A stretch of 64,000 nucleotides of DNA from a candidate division WOR-3 bacterium (lineage in GTDB: Bacteria; Hydrothermota; Hydrothermia; LBFQ01). The position numbers and the translations under genes are program-made. The DNA is taken from the NCBI GenBank assembly GCA_027003075.1, contig JALWYV010000010.1:3900-67899 (forward strand). Reading direction: 5' to 3'. The notes beneath the pieces are model-generated. The model did no database searches and was not told the origin of the DNA. It saw only the letters and a program-made list of their open reading frames with translations. Positions 1-64,000 of the stretch are shown here, piece by piece; the stretch's first letter is position 1; every line of letters begins with the position of its first letter.

Positions 1-1776
1 GATCAGCGCCACTCCCAGGCCGATGTACAGAACGCCCTCGTTCCTCCTGAAAAGCCTTCCGAAGTTGTTTTCAAGATACTTCCTGAGCATCCGGAAGACC
101 GGGTTTACGCTGTCGTAGTCCCCCAGATCCTTATCAACGAGTCTCTGAACGACCATCCTCTCGTCCTGAATCAGGCCCGTCGGGTAGTCCTTCCAGAGCT
201 TTTGGAGCTTATATCCATAGTCCCCCTTCTTTATCTTCACCATCCCCTTGACGGCGGCTGAGATGATGTTGGCCGTCAGGCACTCGGCGTCGTAATCCAT
301 CCTGTAGAGGTACCTGATAGCTGCGGGTGAGAGTCCCTTTGGGGGATGGAAAAGGGGCATTATCACGCCCTTTTTGGGGTCTCTGCCTACGAAGAACCAG
401 GCGACGGCGTAAAATAGAGCGAGGGCGAGGACTACGAGCCAGAAGGACAGGATACCACCGAAATCCCTGACGAATCCTCCGGCTCTCTTTGCAAACGGAG
501 GGGAGATGTACCCTCTGGGCCAGGAGAGGGATACGTTTACGTCGGTGAGGGAGGGAATGGGGGAGGTGGTGGCCAGGACCACATCGCCGTCCCCCCTCTC
601 CTTTTTGAACTCCGCCCTGTTCTGGTCGCTCTCGGCCGATACCGTTATCTTCTTCTCTGGAACCCCTCCCGGAAGGTCAAAGGAGACCTTCAGGGCGTAT
701 ATGGGAACGCTCACGTTGTCAGCGACCTCCCAGTTCAGGACGTCCTTTCCGTTCTCTGAGGTTATGAGGCCGTCTATCTCATAGGTGAAGGAGAGCCTGT
801 GGAGACCGGGATTCTGGGGAGGATTCTTCACGCGCAGGACGTACATCCAGTCCCTCAGCTCGTCAACGTACCACTTCACGGGTCTTCCGTTTATGAGGAT
901 CCTCTTCACATTAAGGCTGACCTTTCGCTTTACGCCGAACCTACCCTCCGTGTGAAGCGGGAAGTTCCTTATCTCCCCCTTCTTTCCGCCGTATATGTTC
1001 CCGACGACTTCAAGCTCTTCTTTAACGAGTATGCTTCCGTCTTTCCTGACCTTGACCTTCTGAACGTAGGACCTTATGCACCTCCTCTCTCCTCCGGGAC
1101 AGCTGCTCTCAAGGAGCTTTTTGACCCTCGCCGGAACGGAGACGTACCCTTTAGGCCATCCCACGACTATGGTCAGGCCCTCCTTCGGGTCCAACGGCCT
1201 CGTGGTCTTAAAGTGCGCCCTGCCGCTCCTATCAACCCACGCCCTGTAATCCTGCCCCTTGCTGCCGTACCTGCCCGTAAAGGCCTTAAGCCGTATTTTA
1301 TCCTTCGGAACTCCCTTCGGCAGTTCAACCACGGCCCTCACCTCGTACATGCGGAAAATCCAGTCGTTTCCCGTCACGTTCCAGTAGAGCTCGTCGTGAT
1401 CCTTGAATATTCCGAGCTGTTTGTCCGTCTCGTACTCTATCGTGTAGGTGTGGACCCCCGGCCTGAGGCGGACGTCCTTTCTGCCTATGAACAGTCTCAC
1501 ACCCCCGCTTATGCTCCGTGTGAAGTAGTTTTCGGGCCTTCCGTTTCTCAGAACCCTTAATACCCTGAACCCGACCTCGTACTTCCCTCCGAGGTACCTG
1601 GTCGGAAAGTCCCTGTATATGCCCCGTTTTATGTCAAATCCGGATGCCACTACCCTTATGTCCTCACGGACTCGCAGGGAGCCGTCTTTTCTCACCTTCA
1701 CGTACTGGTGGTAGGAGAGTATGCACTCGAACTCACCCCTTGGGCATGAGAGGGAGAGGAGTACAAGAAGGTGCAT
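1..1776 (-). CDS. DUF2207-like integral membrane protein; 5' (N-terminal) part is in the window and the gene runs off the left edge
   Basis: Hand translation of the minus strand gives a stop-free reading frame from the ATG at 1774-1776 to position 1. It begins MHLLVLLSLSCPRGEFECILSYHQYVKVRKDGSL... and contains a duplicated N-terminal domain followed by a hydrophobic segment (FWLVVLALALFYAVAWFFVG). An AGGAGG-type ribosome-binding site (aaaaggagg on the minus strand) lies 6 nt upstream. The ORF track does not list it because it is cut by the window edge. Confidence 0.55.
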   Translation of the reverse strand, partial: MHLLVLLSLSCPRGEFECILSYHQYVKVRKDGSLRVREDIRVVASGFDIKRGIYRDFPTRYLGGKYEVGFRVLRVLRNGRPENYFTRSISGGVRLFIGRKDVRLRPGVHTYTIEYETDKQLGIFKDHDELYWNVTGNDWIFRMYEVRAVVELPKGVPKDKIRLKAFTGRYGSKGQDYRAWVDRSGRAHFKTTRPLDPKEGLTIVVGWPKGYVSVPARVKKLLESSCPGGERRCIRSYVQKVKVRKDGSILVKEELEVVGNIYGGKKGEIRNFPLHTEGRFGVKRKVSLNVKRILINGRPVKWYVDELRDWMYVLRVKNPPQNPGLHRLSFTYEIDGLITSENGKDVLNWEVADNVSVPIYALKVSFDLPGGVPEKKITVSAESDQNRAEFKKERGDGDVVLATTSPIPSLTDVNVSLSWPRGYISPPFAKRAGGFVRDFGGILSFWLVVLALALFYAVAWFFVGRDPKKGVIMPLFHPPKGLSPAAIRYLYRMDYDAECLTANIISAAVKGMVKIKKGDYGYKLQKLWKDYPTGLIQDERMVVQRLVDKDLGDYDSVNPVFRMLRKYLENNFGRLFRRNEGVLYIGLGVALI

Positions 1777-1788
1777 CGCGTCCTCCTT

Positions 1789-4008
1789 TTACATTATCCC
1801 CTTTATTTTCATCACCTCGTCCCCGACCCTCACCTTGAGCAGGTAAGCTCCCTTCGGTAGGTCAAATCTGTACTCGTACCTGCCTGCCGGGAGGTAGCCG
1901 AGACTTACCCGTTTTACGAGCCTTCCATCTGCCGAGTACACGTCGTAGCCGACGTAGGATGGAGATGTAAAGGAAATTCTGAGAACATTTCTGAAAACGT
2001 CAACCGATATGGCCTCTCTCTCCGGTTTCTCATCAACGGATACCGCGGCCGGGACTTTAACGACGAAGGCCTCATCGTCAAGTGAGGTCGTACCGAAGAC
2101 CGTCCTGTTCAGGGAGAAGTCCGCGTAGTTGTTCGTCCTACCCGCTACCAACACCTCCCCGGAGGGGGAAATGGCCAGGGCGTAAGCGTAGTCGTCCATG
2201 CTTGAGGCCAGAATCGCAGTTGCCATGTGGGAAGATATATCTCCGGAAAGTTTCGTAAGGAAGGCGTCCTTGTACCCCGAACTACCGTATACCGTCCTAT
2301 CCTGCGAGAAATCGGAGGAGTTGTAAGCCATCCCCACAACGTAGACCTCACCGGAGGAGGATACGGCAACATCGTGAGCCTCATCCGAACCGGAGGACGT
2401 CAGTATGGCCGTCGCTTCATGGGTCGTTAGATCGTTGCTCAGTCTGGTTATAAAGGCGTCCGTAAAACCTCCGGAAGAGCCGAAAACCGTTCTGCCCGTT
2501 GAAAAGTTGTCCGGATCGTAGGTCCAGCCCACGACGAATATTTCTCCGGAAGGGGTAGGGGCGGACGCGACACCGTGGGCCTCGTCTCTGGAGGGGGATG
2601 CGATTATGGCGGTTCCGAGGTGGGTACTCAGGTCAAGGGAGAGCTTGGTAACGAAGGCATCGTACCCGCCGGGCGTACCGAAGATGCTTGAGGTGGCCGA
2701 GAAGTCCGTAGCATTACCCGTGTATCCGGCTACGATTATATCCCCCGAAGGGTCAAGTGCTATGGCCCTCCCGTAATCCGCGCTGTCGGACGTGAGTAGA
2801 ACCCTCGCCGTAAGGGTGGCGAGATCCGAAGTCAGCTTTGCGACGAACACCTCCTTTGACCCAACGCTGCTTCCAAACCTGGGGCCTGAGCCGGGAAAGT
2901 CAAGGTAGTATCCGGCACTCCCCACCACGTAAACGTACCCCGCGTTCACCACGACATCCAGAGCGGCGTCGGCTCCTGTAGATGCTATTATTGCCGTCGC
3001 CTCGTGGGTGGAGAGGTCGTCGCTCAACTTCGTGATGAAGGCGTCGTAGTTGTTCGGGCTTCCGTGAATTATCCTGCTGACGGAAAAGTTCGTGGCATCC
3101 CCCGTCCATCCCACCACGTAAACGTATCCGGTGTTATCAACGGCAAGTCCGAAGACCTCGTCCCACTGATCCGACATTATTATCGCCGTTGATATGTGTG
3201 TCGTCAGATCCGGACTGAGCTTTACGACGAAGGCGTCCTGATACCCGCTGAAGCTCCCGAAGACGTTCCTGCTTTCGGAGAAGTCGGAGTAGTTGAGGGT
3301 ATACCCGGCTAAGAAAACGTTTCCGTCGTTGTCAACGGCCACGGCGTTGGCGGCATCTCCCATGCTTGAGGCTACTATGGCCGTAACTACGGGGTCAATT
3401 ACGAGGGTGTACCTCGTGTCGTACCCTTTAACCTCAAAGCGAATCGTACCTCTGGATAGCACAGGTCTTACATTTATCTCCTCTGCCCCCTGATACGCCT
3501 TGAGGTCGCTCAACTTTACTATCTCCCTGCCGTTTTTGACGATGTACAGACCATCTTCCCGTACCTCAACATCCGCATCCGTCTCCAGGGCTATCTTCGT
3601 CGGATCCCCTCCCGGATAAACGACGAACTGAATCTCAAATCTGCCGTTCTCATCGGCGGTAAGCACGGCGTCTATATCAGGGTAGGCCTCCTTCAGAACG
3701 ATCCTCCTGTAAGTGGGAATCCCCTTGATCCCCTTTCCCTTACCGAAGTAGGAGATCCTAGTTCGCGCAGGCATGTCGGAAACGATAAAACGGGGGGACC
3801 CTACCCTTAAAGATACGTCTCCGATATGTATCCTGCCGTCCTCAAAGACGTAGGCTACGGTCGGATGCAGACTGTAGAACAGTATACTCTCCGGAAGCTG
3901 ACCGACGTTTTCCGCGAAGACCGTTTTCACACCCTGTTCGTAGGTCTCTCTGAGACCTACACCTGCTTCGGAACCTACGATGCCTTTGAGTGCCACCACC
4001 CAAAGCAT
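1789..4008 (-). CDS. Secreted SBBP (beta-propeller) repeat protein with a C-terminal Por/T9SS sorting domain
   Basis: 739-aa ORF. It carries tandem ~45-aa repeats of the form ...GxxYDAFVTKLSxDLSTHxxTAIIAS... typical of SBBP beta-propeller repeats. The C-terminus (RISFTSPSYVGYDVYSADGRLVKRVSLGYLPAGRYEYRFDLPKGAYLLKVRVGDEVMKIKGIM) resembles a T9SS CTD. Confidence 0.7.
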   Translation of the reverse strand: MLWVVALKGIVGSEAGVGLRETYEQGVKTVFAENVGQLPESILFYSLHPTVAYVFEDGRIHIGDVSLRVGSPRFIVSDMPARTRISYFGKGKGIKGIPTYRRIVLKEAYPDIDAVLTADENGRFEIQFVVYPGGDPTKIALETDADVEVREDGLYIVKNGREIVKLSDLKAYQGAEEINVRPVLSRGTIRFEVKGYDTRYTLVIDPVVTAIVASSMGDAANAVAVDNDGNVFLAGYTLNYSDFSESRNVFGSFSGYQDAFVVKLSPDLTTHISTAIIMSDQWDEVFGLAVDNTGYVYVVGWTGDATNFSVSRIIHGSPNNYDAFITKLSDDLSTHEATAIIASTGADAALDVVVNAGYVYVVGSAGYYLDFPGSGPRFGSSVGSKEVFVAKLTSDLATLTARVLLTSDSADYGRAIALDPSGDIIVAGYTGNATDFSATSSIFGTPGGYDAFVTKLSLDLSTHLGTAIIASPSRDEAHGVASAPTPSGEIFVVGWTYDPDNFSTGRTVFGSSGGFTDAFITRLSNDLTTHEATAILTSSGSDEAHDVAVSSSGEVYVVGMAYNSSDFSQDRTVYGSSGYKDAFLTKLSGDISSHMATAILASSMDDYAYALAISPSGEVLVAGRTNNYADFSLNRTVFGTTSLDDEAFVVKVPAAVSVDEKPEREAISVDVFRNVLRISFTSPSYVGYDVYSADGRLVKRVSLGYLPAGRYEYRFDLPKGAYLLKVRVGDEVMKIKGIM

Positions 4009-4083
4009 ATCTTCAATTTTAAAGCCGAAACGCGAATTTTTTTCAGGAAGTACGTTACGATGTGAAAAACATTTTAGAAATGA

Positions 4084-4104
4084 GGGAAAAATTTCCCATT
4101 TTTC
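4084..4104. terminator. Putative intrinsic terminator: short hairpin GGGAA-AAAT-TTCCC followed by TTTTT, between the trmFO 3' end and the SBBP gene start
   Basis: Read directly from the sequence. The stem is only 5 bp, so the call is weak. Confidence 0.2.
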
Positions 4105-4161
4105 ACCAAAATTTATCCGGCAAGTAGAGGCAAAACTGTTGATTAAACGTGTGTGAAGCTG

Positions 4162-5472
4162 CTATACTCCGGCTTTCAGCCTCTCCACGAACTCCCGCAT
4201 CTCCCTCAACGCTCTCTCCACGATGTACCTGCGCCTTTTGTCCCTCTTCATTCTGGGGACGTCCGGTACTATGCCGAAGTTGGCGTTCATGGGCTGGAAG
4301 TACTTAGGATCCGCCGAAGTAATGTAGTTAAAGAGCGATCCCATCATCGTATGGGTTGGCAGGATGACAGGTTCAAGGCCGAGGGCTATACGGGCGGCGT
4401 TGAGACCGGCGAGGTGACCTCCTGCTATGGCAGGGACGTACCCTTCCGTACCAGTTATCTGCCCGGCGAAGAGTATCCTCGGCTCCTTTCTGAGCTGTAG
4501 GGTAGGGAGTAGGAGGACGGGGGACTTTATAAAGGTGTTCCGATGGACGGCACCGTACCGGAGGAATTCGGCGTTCTCAAGGCCCGGTATCATCCGGAAT
4601 ACCCTCTTCTGCTCCCCCCACTTGAGCTGGGTCTGGAAACCCACCAGGTTCCATGCCTTACCCTCCATGTCCTCCCTGCGGAGCTGTACGACCGCGTAGG
4701 GGAGTTCACCCGTTCTCGGATCCTCAAGGCCCACGGGGCGCAACGGCCCGTACAGGAGTGTCTCTGGCCCCCGTCGGGCCATCTCCTCTATGGGAAGGCA
4801 GGCCTCAAAGTACTTAGCATCTTTTTCAAAGTCCTTGGGAGGATGTATTTCGGCGTTCACGAGGGCTTCCCAGAACCTCATGTACTCCTCCTTGGTCATG
4901 GGGGCGTTCAGGTAGGCCTCGTCCTGCTGTCCGAAGCGGTCTTTGAAGTAAAGTTTGCTGTAGTCAAGGGTATCGCCGTCCACTATAGGCGATTGGGCAT
5001 CGTAGAAGTGCAGGTACTCCTCACCGAGGAGTCGGCCGATGGCCTCGGAGAGGGGGTCGCTCGTAAGGGGTCCGGAGGCTATAACCACTATACCGTCGGG
5101 TATTTCCCTGACTTCCTCCCTTATAAAACGGATGTTGGGGTGGCTCTCTATGGCCTCTTCAACCTTTTTGGAAAAGCATTCTCTATCAATCGCGAGGGCC
5201 TTACCCCCCGGTAGCTCGCACTCCTTCGCGAACTTGAGGAGCGGAGAGCCGAGCATCTCCAGTTCGGCCTTTAAGAGGCCGGGGGCAGAGTGGAGGTCCT
5301 TGGATTTGAACGTGTTGGAGCATACGAGCTCGGCGGGTCTACCCGTTGAGTGGGCGGGGGTCATCTTCTTAGGTCTCATCTCGTAGAGGTCAACCTGTAC
5401 CCCCACGTTCGCGGCAACGAGGGCGGCTTCGCTGCCGGCAAGTCCGGCCCCTATTACGGTTATCTTCTTCAT
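4162..5472 (-). CDS. trmFO: Methylenetetrahydrofolate--tRNA-(uracil-5-)-methyltransferase TrmFO (Gid)
   Basis: 436 aa. N-terminal FAD-binding motif VIGAGLAGSEAA, then ...AELVCSNTFKS..., and overall TrmFO/Gid architecture and length. Confidence 0.85.
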   Translation of the reverse strand: MKKITVIGAGLAGSEAALVAANVGVQVDLYEMRPKKMTPAHSTGRPAELVCSNTFKSKDLHSAPGLLKAELEMLGSPLLKFAKECELPGGKALAIDRECFSKKVEEAIESHPNIRFIREEVREIPDGIVVIASGPLTSDPLSEAIGRLLGEEYLHFYDAQSPIVDGDTLDYSKLYFKDRFGQQDEAYLNAPMTKEEYMRFWEALVNAEIHPPKDFEKDAKYFEACLPIEEMARRGPETLLYGPLRPVGLEDPRTGELPYAVVQLRREDMEGKAWNLVGFQTQLKWGEQKRVFRMIPGLENAEFLRYGAVHRNTFIKSPVLLLPTLQLRKEPRILFAGQITGTEGYVPAIAGGHLAGLNAARIALGLEPVILPTHTMMGSLFNYITSADPKYFQPMNANFGIVPDVPRMKRDKRRRYIVERALREMREFVERLKAGV

Positions 5473-5485
5473 TCGCCTTCCAATT

Positions 5486-6160
5486 CTAAGGTTGACGGGT
5501 TTCTGCCGCGTAAGGGCATTCCTCCCTCAGGGGACAGATATCGCACTTCGGGTTTACGGGTTTGCATATAGCCTGTCCAAAGCCCACAAGGTAACGGTTC
5601 ACCTCTCCCCACATCTCCTGAGGCAGATTCTCCATCAGGAACCTCTCAACGTCTTCGGGCTTCTTAGCGTTCGGGAGGAGTTTCCACCTCTCCTTTATTA
5701 TCCGATAAACGTGCGTATCCACTCCCACGGCGGGCTTACCGAAAGCGTTATAAAGTACTATGTTCGCCACCTTTCTGCCTACCCCCTTGAACGTGAGGAG
5801 TTCCTCAAGGGTGTCGGGTACCTTCCCACCGTACTCCTTAACTATCCTGCAGGCGGCCTCTTTAACGTTTCTGGCCTTCTGACGGTAAAATCCGAGGGGT
5901 TTGAGTATCCTCTCTATCTCCTCAAGGGACATATCGCACAGAGCTTCAGGGGTGGGCGCCCTCTTTAACAGCTCTGCGGCCACTTTATGGGTTACCTCGT
6001 CCCTCGCCCTTATGCTCAGCATGGTGGTTATGAGGGCGTGGAAGGGTGAACGGGTTTTTACCTTCTTCATGAGCTTCACCGGTGCATCGTCTTCGGACAG
6101 GTTTTCGTAGATCTCTTTCACTACGCTGACAAATTTACGTAGGCGAGTTTCGGGATCCAT
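5486..6160 (-). CDS. nth: Endonuclease III (DNA-(apurinic or apyrimidinic site) lyase, HhH-GPD family)
   Basis: 224 aa. HhH-GPD region LTFKGVGRKVANIVL...GVDTHVYRI and a C-terminal 4Fe-4S cluster loop CKPVNPKCDICPLREEC. Confidence 0.85.
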   Translation of the reverse strand: MDPETRLRKFVSVVKEIYENLSEDDAPVKLMKKVKTRSPFHALITTMLSIRARDEVTHKVAAELLKRAPTPEALCDMSLEEIERILKPLGFYRQKARNVKEAACRIVKEYGGKVPDTLEELLTFKGVGRKVANIVLYNAFGKPAVGVDTHVYRIIKERWKLLPNAKKPEDVERFLMENLPQEMWGEVNRYLVGFGQAICKPVNPKCDICPLREECPYAAETRQP

Positions 6161-6399
6161 GGGTGGAGATTGTAGGGGCGTTTACACATGTCCAGTTACG
6201 CCCGTATAATACCGGAGAACGGTATAAGATAAGGAGCCGGTAGCGAAGGGCAGAGAGAACTAAAGCCCGTCCCCGGGAGAGAGACAGAGGAGGCAGGGGA
6301 GGGGCAGGGAGCCGCCGGGAAGTGCGTGCCTACAGCGGGTGGTCGCCTGAGGGCGGCCTATGGGGGGGACTGGCCCCAGTCTCGGCTGGGGGCTGTGAG

Positions 6400-6545
6400 G
6401 CACGAGGCGGCGAAGTTTTGGTGTATTAACTCGCGGGACGGGTCTGTAAATTCATAAATTTTCAAAGATGCAAGATCGGAGGTTCAGCAAAAATTGGGGA
6501 AAATGAGGGGGTGTAAGTTTGAAAATTATTCATCTGACGGATCGG
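6400..6545 (+). promoter_or_regulatory. Putative CRISPR leader, AT-rich and immediately 5' of the first repeat
   Basis: AT-rich sequence (ttttggtgtattaactcg...aaattttcaaagatgcaag...gtttgaaaattattcatctgacggatcgg) abuts the first perfect repeat. The degenerate repeat is at the opposite end of the array, which implies the leader is on this side and transcription runs on the + strand. Confidence 0.45.
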
Positions 6546-6838
6546 GTCTCAAATCTACCTTGTGGAATTTGAACTTGATGATGTGGAATACGACGTTCGT
6601 ACGGTTCCACTGTCTCAAATCTACCTTGTGGAATTTGAACTCTAAACCCCACTTCCTTCATCCATCTATACAACTCCGTCTCAAATCTACCTTGTGGAAT
6701 TTGAACCCTCGTATCATGCATCACAGATCCAGTTTCTGTATGTGTCTCAAATCTACCTTGTGGAATTTGAACTGTATAAGAGCGTCTATGTCCCTGTACT
6801 GCTCCATCTTGTCTCAAATACCTTGTGAAAGGGTAAAA
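6546..6838 (+). CRISPR. Small CRISPR array: 4 identical 29-nt repeats GTCTCAAATCTACCTTGTGGAATTTGAAC plus 1 degenerate terminal repeat; 4 spacers of 37-38 nt
   Basis: Repeats at 6546-6574, 6612-6640, 6678-6706 and 6744-6772. A degenerate copy lies at 6811-~6838 (gtctcaaataccttgtgaaagggtaaaatc). Spacers are 6575-6611, 6641-6677, 6707-6743 and 6773-6810. The repeat can form a TCAAAT/ATTTGA stem. No cas ORFs are recognisable anywhere in the window. Confidence 0.85.
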
Positions 6839-6900
6839 TCTAAATTTATACGACCGTCCTTTCACTCTTACATGGGTCTCTCCCTTACAATTTCCCCTGC

Positions 6901-7137
6901 ATGGCCGGTCTTGAATGGCTCTTTTTACCTCTTATTTTCGTGATCCCGGCCTTTGTAGGGTTTATCACAGTCCTCGCATTCTTAGGGGTGTGGCGTGGCA
7001 TTACCCTGAATATCCTCTCCGGCCTCTTTGGGTACCTTATCAGCCCGTGGATATTCTGGGGATGGTTGTTCATCCTCTCCCTCGTCGGTTTCCTTACGGT
7101 GTGGATGACGGTTTCCAACACTCTCAGGGATCTTTAA
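6901..7137 (+). CDS. Hypothetical small integral membrane protein (78 aa, 2-3 predicted TM segments)
   Basis: MAGLEWLFLPLIFVIPAFVGFITVLAFLGVWRGITLNILSGLFGYLISPWIFWGWLFILSLVGFLTVWMTVSNTLRDL is strongly hydrophobic and protein-like. The overlapping frame (the 5' extension of the murJ ORF in the track) is not protein-like. Confidence 0.35.
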   Translation: MAGLEWLFLPLIFVIPAFVGFITVLAFLGVWRGITLNILSGLFGYLISPWIFWGWLFILSLVGFLTVWMTVSNTLRDL

Positions 7138-7169
7138 AGGTACACTCCGCCCGTAGAATAGGCCGGACT

Positions 7170-8477
7170 TTGAAGATAAGGTCCATCCTCTCCTTCTCCG
7201 CCGGCACCCTCCTGAGCCGTATCCTCGGCTTCGTACGGGAACTGGTGTTCGCCTACGCCCTCGGAGCTTCACCCTACGCCGACGCCGTGGTTGTGGCCGT
7301 GAGAATACCCACGATGCTCCGGGGAATGTTGGCGGAGGGGGTTTCGCAGAACGCCTTCGTCCCCGTCCTCGCCCGCTGGAAGGACAGAAGTCTACTGTGG
7401 GCGCTTATCTTCATAATCCTCGGAACGACCCTGATTCTGGTCCCGATTGGTGTAATATTCGCCCCCCTCATCACGAAGGTTATAGTGCCGGGTTTCGTAC
7501 AGGATGCCGACAAGTTCGCCTTTACCGTTCTCGGAGTACGCATAACCTTTCCCTCCCTCATCTTCATAAGCGGGGCAGCCATAGCCATGGGTGTACTCAA
7601 CACGAGGGGGAGGTTCTTCATAACGGGCGTATCACCCGTTTTCTTCAATATCGGAAGTATCGTTCTCCTGCTCTTTGCCCATAGGTGGCCCGTACTCGGC
7701 GCGGCCGCCTTTACCGTAGGGACAGCCCTTCAGTTCCTCTTTTTACTTCCCTTCGCGTGGGAGAAGTACGAGAGGCCCAACTTCAAACATCCGGCCATAA
7801 AGGACTTCCTGAAAAACTGGTTTTCCATGAGCCTGAACACCGGCTTCCTCCAGACCTCAACCCTGATAAACGCAATCGTCGCCTCTTTCCTGCCTACAGG
7901 ATCGCTCGCATACCTGAGCTACGCCTTCCGGCTGGTACACCTGCCTCAGGGCCTCTTCGGAGTGGCAACGGGTACGGTTTTAACCAAAAGCGTATCAGAA
8001 GACGAAGCCCACGCCCGTGAACACACGTGGAAGGGGATAATTTTCGTATCCGCAATCACCCTGACGATAGCCCTCCTGTACGCCCTATTCGGGGAAATCT
8101 TTATAAAACTCGCCTTCGTTAGGGGAAGGTTCACACCGGAGGACGCCCACAACACCTTTCGGGTTCTCCTCGGTTACGTCCCGACTATACCGGCCTACGC
8201 CCTCTCCTCCGTTTACCTCTCCTACCTCTTCGCCGTTTTTCGCAGGAAGCACGCCAATATCGGTCTGGCTATATCAACCGTCACCAACCTTCTGATAGTT
8301 TTCCCCCTCTCCCGGATGTTGGGAGCCACGGGTATAGCCTACGCCGTATCTCTCGCCACCACCTCCTCCGTCCTCTTTTGGGCGTTCAGGAGCTTCGGAG
8401 TAGGGAGGGAGAGCCTTCTAACAACGGCGACCTTGCTTGTGGCCTTCCTTATATCCCTCCTGCGGCTGTTTGCGTAG
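7170..8477 (+). CDS. murJ: Lipid II flippase MurJ (MviN)
   Basis: Start reassigned to the TTG at 7170. The sequence M-KIRSILSFSAGTLLSRILGFVRELVFAYALGASPYADAVVVAVRIPTMLRGMLAEGVSQNAFVPVLA aligns with the canonical MurJ N-terminus. The protein is polytopic. The annotated upstream 85 codons of the track ORF are not protein-like. Confidence 0.75.
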   Translation: MKIRSILSFSAGTLLSRILGFVRELVFAYALGASPYADAVVVAVRIPTMLRGMLAEGVSQNAFVPVLARWKDRSLLWALIFIILGTTLILVPIGVIFAPLITKVIVPGFVQDADKFAFTVLGVRITFPSLIFISGAAIAMGVLNTRGRFFITGVSPVFFNIGSIVLLLFAHRWPVLGAAAFTVGTALQFLFLLPFAWEKYERPNFKHPAIKDFLKNWFSMSLNTGFLQTSTLINAIVASFLPTGSLAYLSYAFRLVHLPQGLFGVATGTVLTKSVSEDEAHAREHTWKGIIFVSAITLTIALLYALFGEIFIKLAFVRGRFTPEDAHNTFRVLLGYVPTIPAYALSSVYLSYLFAVFRRKHANIGLAISTVTNLLIVFPLSRMLGATGIAYAVSLATTSSVLFWAFRSFGVGRESLLTTATLLVAFLISLLRLFA

Positions 8478-8480
8478 GGT

Positions 8481-9545
8481 TTACCCTTCCATACGTCTCT
8501 CAATCACCTCTTCAACGTACCTGCGGACGTCCTCTAAACCTATCCTGCCAAGGGCAGGCTCAAAGAAGCCCATAACTATGAGCTTCTGGGCGTCTATACG
8601 GCTCAGCCCACGGCTCATAAGGTAGAAGATCTGCTCCTCGTCTATGGGGCCGACCGTCGCACCGTGGGTCGCCCTGACCTCGTCCGTCATTATCTCCAGC
8701 CCCGGTATGGAGTCCGCCCTTGCTCCGCTGTTGAGCAGGAGGGTATGCTCGGAGAGGTAAGCGTCCGCATGCTGGGCCTCGTGCTGTATATCTATCATGC
8801 CGTAGAGTACGGCCCTCGCCGTGTCCTTCAGAACCGCCCTTACCGTGGACTCCCCCTTGGTCATGGGGGCCGTGAAGTTGAGGTAGGTCGTCAGGTCGTA
8901 GTGCTGGGAGTCGTGTCCGAAGAGGACCTGAACGTCCTCAACCATCGCCTCGGCACCGACGGGTGTAACCTTGTGTTTGGCCATAACGAACTTCCCGCCG
9001 AACCACGAACCCACCAGTTTGCCTGTGCCTCTACCGCTGACGACGGCACCACGGTCGGCGAATATAACGCTGTCGTCGTCCATGGTTTCAACGGCACTAA
9101 GGATGAGGCTGGCGTCTTCCTCAACCTTTGCCTCCACCACTTCGGTGTATAGGCCGCTCCCGGAGACTTCAAGGACCACGGAAAGGGAACTCCCCCGTCC
9201 CATCTCAACCCTCAGGTGGAAATGTTCCCTGCCCTCAACGTTCACCCTTATGCGGGCAGGCTCTTCGCTCTTAAGACCCTCAGGCACCCTTATTATGAGA
9301 GGGGAACCGAGGTTCATGTAATGGAAGGCTACGAACTTCCACGCGTCCGGGGGGACTATGTCACCTATTTGGCCTTCCTCAAGGAGTTCAACCCCCTTCG
9401 GCAGATCCACCTGAATGTCCGCCTTTGTCTCCTCCGGATACACGTAATCCCCCCACCACGAAAGGGTCGTGTACTTGCTGGAGGGAAGGGGAAGTTCCTC
9501 GTAAAGCTTTTTTGCTCTCTCGCGTATGTTAGGAATTGCGACCAT
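8481..9545 (-). CDS. sufD: Fe-S cluster assembly protein, SufB/SufD family (SufD-like)
   Basis: 354 aa with a SufBD-type beta-helix core (...RAVLYGMIDIQHEAQHADAYLSEHTLLLNSGARADSIPGLEI...). No adjacent sufB, sufC or sufS. Confidence 0.65.
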   Translation of the reverse strand: MVAIPNIRERAKKLYEELPLPSSKYTTLSWWGDYVYPEETKADIQVDLPKGVELLEEGQIGDIVPPDAWKFVAFHYMNLGSPLIIRVPEGLKSEEPARIRVNVEGREHFHLRVEMGRGSSLSVVLEVSGSGLYTEVVEAKVEEDASLILSAVETMDDDSVIFADRGAVVSGRGTGKLVGSWFGGKFVMAKHKVTPVGAEAMVEDVQVLFGHDSQHYDLTTYLNFTAPMTKGESTVRAVLKDTARAVLYGMIDIQHEAQHADAYLSEHTLLLNSGARADSIPGLEIMTDEVRATHGATVGPIDEEQIFYLMSRGLSRIDAQKLIVMGFFEPALGRIGLEDVRRYVEEVIERRMEG

Positions 9546-9613
9546 AGACGGTATTATAGGGTTGAAACTTGACCCAATAGGTCAGGATTAAGCGGTGTTA
9601 GAATATCCCGCTT

Positions 9614-11056
9614 ATGACTTACGAAAAGGTGTTGGAACTCTACGAGAGGATGCAGGAGGAGTTGAACAGGGAAAGCTACCTCCTCGGTGCGGGTCTGAAA
9701 GAGAAACCCGAATACGACCGTATCTTTGAGAGATACCCGGAACTGGCCGATATGAAAACGGCCACCGCCATAATCCGGGAGAAGATGGACCTCCACGAGG
9801 ACGCTCCCGACGAGGTGGTTGAGGCTTACGATAGGGTTATCTTCACGATCCTTGAACTGTACCTGAGCCGCAAGACCCTCGCAGAGAGCCAGAAGATGGA
9901 GATGTACGAGATGTCGGCGGAGGTGGAGGTTGAGGGCAAGAAGGTACCCTACCGTATGGTCCCCCTCCTCATACAGAAAGAAAGCAAACGGGATAAGAGG
10001 CGCCTCTACTACGACGCCACCCTCCCCGTCGTTGAGAAGTTGACGTCCATGAAACTGGAGATCTACAGGAAGGCCCTCATGGTCGTCCGCAAGGACTTCG
10101 GATACCCCAACCTGTACGAGTACCACAACGCCCGGAAGATGGACGACTTCTCCGCCTACGCCGGCAGGATGAAGGACTTCCTTAAAGAGACGGAGGAGGA
10201 GTACAGGCCCCTCGCGGAGGAGTTCTTCGGGGAGATCCTCGGCCTCAGGTGGGGGGAGGTGGAGCCTTACGACTCCCCTTACCTCGTCTCCGGCAGTGCG
10301 TTTGACGTATCCCTGAAACTTCCGGACGTGGACGCCCTGAGGGAGACCCTCAGGAGGGGAGGGATAGATCTGGACTCCATGCCCAACCTCAGGATAGACG
10401 ACGAAGTGAGGCCTAAGAAGTCCCCGAGGGCCTTCTGCGTACCGATAAAGATCCCCGACGAGGTGGTCGTCGTTGTGAAACCCTCCGGTGCGTTCTCCGA
10501 CGTATCCACGCTCTTTCACGAGATGGGCCACGGCCTGCACTTCGCCTTTACGGACAGGAACCTGTCCGTACCCCACAGGCTCATGGGAAGGGTGGGGACG
10601 AGCGAGATATACTCCTTCAACATGCAGTACGTGACAGATCAACCCCTGTGGCTTGATGCCTTCGCCGTGGGGTGGGACGACAGGTTCGTTAGGTTCCGCC
10701 GGTTCGTCTACCTCTACTACCGCAGGCGCTACGCCGCCAAGGTCATTTACGAGGTGGAACTATTCAAAGGGGACGACTGGGAGAGGGTAGGCCCCGACCT
10801 CTACGAGAGGATACTGACCGACGCCACGGGCGTACATCACAACAGGGAAAGGTACTTCCTTGACATAGACTGGGGGTTCTACTCCGTAGACTACTCGCAG
10901 GCGTGGGAAGTGGAGGCGGCTCTGAGGGAGTTTCTGAAGGGGGAGTTCGGTGAGGACTGGTTCTTTAAACCTGAAGCCTACGAGTACCTTAAGGGGCTGT
11001 GGAGCCTCGGCATGAAGTACGCGCCGTTGAAACTGGCCTCCAAACTGTGGGGTTAG
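9614..11056 (+). CDS. Zinc metallopeptidase with an HEMGH motif (M3 oligoendopeptidase-F-like or M32-like)
   Basis: 480 aa. HExxH motif FHEMGHGLHF. Family assignment beyond 'gluzincin' is uncertain without a profile search. Confidence 0.55.
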   Translation: MTYEKVLELYERMQEELNRESYLLGAGLKEKPEYDRIFERYPELADMKTATAIIREKMDLHEDAPDEVVEAYDRVIFTILELYLSRKTLAESQKMEMYEMSAEVEVEGKKVPYRMVPLLIQKESKRDKRRLYYDATLPVVEKLTSMKLEIYRKALMVVRKDFGYPNLYEYHNARKMDDFSAYAGRMKDFLKETEEEYRPLAEEFFGEILGLRWGEVEPYDSPYLVSGSAFDVSLKLPDVDALRETLRRGGIDLDSMPNLRIDDEVRPKKSPRAFCVPIKIPDEVVVVVKPSGAFSDVSTLFHEMGHGLHFAFTDRNLSVPHRLMGRVGTSEIYSFNMQYVTDQPLWLDAFAVGWDDRFVRFRRFVYLYYRRRYAAKVIYEVELFKGDDWERVGPDLYERILTDATGVHHNRERYFLDIDWGFYSVDYSQAWEVEAALREFLKGEFGEDWFFKPEAYEYLKGLWSLGMKYAPLKLASKLWG

Positions 11057-11078
11057 GCCTACCTTAGAATTCCCTCCC

Positions 11079-11723
11079 GTGAGGAGGATAATCGTAGTTT
11101 TAGCAGCGGTAAGCCTCGTATCCTGCGCCTCCCTGAGTCGCTTCAAGTTCTGGGGGAAGGAGAAGGTCAGGGTCGTAATACCGGAGGAGTCCTTTAAGAA
11201 GGGCATGGAACTTTACGAAAAGGGCAAGTACAAGGACGCCATAAAGTACTTTAAGGAGGTCCTTTACACGAAGGGGTACGGCCCCCTCGCCGAGAGTGCC
11301 GCGGTGTTCCTCGGATGGTCCTACCTGAAGATGCACGCCTACGACGAGGCCATAGGTGAACTGGAGAACTTCCTGAACACCTACAGGAGGACGTCCGACT
11401 CCCTCCGGGCGCTGGCACACCTCGGTCTGGCAAAGGCTTACAACGAGAAACATACCAACCTTGAACTGGACATTTCCGACATAGACAAAGCCGTATACCA
11501 CGCCCAGATGCTCAAACGGATGGGAATTTTCACGAAAGAGGCGGACAGAATAATAAAAGAGGTCAGGTATAAGAAGGCCACAAAGATGCTTATGGCGGCC
11601 GACGTTTACTCCAAGCTCAAGGTTTACAAGTCGGTAAAGGTCTATCTGAGGACCTTCCTGAAACTTTACCCGGACGACCCGCGGGCAGACTCCGTTAAGA
11701 AGGTACTTGAATCCCTAAAATGA
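11079..11723 (+). CDS. bamD: TPR-like outer-membrane lipoprotein, BamD (YfiO)-like
   Basis: Signal peptide with lipobox (LVSCAS). TPR-like helical repeats (KGMELYEKGKYKDAIKYFKEVLY...). 214 aa. Confidence 0.5.
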   Translation: MRRIIVVLAAVSLVSCASLSRFKFWGKEKVRVVIPEESFKKGMELYEKGKYKDAIKYFKEVLYTKGYGPLAESAAVFLGWSYLKMHAYDEAIGELENFLNTYRRTSDSLRALAHLGLAKAYNEKHTNLELDISDIDKAVYHAQMLKRMGIFTKEADRIIKEVRYKKATKMLMAADVYSKLKVYKSVKVYLRTFLKLYPDDPRADSVKKVLESLK

Positions 11724-12685
11724 GGATAGCCCTTTTCGGCGGGAGGTTTGACCCTCCCCATTACGGCCACCTGATTCTGGCACGGGACATATACGAGAGC
11801 GGAAGGTTTGACAGGGTGAGGTTTCTGGTAAATTACGACCCTCCACATAAGAAGGCGGAGGCCGATTTCACCCACAGGGTACGGATGCTGAACCTCCTGA
11901 TAAGGGGAGAGGAGGGGCTGGAGGTGGATCCCTTTGAGGGGGAGATGAACATAAGCCCATCCTACACATATGCCGTTCTGAAGGCGTACAGGCGCGCCCA
12001 TCCCGGATGTGAGATCTACTTCGTAGTTGGGGAGGACCAGCTCAGGGCTATAAGGACGTGGAAGAACTACGAGGAGTTGCCCGGTCTGGCTAAGTTCGTA
12101 CTACTGAAGAGGGGGAGCGTGTCGGTGCCGAGGGAGATTCTGGAGGTGTTCCGTCCTATGGTTCTAACGGTCAGGAAACTTGACATATCCGCATCCGAGA
12201 TAAGGCGCAGGATAAAGGAGGGCAGGAGCATAAGGGGTTTAACGTCCGACGAGGTTATAGATTACATAAACTTCCACGGCCTGTACACCAACGGTGGTGA
12301 GATAACGGTTTACACCGACGCATCGGCTCGGGGCAACCCCGGAGAGTTGACCATCGCTTTTGTGGTCAGAAGGGGAGACAGGACGGTTTACGAGTACTCC
12401 CGCGTTGTAGGACATGGAACGAACAACGAGGGGGAGTATCTTGCCCTCATAGAGGCGCTAAACTGGGCGATAGGGGAAGGGATAAAGGGGTTTACGGTTT
12501 TTATGGATTCCCGTCTGGTAGTGAACCAGATCAAGGGGGTTTACAGGGTACGCAGTCCCAAGATAAAACCCCTTTACGAAAAGGCGCGAGAGCTTCTTTC
12601 GGCGGCAGATGCTAAGTTAGAGTATATTCCACGGGAAATGAACGTATCCGACCGGTTAACGAGGATAAAAACGCCCACAGTTTAA
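11720..12685 (+). CDS. nadD: Fusion protein: nicotinate-nucleotide adenylyltransferase (NadD) fused to RNase H-like (RNase HI) domain
   Basis: The N-terminal ~185 aa carry the NadD signature (F/H)GG(R/T)FDPPHYGHL. The C-terminal ~135 aa carry an RNase HI-type core (ITVYTDASARGNPGELTIAFVV...NNEGEYLALIEALNWA...MDSRLVVNQI). Confidence 0.7.
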   Translation: MRIALFGGRFDPPHYGHLILARDIYESGRFDRVRFLVNYDPPHKKAEADFTHRVRMLNLLIRGEEGLEVDPFEGEMNISPSYTYAVLKAYRRAHPGCEIYFVVGEDQLRAIRTWKNYEELPGLAKFVLLKRGSVSVPREILEVFRPMVLTVRKLDISASEIRRRIKEGRSIRGLTSDEVIDYINFHGLYTNGGEITVYTDASARGNPGELTIAFVVRRGDRTVYEYSRVVGHGTNNEGEYLALIEALNWAIGEGIKGFTVFMDSRLVVNQIKGVYRVRSPKIKPLYEKARELLSAADAKLEYIPREMNVSDRLTRIKTPTV

Positions 12686-13351
12686 CCACCGTAATGTCCG
12701 GTGGATCCGCACGGTATAACGGTTTTACCCTTTCATTCTCCCTGCTTCCAGCCATCTTCCGGACTTTGAGATGTTGCTGAAAAGCGTTGATGTCCTTAGC
12801 CTCCTCAATAATTTCCTTCGCTTTATCAAGGGCTTTGAGACCGTCTGGTGGCAGCTTCTTTTTTGCTCGTTCAACCCTATTCGTGCATTCCCACCTCATG
12901 GGCCGCGGCTATCTTGCGAATCTCCTCTTTATCTTCCTCCTTCACCCTCTTCAACATCTCCACCTCGCTCCACATCATAACTACCTTATCAATGACCCTA
13001 TCAAGGGCCTCACGCACACGATCCGGAAGCGTCTTGAACTTTTCGTGCTGTTCTGCAAGCCCTTCGGCCGCGTAGAGGGCGAGGACTAAGAAAACGGCTC
13101 CTCCCGTATAGCCGATGAGATCCGTCAGATAATCGGGGTCCAGGTTCTCCGCCGCGAAGTGAGGATAGGAGGCGGGCGATTAACCTCTGGGTCTGGGGCA
13201 TGAAGGTCCGTTTTACTATCTTAACCTGCAGGCTCTCTACCTTCTCCGCCGAGAAACCCGTTTTCCCCTTCCATCCCACGATTCCGGCCAGATTGGAGGT
13301 GATAGGTGGAAGGTTTATCTTTTCTTCCAGCCGCCTGCTGTTTATCCTCAT
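12686..13351 (-). pseudogene. Possible degraded or frameshifted gene region; no intact ORF fills ~700 bp
   Basis: Three protein-like minus-strand fragments sit in three different frames. One is MRINSRRLEEKINLPPITSNLAGIVGWKGKTGF... (13351->~13150). One is ...DLIGYTGGAVFLVLALYAAEGLAEQHEKFKTLPDRVREALDRV...EEIRKIAAAHEVGMHE* (~13130->12900) and has no start codon of its own. One is MRWECTNRVERAKKKLPPDGLKALDKAKEIIEEAKDINAFQQ... (12899->12686). They are joined by single-nucleotide frame offsets. Confidence 0.3.
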
Positions 13352-13407
13352 CGCCCTATTTTACACCCGAATAACGTTCTTAGTTTTGCACTTAACAAAC
13401 GGTCTAC

Positions 13408-14166
13408 CTAATCAGAGTCCGAAGCCCCGGTTTCCTTCTCAAAAAGAAGGGCGTACTTCTGAAAGTGGTACCACGCCTGTGAGAGTGCGTATACTATGCC
13501 CCTTCTTCCGTCTAAAAACGCTCCCTGAAGAACGTAGTACCTCAAGAACATAAGTGGAAAGCGAAAGAGCAGGTCCCAGAAGGACGCCCGTTTTCCCGCC
13601 TCGTCCTTTTCCCTTGCCGAAAGTGCGGCGTACTTCGTGTTCTTCTCCCAGTGGTGCAGGAGGTTCCTGTAAGGTCTGTGTCCTATATAACCCCTCAACT
13701 TCCCGATTCTCCCACTTCTGATGCTCAGGGTTTCGTGAACGTACTTCCCGGAGATCACGGCCACATCTCTGCGGGCGAGCCTCAGGAGGCGCGTTCCCCT
13801 CATACGTTGCAACTTTCCCAAGTACACGTTTCGCCTCAGGACGGTGTAGGCGTCGTACTCACCGCCTTTTACCGCCTCACCTATGCTCTGGGCCACTTCG
13901 GGGGTGAGCCACTCGTCGGCGTCCATAAAGAGAACCCATTCGCCCCTTGCGAGAGATAGGGCGTATTCCCGCTGTTTAACGTACCCCTCCCACTCTTTGA
14001 AAAATACCCTTGCCCCGTACTCCTTCGCTATCTCAACCGTTCTGTCCGTAGAACCGGAGTCCACCACCACCACTTCATAGTCAACGGGTAGAAGTTTCAA
14101 ACTCTCCAGAAGGGTGGGGAGGTTGTCCTCCTCATCCCTCGTAAGGACGAGTACGGATAGTTTCAA
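13408..14166 (-). CDS. Family 2 glycosyltransferase (LPS-core or cell-wall GT2-like)
   Basis: N-terminal GT-A motifs LSVLVLTRDEEDNLPTLLESL...VVVVDSGSTDRT...FMDADE. Confidence 0.75.
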   Translation of the reverse strand: MKLSVLVLTRDEEDNLPTLLESLKLLPVDYEVVVVDSGSTDRTVEIAKEYGARVFFKEWEGYVKQREYALSLARGEWVLFMDADEWLTPEVAQSIGEAVKGGEYDAYTVLRRNVYLGKLQRMRGTRLLRLARRDVAVISGKYVHETLSIRSGRIGKLRGYIGHRPYRNLLHHWEKNTKYAALSAREKDEAGKRASFWDLLFRFPLMFLRYYVLQGAFLDGRRGIVYALSQAWYHFQKYALLFEKETGASDSD

Positions 14167-15137
14167 ATCCAGTTTTCGTACCTGAACTGCCTGAGGAAAC
14201 GGACGTCGTTTTCGTAGAAATGGCGTATATCCTCAATCCCGTACTTCACCATGGCGAACCTCTCCACCCCTATACCGAAGGCGTACCCGGACCACTCGTC
14301 CGGATCTATGCCAACGTTTTTGAGGACATTAGGGTGGATCATGCCGCAGCCCAACATCTCCAACCACTCCCCCCTATACCATACGGACACCTCCATGGAC
14401 GGCTCCGTAAACGGGAAGTAAGAGGGTACGAACTTTACCCTCGCATCCTCACCGAACAGGGCCTTAACTATCTGCTCCAGTGTCCATTTCAGAGAACCGA
14501 TACTTATGTCCCTGTCAACGGCGAACCCCTCTATCTGGTGGAAGACGGGGGAGTGGGTGGCGTCAAAGTCGTCCGCCCGAAATACCTTTCCGAAGGTCGC
14601 AGCCTTCAGCGGAGGTCTGTGGGACTTCATGTACCTGATCTGGAAGGGGGACGTGTGCGTTCTCAGTAGCATGCCGTTGTTGAGGTAAAGGGACTGCTGC
14701 ATGTCTCTGGCCGGATGCCACTGGGGTATGTTGAGCAGGGTGAAGTTGTTCTCGTCCGTTTCCACCTCCGGACCTTCCCCTATCTCAAACCCCATGTTCT
14801 CAAGGACCTTCAGGATCTCGTTGGCCACTATCTTTATGGGGTGGAGGGCGCCGACCCCTTTCCTTCTAAGCCTCCCCGGGAGGGTGGGGTCGGAGGGTTT
14901 TATCCTGTCAAGGAGGTCCTCCCGCCTCTCCCTTATTACGGCCTCTATCTCCTTTTTTAAGGCGTTCAGAACGCTCCCGACCCGTCTCCTCTCCTCTGGA
15001 GGGAGATCCTTAAGCCTTTTAAGTTGCTGGGTTATCTTACCCTTCTTGCCTATGTACTCGGCCTTCAGGGCGTCAAGCTCGGCGACGGTCTTTACCGCCG
15101 ATAACCTCTCGTAGAACTCCTTCTTCAGGTCCTCCAT
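14163..15137 (-). CDS. pheS: Phenylalanine--tRNA ligase alpha subunit
   Basis: 324 aa. Class II aaRS motifs ...FGKVFRADDFDATHSPVFHQIEGFAVD... and ...GFGIGVERFAMVKYGI... Confidence 0.9.
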   Translation of the reverse strand: MEDLKKEFYERLSAVKTVAELDALKAEYIGKKGKITQQLKRLKDLPPEERRRVGSVLNALKKEIEAVIRERREDLLDRIKPSDPTLPGRLRRKGVGALHPIKIVANEILKVLENMGFEIGEGPEVETDENNFTLLNIPQWHPARDMQQSLYLNNGMLLRTHTSPFQIRYMKSHRPPLKAATFGKVFRADDFDATHSPVFHQIEGFAVDRDISIGSLKWTLEQIVKALFGEDARVKFVPSYFPFTEPSMEVSVWYRGEWLEMLGCGMIHPNVLKNVGIDPDEWSGYAFGIGVERFAMVKYGIEDIRHFYENDVRFLRQFRYENWI

Positions 15138-15138
15138 A

Positions 15139-15489
15139 TCATAGGTGCTGCTTTGCCACGTCCACGAGCTGGGCGAAGGTGTCAGGCTCGTAGTAGGCTA
15201 TGTACGCGAGACTCTTACGGTCAAGCTCCACGCCGGCCTTCTTTAGCCCGTAGATGAAACGGGAGTAGTTGAGGCCGTGCTGACGGGCGGCGGCGTTTAT
15301 TCTCTGGATCCAGAGGCGACGGAAATCCCTCTTGCGACGCTTACGGTCAACGTAGGCGTGTCTTAAGGCCTTAAGTACGGTTTCCTTGGCAGTTTTGAAC
15401 CTGCGGGAGTTGACACCCCAGTACCCCTTCGCCAGTTCCAGCCAGAACCTGTGTTTCTCCTGCCTGTACTTCCCGGTCTTTACTCTCAT
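15139..15489 (-). CDS. rplT: 50S ribosomal protein L20
   Basis: 116 aa. [25 protein letters not shown]...[16 protein letters not shown] is the classic bL20 sequence. The gene sits immediately upstream of pheS. Confidence 0.9.
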
Positions 15490-15525
15490 AGTCCGCCTAT
15501 TCTAAGGCCGACACCCACCCTTTCT

Positions 15526-16044
15526 TTACTTAAACTTCCTTACTCTGTAGTACACTTTTGCGGAGTCCATCCCGTTCACAGGGCAGCCCTCGGCAGGCGA
15601 AAACAGGGCGGCCACGTAGTAGTGGGTTGCAGGTACGGGGCCGAAGTACTGGATATTCTCGCGATAAAAGGTGTCGCCCACAAACGAGAGGGAGTCGCTG
15701 GAAGCGAGGGAGTAGTTAAAGACCGTGGGATCTCCCGGATCCGTCGTGTCCAGCATAAACCCCACGAGGAGCATAAACGTGCCATAGTCGTAGCGGAAGA
15801 GGACGTCCGTATAGTCACCGGGGTCAATGGGTTCCGATAGTGGAAATCTATCGCCCGGTATTTCCAGGGCCCCCGGAGGGGCAGAGATTATACCGGTGTC
15901 GCACTCTGTATCTCCGCTGGTATCCATACGGTAAACCGTTAGAATCCCTTCGGCTACGGTTATAACATCTTCACCGGGATGTGAAGCCCCCTTATCACAG
16001 GAGAGAGTTAGTATTATTGCGAGGATTAACGCTATCCTCCGCAT
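15526..16044 (-). CDS. Hypothetical lipoprotein
   Basis: Signal peptide with lipobox (ILTLSCDKG). 172 aa. No recognisable family. Confidence 0.4.
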   Translation of the reverse strand: MRRIALILAIILTLSCDKGASHPGEDVITVAEGILTVYRMDTSGDTECDTGIISAPPGALEIPGDRFPLSEPIDPGDYTDVLFRYDYGTFMLLVGFMLDTTDPGDPTVFNYSLASSDSLSFVGDTFYRENIQYFGPVPATHYYVAALFSPAEGCPVNGMDSAKVYYRVRKFK

Positions 16045-16136
16045 ACGGGATTTTACTCGTGTGGTGGGGAACTCCGTTTCTCAGGAACGGGAATCGGATG
16101 CGTACGGTTCCCTTAACGGCAGGATTCCGGCAATAG

Positions 16137-16168
16137 ATTGCTTCAGTATAGTCTTCCCTCGTATAATC
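16137..16168 (+). promoter_or_regulatory. Candidate sigma70-type promoter (TTGCTT -18 nt- TATAAT) 8 nt upstream of the aminotransferase ATG; it would give a nearly leaderless transcript
   Basis: The hexamers are read directly from the sequence. No transcript data. Confidence 0.25.
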
Positions 16169-16176
16169 TCCGGTCT

Positions 16177-17256
16177 ATGCATAAAAAGTTGTTTCTGCCC
16201 GGTCCCGTGGAGGTGCTTGACGAGGTGCTTCAGACTCAGGCCAGACCACTAATAGGACACAGGAGCAAAGAGTTCTCACGTCTTTACAAGGGGGTAATAA
16301 ACAAACTTAAAAGGCTATTCAACACCGAATACCACGCCTTCGTTTTTACGTCATCCGGTACGGGGGTCCTTGAAGGGTTTATAAGGAACTTCGTAAAGGA
16401 GAAGGTACTCATCCCCGTGAACGGATCCTTCTCAAAACGGTGGGTGGAGGCCGCCCAGCTGAACGGTAAGGGGGTGAAGGCCCTTGAATTTGAGTGGGGC
16501 AGGGCGGTCAGGCCCGAAGTAGTTGCTGAGGAGTTGAGAAGGGAGAGATACGACGCCCTTATGGTGGTACATAACGAATCTTCAACCGGTCTCACCAACC
16601 CCCTGAAGGAGATAGCAGAGGTCGTAAGGGAGGTCTCACCCGACACCCTCATCTTAGTTGATGCCGTGAGCGGGATGCTCGGAGTTCCCCTTGAGCTGGA
16701 GGGTTGGGGCATAGATGCCGTTGCCGCCAGCGTACAGAAGGCCTTCGGTCTCCCTCCGGGTATATCGGTCGCCTACGTGAGCGAGAGGGCGATGGAGCGC
16801 TCTAAGGAGATAGAGAACCGGGGGATGTACTTCAACTTTGAGAAGATGTTGGACTACTACAACAGGAAGAAACAGACCCCCTTTACCCCCAACATATCCC
16901 TAATGTACGCCCTTGACTACCAGCTGGATCGCATACTCGCCGAGGGGGTTGAGAACAGGTACGAGAGACACCTGAGGATGGCGGAACTGGCCCGGAAGTG
17001 GGCGCTTGAGAGGTTTGACATGTTTCCGGAGGAGGGGTACTGGTCCAGGACCATAACGTGCGTTGCCAACACCCGCGGCATGCCCGTGGCCGAGTTCATA
17101 GAGGAACTCGGAAGGAGGGGATACGCCATAGCGAACGGTTACGGCCCCCTCAGGGAAAAGACCTTCCGCATAGGACACATGGGAGACCTGACCGAAAGGG
17201 ACGTTTCGGAGTTACTCGGGGTAATGGACGAGATAATCCGGGAGAGGGGATGGTAA
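16177..17256 (+). CDS. Class V PLP-dependent aminotransferase (serine-pyruvate / alanine-glyoxylate aminotransferase family)
   Basis: Start taken at [13 protein letters not shown] (ATG at 16177). Class V aminotransferase fold with ...FVFTSSGTG...HNESSTG.... The stop overlaps the lpxD start (ATGGTAA). Confidence 0.7.
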
Positions 17257-18260
17257 AGAACCTTCCGCCCGCAAAGGTAATAGCCGAAATAGTTAAGGGA
17301 ACCATCGTAGGGGACGGGGAGTTCGTGCCGGGTGGGATAGCCGAGTCTCCGGAAGCCGGCCCGGAGGACCTGACCGTCTGGGACGGCAGGGGCCCCATAT
17401 CGGAGGACGTGGGGGTGGTGATCTCCCCGGAGCGCCCCCCCGGAAAGGTAAAGGCCTTCATAAAGGTTAAGGATTATCGGGAGGCTCTGGCCCACCTCCT
17501 CTCCCACTTTGAACCTCCTCACCCTTTCAAAGGAGTAAGTCCGGCCGCCTTCGTGGAGGATGGGGCGAAGGTTGAGGAAGGGGCCGCCGTGGCGCCGTTC
17601 GCCTACGTATCCGGGGGTGCCGTTATCGGGAAGGGGGCGGTGATCTACCCCTTCGTTTACGTGGGACCGGGCGCCCGGATAGGGGAGGGGACGGTGGTTT
17701 ACCCGTTTGCCTACATAGGCTGGGGCGTGGAGGTCGGAAAGCGTTGCCTTATACATCCGGGAGCCGTCATAGGGGCGGAGGGGTTCGGGTTCGTACCTAC
17801 CGAGACGGGATGGCTCCGGATACCCCAGATAGGTCGGGTAAGGATAGGGAACGACGTACGGATAGGGGCGAACACTACCGTTGATAGGGCCACGTTCTCC
17901 GTAACTTCTGTGGGTAAGGGCAGTAAGATAGACAACCTCGTCCAGATAGCCCACAACGTTAAGATAGGGGACTACACCGTAATAGCCGCCCAAAGTGGAA
18001 TAGCCGGGGGAACGGAGATAGGCTCCCGTGTGATATTCGGGGGCCAGGTGGGGGTGGCGGACCACGTAAAGGTCGGCGATGGCGTGATAGCCGCCGCCGG
18101 TTCCGGTATAAGTTCCAACGTGCCACCGGGCAAGGTGATAGCCGGCAAGATACCGGCGAGGGACAGGAGCCGTTTTAACCGGAGTGCCGTCCTGTTTTAC
18201 AAACTTCCGGAGATATACTCCCGTCTGCTTGAACTGGCGAGGAAACTGGAGAAAAAGTGA
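17250..18260 (+). CDS. lpxD: UDP-3-O-acylglucosamine N-acyltransferase
   Basis: Start at [25 protein letters not shown]. Long left-handed beta-helix hexapeptide repeats ([41 protein letters not shown]...). The larger antisense ORF 17139..18380 is rejected. Confidence 0.85.
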
Positions 18261-18290
18261 TGGGCTACTTTCACCCCTACAATTCGTACC

Positions 18291-19091
18291 ATGGGAAAAG
18301 CGCTTCTTGGACGTAAGGGTAATATAATCATAGGCACACTTGAAAGCAAGGACATAGTAACGGAGGCCAGAAGGATACACAACACTTCCCCGACTGCCAC
18401 CGCCCTTCTTGGGCGCCTTTTAACCGGTGCGGCCCTATACAGTCTGACGTACAGGGGTACGAGACCGAAGCTCATAACCTTTGAGATCCTATCCGATGGG
18501 CCCGTAAAGCACGCCGTGGCGCAGGTGAAAGGAAATCGCCTGAGGGGATACGTTAAGAACCCCGAAGCGGACGCCGACCCCAGGGGAGGGAAGTTAGACG
18601 TCGCATCCATAGTGAGGAAGGGTATCTTAAGGGTCATAAGGGATAACTACGTCAGCGAGGTTCCTCTGGTGAGTGGGGAAGTGGGGGAGGACATAGCCTA
18701 CTTCTTCTATCAGTCGGAGCAGCGGCGTACGGCCGTGGGCGTGGGCGTGCTGGTGGGGGAGTACGGGGAGGTCGTGTCTGCCGGAGGCTTTATACTTGAG
18801 GTCCTTCCCGACGCGACGGAGGAGGAGATAACGGAGGTTGAAGGGAAGCTCAAGGGGTTTTCGGTGAGCAGGTTCCTTCAGGGTAAAGGGGTGGAGGATC
18901 TTTTCCGGTACTTTGGGGGAGAAGATGCGGAGGTGGCGGAGGAAACGGATTACAGGTACGACTGCTGGTGTACCTACGAGGAGGTGGAGAAACTGGTTCT
19001 CATGATGAGGGAGGAAATGAAGGAAGATAAGGTGGTGGCCCGGTGTACGTTCTGCAAGAAGGAGTACATAATAGATCTGGGGAAGAAGTAG
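18291..19091 (+). CDS. hslO: Redox-regulated chaperone Hsp33
   Basis: 266 aa. C-terminal zinc-centre cysteines CWC...CTFC (YRYDCWCTYEE...ARCTFCKKEY). The N-terminal domain is consistent with Hsp33. Confidence 0.8.
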   Translation: MGKALLGRKGNIIIGTLESKDIVTEARRIHNTSPTATALLGRLLTGAALYSLTYRGTRPKLITFEILSDGPVKHAVAQVKGNRLRGYVKNPEADADPRGGKLDVASIVRKGILRVIRDNYVSEVPLVSGEVGEDIAYFFYQSEQRRTAVGVGVLVGEYGEVVSAGGFILEVLPDATEEEITEVEGKLKGFSVSRFLQGKGVEDLFRYFGGEDAEVAEETDYRYDCWCTYEEVEKLVLMMREEMKEDKVVARCTFCKKEYIIDLGKK

Positions 19092-19133
19092 TACTCCATC
19101 GCCCTCACTCTGGCAAACCTGAGGGTTACGCAC

Positions 19134-19948
19134 TTATAGACCTGTGTCCTCAGGCGGCAGCGTCCACCCCAACCTCGGCACCACGCTGAAGGAAACCCTC
19201 AACCTCGCCCATCCGCTATCCCCTCCGGGTATCAACTCCACGGCCCCGTAGTGGTAGTACTCGCCGATATGGAACCTGACTATCCTCCTGTGGGTGAGGC
19301 GGAAGCTGTCCTGCTCAACGAAGGGAAAGGTGCTGTCTATCAGATAGGCCGTAGTCTCGGGGGAGATGAAAACAGCGTTGTACCCTACCGGTCTTATCCA
19401 TACGTAGGGGGAGTCGGAGCGCACCGTAAAACGAAATTCGGCGTAGTGAGGTTTACCGTCATAACCACACGATGTTTCTTCAGAATCAAAATACACGATG
19501 TTTCTTCAGAATCAAAATAATGGAAACTCCCGGCCAATTTAAAAGTGTCGTCTGTTGTATCACTGATATAAGTATGCCCATATTCAAAGACATCGTTTAT
19601 TTCCGGAAATTGTGCGTCAAGGAAGTGGCATATGCCACCTTTACCGTCTATAGCTACTTCGGCACTGTCAACGAATACGACCGTAGTGTCAACGATGGCC
19701 ACACTAAGTCCGGAACTATCTACGGAGCATCTGATCCTCGCGGTGTCTGGCTTCTTATCGTAGTCAAAATAACAACCGGCAAGTGATCCGTAATTAGCCG
19801 CGCGTATCACTACGTAGAGCTTCGTACCGTGTGATAGAAATGAGGGGTGGTACACGTATATCTTTCCTCCCTCCATACCGCAGTCGGTCGCCTGAAAGAA
19901 CAGGACAGAGACTACAACAAATAGAGTCGCTAAAATCTTCCTCATCAT
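19134..19948 (-). pseudogene. Secreted protein gene split into two ORFs (19394..19948 and 19134..19496) by a 26-bp perfect tandem duplication
   Basis: The upstream ORF has a signal peptide (MMRKILATLFVVVSVLFFQA). The duplication of cacgatgtttcttcagaatcaaaata at 19468-19493 and 19494-19519 repeats the peptide YFDSEETSC and shifts the frame. Removing one copy restores a single ~270-aa ORF. Local GC is lower than the backbone. Confidence 0.6.
19468..19519. repeat. Perfect 26-bp tandem direct duplication (2 copies) inside a coding sequence
   Basis: Copy 1 is 19468-19493 and copy 2 is 19494-19519. Both read cacgatgtttcttcagaatcaaaata. Confidence 0.9.
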
Positions 19949-20190
19949 CTTACGATCTCCTTCCTTATCTTCCCATCTATACGGAACATGTAGACCCCGG
20001 ATTTTAGATGGATCTCCTTACGGCCGTCAACCGTGAACCTGCCGATGAGCCTGCCGGAGGGGTCGTAGACTTCAACCCTTCCTTTGCCCGTCAGAATAAC
20101 TTTTTTGTCTTTTTTGATAAGTGCCATTAACGGAATTTTAAAGCCGAGGTCGGATATTCTGTGCTTTCCCTTTCCCAATTTCTCCCTCAC
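19945..20190 (-). CDS. Stand-alone 81-aa ORF consisting almost entirely of a Por/T9SS C-terminal sorting-domain-like sequence
   Basis: ...VILTGKGRVEVYDPSGRLIGRFTVDGRKEIHLKSGVYMFRIDGKIRKEIVR matches the CTD pattern (xVYDxSGRxV...LxSGVYFxRxxG...KxVVxR). The 81-aa ORF carries no cargo domain. It lies 5' of the split secreted-protein gene and 25 bp from a divergent gene start. Confidence 0.35.
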   Translation of the reverse strand: MREKLGKGKHRISDLGFKIPLMALIKKDKKVILTGKGRVEVYDPSGRLIGRFTVDGRKEIHLKSGVYMFRIDGKIRKEIVR

Positions 20191-20215
20191 ACCGCAGGTT
20201 TAAAATACCCCAACT

Positions 20216-21934
20216 ATGCTGCGGAAGTCTGGAACACTGCTTCTGACTTTTCTGATCGTACCTTTCGCCCTCAGGGCGGATACGCTTGCCATAATACACG
20301 TGAACGATACCCATCACCACCTCTTCCCATACAAGTCGTGGAACGGTATAGCCTCGGCGGCCTACAAGATCCGGGAACTGAAAGGCATGTACCCCAACCA
20401 CCTCTTCTTCCACGCCGGCGACGTATTCGTTGGCGACTTCTCCTTTCCCTACGGCCTCGGACGCGAGGAGTTAAAACTCCTCAGCCTGCTATCACCCGAC
20501 GCCATAACGATCGGAAACCACGAGCTGGACATAACCCCCGATAGCCTGTACTCCGTCCTCTCCGACGTCGGTGGCTTTACTACCTTCCTCTCGGCCAACC
20601 TCCGCCCCGACACCATCCCCCTCGCCTCTCTGGTCAGACCCTATACCACCTTCAACAGATCGGGTAAACTCATCTGCGTTCTCGGATTGACGACGAACCA
20701 GTTCAACCTCCTCAGCCCTGCCCAGCAACCCGTTCAGTTTGAGAATCCCGTTTACGTCGCCCAGATGTACGAGGATACCTTTGACGTCATGGGATGCGAT
20801 TACAGGATAATCCTCTCCCACGCCGGTGTAGACGTTGACAGCACCATAGCCTCCCAGACCCGCAGTTACAACCTCATAGTCTCCGGTCATACCCATACGT
20901 GCTACGAGGAGCCGGCCAGAATAGTGAACGTCTCCGGGGATACGACCTACTTCGCCGAGGCCTGCCAGCACTACGAGGCCGTGGGCCTGTGGCTCATAGA
21001 CATGGCAACCTTAAGACCTGTAAGTTATACCCTCTTTCGTCTTGACGCCTCTTCACCCGTTGATAGCGAGTTCGTTGACTCCCTCAACGCCCTCAGGGGC
21101 AGGATAGAGGCGGTTTACGGGCCTGTGTTCTCCGACTTCATCGCCTACGCACCCCGCGAGTTGAGGAACGAACCGGACAGCCTTTACTACCTTGATACTC
21201 CCCTCGGCAACCTCATAGCAGACGCCCTGAGAGAGAAGGCGGGAGCCGACGTAGGCGTACTTCCGTACTTCTACATGGCCGAACCTCTCGCAGCCGGCAG
21301 AATAACTTCAAACGACGTTCTCATGGCCTTTCCCTACGGTCTGAGCGAGACGGCAATAACCGGGACGAACATGTACCTCCTGAAGGTCACCCTCCGGGGT
21401 GCCGACCTCTACACTCTCCTCTCCGTAACTCAGGACTTTACGGACAGCATACCGATAGCTCAGGTCTCGGGGATGACCTACCGGTTTGACCCGGCTGCCA
21501 GCCCACCCCTTGAACCCTCCGATATAACCGTCGGCGGTATGCCCCTTGATACGAATGCCACCTACTCCTTAGCCATGGATATGGGAACGCTCTACCTGGC
21601 CAACCTCCTTGGTATAACGCCCGTGGCGGTTGAGACCACCGCTTACACCATGTTTACGGCCATGCGGGAGTACTTCTCCGAACTGGGCGTAGTGGATCAC
21701 ACCTCCGAAGGCCGTATAATGTACAAAGGTATAACCACTATCAGGGAAAACAGGGGAGTAGAACTTTATTCCTTCAAAGTGAACGGCAGAGAGGTCGTAT
21801 CCGACTCACCCATAACCGTATTTGACGTATCCGGCAGGGTGCTGGCAGACAACGTACACCGTTTCGTGGCACCGTCCGCCGGTGTATTCTTTGTTAAAAT
21901 CGGACGGAGCGTGAGGAAGGTCGTCCTGCGATGA
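20216..21934 (+). CDS. Secreted bifunctional metallophosphatase / 5'-nucleotidase (UshA-like) with a T9SS C-terminal sorting domain
   Basis: Signal peptide. Calcineurin-like motifs (IIHVNDTHHHL, GDVFVGDF, GNHELD, SHAGVD...GHTH). A C-terminal 5'-nucleotidase domain. The terminal ~70 aa (...ELYSFKVNGREVVSDSPITVFDVSGRVLADNVHRFVAPSAGVFFVKIGRSVRKVVLR) are CTD-like. Confidence 0.75.
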   Translation: MLRKSGTLLLTFLIVPFALRADTLAIIHVNDTHHHLFPYKSWNGIASAAYKIRELKGMYPNHLFFHAGDVFVGDFSFPYGLGREELKLLSLLSPDAITIGNHELDITPDSLYSVLSDVGGFTTFLSANLRPDTIPLASLVRPYTTFNRSGKLICVLGLTTNQFNLLSPAQQPVQFENPVYVAQMYEDTFDVMGCDYRIILSHAGVDVDSTIASQTRSYNLIVSGHTHTCYEEPARIVNVSGDTTYFAEACQHYEAVGLWLIDMATLRPVSYTLFRLDASSPVDSEFVDSLNALRGRIEAVYGPVFSDFIAYAPRELRNEPDSLYYLDTPLGNLIADALREKAGADVGVLPYFYMAEPLAAGRITSNDVLMAFPYGLSETAITGTNMYLLKVTLRGADLYTLLSVTQDFTDSIPIAQVSGMTYRFDPAASPPLEPSDITVGGMPLDTNATYSLAMDMGTLYLANLLGITPVAVETTAYTMFTAMREYFSELGVVDHTSEGRIMYKGITTIRENRGVELYSFKVNGREVVSDSPITVFDVSGRVLADNVHRFVAPSAGVFFVKIGRSVRKVVLR

Positions 21935-22830
21935 AGGTTGACCCACCCTTCAGTACCGCCTACTGGGTATTTCCTCAGGATGCCAACCCCCTCGGCTACC
22001 TCTTTGGAGGCCGTCTGATGAGGTGGGTTATAAGGAGCGCCTCCATCTACTCCTCCATGCTCCTTCGCCGTCCCGTCGTCATAGGTTACATGGGCAGCTT
22101 TGACTTCATAAACCCCATACGGGTAGGGGATATGGTGAGCGTTCAGGTATCCCCCCTCTTTACAACCACCCACACCATCACCGTAAAGGTGGCCGTATTT
22201 GCCGGCGCCACATCCGACGAGGAGTTCCGTTTCACGACGGCCGCAGAGATGACCTTCATATCCATAGACGAGAAAGGGAAACCCGTGGCCCACGGTGTAC
22301 GCATCCCTTCCCCCACACTTGAAAGGGAACTGAAGGAGAAGATACGTTCGCTGAAGGAGGAGTACTCCCGACTTAAAGAGCCGGAGAGCTACGATCTGGA
22401 GACCACGTACGGTATAACGGCCGAGGATACCTTCTTTTACAACCTGATGTCCGGGGCGAAGCTCCTTGAGCACGTGGATCAGGTGGCCACACTCACGGCC
22501 ATAAGGTACGCTCAGGCACCTATGTTCACAGCCTCCATAGACGAGACCGTCTTCCTCAACCCCATAAGGTTAGGGGAGTACGTGGAGATATACACCCGTC
22601 TCAACGCCGTATGGCGAACGTCCGCGGAGGTGGAGGTCTGGGTATTCGCCAGCGACCCCATAGGCGGAGACCGTAGGCTCGCAACCCACATGTTCGTAAG
22701 CGCCGTATTAGTGGACAGAAGCCGCAAACTGCAGTCCTACGCCCACTCCCCGGAGATATACAAGGAGGCCACAAAGAGAAAGGAGGGACGTATACGCAGG
22801 AAGAGGGAACTGTTGAGCCGGCTGTCGTAA
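21931..22830 (+). CDS. Acyl-CoA thioesterase with tandem hotdog (4HBT) domains
   Basis: Two repeats of the hotdog pattern (...DANPLGYLFGGRLMRWV... and ...LTAIRYAQAPMFTASIDETVFLNPIRLGEYVEI...). 299 aa. Confidence 0.6.
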   Translation: MKVDPPFSTAYWVFPQDANPLGYLFGGRLMRWVIRSASIYSSMLLRRPVVIGYMGSFDFINPIRVGDMVSVQVSPLFTTTHTITVKVAVFAGATSDEEFRFTTAAEMTFISIDEKGKPVAHGVRIPSPTLERELKEKIRSLKEEYSRLKEPESYDLETTYGITAEDTFFYNLMSGAKLLEHVDQVATLTAIRYAQAPMFTASIDETVFLNPIRLGEYVEIYTRLNAVWRTSAEVEVWVFASDPIGGDRRLATHMFVSAVLVDRSRKLQSYAHSPEIYKEATKRKEGRIRRKRELLSRLS

Positions 22831-22856
22831 CGGAACGTCCTTAGACTTACCGCCGT

Positions 22857-23651
22857 ATGGACAGGGTTAGAGAAGGGGAGTGGGTACTGCTGTGGGGCGG
22901 CCCCGACGCCAACTACCTCAGCGAGTACCGTCCCGGAAAGGCCGTACACTCTCACAGGGGAATAATCCACCTGCCGGAGGATCTCCTGTGGGGACAGGCC
23001 CTCATCTCCTCAACGGGAAGGGTCTTTTACGTTATAAGGCCCTCCAACGCCGACCTCGTCCTCAGGCTACGGAGGAAGACGAACATTTTTTATCCGAAGG
23101 ATATGGGTCTCGTGCTGATGTACACGGATTTCCAGCCCACGTCAAGGGTCATAGAGGTGGGGAGCGGGAGCGGGGCCATGGCCACGGTACTCACCCGTCT
23201 GATAGTTCCTCCGGGAAAACTCTACTCCTACGACGTCAACCCCCGGCATCAGAGGGTGGCGAGGGAGAACGTGGCGAAGTACGGTAAACCGGAGAACGTG
23301 GTATGGCACGTAAGGGACGTTGCGGAGTGCGGTTTTTGGGAGAGAGAGGCCGATATCGTGATAATAGACGTCCCGGAGCCGTGGGCCATAGTACCCCACG
23401 CCTACAGATCCCTTAAGGGAGGGGGATTTCTGGTGTCGGCATCCCCCAACGTAGAGCAGGTGAAGGAGACCCGCAGGGTTATGAACGAGCTCGGTTTCTT
23501 CGGAATACGCACCGTAGAACTGCTGATGAGGGACTGGCACATAAGGGAGGTGGGGTGCAGGCCGGATCATCGTATGCAGGGGCATACCTTATTTTACACC
23601 TTCGGGCGTAAGGTTATAGAGAAAGTCCAGAAGCCAACGACCGTAAAATAG
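22857..23651 (+). CDS. trmI: tRNA (adenine(58)-N(1))-methyltransferase TrmI
   Basis: SAM-binding motif [15 protein letters not shown]. Gcd14/TrmI-like N-terminal beta-domain. 264 aa. Confidence 0.75.
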
Positions 23652-23659
23652 ACCGTTTC

Positions 23660-25519
23660 ATGAACAACAAGGGATCTTTCTGGATGACGCTTTTTGTTTG
23701 GGGGGGACTTATACTTGCGGGGTTGTTCGCGATACAGCTCTTTATGAACCCCCCATCTCAGGAGACGGAAATAACGTACAACACCTTCCTTGAGCTTGTG
23801 GAGTCGGAGAACATAGATACGCTCGTCGTCTCCGACGGCACCGTCTCTGGCGTACTCAAGCAACCCATGGTTATAAAGGACAAGCAGATAACCCGGTTCA
23901 GGCTCACCGTACCGCCGGAGGCGAGAGACAGGGAGTTCTTTAAGAACCTCGCCGAAAACGGGGTCGTTGTTATCTTCAAGAAGCGCCAGCTCTGGATGGA
24001 CCTGATCATAAGTTATCTGCCGTGGATCCTCATACTCCTCGCCCTGTGGTTCTTCATGTTCAGGTCGGTGAACGGGGGTGTGGGCAGGGCGTTTGACTTC
24101 GGAAAGAGCAGGGCAAAGATTTATACTGAAAACCGCCCCAACGTTACGTTTGACGACGTCGCCGACGCCAGAGAGGCGAAGGAAGAGCTGAAGGAGATCG
24201 TGGACTACCTTAGAAACCCGGCCAAGTACAGGAAGATAGGGGCAAGGGTGCCGAAGGGAATACTCTTAGTGGGACCGCCCGGAACGGGCAAAACTCTGCT
24301 TGCCCGTGCCGTCGCCGGAGAGGCCGGTGTACCCTTCCTCTCCATATCCGGGTCGGAGTTCGTTGAGATGTTCGTGGGTGTGGGGGCGGCGAGGGTCCGC
24401 GACCTGTTTGAGAAGGCCAAGAGGCTCGCCCCCGCCATCATATTCATAGACGAGATAGACGCCGTGGGCCGGATGAGGGGCGCGGGACTCGGAGGGGGTC
24501 ACGACGAGAGGGAGCAGACCCTCAACCAGCTCTTAGTTGAGATGGACGGGTTTGAAGCCGGAACGGGTATAATAGTCCTTGCGGCGACCAACAGGCCGGA
24601 CATACTTGACCCCGCACTCCTGAGGCCGGGGAGGTTTGACAGGATGGTGGTGGTTGAGAGGCCGGACCTTGAGGGGAGGTACGAGATCTTAAAACTCCAC
24701 GCCCGTAAAGTCCGTATGGCTCCGGACGTTGACCTGCGGAGGATAGCCGAACTGACGCCGGGGTTCTCCGGTGCGGACCTGGCCAACCTCATAAACGAGG
24801 CGGCCCTGCTCGCCGCCCGCAGGGGTAAGGAGATGGTGGAGCAGAAGGATCTGGAAGAGGCCGTTGAGAAGGTCATGATGGGGGTCGCCCGTGAGAGTTC
24901 TCCCCTCAGCGGGGAGGAGAAGAAGAGGGTGGCCTACCACGAAGCCGGACACGCCATAGTCTCCCGTATGCTTCCCCACGGGGATCCCGTTCACAAGGTT
25001 TCCATAATACCGAGGGGGATGGCCTTAGGGGTAACCCTATCCCTTCCGAAGGAGGAGAAGAAGATACTGCCCAAGGAGTACCTTGAGGACCTTCTGGCCA
25101 CCTTAATGGGAGGCCGGGTGGCGGAGAAGATAATATTCGGAGATTACTCCACGGGGGCTGCCAACGACCTTGAGAGGGCGACGGAGATAGCCCGGAAGAT
25201 GGTCACGGAGTGGGGAATGTCGGAGAGGGTCGGGCCGGCTACCTTCGGGAAGGTGGAGAAACATATATTTCTGGGCAGGGACATGGGCGTGAAGTCACCC
25301 GTATCGGAGAGGACTCTCCAGATAATAGACGAGGAGATAAAGCGGATAGTGACAGAGGCTGAGAGGAGGGCCGAGGAGATACTCCGTACCAACGAGGATA
25401 AACTCCACGCCGTCGCCAAAGCCCTCCTTGAGAGGGAGACCATATCCGGCAAGGAGTTAGACGAGATCCTCGGATTGGAGGGGAGTAAGGAGGGAACGGA
25501 GCAGAAGAAAGAGGGATGA
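23660..25519 (+). CDS. ftsH: ATP-dependent zinc metalloprotease FtsH
   Basis: N-terminal TM segment. AAA+ Walker A motif [18 protein letters not shown]. Second region of homology. Zinc site HEAGHAIV. 619 aa. Confidence 0.95.
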
Positions 25520-25860
25520 GAAACCTGTTCATCCGCGTACTCCTCAACGGCCTCTCGCTCTTCGTTGTGGATTACCTCCTTGAGGGTTTCAGGATAGAGG
25601 GGTGGGAGGCCCTTCTGGTCACGGCCGTACTCCTCGGTGTGGTGAACGCCTTCCTCCTCCCTGTTCTCAAGATTTTGACCTTTCCCATAAACCTGATAAC
25701 GCTCGGTCTATGGAGTCTCATCCTTAACTTCTTCCTCTTCTGGGCTGTGATCGGTCTCGTTAACGGGGTTTATGTGGATAACCTGTGGTGGGGACTGGGA
25801 GCGTGGGCCCTTTACAGTGTTCTGGTGGCACTTCTGGGGATCTTTACGAGGGAGGGGTAA
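25516..25860 (+). CDS. Small 4-TM membrane protein, phage-holin-family-4-like (PF04020-type)
   Basis: 114 aa with four hydrophobic segments and the GFxIxGW...TxPxNLITLGL pattern. No other phage genes nearby. Confidence 0.45.
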
Positions 25861-25942
25861 TCGTAGCACAACAAGTTTCGCATTTTGACGAATTCCTGTA
25901 GCCCGTTTTCTACAGCGTCCACATTTCCGCCTTAAAATAGCG

Positions 25943-28900
25943 GTGGCCATGCTACTAACAACGGTAGTAAGTGTAACATCTTTGGGAGCAACGAAGGTCG
26001 GGGAGCTGCGCTGGGGGAGGGAGATAGGAGTACCTATCTCAGTATCGCCAACTTACCTGCACTTCTACAGGGATGCAAACGGCCACGAGTACGTAGTGAC
26101 GAACATCCGTGGTGGTGGGGTACTTCTGATAAACGTGGACGATCCTACGAACCCGTACATAGCAAGCGTAGCACTGGCGGATCTGGACACGTTTAGATTA
26201 CTGGCGGATGCCACGGACGAGTTAGGGGTGGCAGACGTAGAGATATTCGGCAGGTGGATGTTCGTGGGTATAGGGAGTAGGAGTAGCGGAGGGATGGAGA
26301 TATGGGACATAAGCGACGGGACTGCACCTGCGAAGGTAGGGGTAGTCTTTTTTGATGGCAGCAGCATAGGGATAAACGGTGGGGTACATACGATATACGT
26401 GGACACCCTGAGGAGCAGGCTGTACGTGAGTTTGAACTTCAGATCCATGCACATCGTAAAGGTAGACACCAACAGACTGGCCGTGGGGGACGTTCTGGGC
26501 GCCCTTGACGTGAGGGATAGTATAAGCGTTGATAACGGAAGTTATCATCATGACATCTACGTCGTCCATGGGACGGGAGTGGATACGGTGTATACGTTTG
26601 CAGGATTCGGTGGCGATGATGTGTGTCCTCCCGGGAAGAAAGGTATAACGAGGTGGATAGTGGTGGACAACATCCTGGATAGAGTGATAGACAGTGGGTA
26701 CGTTGCGAAGTGTAGCGGGTACGGATTCTCGCACAGTGGAAGGATGTGGGGGGACAGCCTGCTGATAAACTTCTACGAGAGTGACGGGAGCGGCTTTGCG
26801 ATATACAGGTTAAACAAATCGGGTGGCATAAGCGTGGCAGAGACGCTGGTCTACTACAGGGCATCCGGTTTTGGGAGGGTGAGCAGCGTACACGAAGGGG
26901 AGATAAAGGACAGCCTGCTGTACGTGGCCTACTACTGGGGAGGGCTGAGGATATACGATCTCAGGGATCCTCGCAGGCCTGCACCGGTGGGGTACTACGA
27001 CTTCTACGACGAGGTAGAGGGGGAGCATATATTCAACGGAGCGAGCGACGTGAAGTTAATGGGCGGGTACATATACGTGGTGGGATACAGTGGATACCCT
27101 TACTACACTCCCGACAGGGACAGTGGGTACCTGTACATCTTTCAGTTCAACAACACCTACACCGTAGGTGAGGAGACGGTAGTGGTTAGAGGGTGCAAGT
27201 ACCCCACACACCTGAGGATAAACCTGACCGTTTCCGACACCAACGTTGAGCATGGGGTTGATATAGGCAGGTCCGACACCGCAGTCGTCAGATTGCCCCT
27301 TGGGAGCTACAGGGTAGAGGTACATCAGGAGTTTGACACCATAGAGGCAGTACTTGACACCTTCACCATGGTGGTGAACGGTACACCGGGTCTTTTCAAT
27401 AGCGGTGGGGAGTGCGCAGGGCTGAAGTACAACGGAGGGGATAAGGTGAAGGTGATCGGAGATGTGACCTCGGCGGTCTTCGTGAGCAACGGAAGGGTAG
27501 TTTACCTTGAGGGGAAGGGAAATGCGTGGAGTGGCCAGTACGTCCTCGGCAGAGGGGAGGAGGTGGCCATGGCGGGAGAAAGGGACGTCTGTATGGATCA
27601 CGACATCGTATGGATAAGGGGAGACACCCTGAAGTACGCCGCAAAGCCCATAGGAACGTCCGGGGCGATGGTGTTTGACAGCCTGCCCAGGGGTGGAAAC
27701 TGGAAGAACATAAGATTGCTGAACGTTGTAAGGGTGTGGGACACCCTCAACAACTACCTGATGCACGTCTTCTTCGTGGCGGATAGCACCAACGGAAAGA
27801 GCTACGTCGTCCACAACACCTACAGACCCTACAACATATGTCCCATAACCACCTTACCTGCTTTGATAGGCAGTGAGGTGCTGTGGGAGGTGAACGGAGC
27901 GAGTGGTCTGAGCGTGGACGAATGGAGCAGCGGAACTGAAAAACTCCACGTCGTATGGTTGAGCAGAGATACGCTCTACTACGCTAACTGGGATGGAACT
28001 GTGTGGGGCGATACCGCAATACTATCTGTGGGCAGTTTTTCTCGTGTTATAAGGGAGCCTACGGTTAAGGTAGAGGGTGGAGAGGTGTACGTCGGGTGGG
28101 TGGAGACCAACGGCGGCTGGCTCTTTTCTTCCATGACGGGATGGGGGATGTGGAGAAGCGGTGGTCTATGGAGGGACACCTTCCAGATCTACACTGCCCG
28201 TAGCATAAGTCGGGTGCATTATGCCGGTAGGGGGTACTACGTGATGGGGTATACGAACGGTTTCAGGAGTACCTTCACGTCCGAGTTGCTGGCACACGAT
28301 GTAAACAACAATATATCGTTCAACATGACAGATGCGCCCGGAGTTGAGGACGAGTGGCCGTACAGCAGCGTGAGTATAGGCTATCCCACCTACAACTGGA
28401 TCTTCAGGAACGTGTGGGAGGAGAGGGAAGGGTGGAGGAGATGGCTCAAGATAGGTGAGTACGAGTACACCACTCCGATAATGGGCTTCATGAGGGGTAT
28501 AACCCCTGTGTATCGTGGGAACGGTGTTTATGTGGGGGACAGTGGAGGTGTGTACATTGTGGAGGTGGTGAGGGGTGATGTGGCGTTACGGTTGGGTGGC
28601 AGGTACATGGGGAGGTACGGAGTGGGGGATATGGTGATCGTACCTGAGTGGGTTTATGAGGATGGGAAGGTGGAGATAGAAGGTGTTGGAGGTGAAGTGG
28701 TGCTGTACCACTTCAGCGGCAGGGGTGGTGGTACGGGCAGTGGTCCCATGGGTGTAGGCAGGAGGCCTATATCCTCTGCCGTTATAGGGCGAGAATTTGT
28801 AGAGGTTAAGCATGTGGGTGTGGTGAGAATATACGACGCCTCAGGCAGGGAGGTGAGGAGGGTAAAGGTTGAGGGCAAAGGTAAGGTTTACGTTGGTGAT

Positions 28901-28963
28901 CTGCCCTCAGGTGTTTACTTCTTGCGCTTAGGCAGGGAAACGATTAAGTTTATAAGGAGGTAG
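25943..28963 (+). CDS. Large secreted beta-propeller protein with LVIVD-type repeats and a T9SS C-terminal sorting domain
   Basis: 1006 aa. N-terminal repeats of the form ...GGGVLLINVDDPTNPYIASVALADL.../...GGMEIWDISDGTAPAKVGVV... are LVIVD-like. The C-terminus is RIYDASGREVRRVKVEGKGKVYVGDLPSGVYFLRLGRETIKFIRR. Third-position A/T-enriched codon usage differs from the backbone. Confidence 0.6.
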   Translation: MAMLLTTVVSVTSLGATKVGELRWGREIGVPISVSPTYLHFYRDANGHEYVVTNIRGGGVLLINVDDPTNPYIASVALADLDTFRLLADATDELGVADVEIFGRWMFVGIGSRSSGGMEIWDISDGTAPAKVGVVFFDGSSIGINGGVHTIYVDTLRSRLYVSLNFRSMHIVKVDTNRLAVGDVLGALDVRDSISVDNGSYHHDIYVVHGTGVDTVYTFAGFGGDDVCPPGKKGITRWIVVDNILDRVIDSGYVAKCSGYGFSHSGRMWGDSLLINFYESDGSGFAIYRLNKSGGISVAETLVYYRASGFGRVSSVHEGEIKDSLLYVAYYWGGLRIYDLRDPRRPAPVGYYDFYDEVEGEHIFNGASDVKLMGGYIYVVGYSGYPYYTPDRDSGYLYIFQFNNTYTVGEETVVVRGCKYPTHLRINLTVSDTNVEHGVDIGRSDTAVVRLPLGSYRVEVHQEFDTIEAVLDTFTMVVNGTPGLFNSGGECAGLKYNGGDKVKVIGDVTSAVFVSNGRVVYLEGKGNAWSGQYVLGRGEEVAMAGERDVCMDHDIVWIRGDTLKYAAKPIGTSGAMVFDSLPRGGNWKNIRLLNVVRVWDTLNNYLMHVFFVADSTNGKSYVVHNTYRPYNICPITTLPALIGSEVLWEVNGASGLSVDEWSSGTEKLHVVWLSRDTLYYANWDGTVWGDTAILSVGSFSRVIREPTVKVEGGEVYVGWVETNGGWLFSSMTGWGMWRSGGLWRDTFQIYTARSISRVHYAGRGYYVMGYTNGFRSTFTSELLAHDVNNNISFNMTDAPGVEDEWPYSSVSIGYPTYNWIFRNVWEEREGWRRWLKIGEYEYTTPIMGFMRGITPVYRGNGVYVGDSGGVYIVEVVRGDVALRLGGRYMGRYGVGDMVIVPEWVYEDGKVEIEGVGGEVVLYHFSGRGGGTGSGPMGVGRRPISSAVIGREFVEVKHVGVVRIYDASGREVRRVKVEGKGKVYVGDLPSGVYFLRLGRETIKFIRR
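28764..28963 (+). repeat. Copy 1 of a ~200-bp near-identical (about 94% nt identity) duplication encoding the T9SS CTD
   Basis: The sequence ggcctatatcctctgccgttatagggcg...aagtttataaggaggtag recurs at 30091-30290 with ~11 mismatches. Confidence 0.85.
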
Positions 28964-28967
28964 GACG

Positions 28968-30290
28968 ATGGTGATGGTACTTGTGGCGTCGTTTTCTCAG
29001 GTGTGGAGGGTAAGAGGATACTCCTTTCTGCTTCAACCTCACGTCACGAAGATTGATAACACCTGGATGCTGTTCTTGAGATCAAAGGGGTTATGGTATA
29101 TTCTAAACGACACCACGTGGGTGTTGAGGGACAGCACAGGTATGTTTTATCTTGGTCACTATGACAGCGACAGGGATGGGAGAGAGGAGTTGTACTTCTA
29201 CGCATTAAGAAACGGGCCAGATACATTCTACATCTTTGAGGCAGACAGTCTGGGAAACTTTGACATCACAAGAGACAAGGCCGTATACGTAGATATAGCC
29301 TCAGGGAGCAACATGATGATGCCGGGTCCTCCCACGTGTTATTTTGGAGATGCTGACAGGGATGGGTACAGGGACGTGATATGCACACCCTACGCCTACG
29401 ACAGTTCAGTAGTGGGATGTGAATTATGCCCCTGGGCAGTGATGTTTGAAAGTGTAGGCGATAACTTATGGGAGAGGAAAGTTTTGACAAGCGATGCTCC
29501 TCGTTATCCTGCTCCCACGATGATAGACAGCGACAGGGATGGTAAGCCTGAGTTTGTGGGCAGTGGAGTGATATACGAGGTTGTAGGGGATGACTCGGTA
29601 GAGGAAGTAGCGAGGTTTAACCTGCCCCGTGCCAGTTATGCCTTGATGGTAAACGACGCCGATGGAGATGGTAGGCCGGAGATAGTGCTGTACGGTTTCG
29701 GTGGTACGAGTGGTATTCTCTACTTCCACGTCTACATCCTTGAGGCCGATACCGATAACTCATGGAACGTTGTCAAGCATATGATTATTGATAGTAGTGG
29801 GGCTGTGTGGATGGGTAGCGGCAACAGTGGAGATATAGACGGGGATGGGAGGCCTGAGTTGTTGATGGGGGGGTTTGGAAGGGTAAGGGTGTTGAAAGCC
29901 GTTGGCGATGACGATTACGAGGAGATAGGGGTGTTGAACGGTAGCATCTCGGACGTATCCGTCAGCAACGTCTACGACATGGATGAAGATGGACTTATGG
30001 AGTTTGCCGTGTCCTATTATTACGGCAGTGGTGTAGGCACGACCGTGGGTTACGAGTACGCACCTTTGAGTGTTGGGGAGCGAGAGGATAGGCCTATATC
30101 CTCTGCCGTTATAGGGCGTGAATTTGTAGAGGTTAAGCATGTGGGTGTGGTGAGGGTATACGACGCCTCAGGTAGGGAGGTTAGGAGGGCAGAGGTTGAG
30201 GGCAAAGGTAAGGTGTACGTTGGTGATCTACCTTCAGGTGTTTACTTCTTGCGCTTAGGCAGGAAAACGATTAAGTTTATAAGGAGGTAG
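28968..30290 (+). CDS. FG-GAP / VCBS-repeat protein with a T9SS C-terminal sorting domain
   Basis: 440 aa. Repeated Ca-binding-like DxDxDGxxE loops (DSDRDGREEL, DADRDGYRDV, DSDRDGKPEF, DADGDGRPEI, DIDGDGRPEL). The CTD (...VYDASGREVRRAEVEGKGKVYVGDLPSGVYFLRLGRKTIKFIRR) is near-identical to that of the upstream gene. Confidence 0.65.
   Translation: MVMVLVASFSQVWRVRGYSFLLQPHVTKIDNTWMLFLRSKGLWYILNDTTWVLRDSTGMFYLGHYDSDRDGREELYFYALRNGPDTFYIFEADSLGNFDITRDKAVYVDIASGSNMMMPGPPTCYFGDADRDGYRDVICTPYAYDSSVVGCELCPWAVMFESVGDNLWERKVLTSDAPRYPAPTMIDSDRDGKPEFVGSGVIYEVVGDDSVEEVARFNLPRASYALMVNDADGDGRPEIVLYGFGGTSGILYFHVYILEADTDNSWNVVKHMIIDSSGAVWMGSGNSGDIDGDGRPELLMGGFGRVRVLKAVGDDDYEEIGVLNGSISDVSVSNVYDMDEDGLMEFAVSYYYGSGVGTTVGYEYAPLSVGEREDRPISSAVIGREFVEVKHVGVVRVYDASGREVRRAEVEGKGKVYVGDLPSGVYFLRLGRKTIKFIRR
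30091..30290 (+). repeat. Copy 2 of the ~200-bp CTD-encoding duplication
   Basis: See copy 1 (28764-28963). Confidence 0.85.
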
Positions 30291-30291
30291 C

Positions 30292-30750
30292 TCACTCCTC
30301 TATTATCTCCCTCTGTATCCCGTAGGGCGTTGGCGTCTCCTTGATTATCCTGTACTTCCGGAACTTTACCGCCCACCTGCGGAACTCAAACTTTAACTTC
30401 ATCCGGTAGGACCTCTGCTCCAGAAATACAGTCGTATCCACCGTTGGTGTCTTTTTATAGTGCCACGTGTACTCTACCACCACCAACCCCGGTTTCACCT
30501 TAGAGACGTCGTGGATCGTATGTTTGTACGGTATACCGTACCTCTTAAAGTAATTTTGCCAGTACTTAACGAAGTCTTTGTAAGGGGTATACCTGCGGGA
30601 AACTCCGTCTATGAGCATGTAAGCCTTCTTAAAGTCTCCACTCTCTATCGCCTTTAGATAGGCGTGGGCAACGGCCTCCGGGTCAAGGGTGTTGACGTTC
30701 ACCGTACAGCCTGCAATTCCCAATACTGCAATCAGAACGAGTTTTTTCAT
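30292..30750 (-). CDS. Hypothetical lipoprotein (NTF2-like/DUF4878-like fold suspected)
   Basis: Signal peptide with lipobox (VLGIAGCTV). 152 aa. Confidence 0.4.
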   Translation of the reverse strand: MKKLVLIAVLGIAGCTVNVNTLDPEAVAHAYLKAIESGDFKKAYMLIDGVSRRYTPYKDFVKYWQNYFKRYGIPYKHTIHDVSKVKPGLVVVEYTWHYKKTPTVDTTVFLEQRSYRMKLKFEFRRWAVKFRKYRIIKETPTPYGIQREIIEE

Positions 30751-30776
30751 CTTACTACCCCATTCTAAGGTCGGGA

Positions 30777-31412
30777 TCAGATCTCCTCTAACGGCCGGTG
30801 TTTGATTATTTCGCCCTCAACTATGAAGACGACATCCTCTGCTATGTTTGTGGCCAGATCGGCTATCCTCTCAAAGTTCTGGGCTATGCTCACGGTCTTA
30901 AGGGCCACGGGAGTGGGCAGGGTATCAACCGCCCTCTTCAGTATCTTGTCCCTCAGGGCGTCCACAACGTAATCTGATTTCCAGATCTCCCTCGCGAGCT
31001 CGGCGTCCCGGTTTTTAAAGGAGGAGTAAGCCTCCACGAAGGCCCTGCGGGATAGATCCCGTATCAGGGCTATATCCTCCCAGAGGTCCCCGAGGTTCTC
31101 CCCCTTCTCCCGGAAGAACTTCACGTCCCGAGCCACGTTCTCGGCGTGGTCCCCGATCCTCTCAAGATCGTTGTTGATCTTCAGGGCCATGAGTATCTCC
31201 CGCAGAGGGGAAGCCTCCGGATGGTACAGGGCTATGGTCTGGACTATGAGTTCGTCTATCTCTATCTCAAGGGCGTTTACCTTCTTCTCGTTGCTCAGGG
31301 TCTCCTCGGGGCGGTCAAGGGCGTTATCTATCATATCAACGATGGTGGAGTACATCTCGTCCAGTCTGGACTCAATCTTCTGGATGGCCTGCTCCAGAGG
31401 GCTATAGCTCAA
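30777..31412 (-). CDS. phoU: Phosphate signalling complex protein PhoU
   Basis: 211 aa. Two PhoU repeats with conserved ...NNDLERIGDHAENVAR... and ...NFERIADLATNIAEDV.... Confidence 0.85.
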   Translation of the reverse strand: MSYSPLEQAIQKIESRLDEMYSTIVDMIDNALDRPEETLSNEKKVNALEIEIDELIVQTIALYHPEASPLREILMALKINNDLERIGDHAENVARDVKFFREKGENLGDLWEDIALIRDLSRRAFVEAYSSFKNRDAELAREIWKSDYVVDALRDKILKRAVDTLPTPVALKTVSIAQNFERIADLATNIAEDVVFIVEGEIIKHRPLEEI

Positions 31413-32067
31413 ACGTCTCCCCCGGCTTCAGTACTACCACCTTTGCGGTATCTCCTACCAGAGCAGCGAACTTTTCGGGGTCGGCCTTGATGAGCGGGAA
31501 GGTGTTATAGTGCATGGGTATAACAACTTTAGGCTTTACGAACTTCACGGCTCTGGCCGCCTGCTCCTCGTCCATTGTGAACCTTCCACCGATCGGAACG
31601 AGGAGGACGTCGGGGTGGTACATATCCCCTATGAGCTTCATGTCGGAGAAGAGACCGGTATCGCCAGTATGGTAGATCGTAAAACCGTCCATACGGACGA
31701 CCACGCCGGTGGGATCCCCCTCTTCGGCCGTGTGCCACGCCTGAGTAAAGGAGACCTGCACACCGGTTCCTCCCGCGTCCACGAAACCACCTATGTTCAT
31801 CGGCTCCACCCTCTCAAGACCGGACTTAACGACCAGTTCGTACTGGGAGGCAAAGACGGCCCCCGTCCGCTTTGCTATCTTAACCGCATCCTCAAAGCCG
31901 TGATCCCCGTGGCTGTGGGTCACTATGACCACGTCCGCCCTGTCTATATCTTCGGGTGATTTCAGGGAAGAAGAGGGGTTCCCGCTTATCCACGGGTCTA
32001 TCAGGACAACCCTACTCCCCTCTATTTTAAATGCCGCATGCCCGAGCCATGTGATCTTGACTGCCAT
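31402..32067 (-). CDS. Metallo-beta-lactamase-fold metal-dependent hydrolase (UPF0173 family)
   Basis: HxHxDH motif VIVTHSHGDHG. ~220 aa, the typical size for the MAVKITWLGHAAF...-starting family. Confidence 0.7.
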   Translation of the reverse strand: MAVKITWLGHAAFKIEGSRVVLIDPWISGNPSSSLKSPEDIDRADVVIVTHSHGDHGFEDAVKIAKRTGAVFASQYELVVKSGLERVEPMNIGGFVDAGGTGVQVSFTQAWHTAEEGDPTGVVVRMDGFTIYHTGDTGLFSDMKLIGDMYHPDVLLVPIGGRFTMDEEQAARAVKFVKPKVVIPMHYNTFPLIKADPEKFAALVGDTAKVVVLKPGETFEL

Positions 32068-32151
32068 AGATGATATTTTAAACCGGAAGCCTTCCTGATG
32101 GGCTGCCGATCACGGCTAAGAAAGTTTGAACCCACTTTAGAATTGTAAGAG

Positions 32152-33798
32152 TTGAAGCGCCTCTTTCTTCCCCTTGTCCTGTCCATAGTGATGCCCATCT
32201 TTATAGGTGCCGCCTATCTGAGGAGGATAAACGATCCGTCCCTGAAGGGTAAAGACGTGAGCAACTACACCCGTCGCATCCCGCTCGGTATAGTCAGGGG
32301 TACCCTGCTTGACAGGAAGGGAAGACCCCTTACCATGCCAGAGGTAAGATGGAAGGTTATCCAGTTCAACCTCCGCAGGGAAATTGAGGAGGTCGATCTG
32401 AAAGGCCTCAGGATACTTCTAAGTAGGAAGTTTAAGGTGAAGCCTTACCGTTACCTCGGTTTTAGCGATATAAAGGGGCTATCTCAGGAAGACGTTTACG
32501 AGGTCATGAAGCACAGGACGTTCTTCAGGAGCATAGAAGTCGTCCCCACGGTCAACCACAGGCTGGTATGCCGGGAATGTTTCCACACCGTAGGACGGAC
32601 GACCTCTGACGGCGAGGGACTTTTCGGGCTTGAAAAGCTGTATAACAGACACCTTAAAGGGGAACTGGGGCACGTAATCTTAAAGGTAGATGCCCGGGGC
32701 AACCTGATAGACGAGCCAAAGGTTCTGATCTATCAAAACCCTACGAACGTACGGACATATTTAGATCTGGACCTTTACCGACTCGTTGACTCTCTCATGG
32801 CGCCGTACGGAAGGGGAGCAGCCTTCGCCTTCAACCCGAAGACGGGGGAAGTGTACCTTATATACTCCAGACCGGGGCCCTACGATACGGCCGCCTCACC
32901 GGAAGATTCCCCTCTTCTTAACCGTGCAATCGCCGGACTGTACCCACCCGGTTCAACCTTCAAACCCTTTGTCGCCCTGCTCGCTCTCAAGCATGGGGTT
33001 ATAGATACGACCTTTGGGGTAGGGTGTCGGGGATACGTTCGGCTGGGAAGGAGGAGGTTCAGGTGCTGGTCCGTTCACGGGTACACGCGACTCATGAAGG
33101 CCATAGCCCAGTCCTGTAACGTCTTCTTCTACAACGTTGGCGCCCGTTTCGGTCCTGACCGTTTCGTTAAGGCCGTCCACTCCACCGGTATATTCGGCAG
33201 GAAGCTTACCCCCCTTCCGGAGGAGGTTCCCTCCCGTTTTCCCCGAAAGGCCCGGTACTACGGTTCCGTACTCAACTACTCCATCGGTCAGGGGGAGATA
33301 CTGGTCACTCCTACATTTTTAGCCGTAGAGGCCGGACTGATCGGAAACCGTGGGTGGGTCGTCCTTCCACGCTTCTCACCTCTGGACAGGCCCGAAACCC
33401 TCCGGGTGGATGCCCCGGACTGGGCTTACGAGAAGGTCAGAGAGGGGATGCTCGCCGTGGTTGAGTGGGGGACGGCCATGGCCTCCCGCATACCCGGTTT
33501 CCGGTACGGGGGTAAGACGGGAACCGCCCAGAACCCCCACGGGGAGGATCACTCCCTGTTCATAGCCTTCGCCCCCTACGACGACCCGACGTTTGCCGTG
33601 GCGGTGGTCGTGGAGAACGCCGGACACGGTAGTTCGGCCGCCGCACCTATAGCCGCCATGCTAATAAGGGAACACTTCGGCCTGAAGGAACTTCCCCTGT
33701 ACTACGCGTGGAGGGTAAACGCGGGTGTATCGGAGCGCAGGGATACGGTGGATCGGTTGAAGCTCCTTGATGAAATAGAAGAGGAGACAGATATGTGA
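32152..33798 (+). CDS. mrdA: Penicillin-binding protein 2-type peptidoglycan D,D-transpeptidase
   Basis: N-terminal TM anchor. Dimerisation domain. Transpeptidase motifs STFKPF (SxxK), SCN (SxN) and KTGTA. 548 aa. Confidence 0.8.
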   Translation: MKRLFLPLVLSIVMPIFIGAAYLRRINDPSLKGKDVSNYTRRIPLGIVRGTLLDRKGRPLTMPEVRWKVIQFNLRREIEEVDLKGLRILLSRKFKVKPYRYLGFSDIKGLSQEDVYEVMKHRTFFRSIEVVPTVNHRLVCRECFHTVGRTTSDGEGLFGLEKLYNRHLKGELGHVILKVDARGNLIDEPKVLIYQNPTNVRTYLDLDLYRLVDSLMAPYGRGAAFAFNPKTGEVYLIYSRPGPYDTAASPEDSPLLNRAIAGLYPPGSTFKPFVALLALKHGVIDTTFGVGCRGYVRLGRRRFRCWSVHGYTRLMKAIAQSCNVFFYNVGARFGPDRFVKAVHSTGIFGRKLTPLPEEVPSRFPRKARYYGSVLNYSIGQGEILVTPTFLAVEAGLIGNRGWVVLPRFSPLDRPETLRVDAPDWAYEKVREGMLAVVEWGTAMASRIPGFRYGGKTGTAQNPHGEDHSLFIAFAPYDDPTFAVAVVVENAGHGSSAAAPIAAMLIREHFGLKELPLYYAWRVNAGVSERRDTVDRLKLLDEIEEETDM

Positions 33799-33829
33799 AT
33801 GGGAAATATCCACCCGAGTACCTTTCTGC

Positions 33830-35790
33830 TATAGAATCCTTTACTAAATTACTGAAGTGGAGGGAGAATGATACGGAAAATTAGGATAAGGAATTTTAGA
33901 AGTCTAAAAAATGTAGAAATATCACTAGAAGATAAACTTACTGTTTTGGTTGGTGAAAATGATACTGGTAAAACATCAATAATAGATGCATTAAAAATAG
34001 TTTTTGAAGGTAAAAATCCTGAAGTTGATGATTTTCATTGGGGGACAGATGAGATTAGTATAGAAGTTGAACTTAATGACAGGTATTTCGTTAAACAATT
34101 TTTAAAAAATGATGACAATAGTATAGAATCCAAAAGCATGATTAAGATAAAAAAGGAAGCTCTAGATAGGTTTCAGAATGAAGCGGATTCCATAGATCTG
34201 GATAATTTAAAAAATAACAACGAAAACGGGGAAATATATAAACGTCTTAGAGATTTAGCCAGCACTTTGTGTATCAAAATTAGGAGTAATAGCAAAATTG
34301 ACACTATTAAGGATAAAATTATAAACAAAATTAAAGAGTATAAAAATGTCGGATTTATTGAATGTAATATACCTACATATAATATCTATTTTCTGGATGG
34401 AAAACATTTCGAGAGTATATCTAAATTTTTTCAAGAAATTTTCTTTAAAGAAAAAAGTAAGAATATATGGAATGAAGAAGTTGAAGAGGGTAGGTCTATT
34501 AAAGATATAATTAAGGAAAAACTTGATATATATGCTGAAAATTTAAAATCGGAAATAGAAAATAAAGGTATAAAAGATAAGATAAAAGCTTTTCTTCCAG
34601 AGTTGCAGGAAATATCTATTAACCCCGTTTTTGAGCCGAGTAGTATAAAAATAGGTATTGAGGTTCAGCTTTTAGAAACTGGGGGCAAGAAGATCCGTGT
34701 TGACAAAAAGGGTGATGGAACGAAAAGAAGAATTACTATGGCCTTATTAGAATATAAAAGGTCTCAAGATAAAGAACCGTCACTCTATGTATTTGATGAG
34801 CCTGATACACATTTGCACGTAAAGGCACAGGTTGATCTATTAAATATAATAAGAAAATTCAATGAAAATGGAAAACAAGTAATTATAGTTACCCACTCGC
34901 CATTTATAATGAATGCTGTAAGGCCACAAGAAATAAGATTACTTTTATTACAGAATGGGGAAACCATCGTAAAATCTCTATCACTAGAAAAAGATATTGA
35001 GTGGGCTTTAAAGAGATTGGGAATTGAAAATGTAATATTATTTTTCTCACGAAAAATCTTGATTGTTGAGGGGAAAACTGAAGAGGTATTTATTCCTCTA
35101 ATGTATGAAAAATTGTTTAACACAAGCCTTTACAGCGATTTGGTTAAAGTAGTTAAAAGAGAAGGTATAACGGACGTTCCAAGATTTGCAAAAGTATTAT
35201 CTGAGTTTATCAAACCTAAAGATATATTTATATTGATAGATAATGATGCGGATGAGAGAACAAGGGATATAATAAATACTCTTCAAATACCGGAAGAAAA
35301 TATATTTAAGATAGGCAATAAAGAATTTGAGGACGCCTTTGAACCCGAAGTTATTTATGAAGCTTGGAAAATATTTACTGAAACTAGAGGAAAGAAAATC
35401 GGACCTAGTTGGACTATTAAAAATATAAGAGAATTAAGGGATAAATGTGTAAAAGATGGTTTAAAATTCAGTGAAAAATTAAAGGAGTTAAATAAAAAAG
35501 GTTCAATGAGAATGGATAAGCCGACGTTTGCTCAAGCTTTGGCCGAATATTGCAATAAGGAACATTTACCCGAGCAGTTTATTGATTTGTTGAATAAACT
35601 AAGATATTAAATAGAATGAAAATACCTTTATTAATGGTTCATATGAATGTTCTAGCTGTTATTATAAACCCCCAATTTAAGATTTGCTGGTGTAAGCAAT
35701 CTTCACGTTTATATACTACTCTTCCGATTCTCCGATTTGACAGAGCTATTTTTGTAGTGGGATCTTCGTTCCTTTGTAAGATATCTTGCT
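33830..35790. mobile_element. Compositionally foreign AT-rich islet (~2 kb) carrying the OLD-family nuclease gene; no integrase or direct repeats recognised
   Basis: GC content shifts abruptly immediately after the PBP2 stop (33798) and returns near 35790. The single cargo gene is a defence-type nuclease. Confidence 0.55.
33868..35610 (+). CDS. OLD-family ATP-dependent endonuclease (N-terminal ABC-type ATPase + C-terminal TOPRIM); class-1 OLD / GajA-like
   Basis: 580 aa. Walker A GENDTGKTS, Walker B plus H-loop LYVFDEPDTHLH, TOPRIM glutamate motif ILIVEGKTEEVF, and DxD motif ILIDNDADE. The gene is strongly AT-rich (many AAA/AAT/ATA codons) in an otherwise GC-rich window. Confidence 0.85.
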   Translation: MIRKIRIRNFRSLKNVEISLEDKLTVLVGENDTGKTSIIDALKIVFEGKNPEVDDFHWGTDEISIEVELNDRYFVKQFLKNDDNSIESKSMIKIKKEALDRFQNEADSIDLDNLKNNNENGEIYKRLRDLASTLCIKIRSNSKIDTIKDKIINKIKEYKNVGFIECNIPTYNIYFLDGKHFESISKFFQEIFFKEKSKNIWNEEVEEGRSIKDIIKEKLDIYAENLKSEIENKGIKDKIKAFLPELQEISINPVFEPSSIKIGIEVQLLETGGKKIRVDKKGDGTKRRITMALLEYKRSQDKEPSLYVFDEPDTHLHVKAQVDLLNIIRKFNENGKQVIIVTHSPFIMNAVRPQEIRLLLLQNGETIVKSLSLEKDIEWALKRLGIENVILFFSRKILIVEGKTEEVFIPLMYEKLFNTSLYSDLVKVVKREGITDVPRFAKVLSEFIKPKDIFILIDNDADERTRDIINTLQIPEENIFKIGNKEFEDAFEPEVIYEAWKIFTETRGKKIGPSWTIKNIRELRDKCVKDGLKFSEKLKELNKKGSMRMDKPTFAQALAEYCNKEHLPEQFIDLLNKLRY

Positions 35791-36270
35791 GTTTAACGGA
35801 AAACTCCGCTTCAACCTGAGTCCCAGATACAGGAGATACTCCCACGCCAATATCACCTCAAGCGAGTACGGGGGTTCGGCTTCTCTAACCGTCTTTGCCT
35901 TCGTTGGCATACTTCGGGCCCAGATAGACTACACGGCTCCCCGGAGGGCTGTATAGGGGCTGTACGTATACACCCGACTGACCTTTATAACGCAGGTAAG
36001 GGGCTTCTCCCTCGTCCTATTGGCCACGGACCCCTTCAATCTCTGGAAGTACGAGATAACGGTTGAAAGGAAAAATTACCGCGTCTACAAGTACAACCGC
36101 ATGAAATGGCCCAACGTCAACCTTAACTCTTCAGTACAACCTCAGCAGGGACTTCAGGCTGCCGCGGAAGAGGAAGGTAGGGATAGAGAACACAGGGGAA
36201 AGGGTGCTGAAGTAGAATGCGAAAGTCCACCTCACAAATGAACGCCTTACATCGGTAGAATACTTTCGCT

Positions 36271-37197
36271 ATGATTGTACTGTTCGTCGTTTCTTCCCCC
36301 GACGCAGGCGAGATGGAGATGGGCGGAAAGACCTACCTCAGGTACAGCGTGGAGGCGGCCTCTCCCTACAATAACTACGTCGCTCTGGACCGTATGTACT
36401 TCATAGCAAAGTTCAAAAAGGGTAACCTCCTCGTACGTTTCACGACAGACGTTGCTCCCCTTACGAAACTCGTGGGCGAGACCTCCGAAAAGAGCGCCTA
36501 CTCCGTTTACGTGAAGCACGCCTACGTACAGTGGAAGGCCATGGACAACGCCGCCCGAACCCTTAAAGTACAGTTTGGTGTGGCTCCCACTATCTGGCCG
36601 GGGATGGAGGAGAAGCTGTGGGGGCACCGGTTCGTTGAGAAGACCACCTACGACTACTACAAACTTGAACCCACGGCCGATATGGGTCTGGTGTTCAGGT
36701 ACACGTGCAAGTTGCTGCCGTGGGAGTTGCACACCGGCGTATACAACGGAAACGGTTTCAAGAACCTTGAGAACGACCCCCACAAGGACGTCATGGGACG
36801 CCTCTCCGTATATCCTGCGGAACCCTTTGGTATGGGGAAACTCGTCGGCATCCATATCTTTGGCCATACCACCACACAGGGAATCGGCTTTAAGGACAGG
36901 TACATCGGTGGGATCTCCCTCAACCATTCCCTCCTGACCCTTATGCTATCCCACGCTTACTATACCTCTTCATATAAGTCCTACGTAAAGGGAGGGTCAG
37001 CGTTTGCCATCCTCCACCTCCTTGAGGGACGCCTTAACGTCTTCGGGAGGTACGACCTGATGGACGATTACACCGACCCCTTCATCGTGGGTGGTCTATC
37101 CTACAGGGTAAGCGGTAACCTCCGGTTCGCCCTTTCCTACAAACAGAGGGGCGGGGACAATGCCGTAGTTAGCTTCCATACGGAGGCCAGATTTTAG
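36271..37197 (+). CDS. Outer-membrane beta-barrel porin (phosphate-selective porin O/P-like by context); the 5' end appears truncated with no signal peptide
   Basis: 308 aa. Alternating amphipathic beta-strands, a C-terminal ...SFHTEARF with terminal Phe, and a position directly upstream of pstS. An in-frame stop lies 5 codons upstream of the first ATG, and the N-terminus [14 protein letters not shown] is not a credible signal peptide. Confidence 0.5.
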
Positions 37198-37211
37198 GTA
37201 AACCGGAAATC

Positions 37212-38201
37212 ATGTGGAAAAGGTTCGTAATTTTTGCGGGTATAGCCCTGTTTGCTGTGGGGTGTGGTGGAGGCAGGAGAACGAAGATAGTTTCCGTGGA
37301 CGGTTCGTCTACGGTGTACCCGATAACCGAGGCCGTGGCCGAGGAGTTCCAGAAGGACAACCCAGACATTAAGGTGACCGTTGGCATATCGGGTACGGGG
37401 GGCGGGTTCAAAAAGTTCTGCCGCGGAGAGACGGACGTGAACAACGCCTCTCGTCCTATAAAGGCCTCGGAGATTGAGATGTGCAAAAAGAACGGTATAG
37501 AGTTCTACGAGCTCCCAATCGCCTATGACGCCATAACCGTTGTGGTGAATCCGGATAACACCTGGGTGGACTATCTGACGCTTGAAGAACTCCGGAAGAT
37601 ATGGGCGCCGGAGTCTCAGGGAAAGATAACGAAGTGGAGTCAGATAAGGGAGGGATGGCCAGATAAGGAACTCCACCTCTACGGCCCCGGTGTGGACTCC
37701 GGCACGTTTGACTACTTTACCTCCGTAGTAATCGGAAAGGAAGGGGCGAGCAGGGGGGACTACACTTCGTCGGAGGATGACAACGTCCTGGTTCAGGGGG
37801 TGGCATCCGATAAGTACGCCCTTGGATACTTCGGCCTGGCCTATTACCTTGAGAACAAAGATAAGCTGAAGGCCGTACCCATAGACGCCGGTAACGGCCC
37901 GGTAATGCCCACGGTTGAAAACGTCGTATCCGGGAAATACGTCCCCCTTTCCCGTCCCCTCTTCATCTACGTAAGTAAAAAATCCTACGAGACCAAACCC
38001 CACGTCAAGAGGTTCGTGGACTACTACCTCACCCACGTTAAGGACCTGGTCAGGGATGTGGGATACGTAGAGCTTCCCGATGAAGCGTACGAACTCGCCA
38101 AAAAGCGCCTTAAAGAGAGGAGAACCGGTAGCGTCTTCTCCGGGAAAACGAAGGCAGGAATGAAGATAACGGACCTGCTCAAACTGGAAGGCGAGAGGTA
38201 G
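37212..38201 (+). CDS. pstS: Phosphate ABC transporter substrate-binding protein PstS
   Basis: 329 aa. Signal peptide with lipobox. Motifs ...[22 protein letters not shown]...[26 protein letters not shown].... Confidence 0.85.
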
Positions 38202-38229
38202 GTACCCCATACGGGGTTAAAATGCCGCG

Positions 38230-38946
38230 ATGAAACGTTTCCTCGCCCTCATGGAGAAGGATATTCGTCTGTCCCTACCGTGGTTTTTAACCAATCTGTT
38301 CGTACTCCTCCTCTTCGTTGGGTTATCAATCTTCTACGTCGGACGTAAGAACGATCTGGGAGTAATATTCCTGTTTCTGGCAATCGCCGGCGTCTTCCTC
38401 TGGTCCATCTTCGCCGGTATAGCCACGTACTTCAACGAAAGGGATGGAAGGGTTTACGAGTTCGTTAACACCCTGCCTGTAAACCGGACCCTGATACTCC
38501 TCTCCAAAGAGGTATGGCTGGTCGTTCAGGCCACCCTGTACATGGGTATAGTTACGTTCGGCTCCTTTGCACTCCTGAAGGTGTCCGGAAGTCTGGACGT
38601 TCCGAACGTAAAAGAGATGCTCACCTTCTCCGATACCTTCAAATTCGTACTGTCCGGGTACTTTCGCGTTCTTATTACTCTGACGGCGGGATTGCTCTCC
38701 GCCGCGCTTATAAAGGATATGCCCTTCCGGTGGTTCCTCGCCATCCTGCTTCTCATCGTACTCGTATGGTCGGTGGGATGGATAGACCTATCGCCCCTGC
38801 TCGGAGTGAAGGGGGTGACCGTTAGAACTCCTGAGGACGTGTCCAGAGCCCTTAACGCACAGGTTATTAACGAGACTCTCAGGTTTCTGGTATCCCTGAT
38901 ACTTCTGCTCGCCGGGGGTTTATGGATAGAGAGGCGGGGTTACTGA
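38230..38946 (+). CDS. Hypothetical polytopic membrane protein (6 TM)
   Basis: 238 aa, hydrophobic. No ABC ATPase partner adjacent. Confidence 0.4.
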   Translation: MKRFLALMEKDIRLSLPWFLTNLFVLLLFVGLSIFYVGRKNDLGVIFLFLAIAGVFLWSIFAGIATYFNERDGRVYEFVNTLPVNRTLILLSKEVWLVVQATLYMGIVTFGSFALLKVSGSLDVPNVKEMLTFSDTFKFVLSGYFRVLITLTAGLLSAALIKDMPFRWFLAILLLIVLVWSVGWIDLSPLLGVKGVTVRTPEDVSRALNAQVINETLRFLVSLILLLAGGLWIERRGY

Positions 38947-38978
38947 CCCGCCTTTCGGGCGTACAATAGGCGGTTGAT

Positions 38979-39632
38979 ATGAGGATATTCGTGGATTCCG
39001 CCGATGTTGAGGAAATAAAGAAACTTCACGAAATGGGTTTTATCTCTGGTGCCACGACGAATCCGAGTCTTGTGGCCCGGACGGGGCGTGAACCCCGGGA
39101 GATATACAGGGAGCTGGCGGAGATGCTTGAACACGTCTCCGCCGAGGTGGTTGCGGAGGACGCTGAGGGGATGTACAGGGAAGGTAAAGAGCTCGCGTCC
39201 ATACACCCTAACATCGTGGTTAAGGTGCCGTTCACTCCCGAAGGTCTGAAGGCCGTGGGGAAGTTAAAAGCGGACGGCATAAGGGTTAACGTCACCCTCA
39301 TATTCTCCGCAGCACAGGCCCTTATAGCAGCGAGGGCTGGCGCCGACTTCGTCTCCCCCTTCATCGGCCGTATAGACGACATCGGTTATTCCGGGGTTGA
39401 GATAGTGAGGGAAACGGCGAAGATCTTCATGCTCTACGACCTGCCCACGGAGATCATAGCAGCCAGTATAAGGCATCCGGCCCACTTCATAGAGGCGGCG
39501 AGGGCTGGGGCGCACATAGGGACGGTTCCCCCGGCCGTGATATGGAAGCTCCTCAAACATCCCCTTACGGATATAGGCCTTGAGAAGTTCCTCTCCGACT
39601 GGCGTAAGGCTCAGGAGAACCGGGCCGGGTAA
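38979..39632 (+). CDS. tal: Transaldolase / fructose-6-phosphate aldolase (short Tal/Fsa subfamily)
   Basis: 217 aa. MRIFVDSADVEEIKKLHEMGFISGATTNPSL... and ...VKVPFTPEGLKAVGKLKADGIRVNVTLIFS... Confidence 0.8.
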   Translation: MRIFVDSADVEEIKKLHEMGFISGATTNPSLVARTGREPREIYRELAEMLEHVSAEVVAEDAEGMYREGKELASIHPNIVVKVPFTPEGLKAVGKLKADGIRVNVTLIFSAAQALIAARAGADFVSPFIGRIDDIGYSGVEIVRETAKIFMLYDLPTEIIAASIRHPAHFIEAARAGAHIGTVPPAVIWKLLKHPLTDIGLEKFLSDWRKAQENRAG

Positions 39633-40420
39633 TGGAAAAGGTAAAGGCCGCCTTCTTTCTTATTCTGGCCCTTACGATAGGGGCGGTCGGCCTGTTGTGG
39701 CTTAAGAACTTCTCCCTGAAGAAGAGGTACCACTACGGGGCCTCTTTTAAGACGGCCGGTTTCCTCGGGAACGGTGACCCCGTCAGCCTTCAGGGGGTGA
39801 ACGTCGGGAGGATAGAGCGGATAGAGATATACACCGACAGCGTAATTATCCGATTCTACACGGAGGGGATAAGGTTGAGAGAGGGGGCGTACGCCCGCAT
39901 AGAGAACGAGGGTGTGGTGGGGAACCGGAAACTGGCGATATATCAGGGGAAGGGGAGGTTCCTCCCGGAGGGGGCCGTCATAAAAGGAGAGGAGACGCCC
40001 ACGTTCACGGATTTCGTCTTCCTGATAGACCGCATCCTGCAGAGCATAGAGAGGATATCCGCCCGTACGGATACCACCCTGTACAACGCCAACGTTCTGC
40101 TTTTGAGAACGAATAAGGAACTGGTCGTTCTGAGCCGTGAACTGAGGGAGCTGATCTCATCCACCAGAGATCTTACGGATAATGCCAACGCCAAACTGGA
40201 CGCCGTATCTTACCAGATCCTCCAGCTGGCCAACCGCTTAGACGAAACGGCAACGGTAGTTGACTCCTTCGTGCGCGCCGACGGTACCGTTCAAAGGCTC
40301 ATGACGGAGGATTCCCTTTACAACGAGTTGAACCTGACCGTTAAGGAACTCCGGAGTCTGATAGAGGATATCAGAAAGAACCCCGGAAAGTACATAAACG
40401 TAAACGTTAAACTCTTCTGA
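39632..40420 (+). CDS. mlaD: MCE/MlaD-family periplasmic lipid-transport protein
   Basis: N-terminal TM helix followed by an MCE domain (...GDPVSLQGVNVGRIERIEI...). A C-terminal coiled-coil-like region. Confidence 0.6.
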   Translation: MEKVKAAFFLILALTIGAVGLLWLKNFSLKKRYHYGASFKTAGFLGNGDPVSLQGVNVGRIERIEIYTDSVIIRFYTEGIRLREGAYARIENEGVVGNRKLAIYQGKGRFLPEGAVIKGEETPTFTDFVFLIDRILQSIERISARTDTTLYNANVLLLRTNKELVVLSRELRELISSTRDLTDNANAKLDAVSYQILQLANRLDETATVVDSFVRADGTVQRLMTEDSLYNELNLTVKELRSLIEDIRKNPGKYINVNVKLF

Positions 40421-40421
40421 T

Positions 40422-41204
40422 ATGCCCGTACACGTCGCCTCGGTAGTTCTTGGGGGGTTGCTCCTCGGCCTCATCTCCTTCTTTGTGGTCTCCAGAAACA
40501 TGGCCTTTGCCACCACCGGTGTTGCGCATGCGATGTTCGGAGGTATAGCCTTCGCGGTCGTGTTGGGGTTTGACCCCACGGTCGGAGGTATGCTCTTCGG
40601 TCTACTTATGGGTCTCGGTATCTACCTATTCGGGGAAAAATTGCCCCGCGATGCCGTGATAGGAATACTGTTCTCCTTCCTTATGAGCGTGGGAGCCATA
40701 GCCCTGCGCTTCTATCGTGGGTACGCCAACCTCCTGTGGTCCTACATGTTCGGCAACATAACTACGGCGACGTGGTTTAACGTCCTCTCAATTGCCGCAA
40801 TACTTATCGTGGGGCTGGCGTTCATGTTCTGGAAGTATGAAGGTCTCAAGCTCTACCTCTTCAGCGAGGAGATAGCCATGGCCGAGAAGGTACCCGTTAA
40901 CGTTTACCACGGTGTCCTGCTTCTATTTGAAACCCTCACGATTATACTCGTCCTCAGGGTCTTCGGATCCATACTGGCCTCATCCCTCGTCGTCGTCCCG
41001 GCGATGGTGTCCTTCGTCCTCTTCAGGGGTTTCCTGCGGTCCTTTCTCATGAGCGGCCTCATAGCAGTCATGCTCTCCGTCCTGGGGTACGCCCTTGCCT
41101 TTTACCTTGACCTCCCTTACGGTGCGACCACCACGTCTCTGGCCTTCGTCCTTTTCGTCCTGGTCTGGGCATTCAGGAGGGGAGGGGTATGGTTGAGGGT
41201 TTAG
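40422..41204 (+). CDS. ABC-3 family (ZnuB/MntB-like) metal ABC transporter permease
   Basis: 260 aa with 8 hydrophobic segments and an ABC-3-like pattern. No cognate ATPase or substrate-binding protein adjacent. Confidence 0.45.
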   Translation: MPVHVASVVLGGLLLGLISFFVVSRNMAFATTGVAHAMFGGIAFAVVLGFDPTVGGMLFGLLMGLGIYLFGEKLPRDAVIGILFSFLMSVGAIALRFYRGYANLLWSYMFGNITTATWFNVLSIAAILIVGLAFMFWKYEGLKLYLFSEEIAMAEKVPVNVYHGVLLLFETLTIILVLRVFGSILASSLVVVPAMVSFVLFRGFLRSFLMSGLIAVMLSVLGYALAFYLDLPYGATTTSLAFVLFVLVWAFRRGGVWLRV

Positions 41205-41773
41205 TATTAGGGTCGTCCCTCCTCCTCACACCGGTAAGCATATACGCATTAGACGAACCCGTAAGGGAGTACGCCCTTTCACACAGAAGTCCTTTCGCCG
41301 ACAGGGTCTTTGGCACGGTAAACGTCTTAGGGGACGGCAAATTGCACTTCGCAGCATGGACGGGAATAACCCTCACAGGCTATATTTTGAAAAACGAAGG
41401 GCTTTACGACTTCGGTAAGTGGGGAGGAGTATCCTTCGTAATAACCGGTATCACCACCCTCGCCCTTAAGTCCGCAATAGGGCGGGCGAGGCCCCACCTG
41501 AACGAAGGAGCCACCAGCTTCTCCCTGTTTACGCTTGACGACGACCACCACTCCCTTCCCTCCGGCCACACGTCCGTAGCCTTCTCCTCCGCCGGGTACG
41601 TCTTTGCCCGTACGGATAACCCGTGGATAAGATGGGGAGGTGTGGCCGTGGCCTCCACGGTGGGAATGGCCCGGATATACCGGGACAGACACTGGCTCTC
41701 CGACGTGATCATGGGGGCGGGTATCGGCTTCTCCATAGGTTACTTCGTCGGCAGGTGGGCGGAGCGACCGTAA
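41189..41773 (+). CDS. PAP2-family phosphatase (phosphatidic acid phosphatase type 2 / PgpB-like)
   Basis: PAP2 motifs KSAIGRARP, PSGHTS and SRIYRDRHWLSDV. 194 aa. Confidence 0.75.
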   Translation: MVEGLVLGSSLLLTPVSIYALDEPVREYALSHRSPFADRVFGTVNVLGDGKLHFAAWTGITLTGYILKNEGLYDFGKWGGVSFVITGITTLALKSAIGRARPHLNEGATSFSLFTLDDDHHSLPSGHTSVAFSSAGYVFARTDNPWIRWGGVAVASTVGMARIYRDRHWLSDVIMGAGIGFSIGYFVGRWAERP

Positions 41774-41781
41774 AATAATCC

Positions 41782-42636
41782 GTGTTTCTCGTAATACTCG
41801 CCGGTAGGTTCACGTTTACGGCCGGATCCATGACGGTTATGTTCAAGGGTGGTGAGACGGTTTACGTGTTGAGCAAGGGGGTGAAGGTCAGGACGACGGA
41901 CTACGATATAGAGGGTTCCCATGGAGTCTACTACGAGAACGCCGGAATAGTTCGCCTTCAGAACGCCGATATAACCTCTGCCAACCTGAAGATGAGGGCA
42001 AAGAAACTCTACTACAGGAGGAAAAACCGCCTCCTCCGCCTCACGGGTGACGCCTACTTTGAGGACAGGTACAGGAAGGTATCCGGAGATAAGATAGTCG
42101 CGAAGGGAGATTCCGCGTGGGTGATAGGTGACGTCCTTGTAGAGTCCAAAACGAAGGGGATAGTAGTGGAGGGGGACAGCGCCTTCTACGACGGCAGGGA
42201 GGCCTTCGGATACGTTATAGGGGACGCCTACGCGAAGATACTCCGAAGGGATACGGTTGAGATCCGGGCGGACATGTTTCTCCTCCATAAGGATACCACC
42301 TTCGGTATAGGGAACGTCGTTGCCACCTCCCGGAGGTTCAGGGCCACAGGGGACACCTTCCGCGTTGTCATGGCAGATACCTCTCTGAAGAGTCTCCTCA
42401 TATTCGGAAACGCGAAGGTGGAGTGGGAGAACGGTGAAGGCTCTTCCCGTACGGTTGAGATAACCTTCAGGGACGGATACGTGGAGTACGTTATCTTCCG
42501 GGACTCCGCACGGGTGGTTTACAGGGAAGGGGGAAGTACGATAGACGTGTCCGGAAACTACATCCGGGCCTACTCGGTCAGGGACACCCTTAAACACATC
42601 TACGTGAAGGAGCTGTTTGAAGGCAGGTACAGGTAG
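41782..42636 (+). CDS. lptA: OstA/LptA-family periplasmic protein (LPS transport LptA-like)
   Basis: 284 aa. Repeated OstA-N-like beta-jellyroll pattern (...GDAYFEDRYRKVSGDKIVAKGDSAWVIGDVLVESKTKGIVVEGDSAFYDG...). The antisense ORF 41740..42666 is rejected. Confidence 0.5.
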   Translation: MFLVILAGRFTFTAGSMTVMFKGGETVYVLSKGVKVRTTDYDIEGSHGVYYENAGIVRLQNADITSANLKMRAKKLYYRRKNRLLRLTGDAYFEDRYRKVSGDKIVAKGDSAWVIGDVLVESKTKGIVVEGDSAFYDGREAFGYVIGDAYAKILRRDTVEIRADMFLLHKDTTFGIGNVVATSRRFRATGDTFRVVMADTSLKSLLIFGNAKVEWENGEGSSRTVEITFRDGYVEYVIFRDSARVVYREGGSTIDVSGNYIRAYSVRDTLKHIYVKELFEGRYR

Positions 42637-42671
42637 TACGTCTGTATTCTCCGCATTACAATACACGCACT

Positions 42672-43574
42672 ATGGAAAGGTTAAAGTGGTGGATCAGGCT
42701 ATCCAGACCGGAGTTCCATACGGTAGGCATAGCACCCGTAATTCTCGGAGCAGCCGCAGGTTACTCCGTGGCCGGGGTCTTCTACCTTCTGCCCACGGCC
42801 CTCGCAATACTTGCGGTCGTACTTATAATGCTCGCGACCTACTGGTCTGGGGAGGTCTTTGATTACGAGGTGGACGTCCTCTCTGCCCAGATGGAGAAGA
42901 ACAAGTTCTCCGGTGGTACGCTCGTCCTCCAGAGGGGCGGGGTACCCAGAGAGAAGGCCTTCATAGGTGCGGTTATAGCCTTCGTAGTAGCCGGCCTTCT
43001 GGGTCTGACCTTCCTGAGGATGGGGTACTCCTACGACCTCTTCCTCGCCGGGGTGATCGGGGGGCTGATGGGTTTCTTCTACACCACGCCGCCCTTCCGA
43101 TGGGCCTACCGTGGAGTAGGGGAAACTTTCATAGGGTTCGCCTACGGCTACCTTCCCGTCGCCGTGGGGTACCATCTTCAGACGAAGTCGTGGGACCTGC
43201 TACCCATCCTCCTTTACGGTACGCCCATAGCCGTATCCATCTTCATGGTCATACTCATAAACGAGTTCCCCGACTACCCGGCCGACCTGAGGGTGGGTAA
43301 GAAGAACCTGGTCGTACGCCTTGGAAGGAAAAGGGCTGCCGTAGTTTACGTCCTGTCGGCCGTACTCTTTACCCTGTCCATAGTTATCCCGGCAGTTCTC
43401 GGATACAGGCCTTTCCTGTACGCCCTTCCCGTTGTCCTGCTCGCCCTCTTTAACGCTTACAGAGTAGGCAGGGGGTTGTGGAAAGACAGGAAGACACTTG
43501 AGAACATCTGTGCCACGACCATAGTCATCAACCTTGGTACAGCAGTGCTGCTAACTATTGGGCTACTGCTCTAA
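42672..43574 (+). CDS. UbiA-family prenyltransferase (MenA-like 1,4-dihydroxy-2-naphthoate prenyltransferase suspected)
   Basis: 300 aa with 8-9 TM segments and the Asp-rich motif GEVFDYEVDVLS. Confidence 0.6.
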   Translation: MERLKWWIRLSRPEFHTVGIAPVILGAAAGYSVAGVFYLLPTALAILAVVLIMLATYWSGEVFDYEVDVLSAQMEKNKFSGGTLVLQRGGVPREKAFIGAVIAFVVAGLLGLTFLRMGYSYDLFLAGVIGGLMGFFYTTPPFRWAYRGVGETFIGFAYGYLPVAVGYHLQTKSWDLLPILLYGTPIAVSIFMVILINEFPDYPADLRVGKKNLVVRLGRKRAAVVYVLSAVLFTLSIVIPAVLGYRPFLYALPVVLLALFNAYRVGRGLWKDRKTLENICATTIVINLGTAVLLTIGLLL

Positions 43575-43624
43575 GCGGGTGTAAAGCATATATTTACGCA
43601 GGATCGTAAAGCTGAATAATCGGT

Positions 43625-44188
43625 TTATTTTATCACCTCCTCAACCCTCACCTTAAGGCCTTTCAGAACGCACGATTCAACCCCACCCTTTTCAGCAGCA
43701 ACCGAGTAAAGGACGTACTTGCCCTTCTTCAAACACCACACCTCAATAACCCTTTCGCCGGGAAGCACGATCCAGTACTCTTTGACACCGTGTTTTTCGT
43801 AAAGAGAGAACTTCTCGTACCTGTCCCTCACGTAGCTCGTAGGTGAAACTATCTCAACCACAAGGTCGGGGGGGCCGAACAGCCTGCCATGTTTGATATT
43901 CTTCAGGTTTTCGTTGGATATGAAGACTATATCAGGCTGGACGACTACGGTATCCGAAAGGATGACGTCAAAGGGGGCATCTAAAACCTGTCCGAGGTCG
44001 TTTTTCTTTACGTACTCCCAGATGAGAAACTCCAGGTCCCGCGATATCCTTTGATGCTCAAACCCCGGTGCCGGCATCTCGTACAACCTCCCGTTTATGA
44101 CCTCATAGCGTTTGTCGTCTGTAAGACGAAGGTAGTCCTCGTAGGTCCAAACTTTTGATCTCTCAACTACCGCTTCCTTCATCCTCAA
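43625..44188 (-). CDS. Uma2-family (DUF820) PD-(D/E)xK endonuclease, paralog 1
   Basis: 187 aa. ...WTYEDYLRL...YEVINGRLYEMPAPGFEHQ...VVVQPDIVFIS...PPDLVVEIVSPTS...KFSLYEKHGVKEYWIV is the Uma2 signature. Confidence 0.8.
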   Translation of the reverse strand: MRMKEAVVERSKVWTYEDYLRLTDDKRYEVINGRLYEMPAPGFEHQRISRDLEFLIWEYVKKNDLGQVLDAPFDVILSDTVVVQPDIVFISNENLKNIKHGRLFGPPDLVVEIVSPTSYVRDRYEKFSLYEKHGVKEYWIVLPGERVIEVWCLKKGKYVLYSVAAEKGGVESCVLKGLKVRVEEVIK

Positions 44189-44726
44189 CCTCCTTTAGAA
44201 GGTCCCTGAGTCTGAACTTCACACCTTGTAAAAGATCCACCTCCTCATCTTCACTAAAGATTTTAATCCCTTCCTCACTTACCACAACAACTTCCCTGTC
44301 TTCGGGGAAAATCCAAACCTGCCTCTTTACTCCCCACCTCCTGTAGTTCTCCATCTTCTCAATGGTGTAGGGCAGGCTATCAGAGGGTGATACTATCTCA
44401 ACCACAAGATCCGGCGGCACCTCTATCGCCCCTTTTGGAACTCCCTGTAGCCTGTTCTTAGATATTGCCACTACATCCGCCCCACGGAGGGTTAAGGGGG
44501 AACGGGAGAGTAGTAGCGCCACTTCCCCAACGGATATTCTGTATCTATCCTTTAACTTCAGGAGTAGGTTTGCTATCATAAGTTCCATCATGCCGTGAGA
44601 AAAACCTGCAGGCATCTTTCTGACCTCCTTACCCCTTACGACCTCTGAAACCTCCGCTGGGATCCTTCCGTTCAGGTAGTCCTCGTAAGTCCATATCCTC
44701 TCCTTTTCAAGAACGGCCTCCTTCAT
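44163..44726 (-). CDS. Uma2-family (DUF820) endonuclease, divergent paralog 2
   Basis: 187 aa. ...WTYEDYL...PPDLVVEIVSPSD...YRRWGVKRQVWIFP. Overlaps paralog 1 by 26 nt. Confidence 0.7.
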   Translation of the reverse strand: MKEAVLEKERIWTYEDYLNGRIPAEVSEVVRGKEVRKMPAGFSHGMMELMIANLLLKLKDRYRISVGEVALLLSRSPLTLRGADVVAISKNRLQGVPKGAIEVPPDLVVEIVSPSDSLPYTIEKMENYRRWGVKRQVWIFPEDREVVVVSEEGIKIFSEDEEVDLLQGVKFRLRDLLKEVEDEGSGS

Positions 44727-45280
44727 TTCAGTACCTCCTCAACTTTCACCTTGAAGTCCTTTAAGATGCACGACTCAACCTCTCCTTTCTCTACCGCAAC
44801 CGAGTGCAGAATGTACTTATCTTCTTTCAAGCACCACACCTCAATTACCCTTTCGCCGGGCAGAACTATCCAGTACTCTTTGACTCCATGCTTTTCGTAA
44901 AGAGAGAACTTCTCGTACCTGTCCCTGTAATAACTGGACGGTGAAACTATCTCAACTACCAAATCGGGAGGGCCGAACAGTCTGCCGCGTTTAATGTTCT
45001 TCAGGTTATCGTTGGATATGAATACGATGTCAGGCTGGACGACTACGGTATCCGAAAGGATTACGTCAAAAGGGGCGGAAAGAACTTTGCCCGATGCAGC
45101 CTTTTTGGTATAGGATCGCATCAACGTATAAATCTCTCCAAGTATATCCTGATGCTCAAACCCCGGTGCGGGCATTTCTTCCAACCTCCCGTTTATCAGC
45201 TCGTACCTCTTATCGTCGTCAAGGCGAAGGTAGTCCTCGTAAGTCCATACCTTTCCTTTTTCTAAAACGGCATCCTTCAT
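44723..45280 (-). CDS. Uma2-family (DUF820) endonuclease, paralog 3 (closely similar to paralog 1)
   Basis: 185 aa. The C-terminal half is nearly identical to paralog 1 (VVQPDIVFISNDNLKNIKRGRLFGPPDLVVEIVSPSSYYRDRYEKFSLYEKHGVKEYWIVLPGERVIEVWCLK...). Confidence 0.8.
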   Translation of the reverse strand: MKDAVLEKGKVWTYEDYLRLDDDKRYELINGRLEEMPAPGFEHQDILGEIYTLMRSYTKKAASGKVLSAPFDVILSDTVVVQPDIVFISNDNLKNIKRGRLFGPPDLVVEIVSPSSYYRDRYEKFSLYEKHGVKEYWIVLPGERVIEVWCLKEDKYILHSVAVEKGEVESCILKDFKVKVEEVLK

Positions 45281-45358
45281 ATCCTCGCCTCCTTCGTAGA
45301 TTATACTGCCGAAAGCCCGGTCTAATAGGGGATACTTTCCGGGTGACCTCTTATGCCA

Positions 45359-46366
45359 TCATATAAGGTTGGACAGAATCTCCCTGAAGGCAAGGAACAG
45401 GGTGTCGGAAGGTAAATTTTCAATACGCAGGGAAAGGAACAGATAGAGAATATAGACTGCGAGGAAGAGAATTCCCCGCTTCCTTCCGAGCAGACTTCCA
45501 CGGCTGACCATCGTAAAGAACAGGAACATAGACGTGGTTAAAAGCAGGAAGATGGCGTCAAATACCGCCCTCCCGGGCAGATCTATAGGACGTATTACGG
45601 AACTCAGGCCCAGAATCATGGCAACGTTAAAGATGTTGGATCCGGAGACGTTCCCTATCGCGATGTAGGGGTTCCCGCGTATAGCCGCAACCGTAGATGT
45701 GGCGAGCTCCGGCAGAGACGTTCCCACGGCGAGGATAAAAAGGCCCACGAAAACTTTACTGAGACCGAGGGTGTCGGCTATGCCCACGGCCCCGTTGAGC
45801 GCCCACGTGGATCCGACGGCAAGGGCCACACTTCCGGCCACCACCTTAATCAGGGAAGAGGGCAGGGTACCTTTAACATCTCCATCCACCAGTTCCTCTC
45901 CATGGGAACGGAAAAGGGTGACGTACAGATAGACGGCGAAGAATAGCAGGAGGATCAAACCCTCCAACCTTGACAGGAACGCCCTCTCACCGGAAGGCAG
46001 AAACATCAGGGCCACTAAAAGTACGACGAGAAGGAGGTTAGCCGGTATCTCCCTCCTCAGGATGAGGGCGTGCCTCTTTATGGGCGATATGAGGGCGGTT
46101 ATCCCCAGTATAAGGAGTATGTTGGCTATGTTGGAACCCACTATGTTCCCCACCGTAATACCGGACTCCCCCCTTACGCTGGCCAGAACGTTTATGACCA
46201 GCTCCGGCAGGGAAGTGCCGAAGGCCACGACCGTAAGGCCGACCACTATCTCCGGTATACGGAGCCTCCGGGAAAGGTAAACTGCTCCCTCCAATAGGTA
46301 ATCCGCCCCCTTTATGAGAACCGCAAGCCCTACCACCACGAGGATAATATCCTTCATCACCCCCAT
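45359..46366 (-). CDS. CaCA-family sodium/calcium (cation) antiporter (YrbG-like)
   Basis: 335 aa. Two alpha-repeat motifs GITVGNIVGSNIANILLILGI and GNVSGSNIFNVAMILGL. 10 TM segments. Confidence 0.8.
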   Translation of the reverse strand: MGVMKDIILVVVGLAVLIKGADYLLEGAVYLSRRLRIPEIVVGLTVVAFGTSLPELVINVLASVRGESGITVGNIVGSNIANILLILGITALISPIKRHALILRREIPANLLLVVLLVALMFLPSGERAFLSRLEGLILLLFFAVYLYVTLFRSHGEELVDGDVKGTLPSSLIKVVAGSVALAVGSTWALNGAVGIADTLGLSKVFVGLFILAVGTSLPELATSTVAAIRGNPYIAIGNVSGSNIFNVAMILGLSSVIRPIDLPGRAVFDAIFLLLTTSMFLFFTMVSRGSLLGRKRGILFLAVYILYLFLSLRIENLPSDTLFLAFREILSNLI

Positions 46367-46406
46367 ACCGAAAGTGTAAATTCTAAATCCGAACGGTGAA
46401 CGGGAA

Positions 46407-47927
46407 CTACCCCTCCTTTGGTCTGAGGGTGGGCAATGGTATCACGTCCCTGATGTTCTCCGAACCGGTTATGAGCATGAAGATACGGTCCAGACCGAGA
46501 CCGAGGCCTCCCGTGGGGGGCATACCGTACTCAAGGGCGGTTATGAAGTCCCAGTCCACGTCCTCTGGAAGTTCCTCGTCTTTGGCAACCTTGCGCAGCT
46601 CCACCTCCTCAAGTAGCCTTCGCTTCTGGTCAAGGGGGTCGTTCAGCTCGGAGAAGGCGTTCGCCACCTCCATACCCGCAACGAACAGCTCAAACCTCTC
46701 AACCACGCCCTCTTTTTCCCTGTGCTTACGGGCAAAAGGAGATAGTTCAAGTGGATGGTCTATTACGAAGGTGGGATCCGTGAGGTGGTCCCCGACGAAG
46801 TGATCAAATAGTTTGTCGTAGAGCTTGGCCCTCGTGGGATTCTTTACCTTTATGCCCTCCCTCCGGGCAACTTCCATCAACTTCTCGTAGGGAGCCTTCA
46901 GTACGTCAAAGCCGAGTTTCTCGTTCAGGGCATCAACGAAACTCACCCTCTTAAAGGGTCTTCTGGCGTTTATCCTCTTCCCCCTGTACTCAAACTCCTC
47001 CTCGCCTGTCAGGAGTCTCACCATGGCGTTGAAGTACTCCTCGGTAAGGTCCATGACGTCGTTGTAATCCCAGTAGGCGGCGTAGGCCTCAAGGGCCGTA
47101 AACTCCGGGTAATGGGTGGCGTCTATACCCTCGTTTCGGAAGTTCTTACCTATCTCGTATATGCGGGAGAACCCCCCCACTAAAAGTTTCTTCAGGGATA
47201 ACTCCGTGGCTATGCGGAGGTAGAGGTCGGTCTCAAGGGCGTTGGAGTAGGTTTTGAAGGGCCTGGCCGTAGCCCCTCCGTATATGGGTTGCAGGATAGG
47301 AGTCTCCAGCTCAACGAACCCCCTGTCCTCAAAAAATCGTCGGGTCTCTTTCAGGAAGAGGTAGCGACGGTAGAAGTGCTTGCGAGCCTCAAGGTTTGAT
47401 ATGAGGTAAAGGTATCTCTGCCTGTACTTCAGTTCCGGGTCCTGTATGCCGTGCCACTTCTCAGGTAACGGGTGGAGGGACTTGACGAGGAGAGTTAACC
47501 TCTCCACTAAGACAGTAGGCTCCCCCGTCTTCGTCCTTATCGTCTCCCCCTCAACTCCTATAACGTCCCCTATGTCCACGAGCTTTTCGTAAATCTTGGC
47601 GGGGTTCTTGCTTCCCTCGTACCTCTCAAGGTCAAGGCCAACGAAGAAGTCCTCGGGGGTTTTCCCCCTCTGGATCATTATCTGAATATCGGTGAAATCT
47701 CCCCGCAGGTGGGAGAATATGAGCTTCCCGAAAGGCCGCTTCGTCATTACCCTTCCGGCTATCCTGACCCTCAGACCCTCCCGGAAGTTCTCTTTCAGTT
47801 CGTCCACAGTGTGGGTGGGGTCGTAGCGGTAAGGGTAGTCCACCCCAAGAGATCGCAGAAACTCCAGTTTCTTTAAACGTACCTCGTACTCGGAGGAAGC
47901 CATAGGCGGCGATTGTAAAGGGGACAA
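46407..47927 (-). CDS. lysS: Lysine--tRNA ligase (class II)
   Basis: 506 aa. N-terminal OB-fold anticodon-binding domain. Class II motifs ...FRNEGIDATHYPEFT... and ...GGLGLGLDRIFMLITG.... The true start may be the internal MASSEYEVRLKKL (47903). Confidence 0.9.
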   Translation of the reverse strand: MSPLQSPPMASSEYEVRLKKLEFLRSLGVDYPYRYDPTHTVDELKENFREGLRVRIAGRVMTKRPFGKLIFSHLRGDFTDIQIMIQRGKTPEDFFVGLDLERYEGSKNPAKIYEKLVDIGDVIGVEGETIRTKTGEPTVLVERLTLLVKSLHPLPEKWHGIQDPELKYRQRYLYLISNLEARKHFYRRYLFLKETRRFFEDRGFVELETPILQPIYGGATARPFKTYSNALETDLYLRIATELSLKKLLVGGFSRIYEIGKNFRNEGIDATHYPEFTALEAYAAYWDYNDVMDLTEEYFNAMVRLLTGEEEFEYRGKRINARRPFKRVSFVDALNEKLGFDVLKAPYEKLMEVARREGIKVKNPTRAKLYDKLFDHFVGDHLTDPTFVIDHPLELSPFARKHREKEGVVERFELFVAGMEVANAFSELNDPLDQKRRLLEEVELRKVAKDEELPEDVDWDFITALEYGMPPTGGLGLGLDRIFMLITGSENIRDVIPLPTLRPKEG

Positions 47928-47967
47928 TTCAGGTTGACTTTCCCTTCGTCCCCTCCGGCGGGCATAG

Positions 47968-48639
47968 ATGCCGTTGTGGAAGTATCAGGTCGGCCTTAAC
48001 ATTTACCTTATGCTTCTGTTCCTCCTATCTCAACCGGTTGAGTTAGAAGGTGGCTGGTGGGCTGCCCTACCTCTGAAAAGGGACACCCTGATACTGCCGG
48101 ACAACAGCGTACCTCAGGAAAAGGACGCAAAAATCGTCATAAAGGCCTACCAGAGGTTCTGGTTCGCCTATCCTAAGCACAGGTCGTACTCAGGTGCTAC
48201 GTTAAAAGCCGGGAGAAAAAGTATAGAATCCACGGACGAGGAGACAAAAAGGAAATACGAAGCGATGGGATACAGATTTTCCCACAGGAGCCGTAATGGA
48301 GACAAGTACTACGACCTTTATTACTACCCGATACCCAAGGTTGACAGTCTCATAGTCTATGTCAGGAGCAAGGAGAAGTACTGTACTGTACGTTTTGTAC
48401 CTGAACTTCGTTCCCTTAACGACAGAGGAGAAGAGGTAGAATGGGAAGGGTGGGGAACGAGAAAGGTTCACCTAAAGGAACCCGGTAAGTGGGAGAGAGT
48501 GGCGATGTATCTTTACGACCTCGTTTATCCAAATCAATCCTTTCAGCCAATATACGGTTTTACTCTTTTCGTTACGCCTCCGTTAGGCTCAACTGACTCC
48601 TGTGCCACGTTTGAGGTAGGGCCGATATATTTGAAGTAA
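47968..48639 (+). CDS. Hypothetical secreted protein
   Basis: 223 aa with a hydrophobic N-terminus. No recognisable family. GC is slightly lower than the backbone. Confidence 0.35.
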   Translation: MPLWKYQVGLNIYLMLLFLLSQPVELEGGWWAALPLKRDTLILPDNSVPQEKDAKIVIKAYQRFWFAYPKHRSYSGATLKAGRKSIESTDEETKRKYEAMGYRFSHRSRNGDKYYDLYYYPIPKVDSLIVYVRSKEKYCTVRFVPELRSLNDRGEEVEWEGWGTRKVHLKEPGKWERVAMYLYDLVYPNQSFQPIYGFTLFVTPPLGSTDSCATFEVGPIYLK

Positions 48640-48643
48640 CTTT

Positions 48644-48862
48644 CTACTTCTCAACCTCTACCAGCTTATCCTTTCCCCTGTGTCCCCTAACTATCTTAAC
48701 CCGTGATTTCGGAACACTGAAATATTCCGCCAGAACCTCTATCAGTTCACCGTTAGCCTTTCCCTCACGGGCGGGAGACCTTACCCATACGATGAGCGTA
48801 TCCCCGCTCTCCTCAACCTTAACCTGCTTCGCCCCCGGCTTGACCTTCACCTTTACCCGCAT
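48644..48862 (-). CDS. DUF167 (YggU) family protein
   Basis: 72 aa. MRVKVKVKPGAKQVKVEE....LIVWVRSPAREGKANGELIEVLAEYFSVPKSRVKIVRG matches YggU-like proteins. Confidence 0.6.
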   Translation of the reverse strand: MRVKVKVKPGAKQVKVEESGDTLIVWVRSPAREGKANGELIEVLAEYFSVPKSRVKIVRGHRGKDKLVEVEK

Positions 48863-49683
48863 CAGTCCTTCATGCCTCCCCGTGCGTACACTTCGGTTAT
48901 CTGCCTCTGGAAGATGGCGAATACTATAAGTGCGGGTAGGGCGCTCAGAAAGGAGGCCGCCATAAGGGCGGGGTAGTTGGAGACCTCACCCTGTGAGAAG
49001 TAGGCCACGGCCAGCTGTATGGGCCTGAGGTTCTTGTTTGAGACCACGAGGAGAGGCCACAGGAAGGAGTTCCACGTGTAGACGGCGCTGAAGACTATAA
49101 CGGTTATGAGTACGGGCTTTATTATCGGAACGGCCACCTTTAAAAGGAACGTCAGGTCGTTCCCTCCGTCCACGTATATGGCGTCCCGTAGTTCTCTGGG
49201 TATACTGCGGAAAGCCTGCCTCAGGAGGAAGATGGAATATATGTTCGCCATCCACGGAACGACAAGACCCGCGAACGTATCCACCATTCCGAGTTTCTGT
49301 ACCACGATGAACAGCTGAAGTATGAATACGGGCATGGGTATGGACGCCATCACCAAGAGGAAGGAGAAGAGGATCTCCCGACCCTTAAAGTCTATCCACG
49401 AGAAGGCGTAGGCGGCCAGTGTGGAGGTTATCACCTCGCCGCTCACGATGAAGAGGATCATACCGAGGGTGACGAGTACGCTAACGCCTAAGTTGAGTTT
49501 GGTGAAGACGAGCCGGTAGGCCTCAAAGGTTATCTCCTTCGGCCACAGGGTAGGGGGGAAGAGTATGGCTTCGGCCTGAGTCTTGAGGGAGGTTATGAAC
49601 ATCCAGTAAAAGGGGAAGAACGTAAAGAGCAGGAGCAGTATTACGCCGCCCCCTATAACCAAGGCTCTGACGTACTTACCCAC
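48862..49683 (-). CDS. Binding-protein-dependent ABC transporter permease, MalG/CUT1-like
   Basis: 273 aa. N-terminal FFPFYWMFITSLKT and the EAA-type loop LRDAIYVDGGNDLTFLLKVAVPIIKP. Confidence 0.65.
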   Translation of the reverse strand: MGKYVRALVIGGGVILLLLFTFFPFYWMFITSLKTQAEAILFPPTLWPKEITFEAYRLVFTKLNLGVSVLVTLGMILFIVSGEVITSTLAAYAFSWIDFKGREILFSFLLVMASIPMPVFILQLFIVVQKLGMVDTFAGLVVPWMANIYSIFLLRQAFRSIPRELRDAIYVDGGNDLTFLLKVAVPIIKPVLITVIVFSAVYTWNSFLWPLLVVSNKNLRPIQLAVAYFSQGEVSNYPALMAASFLSALPALIVFAIFQRQITEVYARGGMKD

Positions 49684-50434
49684 CGAAGACCTCCCCGTAT
49701 ATGCCCTTGACGGCGTTGGGGTCGGAAGTTTCCTTCACTATCTTCCCGTCCTTGAGGAACACGAAGCGGGTCGCAAACCCCGCCAGCTCGTCTATCTGGT
49801 GGGAGGTGAAGAGGAACGTCCTATCCGCTCTCCTCTCCATCATCTTTATCACCTTTTCCCGAAGGAGGAAGTCAAGGGCGGATAACGGTTCGTCCACGAG
49901 GTAAAGGGGTACGTCCTTTGCCATACCCAGGGCCACCCTCACCAGCATCCTCTGCCCCTTGGAGAGGCTCCCGTACTTCACGTTTTCCGGAAGGGCTATC
50001 AGGCTCAGGAATTCACGGTAGTAGTCCAGATCAAACGGCCAGAAACGGGCGGAGAAGTTTCCGAGGTATCCGAGCGAGAACCCCTCGTAAAGGTTGTCGT
50101 TCTCACTGACGTAGGATATTACGCTTCGGCTTTGAGGCGATGGAACCCTGTACCCCATAACGGTTATCTCGCCGGACTGGAAAGGCTCAACGTTGGCTAT
50201 GACCTTCAGCAGGGTACTCTTACCGTACCCGTTGGGAGCCAGCAAAAACACCCTCTCACCTTCGCCCACCTCCAGATCAAGTCCCTTCAACACGGGCCTG
50301 CGTCCGTAGGTCTTATAAAGTCCCTTTACGTGGAGCAAGAAGGTTATTATAGGGGTGGTCGCCGTGCGGTACTTTAGCAACCACCGTGCTACCCACGATC
50401 CTTCAAATAACAAACGATTTGTAAATTCTAACAC
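49676..50434 (-). CDS. ABC transporter ATP-binding protein (small, ABC-2-like)
   Basis: Walker A APNGYGKST, signature-like LSKGQRMLVRVALG, Walker B LYLVDEPLSALD. The true start is probably internal, near LLHVKGLYKTYG. Confidence 0.7.
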   Translation of the reverse strand: MLEFTNRLLFEGSWVARWLLKYRTATTPIITFLLHVKGLYKTYGRRPVLKGLDLEVGEGERVFLLAPNGYGKSTLLKVIANVEPFQSGEITVMGYRVPSPQSRSVISYVSENDNLYEGFSLGYLGNFSARFWPFDLDYYREFLSLIALPENVKYGSLSKGQRMLVRVALGMAKDVPLYLVDEPLSALDFLLREKVIKMMERRADRTFLFTSHQIDELAGFATRFVFLKDGKIVKETSDPNAVKGIYGEVFGG

Positions 50435-50454
50435 ATCACCTTTAACATCCGGCT

Positions 50455-51105
50455 ATGCGGAGGATACCCTTTGCAATACTGTCGTTCGGCGGACTTTCCT
50501 GCCTTAGTATGCCCGCCCAGTACGATACGGCGAGCGCTCCGGATGGAGGTAAGGCCGTAGCAGGCGTAAGCGTCGTAGCCATGGGTGGGACCTACGAGGT
50601 CCCCACGGACGACGTGGGGCTTTCCGACCCCCAACCCTACACCCTCGGGGGTCTCAGGGGGGACTTTCAGGCCGGATACGGTTTCGCCAGGGCCGTTGAG
50701 ATCGGATTTCAGAGCGGACTCTTTGCGGGCGTATTCTCATCCGACGGAGACTCCCCGTCTTACACCTCCACGTTTCAGGGAGACCTCTACCCCTACGGCA
50801 AATTCGCCCTCTCTTCGGGAAACCTCCATTTTGCCCTTAAACTCGCTGCGGGTGGGGGACTCGTTTACATGTCGGGGGACGCTATACCCTTTCCCATCCT
50901 CGGAGTCTACTCCGACCTGTTGGTGGGCATGGGGGATCCCGAAAAGTTCACCTTCGGTATAAGGGCATCCACACACCAGCCGCACCTATCCCTTCTGTTT
51001 GCCTTCAGGGTATCGGGGCTGATCTTCGGATCAACGGCAGGTTTCGTTCCCATGAGAGGAAGCTACCGGGCCGGTCTCTACATAGGTGTTGCGAAGGCCC
51101 TGTAA
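50455..51105 (+). CDS. Hypothetical outer-membrane beta-barrel protein
   Basis: Signal peptide. Gly/aromatic-rich alternating pattern. 216 aa. Confidence 0.35.
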   Translation: MRRIPFAILSFGGLSCLSMPAQYDTASAPDGGKAVAGVSVVAMGGTYEVPTDDVGLSDPQPYTLGGLRGDFQAGYGFARAVEIGFQSGLFAGVFSSDGDSPSYTSTFQGDLYPYGKFALSSGNLHFALKLAAGGGLVYMSGDAIPFPILGVYSDLLVGMGDPEKFTFGIRASTHQPHLSLLFAFRVSGLIFGSTAGFVPMRGSYRAGLYIGVAKAL

Positions 51106-51138
51106 TCGTACGTACGTCCCACCGTAAAATTCGGTGTC

Positions 51139-51879
51139 ATGTTGATATTCCTTACGGCGGGCTACTTCAAGCACCCCGAAACGGTACTGTGGGTTGAGGA
51201 CAGGATGTTCGTGAGCGATATCGGTGAGTTCGGCAAACGGGACGGGAAGGTGTACGTGAAGAGGGGAAGGAGGTGGAGCGTATGGGCGTCCTATCTGAAG
51301 GATCCGAAGGGGATGGCCTTCTGCCGTGGGGTCCTGTACGTCGCCGACGTGGACCGGATATGGGCGGTGAAGGACAGGTCGGCCGTCTTCATGGTGGTGG
51401 GTCCGAAGGACTTCAAGGCCGAATTCCTGAACGGAATGGCATGCGGGATAGGGGGGAAGGTCCTGACCAGCGACACCTTCGGGGACGCCGTCTACGAGGT
51501 GGATCCGGTGAAGAAGACCGTTAAAAAGCTCCTGACGGTTGAGAAACCCAACGGTCTGGCCGTGGATCCGCGGGGCAACCTCTACATAATCACCTTCACG
51601 AAGCCGGGGAGGATACTCAGATGGAACGGCCAAAATCTGGACACCGTTCTCGTCTCCCACGACATAGACGGGGGCGATGGCCTGATATACGCTGAGGAAG
51701 AAGACGTACTCCTCGCATCCGGATACGAGTCCGGGAAAGTCCTTAAGGTGAACCTGAACGGCACGTACTCCGTCGTTGCAAAGGGACTGCGGACCCCGGC
51801 GGGTATAGGGTTTGACGGCCGGCACGTTTACGTACCTCTGCTTGAGGCCGGCGATATAAAGAAGTTCAAAGTGTTCTGA
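51139..51879 (+). CDS. SMP-30/gluconolactonase/LRE-like beta-propeller protein
   Basis: 246 aa. Repeated ...GMAFCRGVLYVADV..., ...PNGLAVDPRGNLYIITF... and ...PAGIGFDGRHVYVP... blades. Confidence 0.5.
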   Translation: MLIFLTAGYFKHPETVLWVEDRMFVSDIGEFGKRDGKVYVKRGRRWSVWASYLKDPKGMAFCRGVLYVADVDRIWAVKDRSAVFMVVGPKDFKAEFLNGMACGIGGKVLTSDTFGDAVYEVDPVKKTVKKLLTVEKPNGLAVDPRGNLYIITFTKPGRILRWNGQNLDTVLVSHDIDGGDGLIYAEEEDVLLASGYESGKVLKVNLNGTYSVVAKGLRTPAGIGFDGRHVYVPLLEAGDIKKFKVF

Positions 51880-51903
51880 CAGTACGACCGTAGAATCGGA
51901 GGG

Positions 51904-52365
51904 ATGTTTCTCCTTCCCCTGCTCGCGGCGGATACTCTGAATGCGGATACGGTTGATACCCTTATAAGACGTGATACCTTCATAAAGTCCCCCACTGTAG
52001 CCGCCGTAAGGTCGGCCATTCTCCCCGGCTGGGGGCAGTTTTACAACGGGGCCTACGTCAAGGGACTGATACTCGGGGGTCTGACCCTGGCCGCTACCGG
52101 ACATACAGTCTATCGGTACATCCTTATGCGCAGGGAAGGGGGGTACTCCTACGCCCTGACGACGGGTTTTCTCAGCGCCCTGATTTTGAACGTCGTGGTG
52201 TGGGGTTACACCGTAGCAGACGCCTTCGTGGACGCCTACCTTTACGGTTTTGAAGAGTACAGGGATACCCTGATGAAGGATCTGGACACGTCCAGGCCGC
52301 CCCCATCACCTCAGGAGCCTGCGGATAAGGAGAACGAGGATAACGAAGGATCCGATAGCCACTAA
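51904..52365 (+). CDS. Small membrane protein with a PGWGQFYNG motif (DUF5683-like)
   Basis: 153 aa. LPGWGQFYNGAYVKGLILGGL followed by two TM helices and an acidic C-terminal tail. Confidence 0.35.
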   Translation: MFLLPLLAADTLNADTVDTLIRRDTFIKSPTVAAVRSAILPGWGQFYNGAYVKGLILGGLTLAATGHTVYRYILMRREGGYSYALTTGFLSALILNVVVWGYTVADAFVDAYLYGFEEYRDTLMKDLDTSRPPPSPQEPADKENEDNEGSDSH

Positions 52366-53553
52366 GTTTATGTTCAGGGCGTTGGCAAAGCCGACGTAGG
52401 AGGCGAGGATGTCGTTCCATCTGCCCAATATCAGAACGGTGGACGTGAAGGTAAGGGCGTTGACTATATCCTTGAGTATGACCACCCTTCCGAGGTAGTC
52501 GGCCGTTGAGTACTTCTGAAAGATGGAGTCAAGGGCTATAAAGCCTATGGACGTGAACACCCCTCCCGCTGCGGCGATAGGGAGCAGGAGCCATAGGTTT
52601 GTGGTGAGGGCGAGGCCGAATAGGGAGAGGGCGAGAAAGAAGATACTGTTCCACAGGTGTTTGTACTCTCTGGAGGGTAATACCCTGCCTGCAAGATAGG
52701 ACCCGAGGAAGAGACCGAGACCGTAGATACCACCGGCCACGCCCAACTGGGAGGTAGAAGTATGCCCTATCTTCTGGAGTTTCACTATGCCGAGGATGTA
52801 GGTGGCACCACCCACGAGAGATATGAGAGCGGCCGCCATCAGGGAGTGGAGCAATATCTTCCGCTGCCTGACGAAGTTTATGGCCTCCTTTATGGCAGCG
52901 ATGTAGTGTATCTTTGCCCTGTTCCCCGTAGGTTTAATGTACTCACCTGAGACGGCGAGGAATATGAGGAGGAAGGCCGATGCGAAGAAGGTAAGAGAGT
53001 CAACCGTAAGGCCCACCTCCCATCCCTCGTATCCGAATCCTTTCCAGAGATGCTCGTCCGATATTATCCCGCCGAAGAGTATTCCAAGGCCCGTTGCTAT
53101 CCTCCCCCAGAAGCTCATCAGTCCGTTTATGACGGCTATCCTATCCCGGCTGCCCGCGACGTGGACCACGACGCCGTTCTTGGCGGAGTTGAAGAGTACC
53201 GTAAACGTAAAAACGGCAAAGACCGAGGCGTAGACCACGACCATCTTCCCCGTACTCTTGAAGAGAAAGGGGATGGAGAGTACTATGAGGCCCCTCATTA
53301 CGTCGGCGAAAGCCATGAGGTACTTCCGGTTGAAACGGTCGGATATGGCGCCAGCGATGGGGCCGAAGACGGCAACGGGTATAACCGTCCAGAAGGCCAG
53401 AAATCCGTACTCCGTGGATCCCGTGGCGTGGAGACCCAGAAGGCCGAGTATGGCCATGTTGTTTATACGATCCCCCAGCTGGGATATGGCCTGCGAAAAC
53501 GTCAGTATCGCGACGTTCCTGTCCTTCAGAAGTTTAACTTCCTGTATGGGCAA
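52306..53553 (-). CDS. Major facilitator superfamily transporter
   Basis: 415 aa with 12 TM segments and the MFS motif region GAISDRFNRKYLM. Confidence 0.75.
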   Translation of the reverse strand: MPIQEVKLLKDRNVAILTFSQAISQLGDRINNMAILGLLGLHATGSTEYGFLAFWTVIPVAVFGPIAGAISDRFNRKYLMAFADVMRGLIVLSIPFLFKSTGKMVVVYASVFAVFTFTVLFNSAKNGVVVHVAGSRDRIAVINGLMSFWGRIATGLGILFGGIISDEHLWKGFGYEGWEVGLTVDSLTFFASAFLLIFLAVSGEYIKPTGNRAKIHYIAAIKEAINFVRQRKILLHSLMAAALISLVGGATYILGIVKLQKIGHTSTSQLGVAGGIYGLGLFLGSYLAGRVLPSREYKHLWNSIFFLALSLFGLALTTNLWLLLPIAAAGGVFTSIGFIALDSIFQKYSTADYLGRVVILKDIVNALTFTSTVLILGRWNDILASYVGFANALNINLVAIGSFVILVLLIRRLLR

Positions 53554-53598
53554 GGGATGGGGATTCTACGGCAGGAATCTGCCCTAAAATTCCGGGCG

Positions 53599-55386
53599 AT
53601 GTTCCTGCTTTTGTTGGCCTATACTCACGACTTTTACATGGTACCCATGCGGGATGGCGCGAGGTTGGCGACGGACGTTTACAAGCCCACGATATACTTC
53701 GGGGAACTGCACACCATCCTCGTAAGGACACCGTACGAACGTACGGCCGTGGGTTTGAACGCCTTCATACCCTACATAACCGACGTTAGGGGGTACGCCC
53801 TCGTGATACAGAGCGTGCGGGGGTTTCAGGGTAGCGAAGGGGATCCGCAGGTGTTCCGCACGGACGCGTGGGGGGAGCTTCAGGACGGGTACGATGCCGT
53901 GGAGTGGATAATATCTCAGGACTGGTCCAGCGGTAAGGTGTGCGGGTCCTGGTTCTCCGCCATGGGAATAACCCAGTACCTCCTTGCCGGTACGTACCAC
54001 CCGGCCTACAAGTGCGCCGTCCCCCTTGTGGGTGCAGCGGACGTCTATCACTACGCCGCCTTTCAGGGTGGGGAGTTCAGGAAGAACCTTGTTGAGGGCT
54101 GGCTTACCGGCCTCGGAACCCCCTTCCTCATAGACTCCGTGACTTCTCACCCTCTCTACGATAGCACGTGGTACATCCTTGACCTCAACCGGAGGGTGTC
54201 CGGCGTCAACGTCCCCATGCTCCACTTCGCCGGCTGGTTTGACCTCTTCCTTGAGAGCCAGATTGAGATATGGAACAAACTCCAGTTTCAGGGTGGTCCC
54301 CTGGCGAGGGGAAACCAGAAGTTGATAATCGGCCCGTGGACCCACCTTGCCTTCGGGCAGACGGATCAGGGGGACATATCCTTTCCATCCAACGCCTCCC
54401 TCCCCGTCACGGATCTGGTGGATATGATAGCCGACTGGTACGACTACTGGCTTGACGGGGAGGATAACGGAGTTATGGACTGGCCTCCGGTGAAGTTCTA
54501 CATCATGGGGATGAACGAGTGGGCTACGGCCGATACCTTCCCGCCGCGGGGCGTCTTCTACCGCCGCTGGTACCTCCACGGGGATGGCACCCTCAGGCTC
54601 TACCGCCCCTCCGCCCCGGACAGCTTCTCCACGTACGTTTACGATCCCAACGACCCCACCCCCTCCATCGGAGGGAACGAGATGGACCTGCCCGGTGGGG
54701 ATGGGCCAAAGGATCAAAGACCTCTACTCTCCCGGAGCGACGTTCTCGTCTTCCAGACGGACCCCTTACCGGATACCCTCATCGTGATAGGGAGCATAAG
54801 GGCCAAACTCTACGTGGAGAGCGACAGGTACGATACGGACTTCGTCGTCAGGATAGCGGACGTTTACCCCGACGGTACGGCCATGTTGGTGGCCGACGGT
54901 ATCATAAAGGCCCGCCACAGGTACGGCTTTGACAGGGAGGTCCTCCTGACACCGGGGCAGATAGACTCGGTTGAGGTGAAAGTATGGAGTACGGCCTGGG
55001 CCTTCCTTCCGGGGCATCGCCTGATGGCTATAATCTCATCGGCCAGCTATCCACGCTTTGAGGCCAACCCCAACAACGGAGGCCCCTTCGTCCGGGACGA
55101 CACCCTCCGCCTCGTGGCCACCAACCGTATATACCATTCCCCGGTCTATTCCTCCTACCTCGCGATACCCATGCTTCCCTCTACGGGTATTCAGGAGTAC
55201 GTGGACCTTCCGGGGGTGCCGGACTATACACTTAAAGGGAACAGGATATGCACCGACGTGCGAGCGGAGGTGTACGACCTCTCCGGGAGGCTAAGGTTCG
55301 CAGGAAAGGGCTGCTCCGGAAGGCTACCCACGGGCGTGTACTTCGTGAGACTACGCAACGAGACCCACAGGGTTATAGTCCGGTAG
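53599..55386 (+). CDS. CocE/NonD-family (S15 X-Pro dipeptidyl-peptidase-like) hydrolase with a T9SS C-terminal sorting domain
   Basis: Start reassigned to an internal ATG at 53599, so the frame continues MFLLLLAYTHDFYMVPMRDGARLATDVYKP.... The 5' part of the track ORF overlaps the MFS gene in antisense. Alpha/beta-hydrolase domain plus C-terminal beta-sandwich. Terminal ...RAEVYDLSGRLRFAGKGCSGRLPTGVYFVRLRNETHRVIVR. No convincing signal peptide was found, so the start is uncertain. Confidence 0.65.
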   Translation: MFLLLLAYTHDFYMVPMRDGARLATDVYKPTIYFGELHTILVRTPYERTAVGLNAFIPYITDVRGYALVIQSVRGFQGSEGDPQVFRTDAWGELQDGYDAVEWIISQDWSSGKVCGSWFSAMGITQYLLAGTYHPAYKCAVPLVGAADVYHYAAFQGGEFRKNLVEGWLTGLGTPFLIDSVTSHPLYDSTWYILDLNRRVSGVNVPMLHFAGWFDLFLESQIEIWNKLQFQGGPLARGNQKLIIGPWTHLAFGQTDQGDISFPSNASLPVTDLVDMIADWYDYWLDGEDNGVMDWPPVKFYIMGMNEWATADTFPPRGVFYRRWYLHGDGTLRLYRPSAPDSFSTYVYDPNDPTPSIGGNEMDLPGGDGPKDQRPLLSRSDVLVFQTDPLPDTLIVIGSIRAKLYVESDRYDTDFVVRIADVYPDGTAMLVADGIIKARHRYGFDREVLLTPGQIDSVEVKVWSTAWAFLPGHRLMAIISSASYPRFEANPNNGGPFVRDDTLRLVATNRIYHSPVYSSYLAIPMLPSTGIQEYVDLPGVPDYTLKGNRICTDVRAEVYDLSGRLRFAGKGCSGRLPTGVYFVRLRNETHRVIVR

Positions 55387-55391
55387 CGTCC

Positions 55392-56750
55392 TCAGAACTT
55401 CGTCGCCGATGCGAAGTTGAACCCCTCCACCTTCAGGGTAGGCAGGATCTCTCCGTAGACCTTGAAGGACCCGTACCACGTCGGTTCGCTCACGAGTTCG
55501 CTCTCACGGGAGACGCCAGAGACGGAGGAGAAGACGTCCAACAGGCTGACGTTGAACCGCATGTTCTTCATGCTGCCCACGATCTTTCCGTCCTCTATGA
55601 CGAAGAGGCCGTCCCTCGTCATTCCGGTTATGGTCAGGCTCCGCGGGTCAACCACGTTTGAGTACCAGAATCGGGTAACGAGCAGGCCCCTGTCCACGGA
55701 GGAGATGAGGTCTTCGTAATCGGTATCCCCCTCGGCGATGTGCAGGTTTACGAACATGGGGAAACTGTGGAAGGGACTCACGGCGCAGGCGTTCGTCTCC
55801 CTGCCGTCCTTCTTCGCAGTTACAGTGTCGTAGGCGAAGTCCCGGAGTACCCCCTTCTCCACCACGGTTATGAGGCCCCTCCGTCGCCCCTCCATGTCAA
55901 AGGGCGTCACGTAACCTCTGGGGTTAAGGGGGTCTTCGTAGAGGGTGAAGTTCTCCGAGAAGACCTTTTCTCCGATCTTCCCGGCCAGCGGTGACCTCCC
56001 CTCCTGAACGGACCGGGCGGACAGGCCTATCCAGTTGAGGAAGCTGAGCAGTTCCCCCACGGCCAGAGGCTCCAGTATGACCGTCCACTTTCCGGGTTCG
56101 GCGTCAACAGGATTTAAAACCAGAGGCGCCCTCTTACCGGCCCTTTCAAATGCGGCGTCGGGGTTGAGGTCCCTGAAGGTGCGGGCGGACTGCTGGACGA
56201 GGTAGCCGAAGGTTAGATCGTGGATGGGGTTGTACTTCAGGTGGGCTGCGGTCGTCCCCCTGTACCCGACGAAGCCCTCGGAGGTCATCAGGACGGTTTC
56301 GGAGGACCCACCGGAGACCACGCCGAAGGCCTCAAAGGGGGAGGGGGTCTCCTTTATGAGTCTGGCGGCCGTGGAAACCACCTCCGAAGGATCAACCTCC
56401 GCCGTAAGTTCATCAAAGGAGTCGCTGGAGGTCTCTATCTTCCCGGCGGGGGCGACCTCAGTAAGTTCCGGGTTTTCCGGCGAGATCCTGGCCAGTTCCT
56501 CGGCCCTCCGGACCATGCCGACGATGTCTTTGGGGTCGTTTATGGCGTTCGTGCTTACGGTTGCCGCCCTGTTTCCGAAGCGTACGTGGATGGTGAGGGA
56601 TATGTCGTGTACCTCAGTGTTCTGGTGGATTACGGAGTTGGCGAACCTCACCAGCCTTGACCTTTCACCGTGTACCAGTACGACCGTGCTGTCGGCCCTG
56701 GATACGCGCAGAACGTACTCACCTATTTCGTACAGCTTATCTTTGAGCAT
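55392..56750 (-). CDS. TldD/PmbA-family metalloprotease
   Basis: 452 aa with overall TldD/PmbA pattern (...GMTRDGLFVIEDGKIVGSMKNMRFN...). Confidence 0.7.
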   Translation of the reverse strand: MLKDKLYEIGEYVLRVSRADSTVVLVHGERSRLVRFANSVIHQNTEVHDISLTIHVRFGNRAATVSTNAINDPKDIVGMVRRAEELARISPENPELTEVAPAGKIETSSDSFDELTAEVDPSEVVSTAARLIKETPSPFEAFGVVSGGSSETVLMTSEGFVGYRGTTAAHLKYNPIHDLTFGYLVQQSARTFRDLNPDAAFERAGKRAPLVLNPVDAEPGKWTVILEPLAVGELLSFLNWIGLSARSVQEGRSPLAGKIGEKVFSENFTLYEDPLNPRGYVTPFDMEGRRRGLITVVEKGVLRDFAYDTVTAKKDGRETNACAVSPFHSFPMFVNLHIAEGDTDYEDLISSVDRGLLVTRFWYSNVVDPRSLTITGMTRDGLFVIEDGKIVGSMKNMRFNVSLLDVFSSVSGVSRESELVSEPTWYGSFKVYGEILPTLKVEGFNFASATKF

Positions 56751-56794
56751 GGAGAGGATTCTACCGCAGAAAACCTCCCGCTTTCTTTGAGGGG

Positions 56795-57337
56795 CTACCT
56801 CCCGAAGCCGTAGGGTTCTCCGAACCTGCCCTTAAACACGATCTCGTTTAGGGGTTTTTTCTCCTTCTCCCTCTTCGGTTCGTCCGGCTTCCCACAGGCG
56901 AAGGCGACCACCGGCTCGTAACCTTCGGGTATACCGAACACCTCCCTCGCCCTATCGGGGTAGAAACCCCCAATAGCCCTGCAGGATAGCCCCAGCTCAA
57001 CGGCCTGAAGGAACAGGGACATCAGGGACATGCCGCAGTCGTTCCTGTAGTCCCTGTAGGGTCTTCCGTCCGGGTACTTCGTACTTCCAACGAGCAGACC
57101 GAGAAGGGGGGCGTCCTTAGCCCATTCGGCGTTGCCGGGTACGAGTATGCCAAGGAGTTTTTTGTGGGTGTCGTCAAAGTTGACGCCTATTATGTACCTC
57201 CAGGGCTGCGTGTTGTAGGACGACGGCGCCCTGCGGGCCGCGTCCATGAGGAGGAAGAGTTCCTCATCGGTCAACAACCTTTTCGGGTCGTACTTTCTGG
57301 CGCTCCAGCGCTGTAGTATGGCCTCCCTTACGCTCAT
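56795..57337 (-). CDS. Nitroreductase-family oxidoreductase
   Basis: 180 aa. ...[13 protein letters not shown]...[14 protein letters not shown].... Confidence 0.8.
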
Positions 57338-57358
57338 GCCGGGATTCTAATCTGGAAC

Positions 57359-58264
57359 GTGTTTTCTCCCTTAGACTTCCCTCCCGTGGGAATGCGCAGG
57401 GTTTACGAGTTCCTGTTTCATGCCGTTCTGTTTCTATCTGCGTCCGTAACCATCCTTACCACCGTGGGTATAGTTGCCATCCTGCTCTACCAGAGCGCCC
57501 TTTTCTTCAGAGAGGTCTCCATCGTTGAGTTCCTCACGGATACCCAGTGGACGCCCCTGTTTACGGAGAAGCACTTCGGCATCCTCCCCCTCCTTGCCGG
57601 CACCTTTCTGACCTCGTCCATAGCCATGCTCGTGGCCATACCCGTGGGTCTGCTCATAGCCGTATTCCTGAGCGAGTACGCCTCCTCACGGGTCCGTTCC
57701 TTCGTCAAGCCCACACTTGAGATCCTCACGGCCATTCCTACCGTGGTTTACGGGTACTTCGCCCTCCTGTTCGTCACGCCCCTACTGAAGAAGGTAATAC
57801 CCAACATATCCGGTTTCAACGCCCTTTCTCCGGGCATAGTTATGGGGATAATGATCCTTCCGATAGTGACCTCCCTCAGCGAGGACGCCCTGAGGGCTGT
57901 GCCGAGGAGTCTCAGGGAGGCAGCCTACGCGCTCGGCGCGGATCGGTTCACCACGGCCGTAAAGGTAGTTATACCCTCCGCCCTATCCGGCATCGTGGCG
58001 GCGTTCATTCTCGGTATATCCAGAGCCATAGGGGAGACCATGATCGTGACCATAGCAGCCGGTCAGAGGCCTGTCCTTACCCTAAACCCCCTCGTCCCCA
58101 TAGAGACCATGACGGCCTACATAGTTCAGGTGAGCCTCGGAGACGTCCCCACGGGTACGGTGGAGTACCATACCATATTCGCCGTGGGCCTCGCTCTGTT
58201 CGTAATTACCCTCGTTTTTAACATAGTCAGCTACCTTCTCAAAAGGCGTATGTGGGAGAGGTGA
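57359..58264 (+). CDS. pstC: Phosphate ABC transporter permease (PstC-type; PstA not excluded)
   Basis: 301 aa with 6 TM segments. [31 protein letters not shown] and EAA loop [12 protein letters not shown]. Not followed by pstA or pstB. Confidence 0.7.
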
Positions 58265-58329
58265 TATAATTCTGCCATAAAATTCAATCGTGGGCGTATT
58301 TATCCGTTACCCGTAACAAGGAGGTAGGT

Positions 58330-59139
58330 ATGCTTGTTGTTTTGCTCTTTGACCTCGGTTATCCGGATGGTATAGTCATGTACAACGAAGAAGAGGGGAG
58401 GATATGCATAGACTGTGCAGCCCTATGGCGTATAAACAGAGAAGACACCCTCTTTAAGAAGTACTGCGACACTCCATATGCTGATCAGAAATATTCTCAT
58501 ATGAAAAGATACGCCAAGTGCGTGAATACGAAAAGGAAGGGGAGAATAAATCCTCCACCCCTTCCCGAACCTCCCCCCGGCGTGGAGTGGTATCAGTTTC
58601 CGTCAGTTGGGGAACTCCCCTTTGATCTGAAGGTCCTCTCTACGAAGTACATACCGGACACGCCTACGACCTACAAACGGATGTACGGGGACGGGGACGT
58701 GTTCGTTGTAAAGAACCCTCACGACACGAGCGTGTACGTTTTGCTGGAGTGGAAGAGGGTAGAAGAGATTGAGCCTCTGGTTAGGGAGTACTGGTACGGA
58801 GACGTAGAAGAGATCTTCTTCTCGGTGAGGATTCAGCCACCTTTGAAACCTCTGCAAGAAAAGAAGAACGAGCGCATAGTTCTGTTCTTCTTTATGCCGG
58901 ACCTTCCCCTTATTGATTCGCTTCCTCCGGAGGTCGTCAGGTACGACCATCAACGGCTGCTAAGGATGGTGAAGCGCACAACATGCAGTAGCGACTCCTC
59001 CTGTGAGATCAGGGCGAGGTTCGTTCGGAGTGAGACAGGGTATATAGATGGGGCAACGAAACCCACGGCGTCCGTTGAGTTCTTCCTTGCTCAGCACGAT
59101 AGTGTTGTGGTATACATTTCGCCTATATACGGGAGGTAG
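58330..59139 (+). CDS. Hypothetical protein, family 'A' (paralog of 60291..61103); no recognisable domain
   Basis: 269 aa. A conserved N-terminal segment LLFDLGYPD...ALWRxNREDTLFKKYCD, a Pro-rich linker PPPLPEPPPGVEWYQ, and a C-terminal ~170-aa domain ending HDSVVVYISPIYGR. Preceded by aacaaggaggtaggtATG. Confidence 0.55.
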   Translation: MLVVLLFDLGYPDGIVMYNEEEGRICIDCAALWRINREDTLFKKYCDTPYADQKYSHMKRYAKCVNTKRKGRINPPPLPEPPPGVEWYQFPSVGELPFDLKVLSTKYIPDTPTTYKRMYGDGDVFVVKNPHDTSVYVLLEWKRVEEIEPLVREYWYGDVEEIFFSVRIQPPLKPLQEKKNERIVLFFFMPDLPLIDSLPPEVVRYDHQRLLRMVKRTTCSSDSSCEIRARFVRSETGYIDGATKPTASVEFFLAQHDSVVVYISPIYGR

Positions 59140-59167
59140 AAAACTATGGCATTTAACGATCATATGC

Positions 59168-59202
59168 TTGACAAAATATGTATTATATCACATTATTGTA
59201 TA
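59168..59202 (+). promoter_or_regulatory. Candidate promoter (TTGACA -17 nt- CATTAT, also an overlapping TATAAT) that would give a leaderless transcript starting at ATG 59203
   Basis: Hexamers read directly in AT-rich sequence preceding the lipoprotein gene. Confidence 0.25.
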
Positions 59203-60273
59203 ATGATTAGATCTAAAGTGTTGAGCATTTTAGGTCTGGTCTCAATAGCGTTTTTGCTCATCAGGTGTAAGCAACCTCCCGAATCCGATGGTCTGGGTAC
59301 TATTTTCTGGACAGCGTATAGCGGCTTAAGGGTGATGCAGCCTCCGGCTATAGGGAAAAACGGATACGCCTACGTTGTGGGAGTAAATGGTGAGATATGC
59401 TATTACAATATGTTTGGCAAGAACGTTGGGTGTAACGATACACCGAAGAGGAGAGGGGAACGTATATTTGCCGCACCCGTGATCTGGTGGAACGGGGACG
59501 GAAGGATTATGGTCGTTACCGACCGAGGAACAGTCTACGCTTTCGGCAAGTATGTACCTTCTATCATTTGGAAAACCACTTTAGACGTTCCGGTGTATAA
59601 TACACCGGCAGTGTATGGGGACAGCACCATGTATATAACGGCTAACAGGTACGTTTTCCGCTTGAACGTAAGGAGTGGTGAAGTACTATTCAGAAAGGAG
59701 ATCTGCGAATCTTATGACCCCTCGGTCGGCTCCGAAGGGACGGTGTATTTAGCGTGCAAGGATGGGAACGTCGTTGCTATGGGTGTAGAAGGGAAAATTA
59801 AGTGGAAGGTCAATCTTGGAAAGCGTATCGTGGGGAGGGTTATTCTGGATGGGGACAGTGTAAGGACAGATCGCCTGCTCATTCCCGTGGAGGGTGGGGA
59901 GCTGTACGTTCTCAGTAGCAGTGGGCGGGTAGAGGGTGTATCCGAATATTACGGTAGCGAGATATTCGTGGATAGGGAGGGAAACGTATATTCGGAATGG
60001 CAGGCCATAGGGTTGGGAAGGGACGTTGTACTGGTGCATGATGGTACCCAGATCAGGTTGGTTGACAGGTTCAGTGGTGCCGATGTCTGGGTGTATAAGC
60101 TTCCATTTGATGGGGCGAGAAGGGTTTTTGCCAATATGGGGTTTGGGAAGTTGTGGCTTGTTAGTGAGGATGGGAGGCTGGCGATGTTGAGCCTGAACTT
60201 TAACTACGACAACACGTGGTGGGGGGTAAGGCATCATGATAGGGCTAACAGTGGATGTCCTTGCGACCCGTAG
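59203..60273 (+). CDS. Secreted PQQ-like beta-propeller lipoprotein (BamB-like fold)
   Basis: Start taken at MIRSKVLSILGLVSIAFLLIRC (lipobox). Repeated ...GTVYAFG..., ...GEVLFRKEI... and ...GNVVAMGVEGKIKWKVNL... blades. Confidence 0.55.
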   Translation: MIRSKVLSILGLVSIAFLLIRCKQPPESDGLGTIFWTAYSGLRVMQPPAIGKNGYAYVVGVNGEICYYNMFGKNVGCNDTPKRRGERIFAAPVIWWNGDGRIMVVTDRGTVYAFGKYVPSIIWKTTLDVPVYNTPAVYGDSTMYITANRYVFRLNVRSGEVLFRKEICESYDPSVGSEGTVYLACKDGNVVAMGVEGKIKWKVNLGKRIVGRVILDGDSVRTDRLLIPVEGGELYVLSSSGRVEGVSEYYGSEIFVDREGNVYSEWQAIGLGRDVVLVHDGTQIRLVDRFSGADVWVYKLPFDGARRVFANMGFGKLWLVSEDGRLAMLSLNFNYDNTWWGVRHHDRANSGCPCDP

Positions 60274-60290
60274 AAAACAAGGAGGTAGGT

Positions 60291-61103
60291 ATGTTTGTTA
60301 CTTTGCTCTTTGACCTCGGTTATCCGGATCATATAGTGAGGTACTACGAAAATTCGGGGATGTGGATTAACTGCAGTGCTTTGTGGCGTATGAACAGGGA
60401 AGATACCCTTTTCAAGAAGTACTGCGACGAGAGCGACACCGTTGGAGCGAGTAGCGTGTTCGTACCAACGAGACCGCGATCAAACGTTCCTCCGCCTCCC
60501 GAGCCCCCTCCCGGTGTGGAATGGTACCAGTATCCGGATTTTCAGGCAAGGAGGGAAATACCCTTTGAGTTCAGGGTCCTCTCTACGAAGTACATACCGG
60601 ACACGCCTACGACCTACAAGCAGATGTACGGGGACGGGGACGTGTTCGTCATAAAGAACCCTCACGACACGAGCGTGTACGTATCGCTGGTATGGATGCG
60701 GGTTGACGAACTTGAGCCTCTAATAAGAGAGTACTGGTACGGGGACGTAAAGGAGATCTTCTTCTCGGTAAAGATACAGCCGCCCCTGAAGTTCCCGGAG
60801 GATAAGAGGAGAAGGATAGAGATAGATAGCGCCCTCATAAGTTTGGTCTTCTACCTTCCGGATCTTCCGCGCATAGACTCGCTCCTTAGCCTGGGCGATC
60901 AGGTATGGATTGACTTTCAAACCCCCCTCAGGATGATACGATTGTTCCGATGCATGGACAGTTCCGGCTGTGCTATGAGGGTGACACATGACGTCAGGAC
61001 GGGTCATATAGATGGAGTGATGAAACCCACGGCGTCCGTTGGGTTCATCCTCGCCCCGCACGATAGTGTCGTGGTCTACGTTTCGCCTATATACGGGAGG
61101 TAA
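60291..61103 (+). CDS. Hypothetical protein, family 'A' paralog 2
   Basis: Start at MFVTLLFDLGYPD..., preceded by the same aacaaggaggtaggtATG as paralog 1. Conserved blocks with 58330..59139 throughout and the same C-terminus ...HDSVVVYVSPIYGR. Confidence 0.55.
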   Translation: MFVTLLFDLGYPDHIVRYYENSGMWINCSALWRMNREDTLFKKYCDESDTVGASSVFVPTRPRSNVPPPPEPPPGVEWYQYPDFQARREIPFEFRVLSTKYIPDTPTTYKQMYGDGDVFVIKNPHDTSVYVSLVWMRVDELEPLIREYWYGDVKEIFFSVKIQPPLKFPEDKRRRIEIDSALISLVFYLPDLPRIDSLLSLGDQVWIDFQTPLRMIRLFRCMDSSGCAMRVTHDVRTGHIDGVMKPTASVGFILAPHDSVVVYVSPIYGR

Positions 61104-61106
61104 GAG

Positions 61107-62585
61107 ATGGTGTTACTAATCCTGAGTATCTTTGTTACTGAAGTACGTCCGAGTCCTCATAAAAAAGCTGAAACTGAGGTAGCTGTAGATAGAATAACTG
61201 GAGTAGTAGCCGTGACGTATATGAACATAGACACAAAAGAAGTGGAGGTGGTTGGAAGCCGCAACCTTGGTAGAGATACCTTCTATTTCTATAAGTTTAG
61301 AGTTATACCAAGGAACCCTGATAGCTGTAAAATAGGGGATCCGGCTATAGTCTGGAGTGGTAAACCTGATACTTTCTTCCTTGTGTCCGTTGAATACTGC
61401 CCGGATCCTCAAAATCCTTATGGGAGCGAAGTCATGTTTTGTGTAATTTCTATGGAAAGAGATAGTGCGGGAGATTGTGAGTACGTGGATTACGAATCCT
61501 ACTGGAACTTTAAAGACAGGCCCGATGTAGTAGTAACGTTCCCCGGAAAAGCTTGGGTATCGTTTGTAAAGGCTCATTCGCCGTATGGTGATATATCAGC
61601 TTATGTCTACGAGCGATTAGGACCATCATCTTGGATGTTAAGATATATAACTCCTTCCCTTATGAGAACAACCGTTGCTCTCCTTTCCGCGGAAGTGTGT
61701 CAAACAAGGAAAGGACCAGCTGTAGATATATGGCTAGCTTACGACAATGTCAGAGATCTTTATAGGCCGTATATTTATGTTGATAAAAGCTGGGATAGTG
61801 GCCGGACCTGGATAGGATATAAAGATTTTATAACCTACAGCAACCCGACAGGTGATCTGACGTGTATGATTCCTAGAGCCCACAAAAAACTCAAGAGCTT
61901 TTATGCATGCAATGGAGCCTGTGACGTGGTGATAGGGTATGTGACGCCTGATCCTTCAGATCCAAATAGGTGCTGGTCCAATATAGCGTACACCATAAAG
62001 GGTGATACGACAGCTTTCTGGAACATAGCCCATATAAACCCGGTATATGATATGGATATTATGCCAGCGGTGAAGGTGGATAGAGATGGGAACATTTATG
62101 TATTGACCATGCATGGGCTTGTGACATGGAAACCATGGCTGTACACGATTAGCCCCGGCTCACTATCTCCCAGTCGCGTCGGTGGGGATGTACGAACTTT
62201 AACTCCGCCCTTTAGTGTCATATATGGTAATGAGATGCATATAAACCCACTCTACGGTTTTCTAGACTATATAGGTTTAGATTTGGACAATGAAGGCTAT
62301 TTTTACGCTACCTGGACAGGTGCCGACGCTCCGGGACAACCTACAAAGATATACTTCGCTACCAATAAAGACACTTCCACGCTCTCTTCCTCCCCTCAGC
62401 CTATCAACACCGTATTCAAATCCAGAGAATCTGTAGATCTACCTCCCGGAACGTACGTTTACGATGCCCTTGGACGGAGAGTTGCCGTTGTAGGCAACAG
62501 AAAAGTCTTTCTGAAACCGGGAGTGTACTTCGCTAAAAGGGGCAGCAAGGTGCTTAAATTTCTCGTAATAGGAGGTAAGAGATGA
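61107..62585 (+). CDS. BNR/Asp-box (sialidase-like beta-propeller) protein with a T9SS C-terminal sorting domain
   Basis: 492 aa. Asp-box SWDSGRTW. CTD-like end ...LPPGTYVYDALGRRVAVVGNRKVFLKPGVYFAKRGSKVLKFLVIGGKR. GC is lower than the backbone. Confidence 0.5.
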   Translation: MVLLILSIFVTEVRPSPHKKAETEVAVDRITGVVAVTYMNIDTKEVEVVGSRNLGRDTFYFYKFRVIPRNPDSCKIGDPAIVWSGKPDTFFLVSVEYCPDPQNPYGSEVMFCVISMERDSAGDCEYVDYESYWNFKDRPDVVVTFPGKAWVSFVKAHSPYGDISAYVYERLGPSSWMLRYITPSLMRTTVALLSAEVCQTRKGPAVDIWLAYDNVRDLYRPYIYVDKSWDSGRTWIGYKDFITYSNPTGDLTCMIPRAHKKLKSFYACNGACDVVIGYVTPDPSDPNRCWSNIAYTIKGDTTAFWNIAHINPVYDMDIMPAVKVDRDGNIYVLTMHGLVTWKPWLYTISPGSLSPSRVGGDVRTLTPPFSVIYGNEMHINPLYGFLDYIGLDLDNEGYFYATWTGADAPGQPTKIYFATNKDTSTLSSSPQPINTVFKSRESVDLPPGTYVYDALGRRVAVVGNRKVFLKPGVYFAKRGSKVLKFLVIGGKR

Positions 62586-63772
62586 AAAAAACACTTTTGT
62601 TTCTGCCCCTGCTTTTGCTCCTCTCCTGCAGGGAGGAAGTTTACGAGGATGGTGAGGTACTGTGGAGCATAACGTTGAGGGGGCCAATACGGGGGGTCCC
62701 AGCCTACCACGACGGCGTCATATACGTGGGCAGCGACTGGAACCGTCTCTTTGCGATTGAGGAGGATGGGTATCCCATCCTGTGGCAGAGGGTACACGGA
62801 GACTTCACGGGGGCGCCCGTGGTGTGGGAGGACGGCACCGTAACCGCCACCGACTGGTGGGGCAACATGTACACCTACGATCTCAAGGGCAATCTCGTAT
62901 GGGGAAAAACGGAGGGGGCTTGGAACGAGTACCCGGCCCTGTATGGAGAAAAGATCATCGCCATACATGAGGTTGACACGGCAATCACGACTCTGGAGTG
63001 GATAAACAGAGATGGAAACGTGGGGAGGGTGGATACCTTCCCGTCGGGAACCGGAGCTTTGGGTAAAGCCAACGTGATCGTTAGATCCGATGGCACGGTC
63101 GTGGTGTCATCCGCACTTTATGATGTCATTTTCAAAATCTACGAGGACGGAAACATAGTAAAGTACACCGTCCCCGGACTCGTGGGCCATGCATCTACAG
63201 ACGACGAAGCCATCTACGCCGTAACGACCGGGAGCATGGGAACCTACCTTGAGAAGATCGGACCGGAGAGTTGGGATTACGTTAAGATAAACGAAGACAC
63301 GTATCCAATAGACTTCACCGCCGCCCAGCCGATTATAGACAGCCGCGGTAGGGTTATAGTACTTACGGACAAAGGCCTTTACGTTTTCACGAAGGGACTC
63401 TACCCTCTGTGGTCCTACCCCCTATCCTCCTGCAGGAAGTTCAGAAGTTGCGGTGTTATGATGCCTACTCCCGTGGTCGGTAGATCCGGGAACGTTTACT
63501 TCGCCTGCGGCTCCAATCTCATGGCCGTATCTGAAGATGGACGACTTTTGTGGTTTAAAGATTTCTCAGAGGATACCGTAAAGGTTGAGAGCAACTACTC
63601 TGAAATTAGCGGCCTCCTCCTCATAGACAACCGCCTGATAGTCACCTCCTGCAACGGCAAAATTTACTCCCTGTACGTCAACGACACCTACGACTACGAT
63701 GCACCGTGGCCCATGTTTCAGGCTAATCCGAGGAGAACGGGGAAGGTGAGGGTTCCCTTTAACTTCCCGTAG
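62582..63772 (+). CDS. Secreted PQQ-like beta-propeller lipoprotein with a C-terminal WPMFxxNPxRTG motif
   Basis: Signal peptide with lipobox (LLLLLSCRE). PQQ-type repeats. The terminal YDAPWPMFQANPRRTGKV is typical of PQQ-like-domain outer-membrane proteins. Confidence 0.6.
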   Translation: MKKTLLFLPLLLLLSCREEVYEDGEVLWSITLRGPIRGVPAYHDGVIYVGSDWNRLFAIEEDGYPILWQRVHGDFTGAPVVWEDGTVTATDWWGNMYTYDLKGNLVWGKTEGAWNEYPALYGEKIIAIHEVDTAITTLEWINRDGNVGRVDTFPSGTGALGKANVIVRSDGTVVVSSALYDVIFKIYEDGNIVKYTVPGLVGHASTDDEAIYAVTTGSMGTYLEKIGPESWDYVKINEDTYPIDFTAAQPIIDSRGRVIVLTDKGLYVFTKGLYPLWSYPLSSCRKFRSCGVMMPTPVVGRSGNVYFACGSNLMAVSEDGRLLWFKDFSEDTVKVESNYSEISGLLLIDNRLIVTSCNGKIYSLYVNDTYDYDAPWPMFQANPRRTGKVRVPFNFP

Positions 63773-63777
63773 GACCT

Positions 63778-64000
63778 TCAAAGACCCAGCTCAAGTTCCC
63801 TTATGAACCTCAGGTTCTCCCTCCACTTCTTCTTTACCTTCACCCACAGTTCCAGATAAACCTTCCTGCCCAGAAGGGCCTCTATCTGCTTTCGGGCTTC
63901 TATACCGATTCGTTTTATGGCCCTCCCCTTACGACCTATTATTATGGCCTTCTGGGACGGCCTCTCAACGTATATGACGGCGCGGATGTAGATGGGCTTG
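63778..64000 (-). CDS. era: GTPase Era, C-terminal KH-domain end; gene runs off the right edge
   Basis: Hand translation of the minus strand gives ...[73 protein letters not shown], the canonical Era KH-domain C-terminus. The ORF track omits it because it is cut by the window edge. Confidence 0.8.

Follow-up and report, generated by a model that had tools for sequence, protein, structure and literature searches.

The DNA analysed here is a 64,000-nt stretch of a bacterial contig (the window), in which base composition collapses for about 2 kb between the gene of the transpeptidase PBP2 and a porin gene, and a single gene encoding an OLD-family nuclease fills most of the trough. The locus raises the question of how this gene came to lie among bacterial housekeeping genes, and what it does there. 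We favour, with a probability of about 0.7, the reading that the islet (33799 to ~35815) is a horizontally acquired single-gene cassette carrying an intact OLD gene, most likely a stand-alone defence gene. The features on which this reading is based are collected in Table 1.

Table 1. Features of the islet and its flanks (coordinates are those of the window)
Feature	Position	Strand	Remarks
PBP2/MrdA transpeptidase gene	32152..33798	+	Left flank, native, intact; public gene call starts at 32191
Left junction spacer	33799..33867	+	69 nt; GC falls here; GGAGG ribosome-binding site
OLD-family nuclease gene	33868..35610	+	580 aa; Pfam/PADLOC matches; GC 0.297
Walker A / P-loop, GENDTGKTS	33952..33978	+	Residues 29-37; Lys35
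KKGDGTKRR	34705..34731	+	Residues 280-288; position of the ABC signature motif
Walker B + D-loop region, LYVFDEPDTHLH	34783..34818	+	Residues 306-317; D310, E311
H-loop, THSPF	34891..34905	+	Residues 342-346; His343
TOPRIM catalytic glutamate motif, ILIVEGKTEE	35056..35085	+	Residues 397-406; E401, E405
TOPRIM DxD motif, IDNDAD	35236..35253	+	Residues 457-462; D458, D460
KEFED	35320..35334	+	E486, E488; directly past TOPRIM strand beta-4
K533-F-S535	35464..35472	+	C-terminal helical domain
AT-rich tail	35611..35815	.	~200 nt, apparently non-coding; two overlapping orphan ORFs
Orphan ORF, 67 aa	35616..35819	+	In tail; crosses the AT-to-GC boundary into host-like sequence
Orphan ORF, 68 aa	35639..35845	-	In tail, antisense
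Gene-free spacer, host-like GC	35816..36270	.	GC 0.48-0.57; no ORF with a family match
Outer-membrane porin gene	36271..37197	+	Right flank, native; related to phosphate-selective porins
pstS	37212..38201		Follows the porin gene; Pfam PBP_like_2 2.7e-45

Extent and composition of the islet

In 300-nt windows, GC content is 0.63-0.64 at 33300-33749, 0.26-0.34 at 33750-35700 and 0.48-0.52 from 35700 onwards. Steps of 30 nt place the drop at ~33750-33870, just past the PBP2 stop at 33798, and the recovery at ~35810-35820, and when the 64 kb are divided into 1-kb bins the islet (0.296 and 0.359) forms the sole such trough, all other bins having a GC of at least 0.44. These profiles reproduce the flip at the PBP2 stop and the return some 1.9 kb later that the initial annotation had described, except that the AT-rich tail behind the gene measures ~200 nt rather than 180. 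The OLD gene itself has a GC of 0.297, against 0.53-0.54 in its flanks. Its GC3 (0.24) and its codon adaptation index, computed against an index built from host genes (0.435), each lie about 5 SD from the values of the 43 other long ORFs (0.667 ± 0.078 and 0.706 ± 0.053, respectively), in agreement with the foreign composition proposed earlier. Low GC is nevertheless no clean clock, since OLD genes of the same clade are AT-rich in every host examined, with GC lower even than that of their AT-rich archaeal hosts, and since amino-acid composition accounts for about half of the GC deficit (the GC expected with host codons is 0.454). For these two reasons the earlier proposal of a recent acquisition has to be qualified as to its recency.

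Flanking genes, junctions and assembly

The left flank encodes a PBP2 with matches to Pfam Transpeptidase (5.6e-46) and NCBIfam pbp2_mrdA (8e-83) and a GC3 of 0.67. Its acidic C-terminal tail resembles that of a relative (L009), which indicates that the insertion did not truncate it. The GGAGG ribosome-binding site lies 5-9 nt ahead of the OLD ATG, and a scan of the left junction for promoter and terminator consensus sequences returned nothing above chance.

The right flank had been interpreted as a decapitated porin gene. Positions 36248-36277, around the porin start, are 90.6% identical to relatives that have neither OLD nor PBP2 upstream, and this conserved 30-nt region includes an in-frame TAG five codons upstream of the start. 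The relatives' porin proteins also start alike (MIALMI.., MVVLL.., MLWVF..), one of them being 309 aa long, so that start context and N-termini are both shared and the porin is not truncated. Porin homologues measure 309-359 aa, the distant ones carrying PF07396, and the porin-PstS pair is kept in three relatives (L174, L176 and L177). The last ~25 nt of the spacer upstream of the porin (TAGAAT...ATG) are conserved in relatives, where long gaps upstream of this gene also occur (707 nt in L174).

The genes called in the 10 kb to the left and to the right encode PhoU, a metallo-beta-lactamase-fold protein, PBP2, porin, PstS, transaldolase, MlaD and similar proteins; the OLD locus is not a defence island and its neighbours are housekeeping genes. 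No UvrD/GajB-like, AriB-like, DUF4435, reverse transcriptase or integrase/recombinase gene occurs within these 10 kb on either side. Further away, no UvrD was found among the gene calls at ~1-21 and 24-45.6 kb, nor did Pfam detect one in eight long ORFs examined at 48-64 kb. The reported lack of a GajB, AriB-like or integrase neighbour extends to the annotated parts of the remaining window, and the search for a distant UvrD/GajB partner was negative within these annotated parts. No tRNA gene is present in the 64 kb, no direct repeat longer than 11 nt spans the islet junctions and no meaningful inverted repeats flank them. The integrase, tRNA/att target and direct repeats of integrative genomic islands are accordingly absent.

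The sequence derives from a metagenome, and a compositional islet would also result if an AT-rich fragment of archaeal type had been wrongly joined into a bacterial contig. The Logan assembly of SRR14510437 does break near the right edge of the islet, at 35851-35878, where it resumes, with a 28-nt overlap, in contig L092, which extends into the porin. The preceding contig (L002), however, is mismatch-free from 30260 to 35878, through PBP2 and OLD and ~60 nt into host-like GC. The 28-mer at the break is unique in the window, and an 81.8-kb ENA scaffold spans both joins unbroken with 4 mismatches in 21.7 kb. The Logan and ENA assemblies may derive from the same sample and are hence not fully independent, yet together they make an assembly artefact extremely improbable.

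An OLD-family ATPase-TOPRIM protein

The only long ORF of the islet, and its only credible gene, encodes the lone 580-aa protein noted earlier, with all of the quoted motifs present. Pfam assigns residues 1-347 to AAA_15 (3.1e-40) and residues 392-460 to OLD-like_TOPRIM (PF20469; 2.3e-13, with a score of 50.9 against a cut-off of 23.2). In PADLOC the protein matches Old with 3e-40, the Old, GajA and AriA models together spanning 1e-25 to 1e-41, and phmmer aligns it across both domains with the OLD protein of Thermus scotoductus (TsOLD; 6P74). Profile searches thus recovered both halves of the proposed ABC-ATPase plus TOPRIM architecture and, together with the fold matches described below, agree on its assignment to the OLD family: an N-terminal ABC/SMC-type ATPase with Walker A, Walker B and H-loop is followed by a C-terminal TOPRIM domain of OLD type.

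Residue conservation was read from an alignment of 35 sequences (A1), in which the Walker A, Walker B, H-loop, catalytic glutamate, DxD and ExE residues are invariant with the exception of K35, kept in at least 90%. Within Walker A this applies to G29, E30, N31, D32, G34 and S37. In KKGDGTKRR, which may be the equivalent of the signature motif judging from its placement ahead of Walker B, residues G282, D283, G284, T285 and R287 are invariant. The Walker B region (D310, E311, D313, T314, H315, L316 and H317 invariant) aligns to that of TsOLD in phmmer, and the H-loop (H343, S344, P345 and F346 invariant) to the "THSP" of TsOLD and of a retron ATPase.

In the TOPRIM domain E401, G402 and E405 are invariant, and their motif aligns to the "LLVEG" of TsOLD. 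By analogy with the metal ligands of characterised OLD proteins, Ts E377/D381 and Bp E400/E404 (PMC7049728), E401 would be a ligand of metal A and E405 of metal B. The invariant D458 and D460 would likewise be metal A ligands, corresponding to the DxD ligands Ts D431/D433 (PMC7049728). Past these lies KEFED (E486, E488 and D489 invariant), located where Ts has S478/E480 and Bp has T506/E508 (PMC7049728), and E486/E488 are probably the second pair of metal B ligands. K533, S535 and K551, which lie towards the C-terminus, do not vary either. The candidate counterpart of Bp K562, the catalytic lysine of Class 2, is K533, or alternatively K551. The gene contains no frameshift or stop and its dN/dS against the nearest homologues is 0.09-0.16, values that indicate an intact gene under purifying selection.

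Predicted structure and relation to known OLD classes

The full-length model (pLDDT 85.9) finds its best fold matches in TsOLD 6P74 and GajA. At full length such searches could not tell Class 1 from Class 2, because the ATPase head dominates the match. A model of the C-terminal 201 residues (pLDDT 90.8) matched, at E <= 1e-3, only 6NJW and 6NK8 (6e-7 to 7e-6, TM 0.57-0.62, 211-217 columns, 19-22% identity), and TsOLD 6P74 was not matched at this threshold. Five to six helices are predicted over residues 493-579, forming a helical domain of ~90 aa. Residues ~96-245 are predicted to form a mostly helical insertion where TsOLD and GajA have their dimerisation domain, as judged by position. No clear Insert-3 helix is seen in the model, in which ~6 residues with one 3-residue turn connect helix 463-472 to strand 479-482.

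The characterised Class 1 proteins (P2 Old, TsOLD 6P74, Vibrio cholerae (Vc) OLD and E. coli YbjD) are encoded by single genes, as is the protein at this locus, to which TsOLD is 14-19% identical and P2 Old 28% identical over residues 278-460. The gene stands isolated as described for Class 1 (Schiltz 2019/2020; Dot 2023), and the predicted lack of Insert-3 is likewise a Class 1 trait. The C-terminus differs from the Class 1 pattern of TsOLD, in which a helical domain is missing and a loop provides an arginine (PMC7049728): the protein lacks such a C-terminus with its loop Arg/Lys, and has instead the ~90-aa helical domain with invariant lysines. A TOPRIM domain followed by a multi-helix C-terminus with a candidate catalytic lysine is the Class 2/GajA arrangement (Burkholderia pseudomallei 6NK8, Xanthomonas campestris 6NJW, Bacillus cereus GajA 8SM3), to which the fold match and the invariant K533 and K551 point. 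Many PADLOC GajA profiles match as well (1e-23 to 6e-38), and a two-metal mechanism with a helical-domain lysine is presumably common to this protein and Class 2. Unlike Class 2, it has no adjacent GajB helicase, the defining feature of Class 2/Gabija, which is missing at this locus as at the 26 clade loci described below; it also has no clear Insert-3 helix and is of approximately Class 1 length. Since its surroundings hold neither a helicase nor AriB, reverse transcriptase, integrase, tRNA or flanking repeats, the protein is by context a single-gene (Class 1) OLD, whose C-terminal region is nonetheless Class 2-like in the predicted structure. This mixture fits the reported nesting of Class 2 within Class 1 (PMC12796447).

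PARIS AriA/AriB (Class 4) and the OLD proteins of retrons (Class 3, Retron-Eco8; PtuA-type ATPases) share the ABC ATPase family with this protein. The top PADLOC match is in fact an AriA model (2.5e-41), restricted to the ATPase half (residues 1-347), and NCBIfam matches to the retron Eco8 effector and PtuA are weak, all with scores far below the cut-offs. In contrast with both classes, ATPase and TOPRIM are here fused, and no DUF4435/AriB, reverse transcriptase ORF or retron ncRNA is found.

Among the uncharacterised OLD clades U1-U11 of Yang et al. 2025 (PMC12796447), Cran1 of the Sulfolobales represents U11, and other clades of mixed archaeal and bacterial membership have unknown functions. 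Cran1 resembles the present protein as an OLD-family member with strong archaeal representation. Its clade, however, follows the species tree by vertical inheritance, and Cran1 is essential with a cell-cycle, non-defence role (PMC12796447), whereas the present gene is patchy in distribution and foreign. Placement in the U1-U11 scheme was not achieved, since neither DEPDTHLH, the hallmark motif of the clade to which the present protein belongs, sought in the sequence portions of Dataset EV1 (PMC12796447), nor four RefSeq accessions of clade members, three of them with records from the paper's era or earlier, were found there.

Small KTSC or WYL genes beside related OLD genes

The protein is 38-65% identical over its full length to members of a grouping defined in this analysis, the KTSC/WYL-associated OLD clade. 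Clustering of genes within 3 kb of OLD at 26 clade loci yielded only two neighbour families, KTSC (PF13619; 12 loci) and WYL-only (6 loci), located directly upstream or downstream in either orientation. [quoted passage not shown] This tiny partner gene beside most clade relatives is previously undescribed, and as the relatives usually have one, the clade does not consist of isolated genes in the sense in which Class 1 was described. Pairs of OLD with WYL are exemplified by M. fervens WP_015791552 and the gene that follows it, pairs with KTSC by L095 and L106. In a neighbour-joining tree the protein is placed between L094, which has a WYL gene, and L088 and L095, which have KTSC genes. No KTSC or WYL gene is present in the window by tblastn, nor by six-frame profile HMMs at the islet, and the two nearest homologues of the protein with known context (L003 and L005) also lack a small partner gene.

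A joint and tentative reading of these data, to which we give somewhat less than even odds, is that the OLD lineage lies outside both classes, with a Class 2-type C-terminus, no GajB and probably an ancestral two-gene module with KTSC/WYL; that the KTSC/WYL partner is interchangeable across the tree; that this protein, tiny and nucleic-acid- or ligand-binding, may act as sensor, regulator or antidote of the OLD nuclease; and that the present OLD together with L003 and L005 forms a subclade without partner, which would have crossed from archaea to a thermophilic bacterium. Because most clade members have a KTSC/WYL neighbour, the solo OLD could be deregulated, differently regulated or weakly active.

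The initial annotation had offered either a single-gene module or a system with an unrecognised small partner. The former fits this locus; the latter is true of the clade at 17 of its 26 loci, rather than of this copy. A partner might still hide in the tail, as the 67-aa ORF or the antisense 68-aa ORF, given that two-thirds of the related loci have a KTSC/WYL neighbour and that the ~200 nt of the tail match the length expected for a gene of this kind. The 67-aa ORF exists as described, but Pfam and PADLOC gave no match for four small ORFs, those of the tail included, and HMMER against 1.84e9 representatives returned no real or prokaryotic homologue of it. Six-frame profile HMMs for KTSC and WYL run over 33700-36300 with filters off gave scores negative or near zero, DNA comparison of the tail with the flanks of homologous OLD loci showed no similarity, and the 67-aa frame runs across the AT-to-GC boundary. 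A two-component system with a partner in the tail is consequently very unlikely. A vertebrate-looking Ig-repeat match to the 67-aa ORF was rejected as chance, being the sum of six weak repeats of ~30 bits each. RNA folding of the tail gave a z-score of -0.13, and Rfam found no family over 33000-37000.

Probable origin and acquisition

The nearest named homologues of the protein are archaeal (Archaeoglobaceae, 54%; Methanocaldococcus fervens, 49%), and the closest homologue of all (65%) adjoins thermosome and Hef genes. In the neighbour-joining tree, built from 35 sequences of which 14 have named organisms, the protein joins the four named archaeal sequences, apart from the nine named bacterial ones, in 94 of 100 bootstraps. 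The gene is patchily distributed across archaea and bacteria, and DNA similarity to homologous OLD loci does not reach beyond the coding sequence. The donor is not among the sampled sequences, of which the best match is 65% identical. A viral origin was considered and rejected, as IMG/VR holds no clade member (best match 30% identity, ATPase only) and the best GenBank phage matches, P2 old among them, reach 20-31% identity. One clade member does lie on a plasmid, Deinococcus pDrdII, together with a WYL gene (WP_162865729/WP_114673184).

In the three nearest host relatives (L008, L009 and L010; PBP2 77, 72 and 56% identical at the amino-acid level) no OLD gene lies near PBP2, as would be expected of an acquired gene, and none lies upstream of porin-pstS in L174, L176 and L177. 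A true empty site, with PBP2 followed directly by porin, was found in none of these six, because PBP2-porin synteny is not conserved in them. Look-ups of the exact PBP2 and porin proteins returned only the same genome. The cassette most likely stems from a gene pool of a hot environment in which archaea predominate, and would have landed in the spacer between mrdA and porin-pstS of a thermophilic diderm bacterium with both neighbours undisrupted.

Proposed function and alternatives

Single-gene OLD proteins with anti-phage phenotypes comprise P2 Old, Vc OLD and E. coli YbjD (PMC12445682, PMC12392090, PMC13261556), although characterised OLD proteins are only 14-28% identical to the one described here. 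Architecture, conserved catalytic residues, purifying selection, foreign composition, lack of a partner gene and absence from related genomes at this position are observations, whereas defence, substrate, the part played by ATP and the domain of the donor are inferred. The protein would most likely act as a stand-alone defence against phages or other mobile DNA. Its ABC/SMC-type ATPase may serve as a nucleotide-dependent switch or sensor, dimerising via the helical insertion, and would license the TOPRIM site (E401, D458 and D460; E405, E486 and E488; a lysine of the helical domain) for the nicking or degradation of nucleic acid. It may attack the DNA of the invader, like Vc OLD and TsOLD, or tRNA of the host, like P2 Old; in consequence replication would be blocked or the infection would abort.

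Defence is not to be assumed for archaeal-type OLD proteins, since Cran1 is archaeal and has a non-defence role (PMC12796447). The present gene could similarly have a function in DNA metabolism, or none at present, being a silent passenger that is neutral or decaying. Consistent with the former, one archaeal OLD does act in the cell cycle (PMC12796447), and the gene begins 69 nt past mrdA on the same strand, among housekeeping genes and with no predicted terminator between; consistent with the latter, its poor adaptation to host codons would limit expression. The Cran1 clade is vertical, however, whereas this gene is patchy, foreign and absent from the host's relatives, and decay is at odds with an uninterrupted frame, intact catalytic residues and a dN/dS of 0.09-0.16 within the subclade. 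Other clade members also occur in defence contexts: L005 with type I R-M, GmrSD and HEPN/MNT, L003 with HicAB, and L089 with a methyltransferase and HicA. A non-defence role or lack of current function is thus rather unlikely, and stand-alone defence remains the preferred reading.

Read as a defence gene, the locus represents a clean, minimal transfer of ~2 kb and one gene, without mobility machinery, between two housekeeping operons, by a fairly ordinary member of the known OLD family whose relatives point to an archaeal source. Single-gene OLD proteins are the least understood class, with phenotypes only for P2 Old, Vc OLD and YbjD, and a thermostable homologue with the full catalytic set and a Class 2-like C-terminus could help to explain the differences between classes mechanistically. 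If the KTSC/WYL neighbours are functional partners, they would provide a testable role for KTSC, a domain with almost no literature, and a helicase-free two-gene OLD system, a further OLD "class", would be added to the known set.

A single-gene islet of foreign composition

The GC profile bears out the view that an AT-rich islet begins at the end of the PBP2 gene. In 300-nt windows GC is 0.63-0.64 inside the 3' end of this gene, 0.26-0.34 over 33750-35700 and ~0.5 from 35700, and 30-nt steps place the drop at ~33750-33870 and the return at ~35810-35820. In 1-kb bins the islet has values of 0.296 and 0.359, all remaining bins of the 64 kb lying at 0.44-0.60. Its one long ORF, preceded by a GGAGG ribosome-binding site, is displaced by ~5 standard deviations from the 43 other long ORFs of the window both in GC3 (0.24 versus 0.667 ± 0.078) and in codon adaptation index (0.435 versus 0.706 ± 0.053, with these ORFs as reference). 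The same protein written with host codon preferences would have an expected GC of 0.454 against the 0.297 observed; about half of the deficit therefore stems from codon choice and about half from a protein rich in Lys, Ile, Asn and Glu. A second, milder compositional outlier is possible between BamB/PQQ-repeat-like genes, where a 492-aa ORF with no Pfam match presents a GC3 of 0.41, the lowest among host ORFs (mean 0.67).

Domains and catalytic residues of the OLD protein

By its domain profiles the gene product is an OLD-family enzyme, as the initial annotation had proposed. Pfam recovers both AAA_15 (3.1e-40, residues 1-347) and the OLD-like TOPRIM PF20469 (2.3e-13, residues 392-460), well over cut-off. 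In PADLOC the P2-type Old model matches at 3e-40, numerous GajA models reach E-values as low as 6e-38, and an AriA model aligns with the ATPase half only; no NCBIfam equivalog matched at cut-off. The only solved OLD reached by sequence is the Class 1 enzyme of Thermus scotoductus (TsOLD; PDB code 6P74), aligned over the P-loop and the Walker B-to-TOPRIM stretch. The four motifs recognized earlier (Walker A, Walker B/H-loop, TOPRIM glutamate and DxD) were located at residues 29-37, 306-317, 397-406 and 457-462.

In an alignment of 35 sequences, 40-65% identical to the window OLD, the P-loop residues G29, E30, N31, D32, G34 and S37 are invariant and K35 is kept in at least 90%. Also invariant are G282-D-G-T; D310, E311, D313, T314, H315, L316 and H317; H343, S344, P345 and F346; E401, G402 and E405; D458 and D460; E486, E488 and D489; and K533, S535 and K551. 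By analogy with TsOLD and BpOLD, whose active-site residues were established by mutational work (PMC7049728, PMC6755086), these would include the residues of ATP binding and hydrolysis, the ligands of metal A (E401, D458, D460) and metal B (E405, E486, E488) and a candidate transition-state lysine. A dN/dS of 0.09-0.16 against the nearest homologues indicates that OLD is maintained as a working protein. The gene is intact, with an ATPase-TOPRIM-helical-domain arrangement and all catalytic residues; it is under purifying selection, foreign and alone.

Class assignment

OLD classes are defined by gene context: Class 1 enzymes stand alone, Class 2 lie beside a UvrD-like helicase, Class 3 belong to retrons and Class 4 represent the AriA/AriB split (PMC6755086, PMC10568477). 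By this rule the window OLD is Class 1. TsOLD, the only solved Class 1 enzyme, has neither the Insert-3 helix nor the C-terminal helical domain seen in Class 2 (PMC7049728). Like TsOLD, the modelled TOPRIM of the window OLD has no real Insert-3; unlike in TsOLD, five to six helices (residues 493-579) come after it, a predicted C-terminal helical domain as in Class 2. A separate model of residues 380-580 (pLDDT 90.8) matched, at E ≤ 1e-3, only Class 2 C-terminal crystal structures, from Xanthomonas (6NJW, 6NJX, 6NJV) and Burkholderia (6NK8), with E-values of 6e-7 to 7e-6, TM scores of 0.57-0.62 across the full length and identities of 19-22%. Solo context and model matches together give a mixed class, Class 1 by context and, by the model, Class 2-like in the catalytic region. 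This agrees with the reported nesting of Class 2 inside Class 1 diversity, within a family of which many clades are uncharacterised (PMC12796447).

Origin of the gene

The exact protein was found in this genome only (on an 81.8-kb ENA scaffold and on two Logan contigs). The next best homologues are metagenomic (59-65% identical), and the closest adjoins thermosome and Hef-type helicase-nuclease genes, an archaeal context. Named archaeal homologues are from Archaeoglobaceae (54%), Methanocaldococcus fervens (49%) and Methanobacterium and Methanobrevibacter (45-48%); named bacterial ones, from gammaproteobacteria, Chloroflexi, Firmicutes and Chlorobiales, share 40-46%. In a neighbour-joining tree the window OLD and five metagenomic sequences make up one clade (92% bootstrap). 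In 94 of 100 replicates the window OLD lies on the side of the four named archaeal sequences, separated from all nine named bacterial ones. Comparison with the nearest relatives of the host among species-representative genomes (PBP2 77%, 72% and 56% identical) revealed no OLD near PBP2; it yielded no empty site with PBP2 running directly to the porin, because that adjacency is not conserved. The IVYWREL fraction is 0.433 in host proteins and 0.445 in OLD. This fraction is linearly related to growth temperature, and the host value would correspond to growth at about 70 °C. Homologue affinities, tree, absence from host relatives and IVYWREL together point to passage from an archaeon into a thermophilic bacterium as the best reading, the donor itself lying outside the sampled sequences. 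Identity as OLD and horizontal origin have a probability of about 0.9.

The foreign composition stands, and the proposal that the acquisition was recent calls for caution, because OLD genes of this clade are AT-rich in all hosts examined. The closest homologue has a GC of 0.336 against 0.46-0.51 on its upstream side (0.415 and 0.541 in short downstream flanks), and that of M. fervens 0.26 against 0.32. The original observation was real and largely rightly read, as a horizontally acquired single-gene OLD nuclease and not a new system.

Flanking genes and junctions

The upstream PBP2/MrdA gene is intact, separated from OLD by a 69-nt spacer, and was not clipped by the insertion, as its acidic C-terminal tail is similar to the tail in a relative. 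OLD is followed by ~200 nt of AT-rich sequence, ~455 gene-free nt of host-like GC, the porin gene and pstS. The phosphate-selective porin family PF07396 is present in distant homologues of this porin, in keeping with a conserved porin-pstS pairing. Nor is the porin decapitated. Over the 30 nt around its start codon, with an in-frame TAG five codons before it, identity to the corresponding position in relatives lacking both OLD and PBP2 upstream is 90.6%; the porins of these relatives (one of 309 aa) share the same short hydrophobic N-terminal stretch. This in-frame TAG and a TAGAAT element ~9 nt 5' of the ATG are conserved in three related genomes, and the very short hydrophobic N-terminus of the window porin and its relatives has no basic n-region; the start context could reflect a leaderless transcript or a mis-set start codon.

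For 10 kb in both directions from OLD the gene calls comprise PhoU, a metallo-beta-lactamase-fold protein, transaldolase, MlaD, ABC-3 permease, PAP2, an LptD-like protein, UbiA and three Uma2 genes. They contain no helicase, AriB, reverse transcriptase or recombinase, consistent with the earlier statement that no UvrD-like GajB, AriB-like or integrase gene is adjacent. The window holds no tRNA, repeats spanning the islet junctions do not exceed 11 nt, Rfam gave no match around the islet, and promoter and terminator matches near OLD are not above chance. In the closest PBP2 relative (L009), ~3.7 kb with three ORFs (595, 266 and 283 aa) separate the metallo-beta-lactamase-fold gene from PBP2, two genes that directly adjoin in the window; the host lineage therefore varies on either side of PBP2. 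Elsewhere in the window, two adjacent large FG-GAP-like genes share, as a direct repeat (201 nt, 94.5% identical), 3' ends that encode the same C-terminal sorting-type domain. The Uma2-family genes (PF05685, putative restriction-endonuclease-like) are in tandem, the first and third 79% identical in DNA, and Uma2 genes with DUF5618 gene arrays follow the porin-pstS pair in relatives (L177, L178).

Coordinates of features in the window and in comparison loci
Feature	Sequence	Position
OLD gene (580 aa)	window	33868..35610 (+)
67-aa ORF	window	35616..35819
Conserved 30 nt at porin start	window	36248-36277
TAGAAT/TAG element	L174	7976-8007
TAGAAT/TAG element	L177	2920-2940
Logan contig, left	window	30260-35878
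Logan contig, right	window	35851-43197
Logan overlap	window	35851-35878
Large gene 1	window	25943..28963
Large gene 2	window	28968..30290
Repeat copy 1	window	28763-28963
Repeat copy 2	window	30090-30290
Uma2 genes	window	~43625-45300 (-)
492-aa ORF	window	61107-62585
Three-ORF stretch	L009	218-3965
Defence-island stretch	L005	9874-11693
KTSC	L088	1871-2080
KTSC	L089	7778-8002
KTSC	L095	488-697
KTSC	L096	5184-5399
KTSC	L097	359-559
KTSC	L100	1423-1632
KTSC	L103	9906-10130
KTSC	L105	9796-10032
KTSC	L106	5881-6087
KTSC	L108	3374-3580
KTSC	L110	12-101
KTSC	L111	7046-7228
WYL-only	L006 (M. fervens)	9934-10242
WYL-only	L094	2289-2588
WYL-only	L107	711-986
WYL-only	L108	2191-2346
WYL-only	L112	7708-7974
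WYL-only	L181	956-1246

Alternative explanations and proposed function

That the islet is an assembly chimera is extremely improbable, since the left join lies within a single contig that extends on the right into host-like sequence, and the scaffold of a second assembler is continuous. The two Logan contigs (SRR14510437), both 100% identical to the window, end in a unique 28-nt overlap ~40-60 nt past the right edge of the islet; this break could reflect population heterogeneity, that is, a strain variant without the islet, or a trivial coverage dip. A hidden small partner encoded in the AT-rich tail is very unlikely, as it fails every homology test. The 67-aa ORF, pointed out earlier in this tail, has no credible homologue, and neither it nor the overlapping antisense ORFs matched Pfam or PADLOC even at E = 1. 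Exhaustive HMMER comparison of this ORF with 1.84 billion representatives returned one match, a vertebrate-looking 1218-aa repeated Ig-like protein, rejected as chance because its E-value sums six repeats of ~30 bits each at 28% identity. Tail DNA displays no similarity to the flanks of homologous OLD loci, similarity ending at 33863 and 35573, and as RNA the tail is no more stably folded than shuffled sequence (z = -0.13).

A role of this lone OLD in defence is probable, by analogy with characterised members. As inferred from the family, the ATPase would dimerise via its helical insertion and serve as a nucleotide-dependent switch that controls a two-metal TOPRIM nuclease. Activated by an invader, the enzyme may nick or degrade replicating foreign DNA, as Vc OLD and TsOLD nick or degrade DNA (PMC12392090, PMC7049728), or may instead cleave host tRNA and cause abortive infection, as P2 Old does (PMC12445682). 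A non-defence or silent role, conceivable given the precedent of Cran1, a neighbourhood of housekeeping genes and poor codon adaptation, is rather unlikely in view of the patchy distribution of the gene, homologues in defence-island contexts and strong purifying selection.

KTSC and WYL genes beside related OLDs

Every ORF within 3 kb was clustered at 26 loci whose OLD aligns full-length with the window OLD (found by exact-protein look-ups, in one metagenome scan and as one plasmid match), and only two neighbour families recurred. A KTSC-domain protein of 66-79 aa (PF13619, 1e-24 to 2e-28) is present at 11 loci, with a truncated twelfth at a contig end, and a WYL-only protein of ~90-100 aa (PADLOC WYL 2e-5; Pfam WYL below cut-off) at 6 of the 26; L108 has both. 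Either gene lies upstream or downstream of OLD, co-directional or convergent, usually 1-170 nt away. On Deinococcus wulumuqiensis plasmid pDrdII (L181; NZ_CP031161.1) the WYL gene and the start of OLD share 4 nt, and OLD is followed by a hypothetical gene of 285 aa. Neither family occurs in ~180 other loci compared, including ~60 with more distant OLD/AAA_15 proteins. In the OLD tree KTSC- and WYL-bearing loci are intermixed, with partner-less loci nested among them; the window OLD and two near homologues (L003, L005) form one solo subclade between one WYL-bearing and two KTSC-bearing lineages, and the window holds no KTSC or WYL gene or remnant.

The literature searched contains no KTSC-OLD link; the closest it comes is an unpublished remark on KTSC proteins alongside HerA-like ATPase/endoDNase conflict systems, and KTSC is not among the PADLOC models. 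The association, the most interesting feature seen, appears undescribed and concerns the clade, not the window locus; with the archaeal affinity and mixed class features it adds slightly to the interest of the finding. At L005, the second-closest homologue, OLD lies in a defence island with GmrSD, MNT/HEPN, a KAP/AAA_16 NTPase and type I R-M, and after it come another AAA_15 ATPase (419 aa) and a 185-aa protein, which are possibly a separate two-gene system.

Follow-up and report, generated by a model that had tools for sequence, protein, structure and literature searches.

Downstream of a pstC gene in the 64,000-nt stretch of WOR-3 DNA analysed here (the window), at the place where pstA and pstB would be expected, five genes follow one another in the order A-P-A'-B-P'. 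The question raised by this locus is what such a cassette does and whether it consists, as proposed in a first sequence-only reading, of a duplicated pair formed by an orphan protein and a beta-propeller lipoprotein with a further gene embedded in it. To our knowledge the WOR-3 phylum has hardly been brought into culture, and essentially nothing about its cell envelope has been characterised. The host is a hot-spring bacterium of this group. A literature search returned no publication on this cassette.

The five genes, all on the plus strand, were recovered by ORF calls where they had been placed, densely packed 3' of pstC, with intergenic spacings of 6, 17, 3 and -4 nt from A through P, A' and B to P', and no excess of terminators or promoters was found within the cassette. 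Structured RNAs, tRNAs and tandem repeats were not detected close to it. The upstream flank, outside the cassette, is pstC (57359..58264, +), a genuine PstC with 281.7 bits on TIGR02138 (cutoff 196), which encodes a solo phosphate ABC permease: it does not lie next to pstA and pstB as in a pstSCAB operon, the ABC genes near it are UgpE-like and generic, and no pstA paralog was identified by tblastn in the window or in L001, L005 and L007. Insertion after pstC holds for this species only; L002, L008 and L010 place the cassette elsewhere.

The first and third genes are A (58330..59139, +), coding for an orphan-family protein of 269 aa, and A' (60291..61103, +), coding for a second member of 270 aa. 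They are true paralogs, with 59% amino acid identity (E 8e-102), and the N-terminal, Pro-rich and C-terminal motifs by which they had been paired are present in both. Each begins in a copy of a direct repeat (family D3, 86% over 85 nt): copy 1 (58315..58399, +) carries the RBS AAGGAGGT at 58318-58325 with the start and first codons of A, and copy 2 (60276..60360, +) carries the RBS, start and first codons of A'. Around the RBS and start, AACAAGGAGGTAGGTATG is identical in both genes, as had been noticed, the first 56 nt differ at 5 positions, and a 28-nt run (58341-58368 in copy 1, 60302-60329 in copy 2) is identical. The lack of a recognisable domain in A stood as well, with zero matches in Pfam, NCBIfam, PHROG, PADLOC or PDB sequences. 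The whole family comprises about nine members among 1.84 billion representatives and 5.8 billion clusters, apparently all from WOR-3-like thermophile MAGs. Further loci in JGI metagenomes were found neither by an A-profile scan nor by a degenerate DNA probe for the C-terminus of the P type. A PKD domain was considered for residues ~98-135 of A, the lead being a match to P0011, and was rejected (hhalign probability 6.7%, 33 columns); this match was traced to a mere local WxFGDG-like motif.

The second and fifth genes are P (59146..60273, +; 375 aa) and P' (62582..63772, +; 396 aa). Both are PQQ_2 (PF13360) beta-propellers as predicted, scoring 50.9 and 56.9 bits respectively (gathering score 27.6), and hydropathy gives both a hydrophobic leader. 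The lipobox attributed to the two proteins is canonical in P' (LLLSC), where it is conserved in four orthologs including those of L002, L007 and L008; P contains only LLIRC, which is non-canonical. The C-terminus of P is WGVRHHDRANSGCPCDP, and P' carries WPMFQANPRRTG near its own. The proposal of a duplicated A+P module fared worse: the best local match between P and P' reaches only 27% over 75 aa (E 4e-4). Each has its own ortholog elsewhere, the P type in L010 at 35% identity and the P' type in L008 at 61%. Co-duplication of A with P is not supported; P and P' are no duplicated pair but belong to two distinct, ancient and barely similar subtypes.

A propeller lipoprotein of about 390 aa from the PQQ_2/BamB family, found in every related genome examined, could be the BamB of the organism, with A as an accessory peculiar to this lineage that serves the BAM machinery, and the remaining genes as unrelated neighbours; a cultured WOR-3 isolate is indeed a diderm (PMC12285271). 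We regard this explanation as improbable. The BamB equivalogs TIGR03300 and NF008351 are matched at 45.2 and 28.2 bits by P and at 28.5 and 22.3 bits by P', far below the cutoffs of 285 and 423, and the model of PQQ-dependent dehydrogenases (TIGR03075) gives 16.3 bits against 480. One operon holds two different propeller subtypes, with an orphan jelly-roll partner in the place of BAM genes, and neither bamA nor bamD lies near the cassette in the loci read (64 kb plus short loci). P' is moreover hypervariable and mosaic between near-identical strains, which is unexpected in a housekeeping assembly factor.

The fourth gene is B (61107..62585, +), coding for 492 aa. Its lower GC had been noted correctly: 44.2%, with a GC3 of 41%, compared with 48-53% in the other four genes. 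The same gene had been described as a BNR/Asp-box protein, and one canonical Asp-box (SWDSGRTW, residue 228) is present, but no BNR HMM of Pfam or NCBIfam matches at E<=10. This box is kept in L010 as SRDGGWSW, where a second copy (SNDYGNTF) corresponds to a degenerate one in B. A PDB sequence search with a two-species B profile gave no match. The T9SS C-terminal domain (CTD) claimed for B proved weak: TIGR04183 yields 13.3 bits (E 0.06, cutoff 23), the match to the gingipain RgpB CTD (PDB 5hfs) has an E of 0.8-0.9, and a CocE-like neighbour scores 20.2 bits on the same model. The tail of B, ending in GVYFAKRGSKVLKFLVIGGKR, resembles other CTDs of the same genome and in this respect T9SS type-A cargo, from which B differs by falling below the TIGR04183 cutoff and by having no canonical Sec leader. 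Its N-terminus, MVLLILSIFVTEV, has no charged n-region, and other CTD-like proteins here begin similarly. A word-indexed search gave no homolog of B; a homolog was identified in L010 (31% identity, E 8e-23) directly after an A gene. The gene is located inside the cassette, as had been said, but it is not merely embedded there, given that its homolog follows an A homolog in so distant a genome.

A is linked to PQQ-like propeller genes wherever the flanks can be read (the window, L005/L007, L002/L003, L008 and L010), as anticipated; it was neither found to be common without propellers nor matched to a known family, and the linkage persists down to A homologs of about 26% identity. This lowest value is that of L010, which retains the order P-type, A, B-type, in a reading where two of its genes need frameshifts. 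There a fragment of a P ortholog (35% identity, E 6e-26) lies immediately 5' of the A homolog, and the junction DNA GAAAACAAGGAGGT at the 5' repeat of A' is also kept at the junction from P to A. What is conserved is the order P, A, (B), P', A being present in one to three copies, and the cassette is better parsed as an extra A copy followed by the conserved unit P-A'-B-P' than as two modules. All these contexts share ancestry, so the conserved adjacency represents synteny and not independent co-occurrence.

For A, AF2 predicts an N-terminal Cys-containing alpha/beta mini-domain of about 65 aa, a Pro-rich, disordered linker and a C-terminal beta-sandwich of about 170 aa ending in SPIYGR, the C-terminal domain being the most conserved portion. 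The pLDDT was 39.5 with six close homologs (unusable) and 63 once distant members were added. The best Foldseek matches of the C-terminal model are CBM4, 11, 28, 30 and 61, MAM and the ephrin-receptor (Eph) ligand-binding domain (E 3e-5 to 5e-3), with TM-scores of only 0.2-0.45 on this mediocre model, so that "CBM-like" says little beyond "jelly-roll sandwich". A has no sequence similarity to these modules, and viral capsid jelly-rolls match it about equally well. A viral or capsid origin was rejected: there are no relatives in IMG/VR and no PHROG matches for A or B, and the BFVD matches are generic jelly-rolls.

The sequence-only reading had suggested a cytoplasmic compartment, or an unspecified one, for A. 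A cytoplasmic A could be a Cys4 metal-binding regulator, a chaperone or an assembly factor co-transcribed with exported propellers. Neither A nor A' has a Sec or Tat leader, a lipobox or a TM segment (hydrophobic run of about 6-7 residues, maximum KD19 1.2-1.3), the ORF of A cannot be extended upstream, an RBS that is both strong and conserved fixes where it starts, and the CxxC...C...C of the A-type N-domain could bind zinc. The cysteines themselves make this location questionable. The full-length members of the family all have even counts (6, 4, 4, 4, 4, 6, 8 and 8). A has six, forming three candidate pairs, and A' has four, with the 26/64 pair lost together; loss of exactly 26 and 64 of four cysteines in the A' and A3 types, the other two being kept, would wreck a Cys4 site and fits two independent disulfides. 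Other cysteines are also gained or lost pairwise (84/89 and 86/102), and the C219...C225 pair, a C-x5-9-C loop in the sandwich, is invariant across the family. When 55 proteins of this Cys-poor genome are ranked by Cys content, the five cassette proteins all fall within the top 11, where other proteins include recognisably secreted ones; A, together with P, B and P', is among the most Cys-rich and groups with the secreted proteins. A Pro-rich tether and a jelly-roll sandwich are typical features of envelope proteins. Leaders are present in P and P', and of 8 CTD-bearing proteins in these genomes about 6 have N-termini that are likewise short, uncharged and hydrophobic. The paired gain and loss of cysteines, the high Cys content and the weak CBM-like model together point to an exported, disulfide-bonded A. 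Thermophiles can make cytoplasmic disulfides and the cysteines could bind metal instead, and a cytoplasmic A is on balance unlikely though it deserves consideration. The lipobox-like N-terminus of P0002 was discounted as evidence of export, as the gene looks 5'-truncated and has no good RBS.

The cassette probably functions in the cell envelope. The explanation that we favour, tentatively and a little short of an even balance, is that of a lineage-specific envelope-protein operon of thermophilic WOR-3-type bacteria, reshuffled among strains by recombination. In its conserved unit the A gene lies between PQQ_2 propeller genes and appears to be translationally coupled to them, a P type upstream and a P'-type lipoprotein downstream, with the Asp-box/CTD protein B as an optional element between A and P'; the window carries P-A'-B-P' plus an additional A paralog upstream. 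A would be exported even though it lacks a canonical Sec leader, two to four disulfides would stabilise it, and its C-terminal CBM-like sandwich on the Pro-rich tether would be a binding module. Docked onto the membrane-anchored propeller lipoprotein, it may form a surface or periplasmic complex for ligand capture or adhesion, the exposed parts of which would have been diversified through recombination. A bolder version, which we consider rather improbable, is that A (and B) would be exported by a very short, uncharged, hydrophobic N-terminal signal used for CTD-type surface cargo in WOR-3, and that A and the two propeller lipoproteins would constitute an undescribed, phylum-specific envelope machine with a strain-variable composition. 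If A is indeed exported without a classical leader, this would bear on signal-peptide recognition in the WOR-3 lineage. What is described is a well-documented cassette of hypothetical proteins rather than a new mechanism; it singles out an orphan family that is confined to the phylum and obligately partnered, in its genomic setting, with BamB-like propellers, and it offers structural and fractionation studies something concrete to aim at once cultures or expression systems exist.

The part of the favoured explanation that concerns recombination is documented by the remodelling of the locus between co-occurring strains. In the sister strains the cassette is reduced to a chimeric A::A' gene followed by P', the arrangement left by a deletion of 1961 bp between the repeats of A and A'. 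The chimera agrees with A at its first 16 informative sites and with A' at 203 of 226 overall, the crossover mapping within the 28-nt identical run; A' is the ortholog of the body of this single gene, with nucleotide identities of 97% to L005 and 96% to L002. The chimera is the derived state because the A' ortholog of L002 has an A'-type 5' end. The 107-nt spacers between the A copies of L002 were tried as relics of a deleted P gene and were rejected as marginal (p 0.002 and 0.15 with the shared RBS removed).

B, with its foreign-looking GC content, is an indel between strains and lies between two copies of a 14-nt direct repeat. Within the 64 kb of the window the 14-mer GGAGGTAAGAGATG has just two occurrences, one at each B junction: the left copy (61096..61109, +) spans the stop of A', an RBS and the start of B, and the right copy (62571..62584, +) spans the last codons and stop of B, an RBS and the start of P'. 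P' has only 72% amino acid identity between near-identical strains, and its dS against L007 is 0.88, compared with 0.06-0.07 in the flanking genes. This allele is a mosaic with a central part that matches L002 and ends that match L007.

Varying A copies (one to three by strain), recombining paralogs, a mosaic propeller allele and a cassette GC below that of the flanks would also suit a competition or defence island, either polymorphic toxin-immunity or anti-phage, with the tandem paralogs as alternative cassettes. This reading is very improbable: none of the five proteins has a PADLOC match, no toxin, nuclease, peptidase or secretion-system domain was identified in them, viral contigs hold no relatives, and the C-terminal domain of A, rather than being a variable tip, is its most conserved part. 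The cassette resembles the recombination-variable loci of tandem surface paralogs, with which it shares the deletion mediated by 5' repeats, the one to three copies and the single mosaic allele. It differs from them in that no dedicated recombinase, invertible promoter or archive of silent cassettes was seen, the variation here being between strains. The cassette genes, A and A' included, are under purifying selection, with dN/dS values of 0.14-0.43 for the cassette genes, 0.27-0.43 for A against its relatives and 0.15-0.25 for A'.

The five-gene cassette is best filed as a lineage-restricted variable operon of envelope or surface proteins built around beta-propeller lipoproteins, a kind already familiar. 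It comprises five tightly packed ORFs on the + strand, all found in the order given by the sequence-only reading: the orphan-family gene A (58330-59139), the propeller gene P (59146-60273), the A paralog A' (60291-61103), the Asp-box/CTD-like gene B (61107-62585) and the second propeller gene P' (62582-63772), with spacings of 6, 17, 3 and -4 nt. The window as a whole has the same sequence as ENA scaffold JOHN19-1_SAMN10217877 scaffold_180. No structured RNA, tRNA or tandem repeats are present in the cassette region, nor any excess of terminators or promoters.

The flanking genes are pstC upstream and era, on the - strand, downstream. The former (57359-58264) is genuine (TIGR02138, 281.7 bits) and a solo gene with neither pstS nor pstB adjoining, an arrangement also found in L005 (a sister metagenome) and L007 (WOR-3 MAG S141_60); no pstA paralog was detectable in the window or in sister contigs. 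A' and B lie in one reading frame with TAA GAG alone between them (61101-61109), so that stop-codon readthrough would yield an A'-B fusion. This is not kept in L010, a 40% GC genome in which the two genes overlap and are read in different frames.

A and A' are paralogs (59% identity, E 8e-102) with a common RBS and start AACAAGGAGGTAGGTATG and 5 mismatches over their first 56 nt, as had been noticed from the sequence. No member of the family matched Pfam, NCBIfam, PHROG, PADLOC or PDB sequences, in keeping with the earlier remark that A and A' have no recognisable domain, and A is by these comparisons a member of no described family. A word-indexed search found 5 A-family proteins in 5.8 billion clusters, and an exhaustive one with a HMMER profile found 7 in 1.84 billion representatives, among them P0011, a PKD-repeat protein rejected as a member for matching the A profile over a short motif only; a PKD domain in A itself was also discarded. 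A second A-profile search gave no further members. The family thus stands at about 9 distinct members, full or partial and counting both copies of the window, with identities to A from 84% down to 25-26%. Pairwise dN/dS is 0.15-0.43, which marks them as real, constrained genes.

Every A gene with readable flanks (L009 is left out, being too short to inform) adjoins a PQQ_2 gene, so that the proposed linkage of A to propeller genes stands, with none of these A genes found apart from a propeller. L005 and L007 share the flanks of the window and carry a single A gene, with P' starting 3 nt on. Other WOR-3 MAGs (L002, L003 and L004) have flanks unlike the window and three tandem A genes followed by P'. 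L008 contains an A homolog (41% identity) and then a P'-type propeller (61%), and L010 a P-type C-terminus (35%, E 6e-26), an A homolog (~26%) and a B homolog (31%, E 8e-23), the junction GAAAACAAGGAGGT being also conserved there. A copy number varies from 1 to 3, and the conserved unit is better read, from these gene orders, as P, A, (B), P' with 1-3 A copies. In L010 the P-type (3-510) and B-type (1366-2305) homologs each need a frameshift for read-through, either assembly error or pseudogenisation, and the intervening A homolog is intact. The three A genes of L002 are separated by two near-identical 107-nt spacers (8461-8567 and 9378-9484). In their 3' parts both spacers bear a faint likeness to the 3' end of P in the window (p 0.002 and 0.15) and so could be what is left of propeller genes since deleted. 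L002 further encodes, downstream of P' (11527-12573), a 348-aa protein with an N-terminal-proximal CKLCH motif (CXXCH haem-binding-type); its remaining sequence looks beta-barrel-like, and no Pfam hit is recorded for it.

P and P' score above the Pfam PQQ_2 threshold, as expected of the PQQ-like propellers they were taken for, yet they failed the equivalog tests for BamB and for PQQ dehydrogenase. They match each other at 27% over 75 aa only (E 4e-4) and are, on sequence grounds, two old subtypes with their own orthologs. As such they would not be products of a joint A+P duplication, and the co-duplicated module of the sequence-only reading is not upheld. A P' that is BamB, with A as its accessory, would suit the PQQ_2 family but is improbable in view of the unfavourable equivalog scores and the hypervariability of P'. 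Compared over window 62582-63772, L007 10634-11830 and L002 10301-11479, P' is a mosaic: about 40 residues at each end agree with the conspecific L007 (88-100%), and the central ~200 with the allele of L002, a different WOR-3 species (87-100%, versus 35-65% to L007). The dS to L007 is 0.88 in P' and 0.06-0.07 in pstC and A', and dN/dS in P' is merely 0.22, which argues for allele replacement and not relaxed selection.

The sister strains L005 and L007 lack 1961 bp relative to the window, and the one A gene they have is chimeric between A and A'. It agrees with A at the first 16 informative sites (from the upstream sequence to about codon 4) and overall with A' at 203 of 226, and the switch point falls within a 28-nt run identical in both copies (58341-58368 and 60302-60329). 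Since the A' ortholog of L002 has an A'-type 5' end, the chimera is derived; direct-repeat recombination has thus removed from these strains the A body, all of P and the A' 5' end.

B belongs to no Pfam or NCBIfam family. Its description as a BNR/Asp-box protein with a T9SS CTD survives in part: one canonical Asp-box is present, but against the model of the T9SS sorting domain the C-terminus reaches 13.3 bits (cutoff 23), and the likeness to both Asp-box propellers and T9SS CTD cargo is below threshold. The lower GC seen at first reading is real (44%, GC3 41%, the lowest in the cassette), and this GC3 suggests that B came in from a relative of lower GC; for the B family, though, the position after A is the normal one, as the L010 homolog also follows A. 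GGAGGTAAGAGATG brackets B at 61096 and 62571, occurs nowhere else in the 64 kb, and each copy carries the RBS and start used by the gene that follows. In the sister strains and L002, B is absent and A' abuts P'.

A Sec-type leader and a TM segment were looked for in A and neither was found, the start being pinned down by an in-frame stop upstream and by an RBS that is strong and conserved. These absences would fit a cytoplasmic A, which is nonetheless rather unlikely given its cysteines. Counts are even in all full-length members (6, 4, 4, 4, 4, 6, 8, 8), Cys 26 and 64 are both there or both missing, C219 and C225 are invariant, and the two most distant members have an additional pair. The proteome is very Cys-poor, 18 of the 55 non-overlapping ORFs of at least 150 aa in the whole window having no Cys; ranked by Cys content, the five cassette proteins all fall within the top 11, alongside recognisably secreted proteins. 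On balance, and given that the WOR-3 isolate in culture is a diderm (PMC12285271), A would be extracytoplasmic and disulfide-bonded. A and B open with M followed by 6-10 hydrophobic residues and lack a charged n-region, a kind of start shared by about 6 of 8 proteins bearing T9SS-like tails in these genomes, which also speaks for export; it could be a signal-peptide style particular to the lineage, or the product of start-codon miscalls. Such tails occur at window 25943-28963, 28968-30290 and 61107-62585 and at L002 300-3197, 3334-4734 and 5921-7741. A CocE/NonD-family hydrolase (53050-55386) also has one (TIGR04183, 20.2 bits, just under cutoff); its ORF is 778 aa versus a 595-aa gene call, the N-terminal extension being probably untranslated.

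In the AlphaFold model of A (nine sequences, pLDDT 63, pTM 0.54), residues about 13-66 fold into a small alpha/beta N-domain (pLDDT about 80), 68-93 form a disordered linker rich in Pro, and 99-264 make up a beta-sandwich. Foldseek matches in PDB were CBM4, 11, 28, 30 and 61, MAM, ephrin-receptor ligand-binding domains and viral jelly-rolls, with E-values of 3e-5 to 1e-2 and TM-scores of just 0.2-0.45, and those in BFVD were generic jelly-rolls. The predicted fold can only be called a jelly-roll-type sandwich, nothing narrower.

What is established is the gene order, its conservation, the selection on the genes and the traces of recombination. A plausible but tentative reading is that the operon specifies a complex of the envelope. 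The propeller lipoprotein(s) would anchor it in the membrane and act as its scaffold; A, whose synthesis would be tied to theirs by translational coupling, would be exported, form disulfides and dock as a tethered jelly-roll module for ligand binding; B, where present, would be an extra surface propeller; and recombination of paralogs and of alleles would make the exposed parts differ between strains. There is no sign of a new mechanism at the cassette, whose interest would grow if export lacking a classical leader or a defined A-propeller machine were true. A toxin-immunity or defence island is very improbable here, with neither a supporting domain nor PADLOC support. Elsewhere in the window (33868-35610) and unrelated to the cassette is an OLD-family nuclease (AAA_15/AAA_21 ATPase plus OLD-like TOPRIM domain), possibly an anti-phage defence gene.
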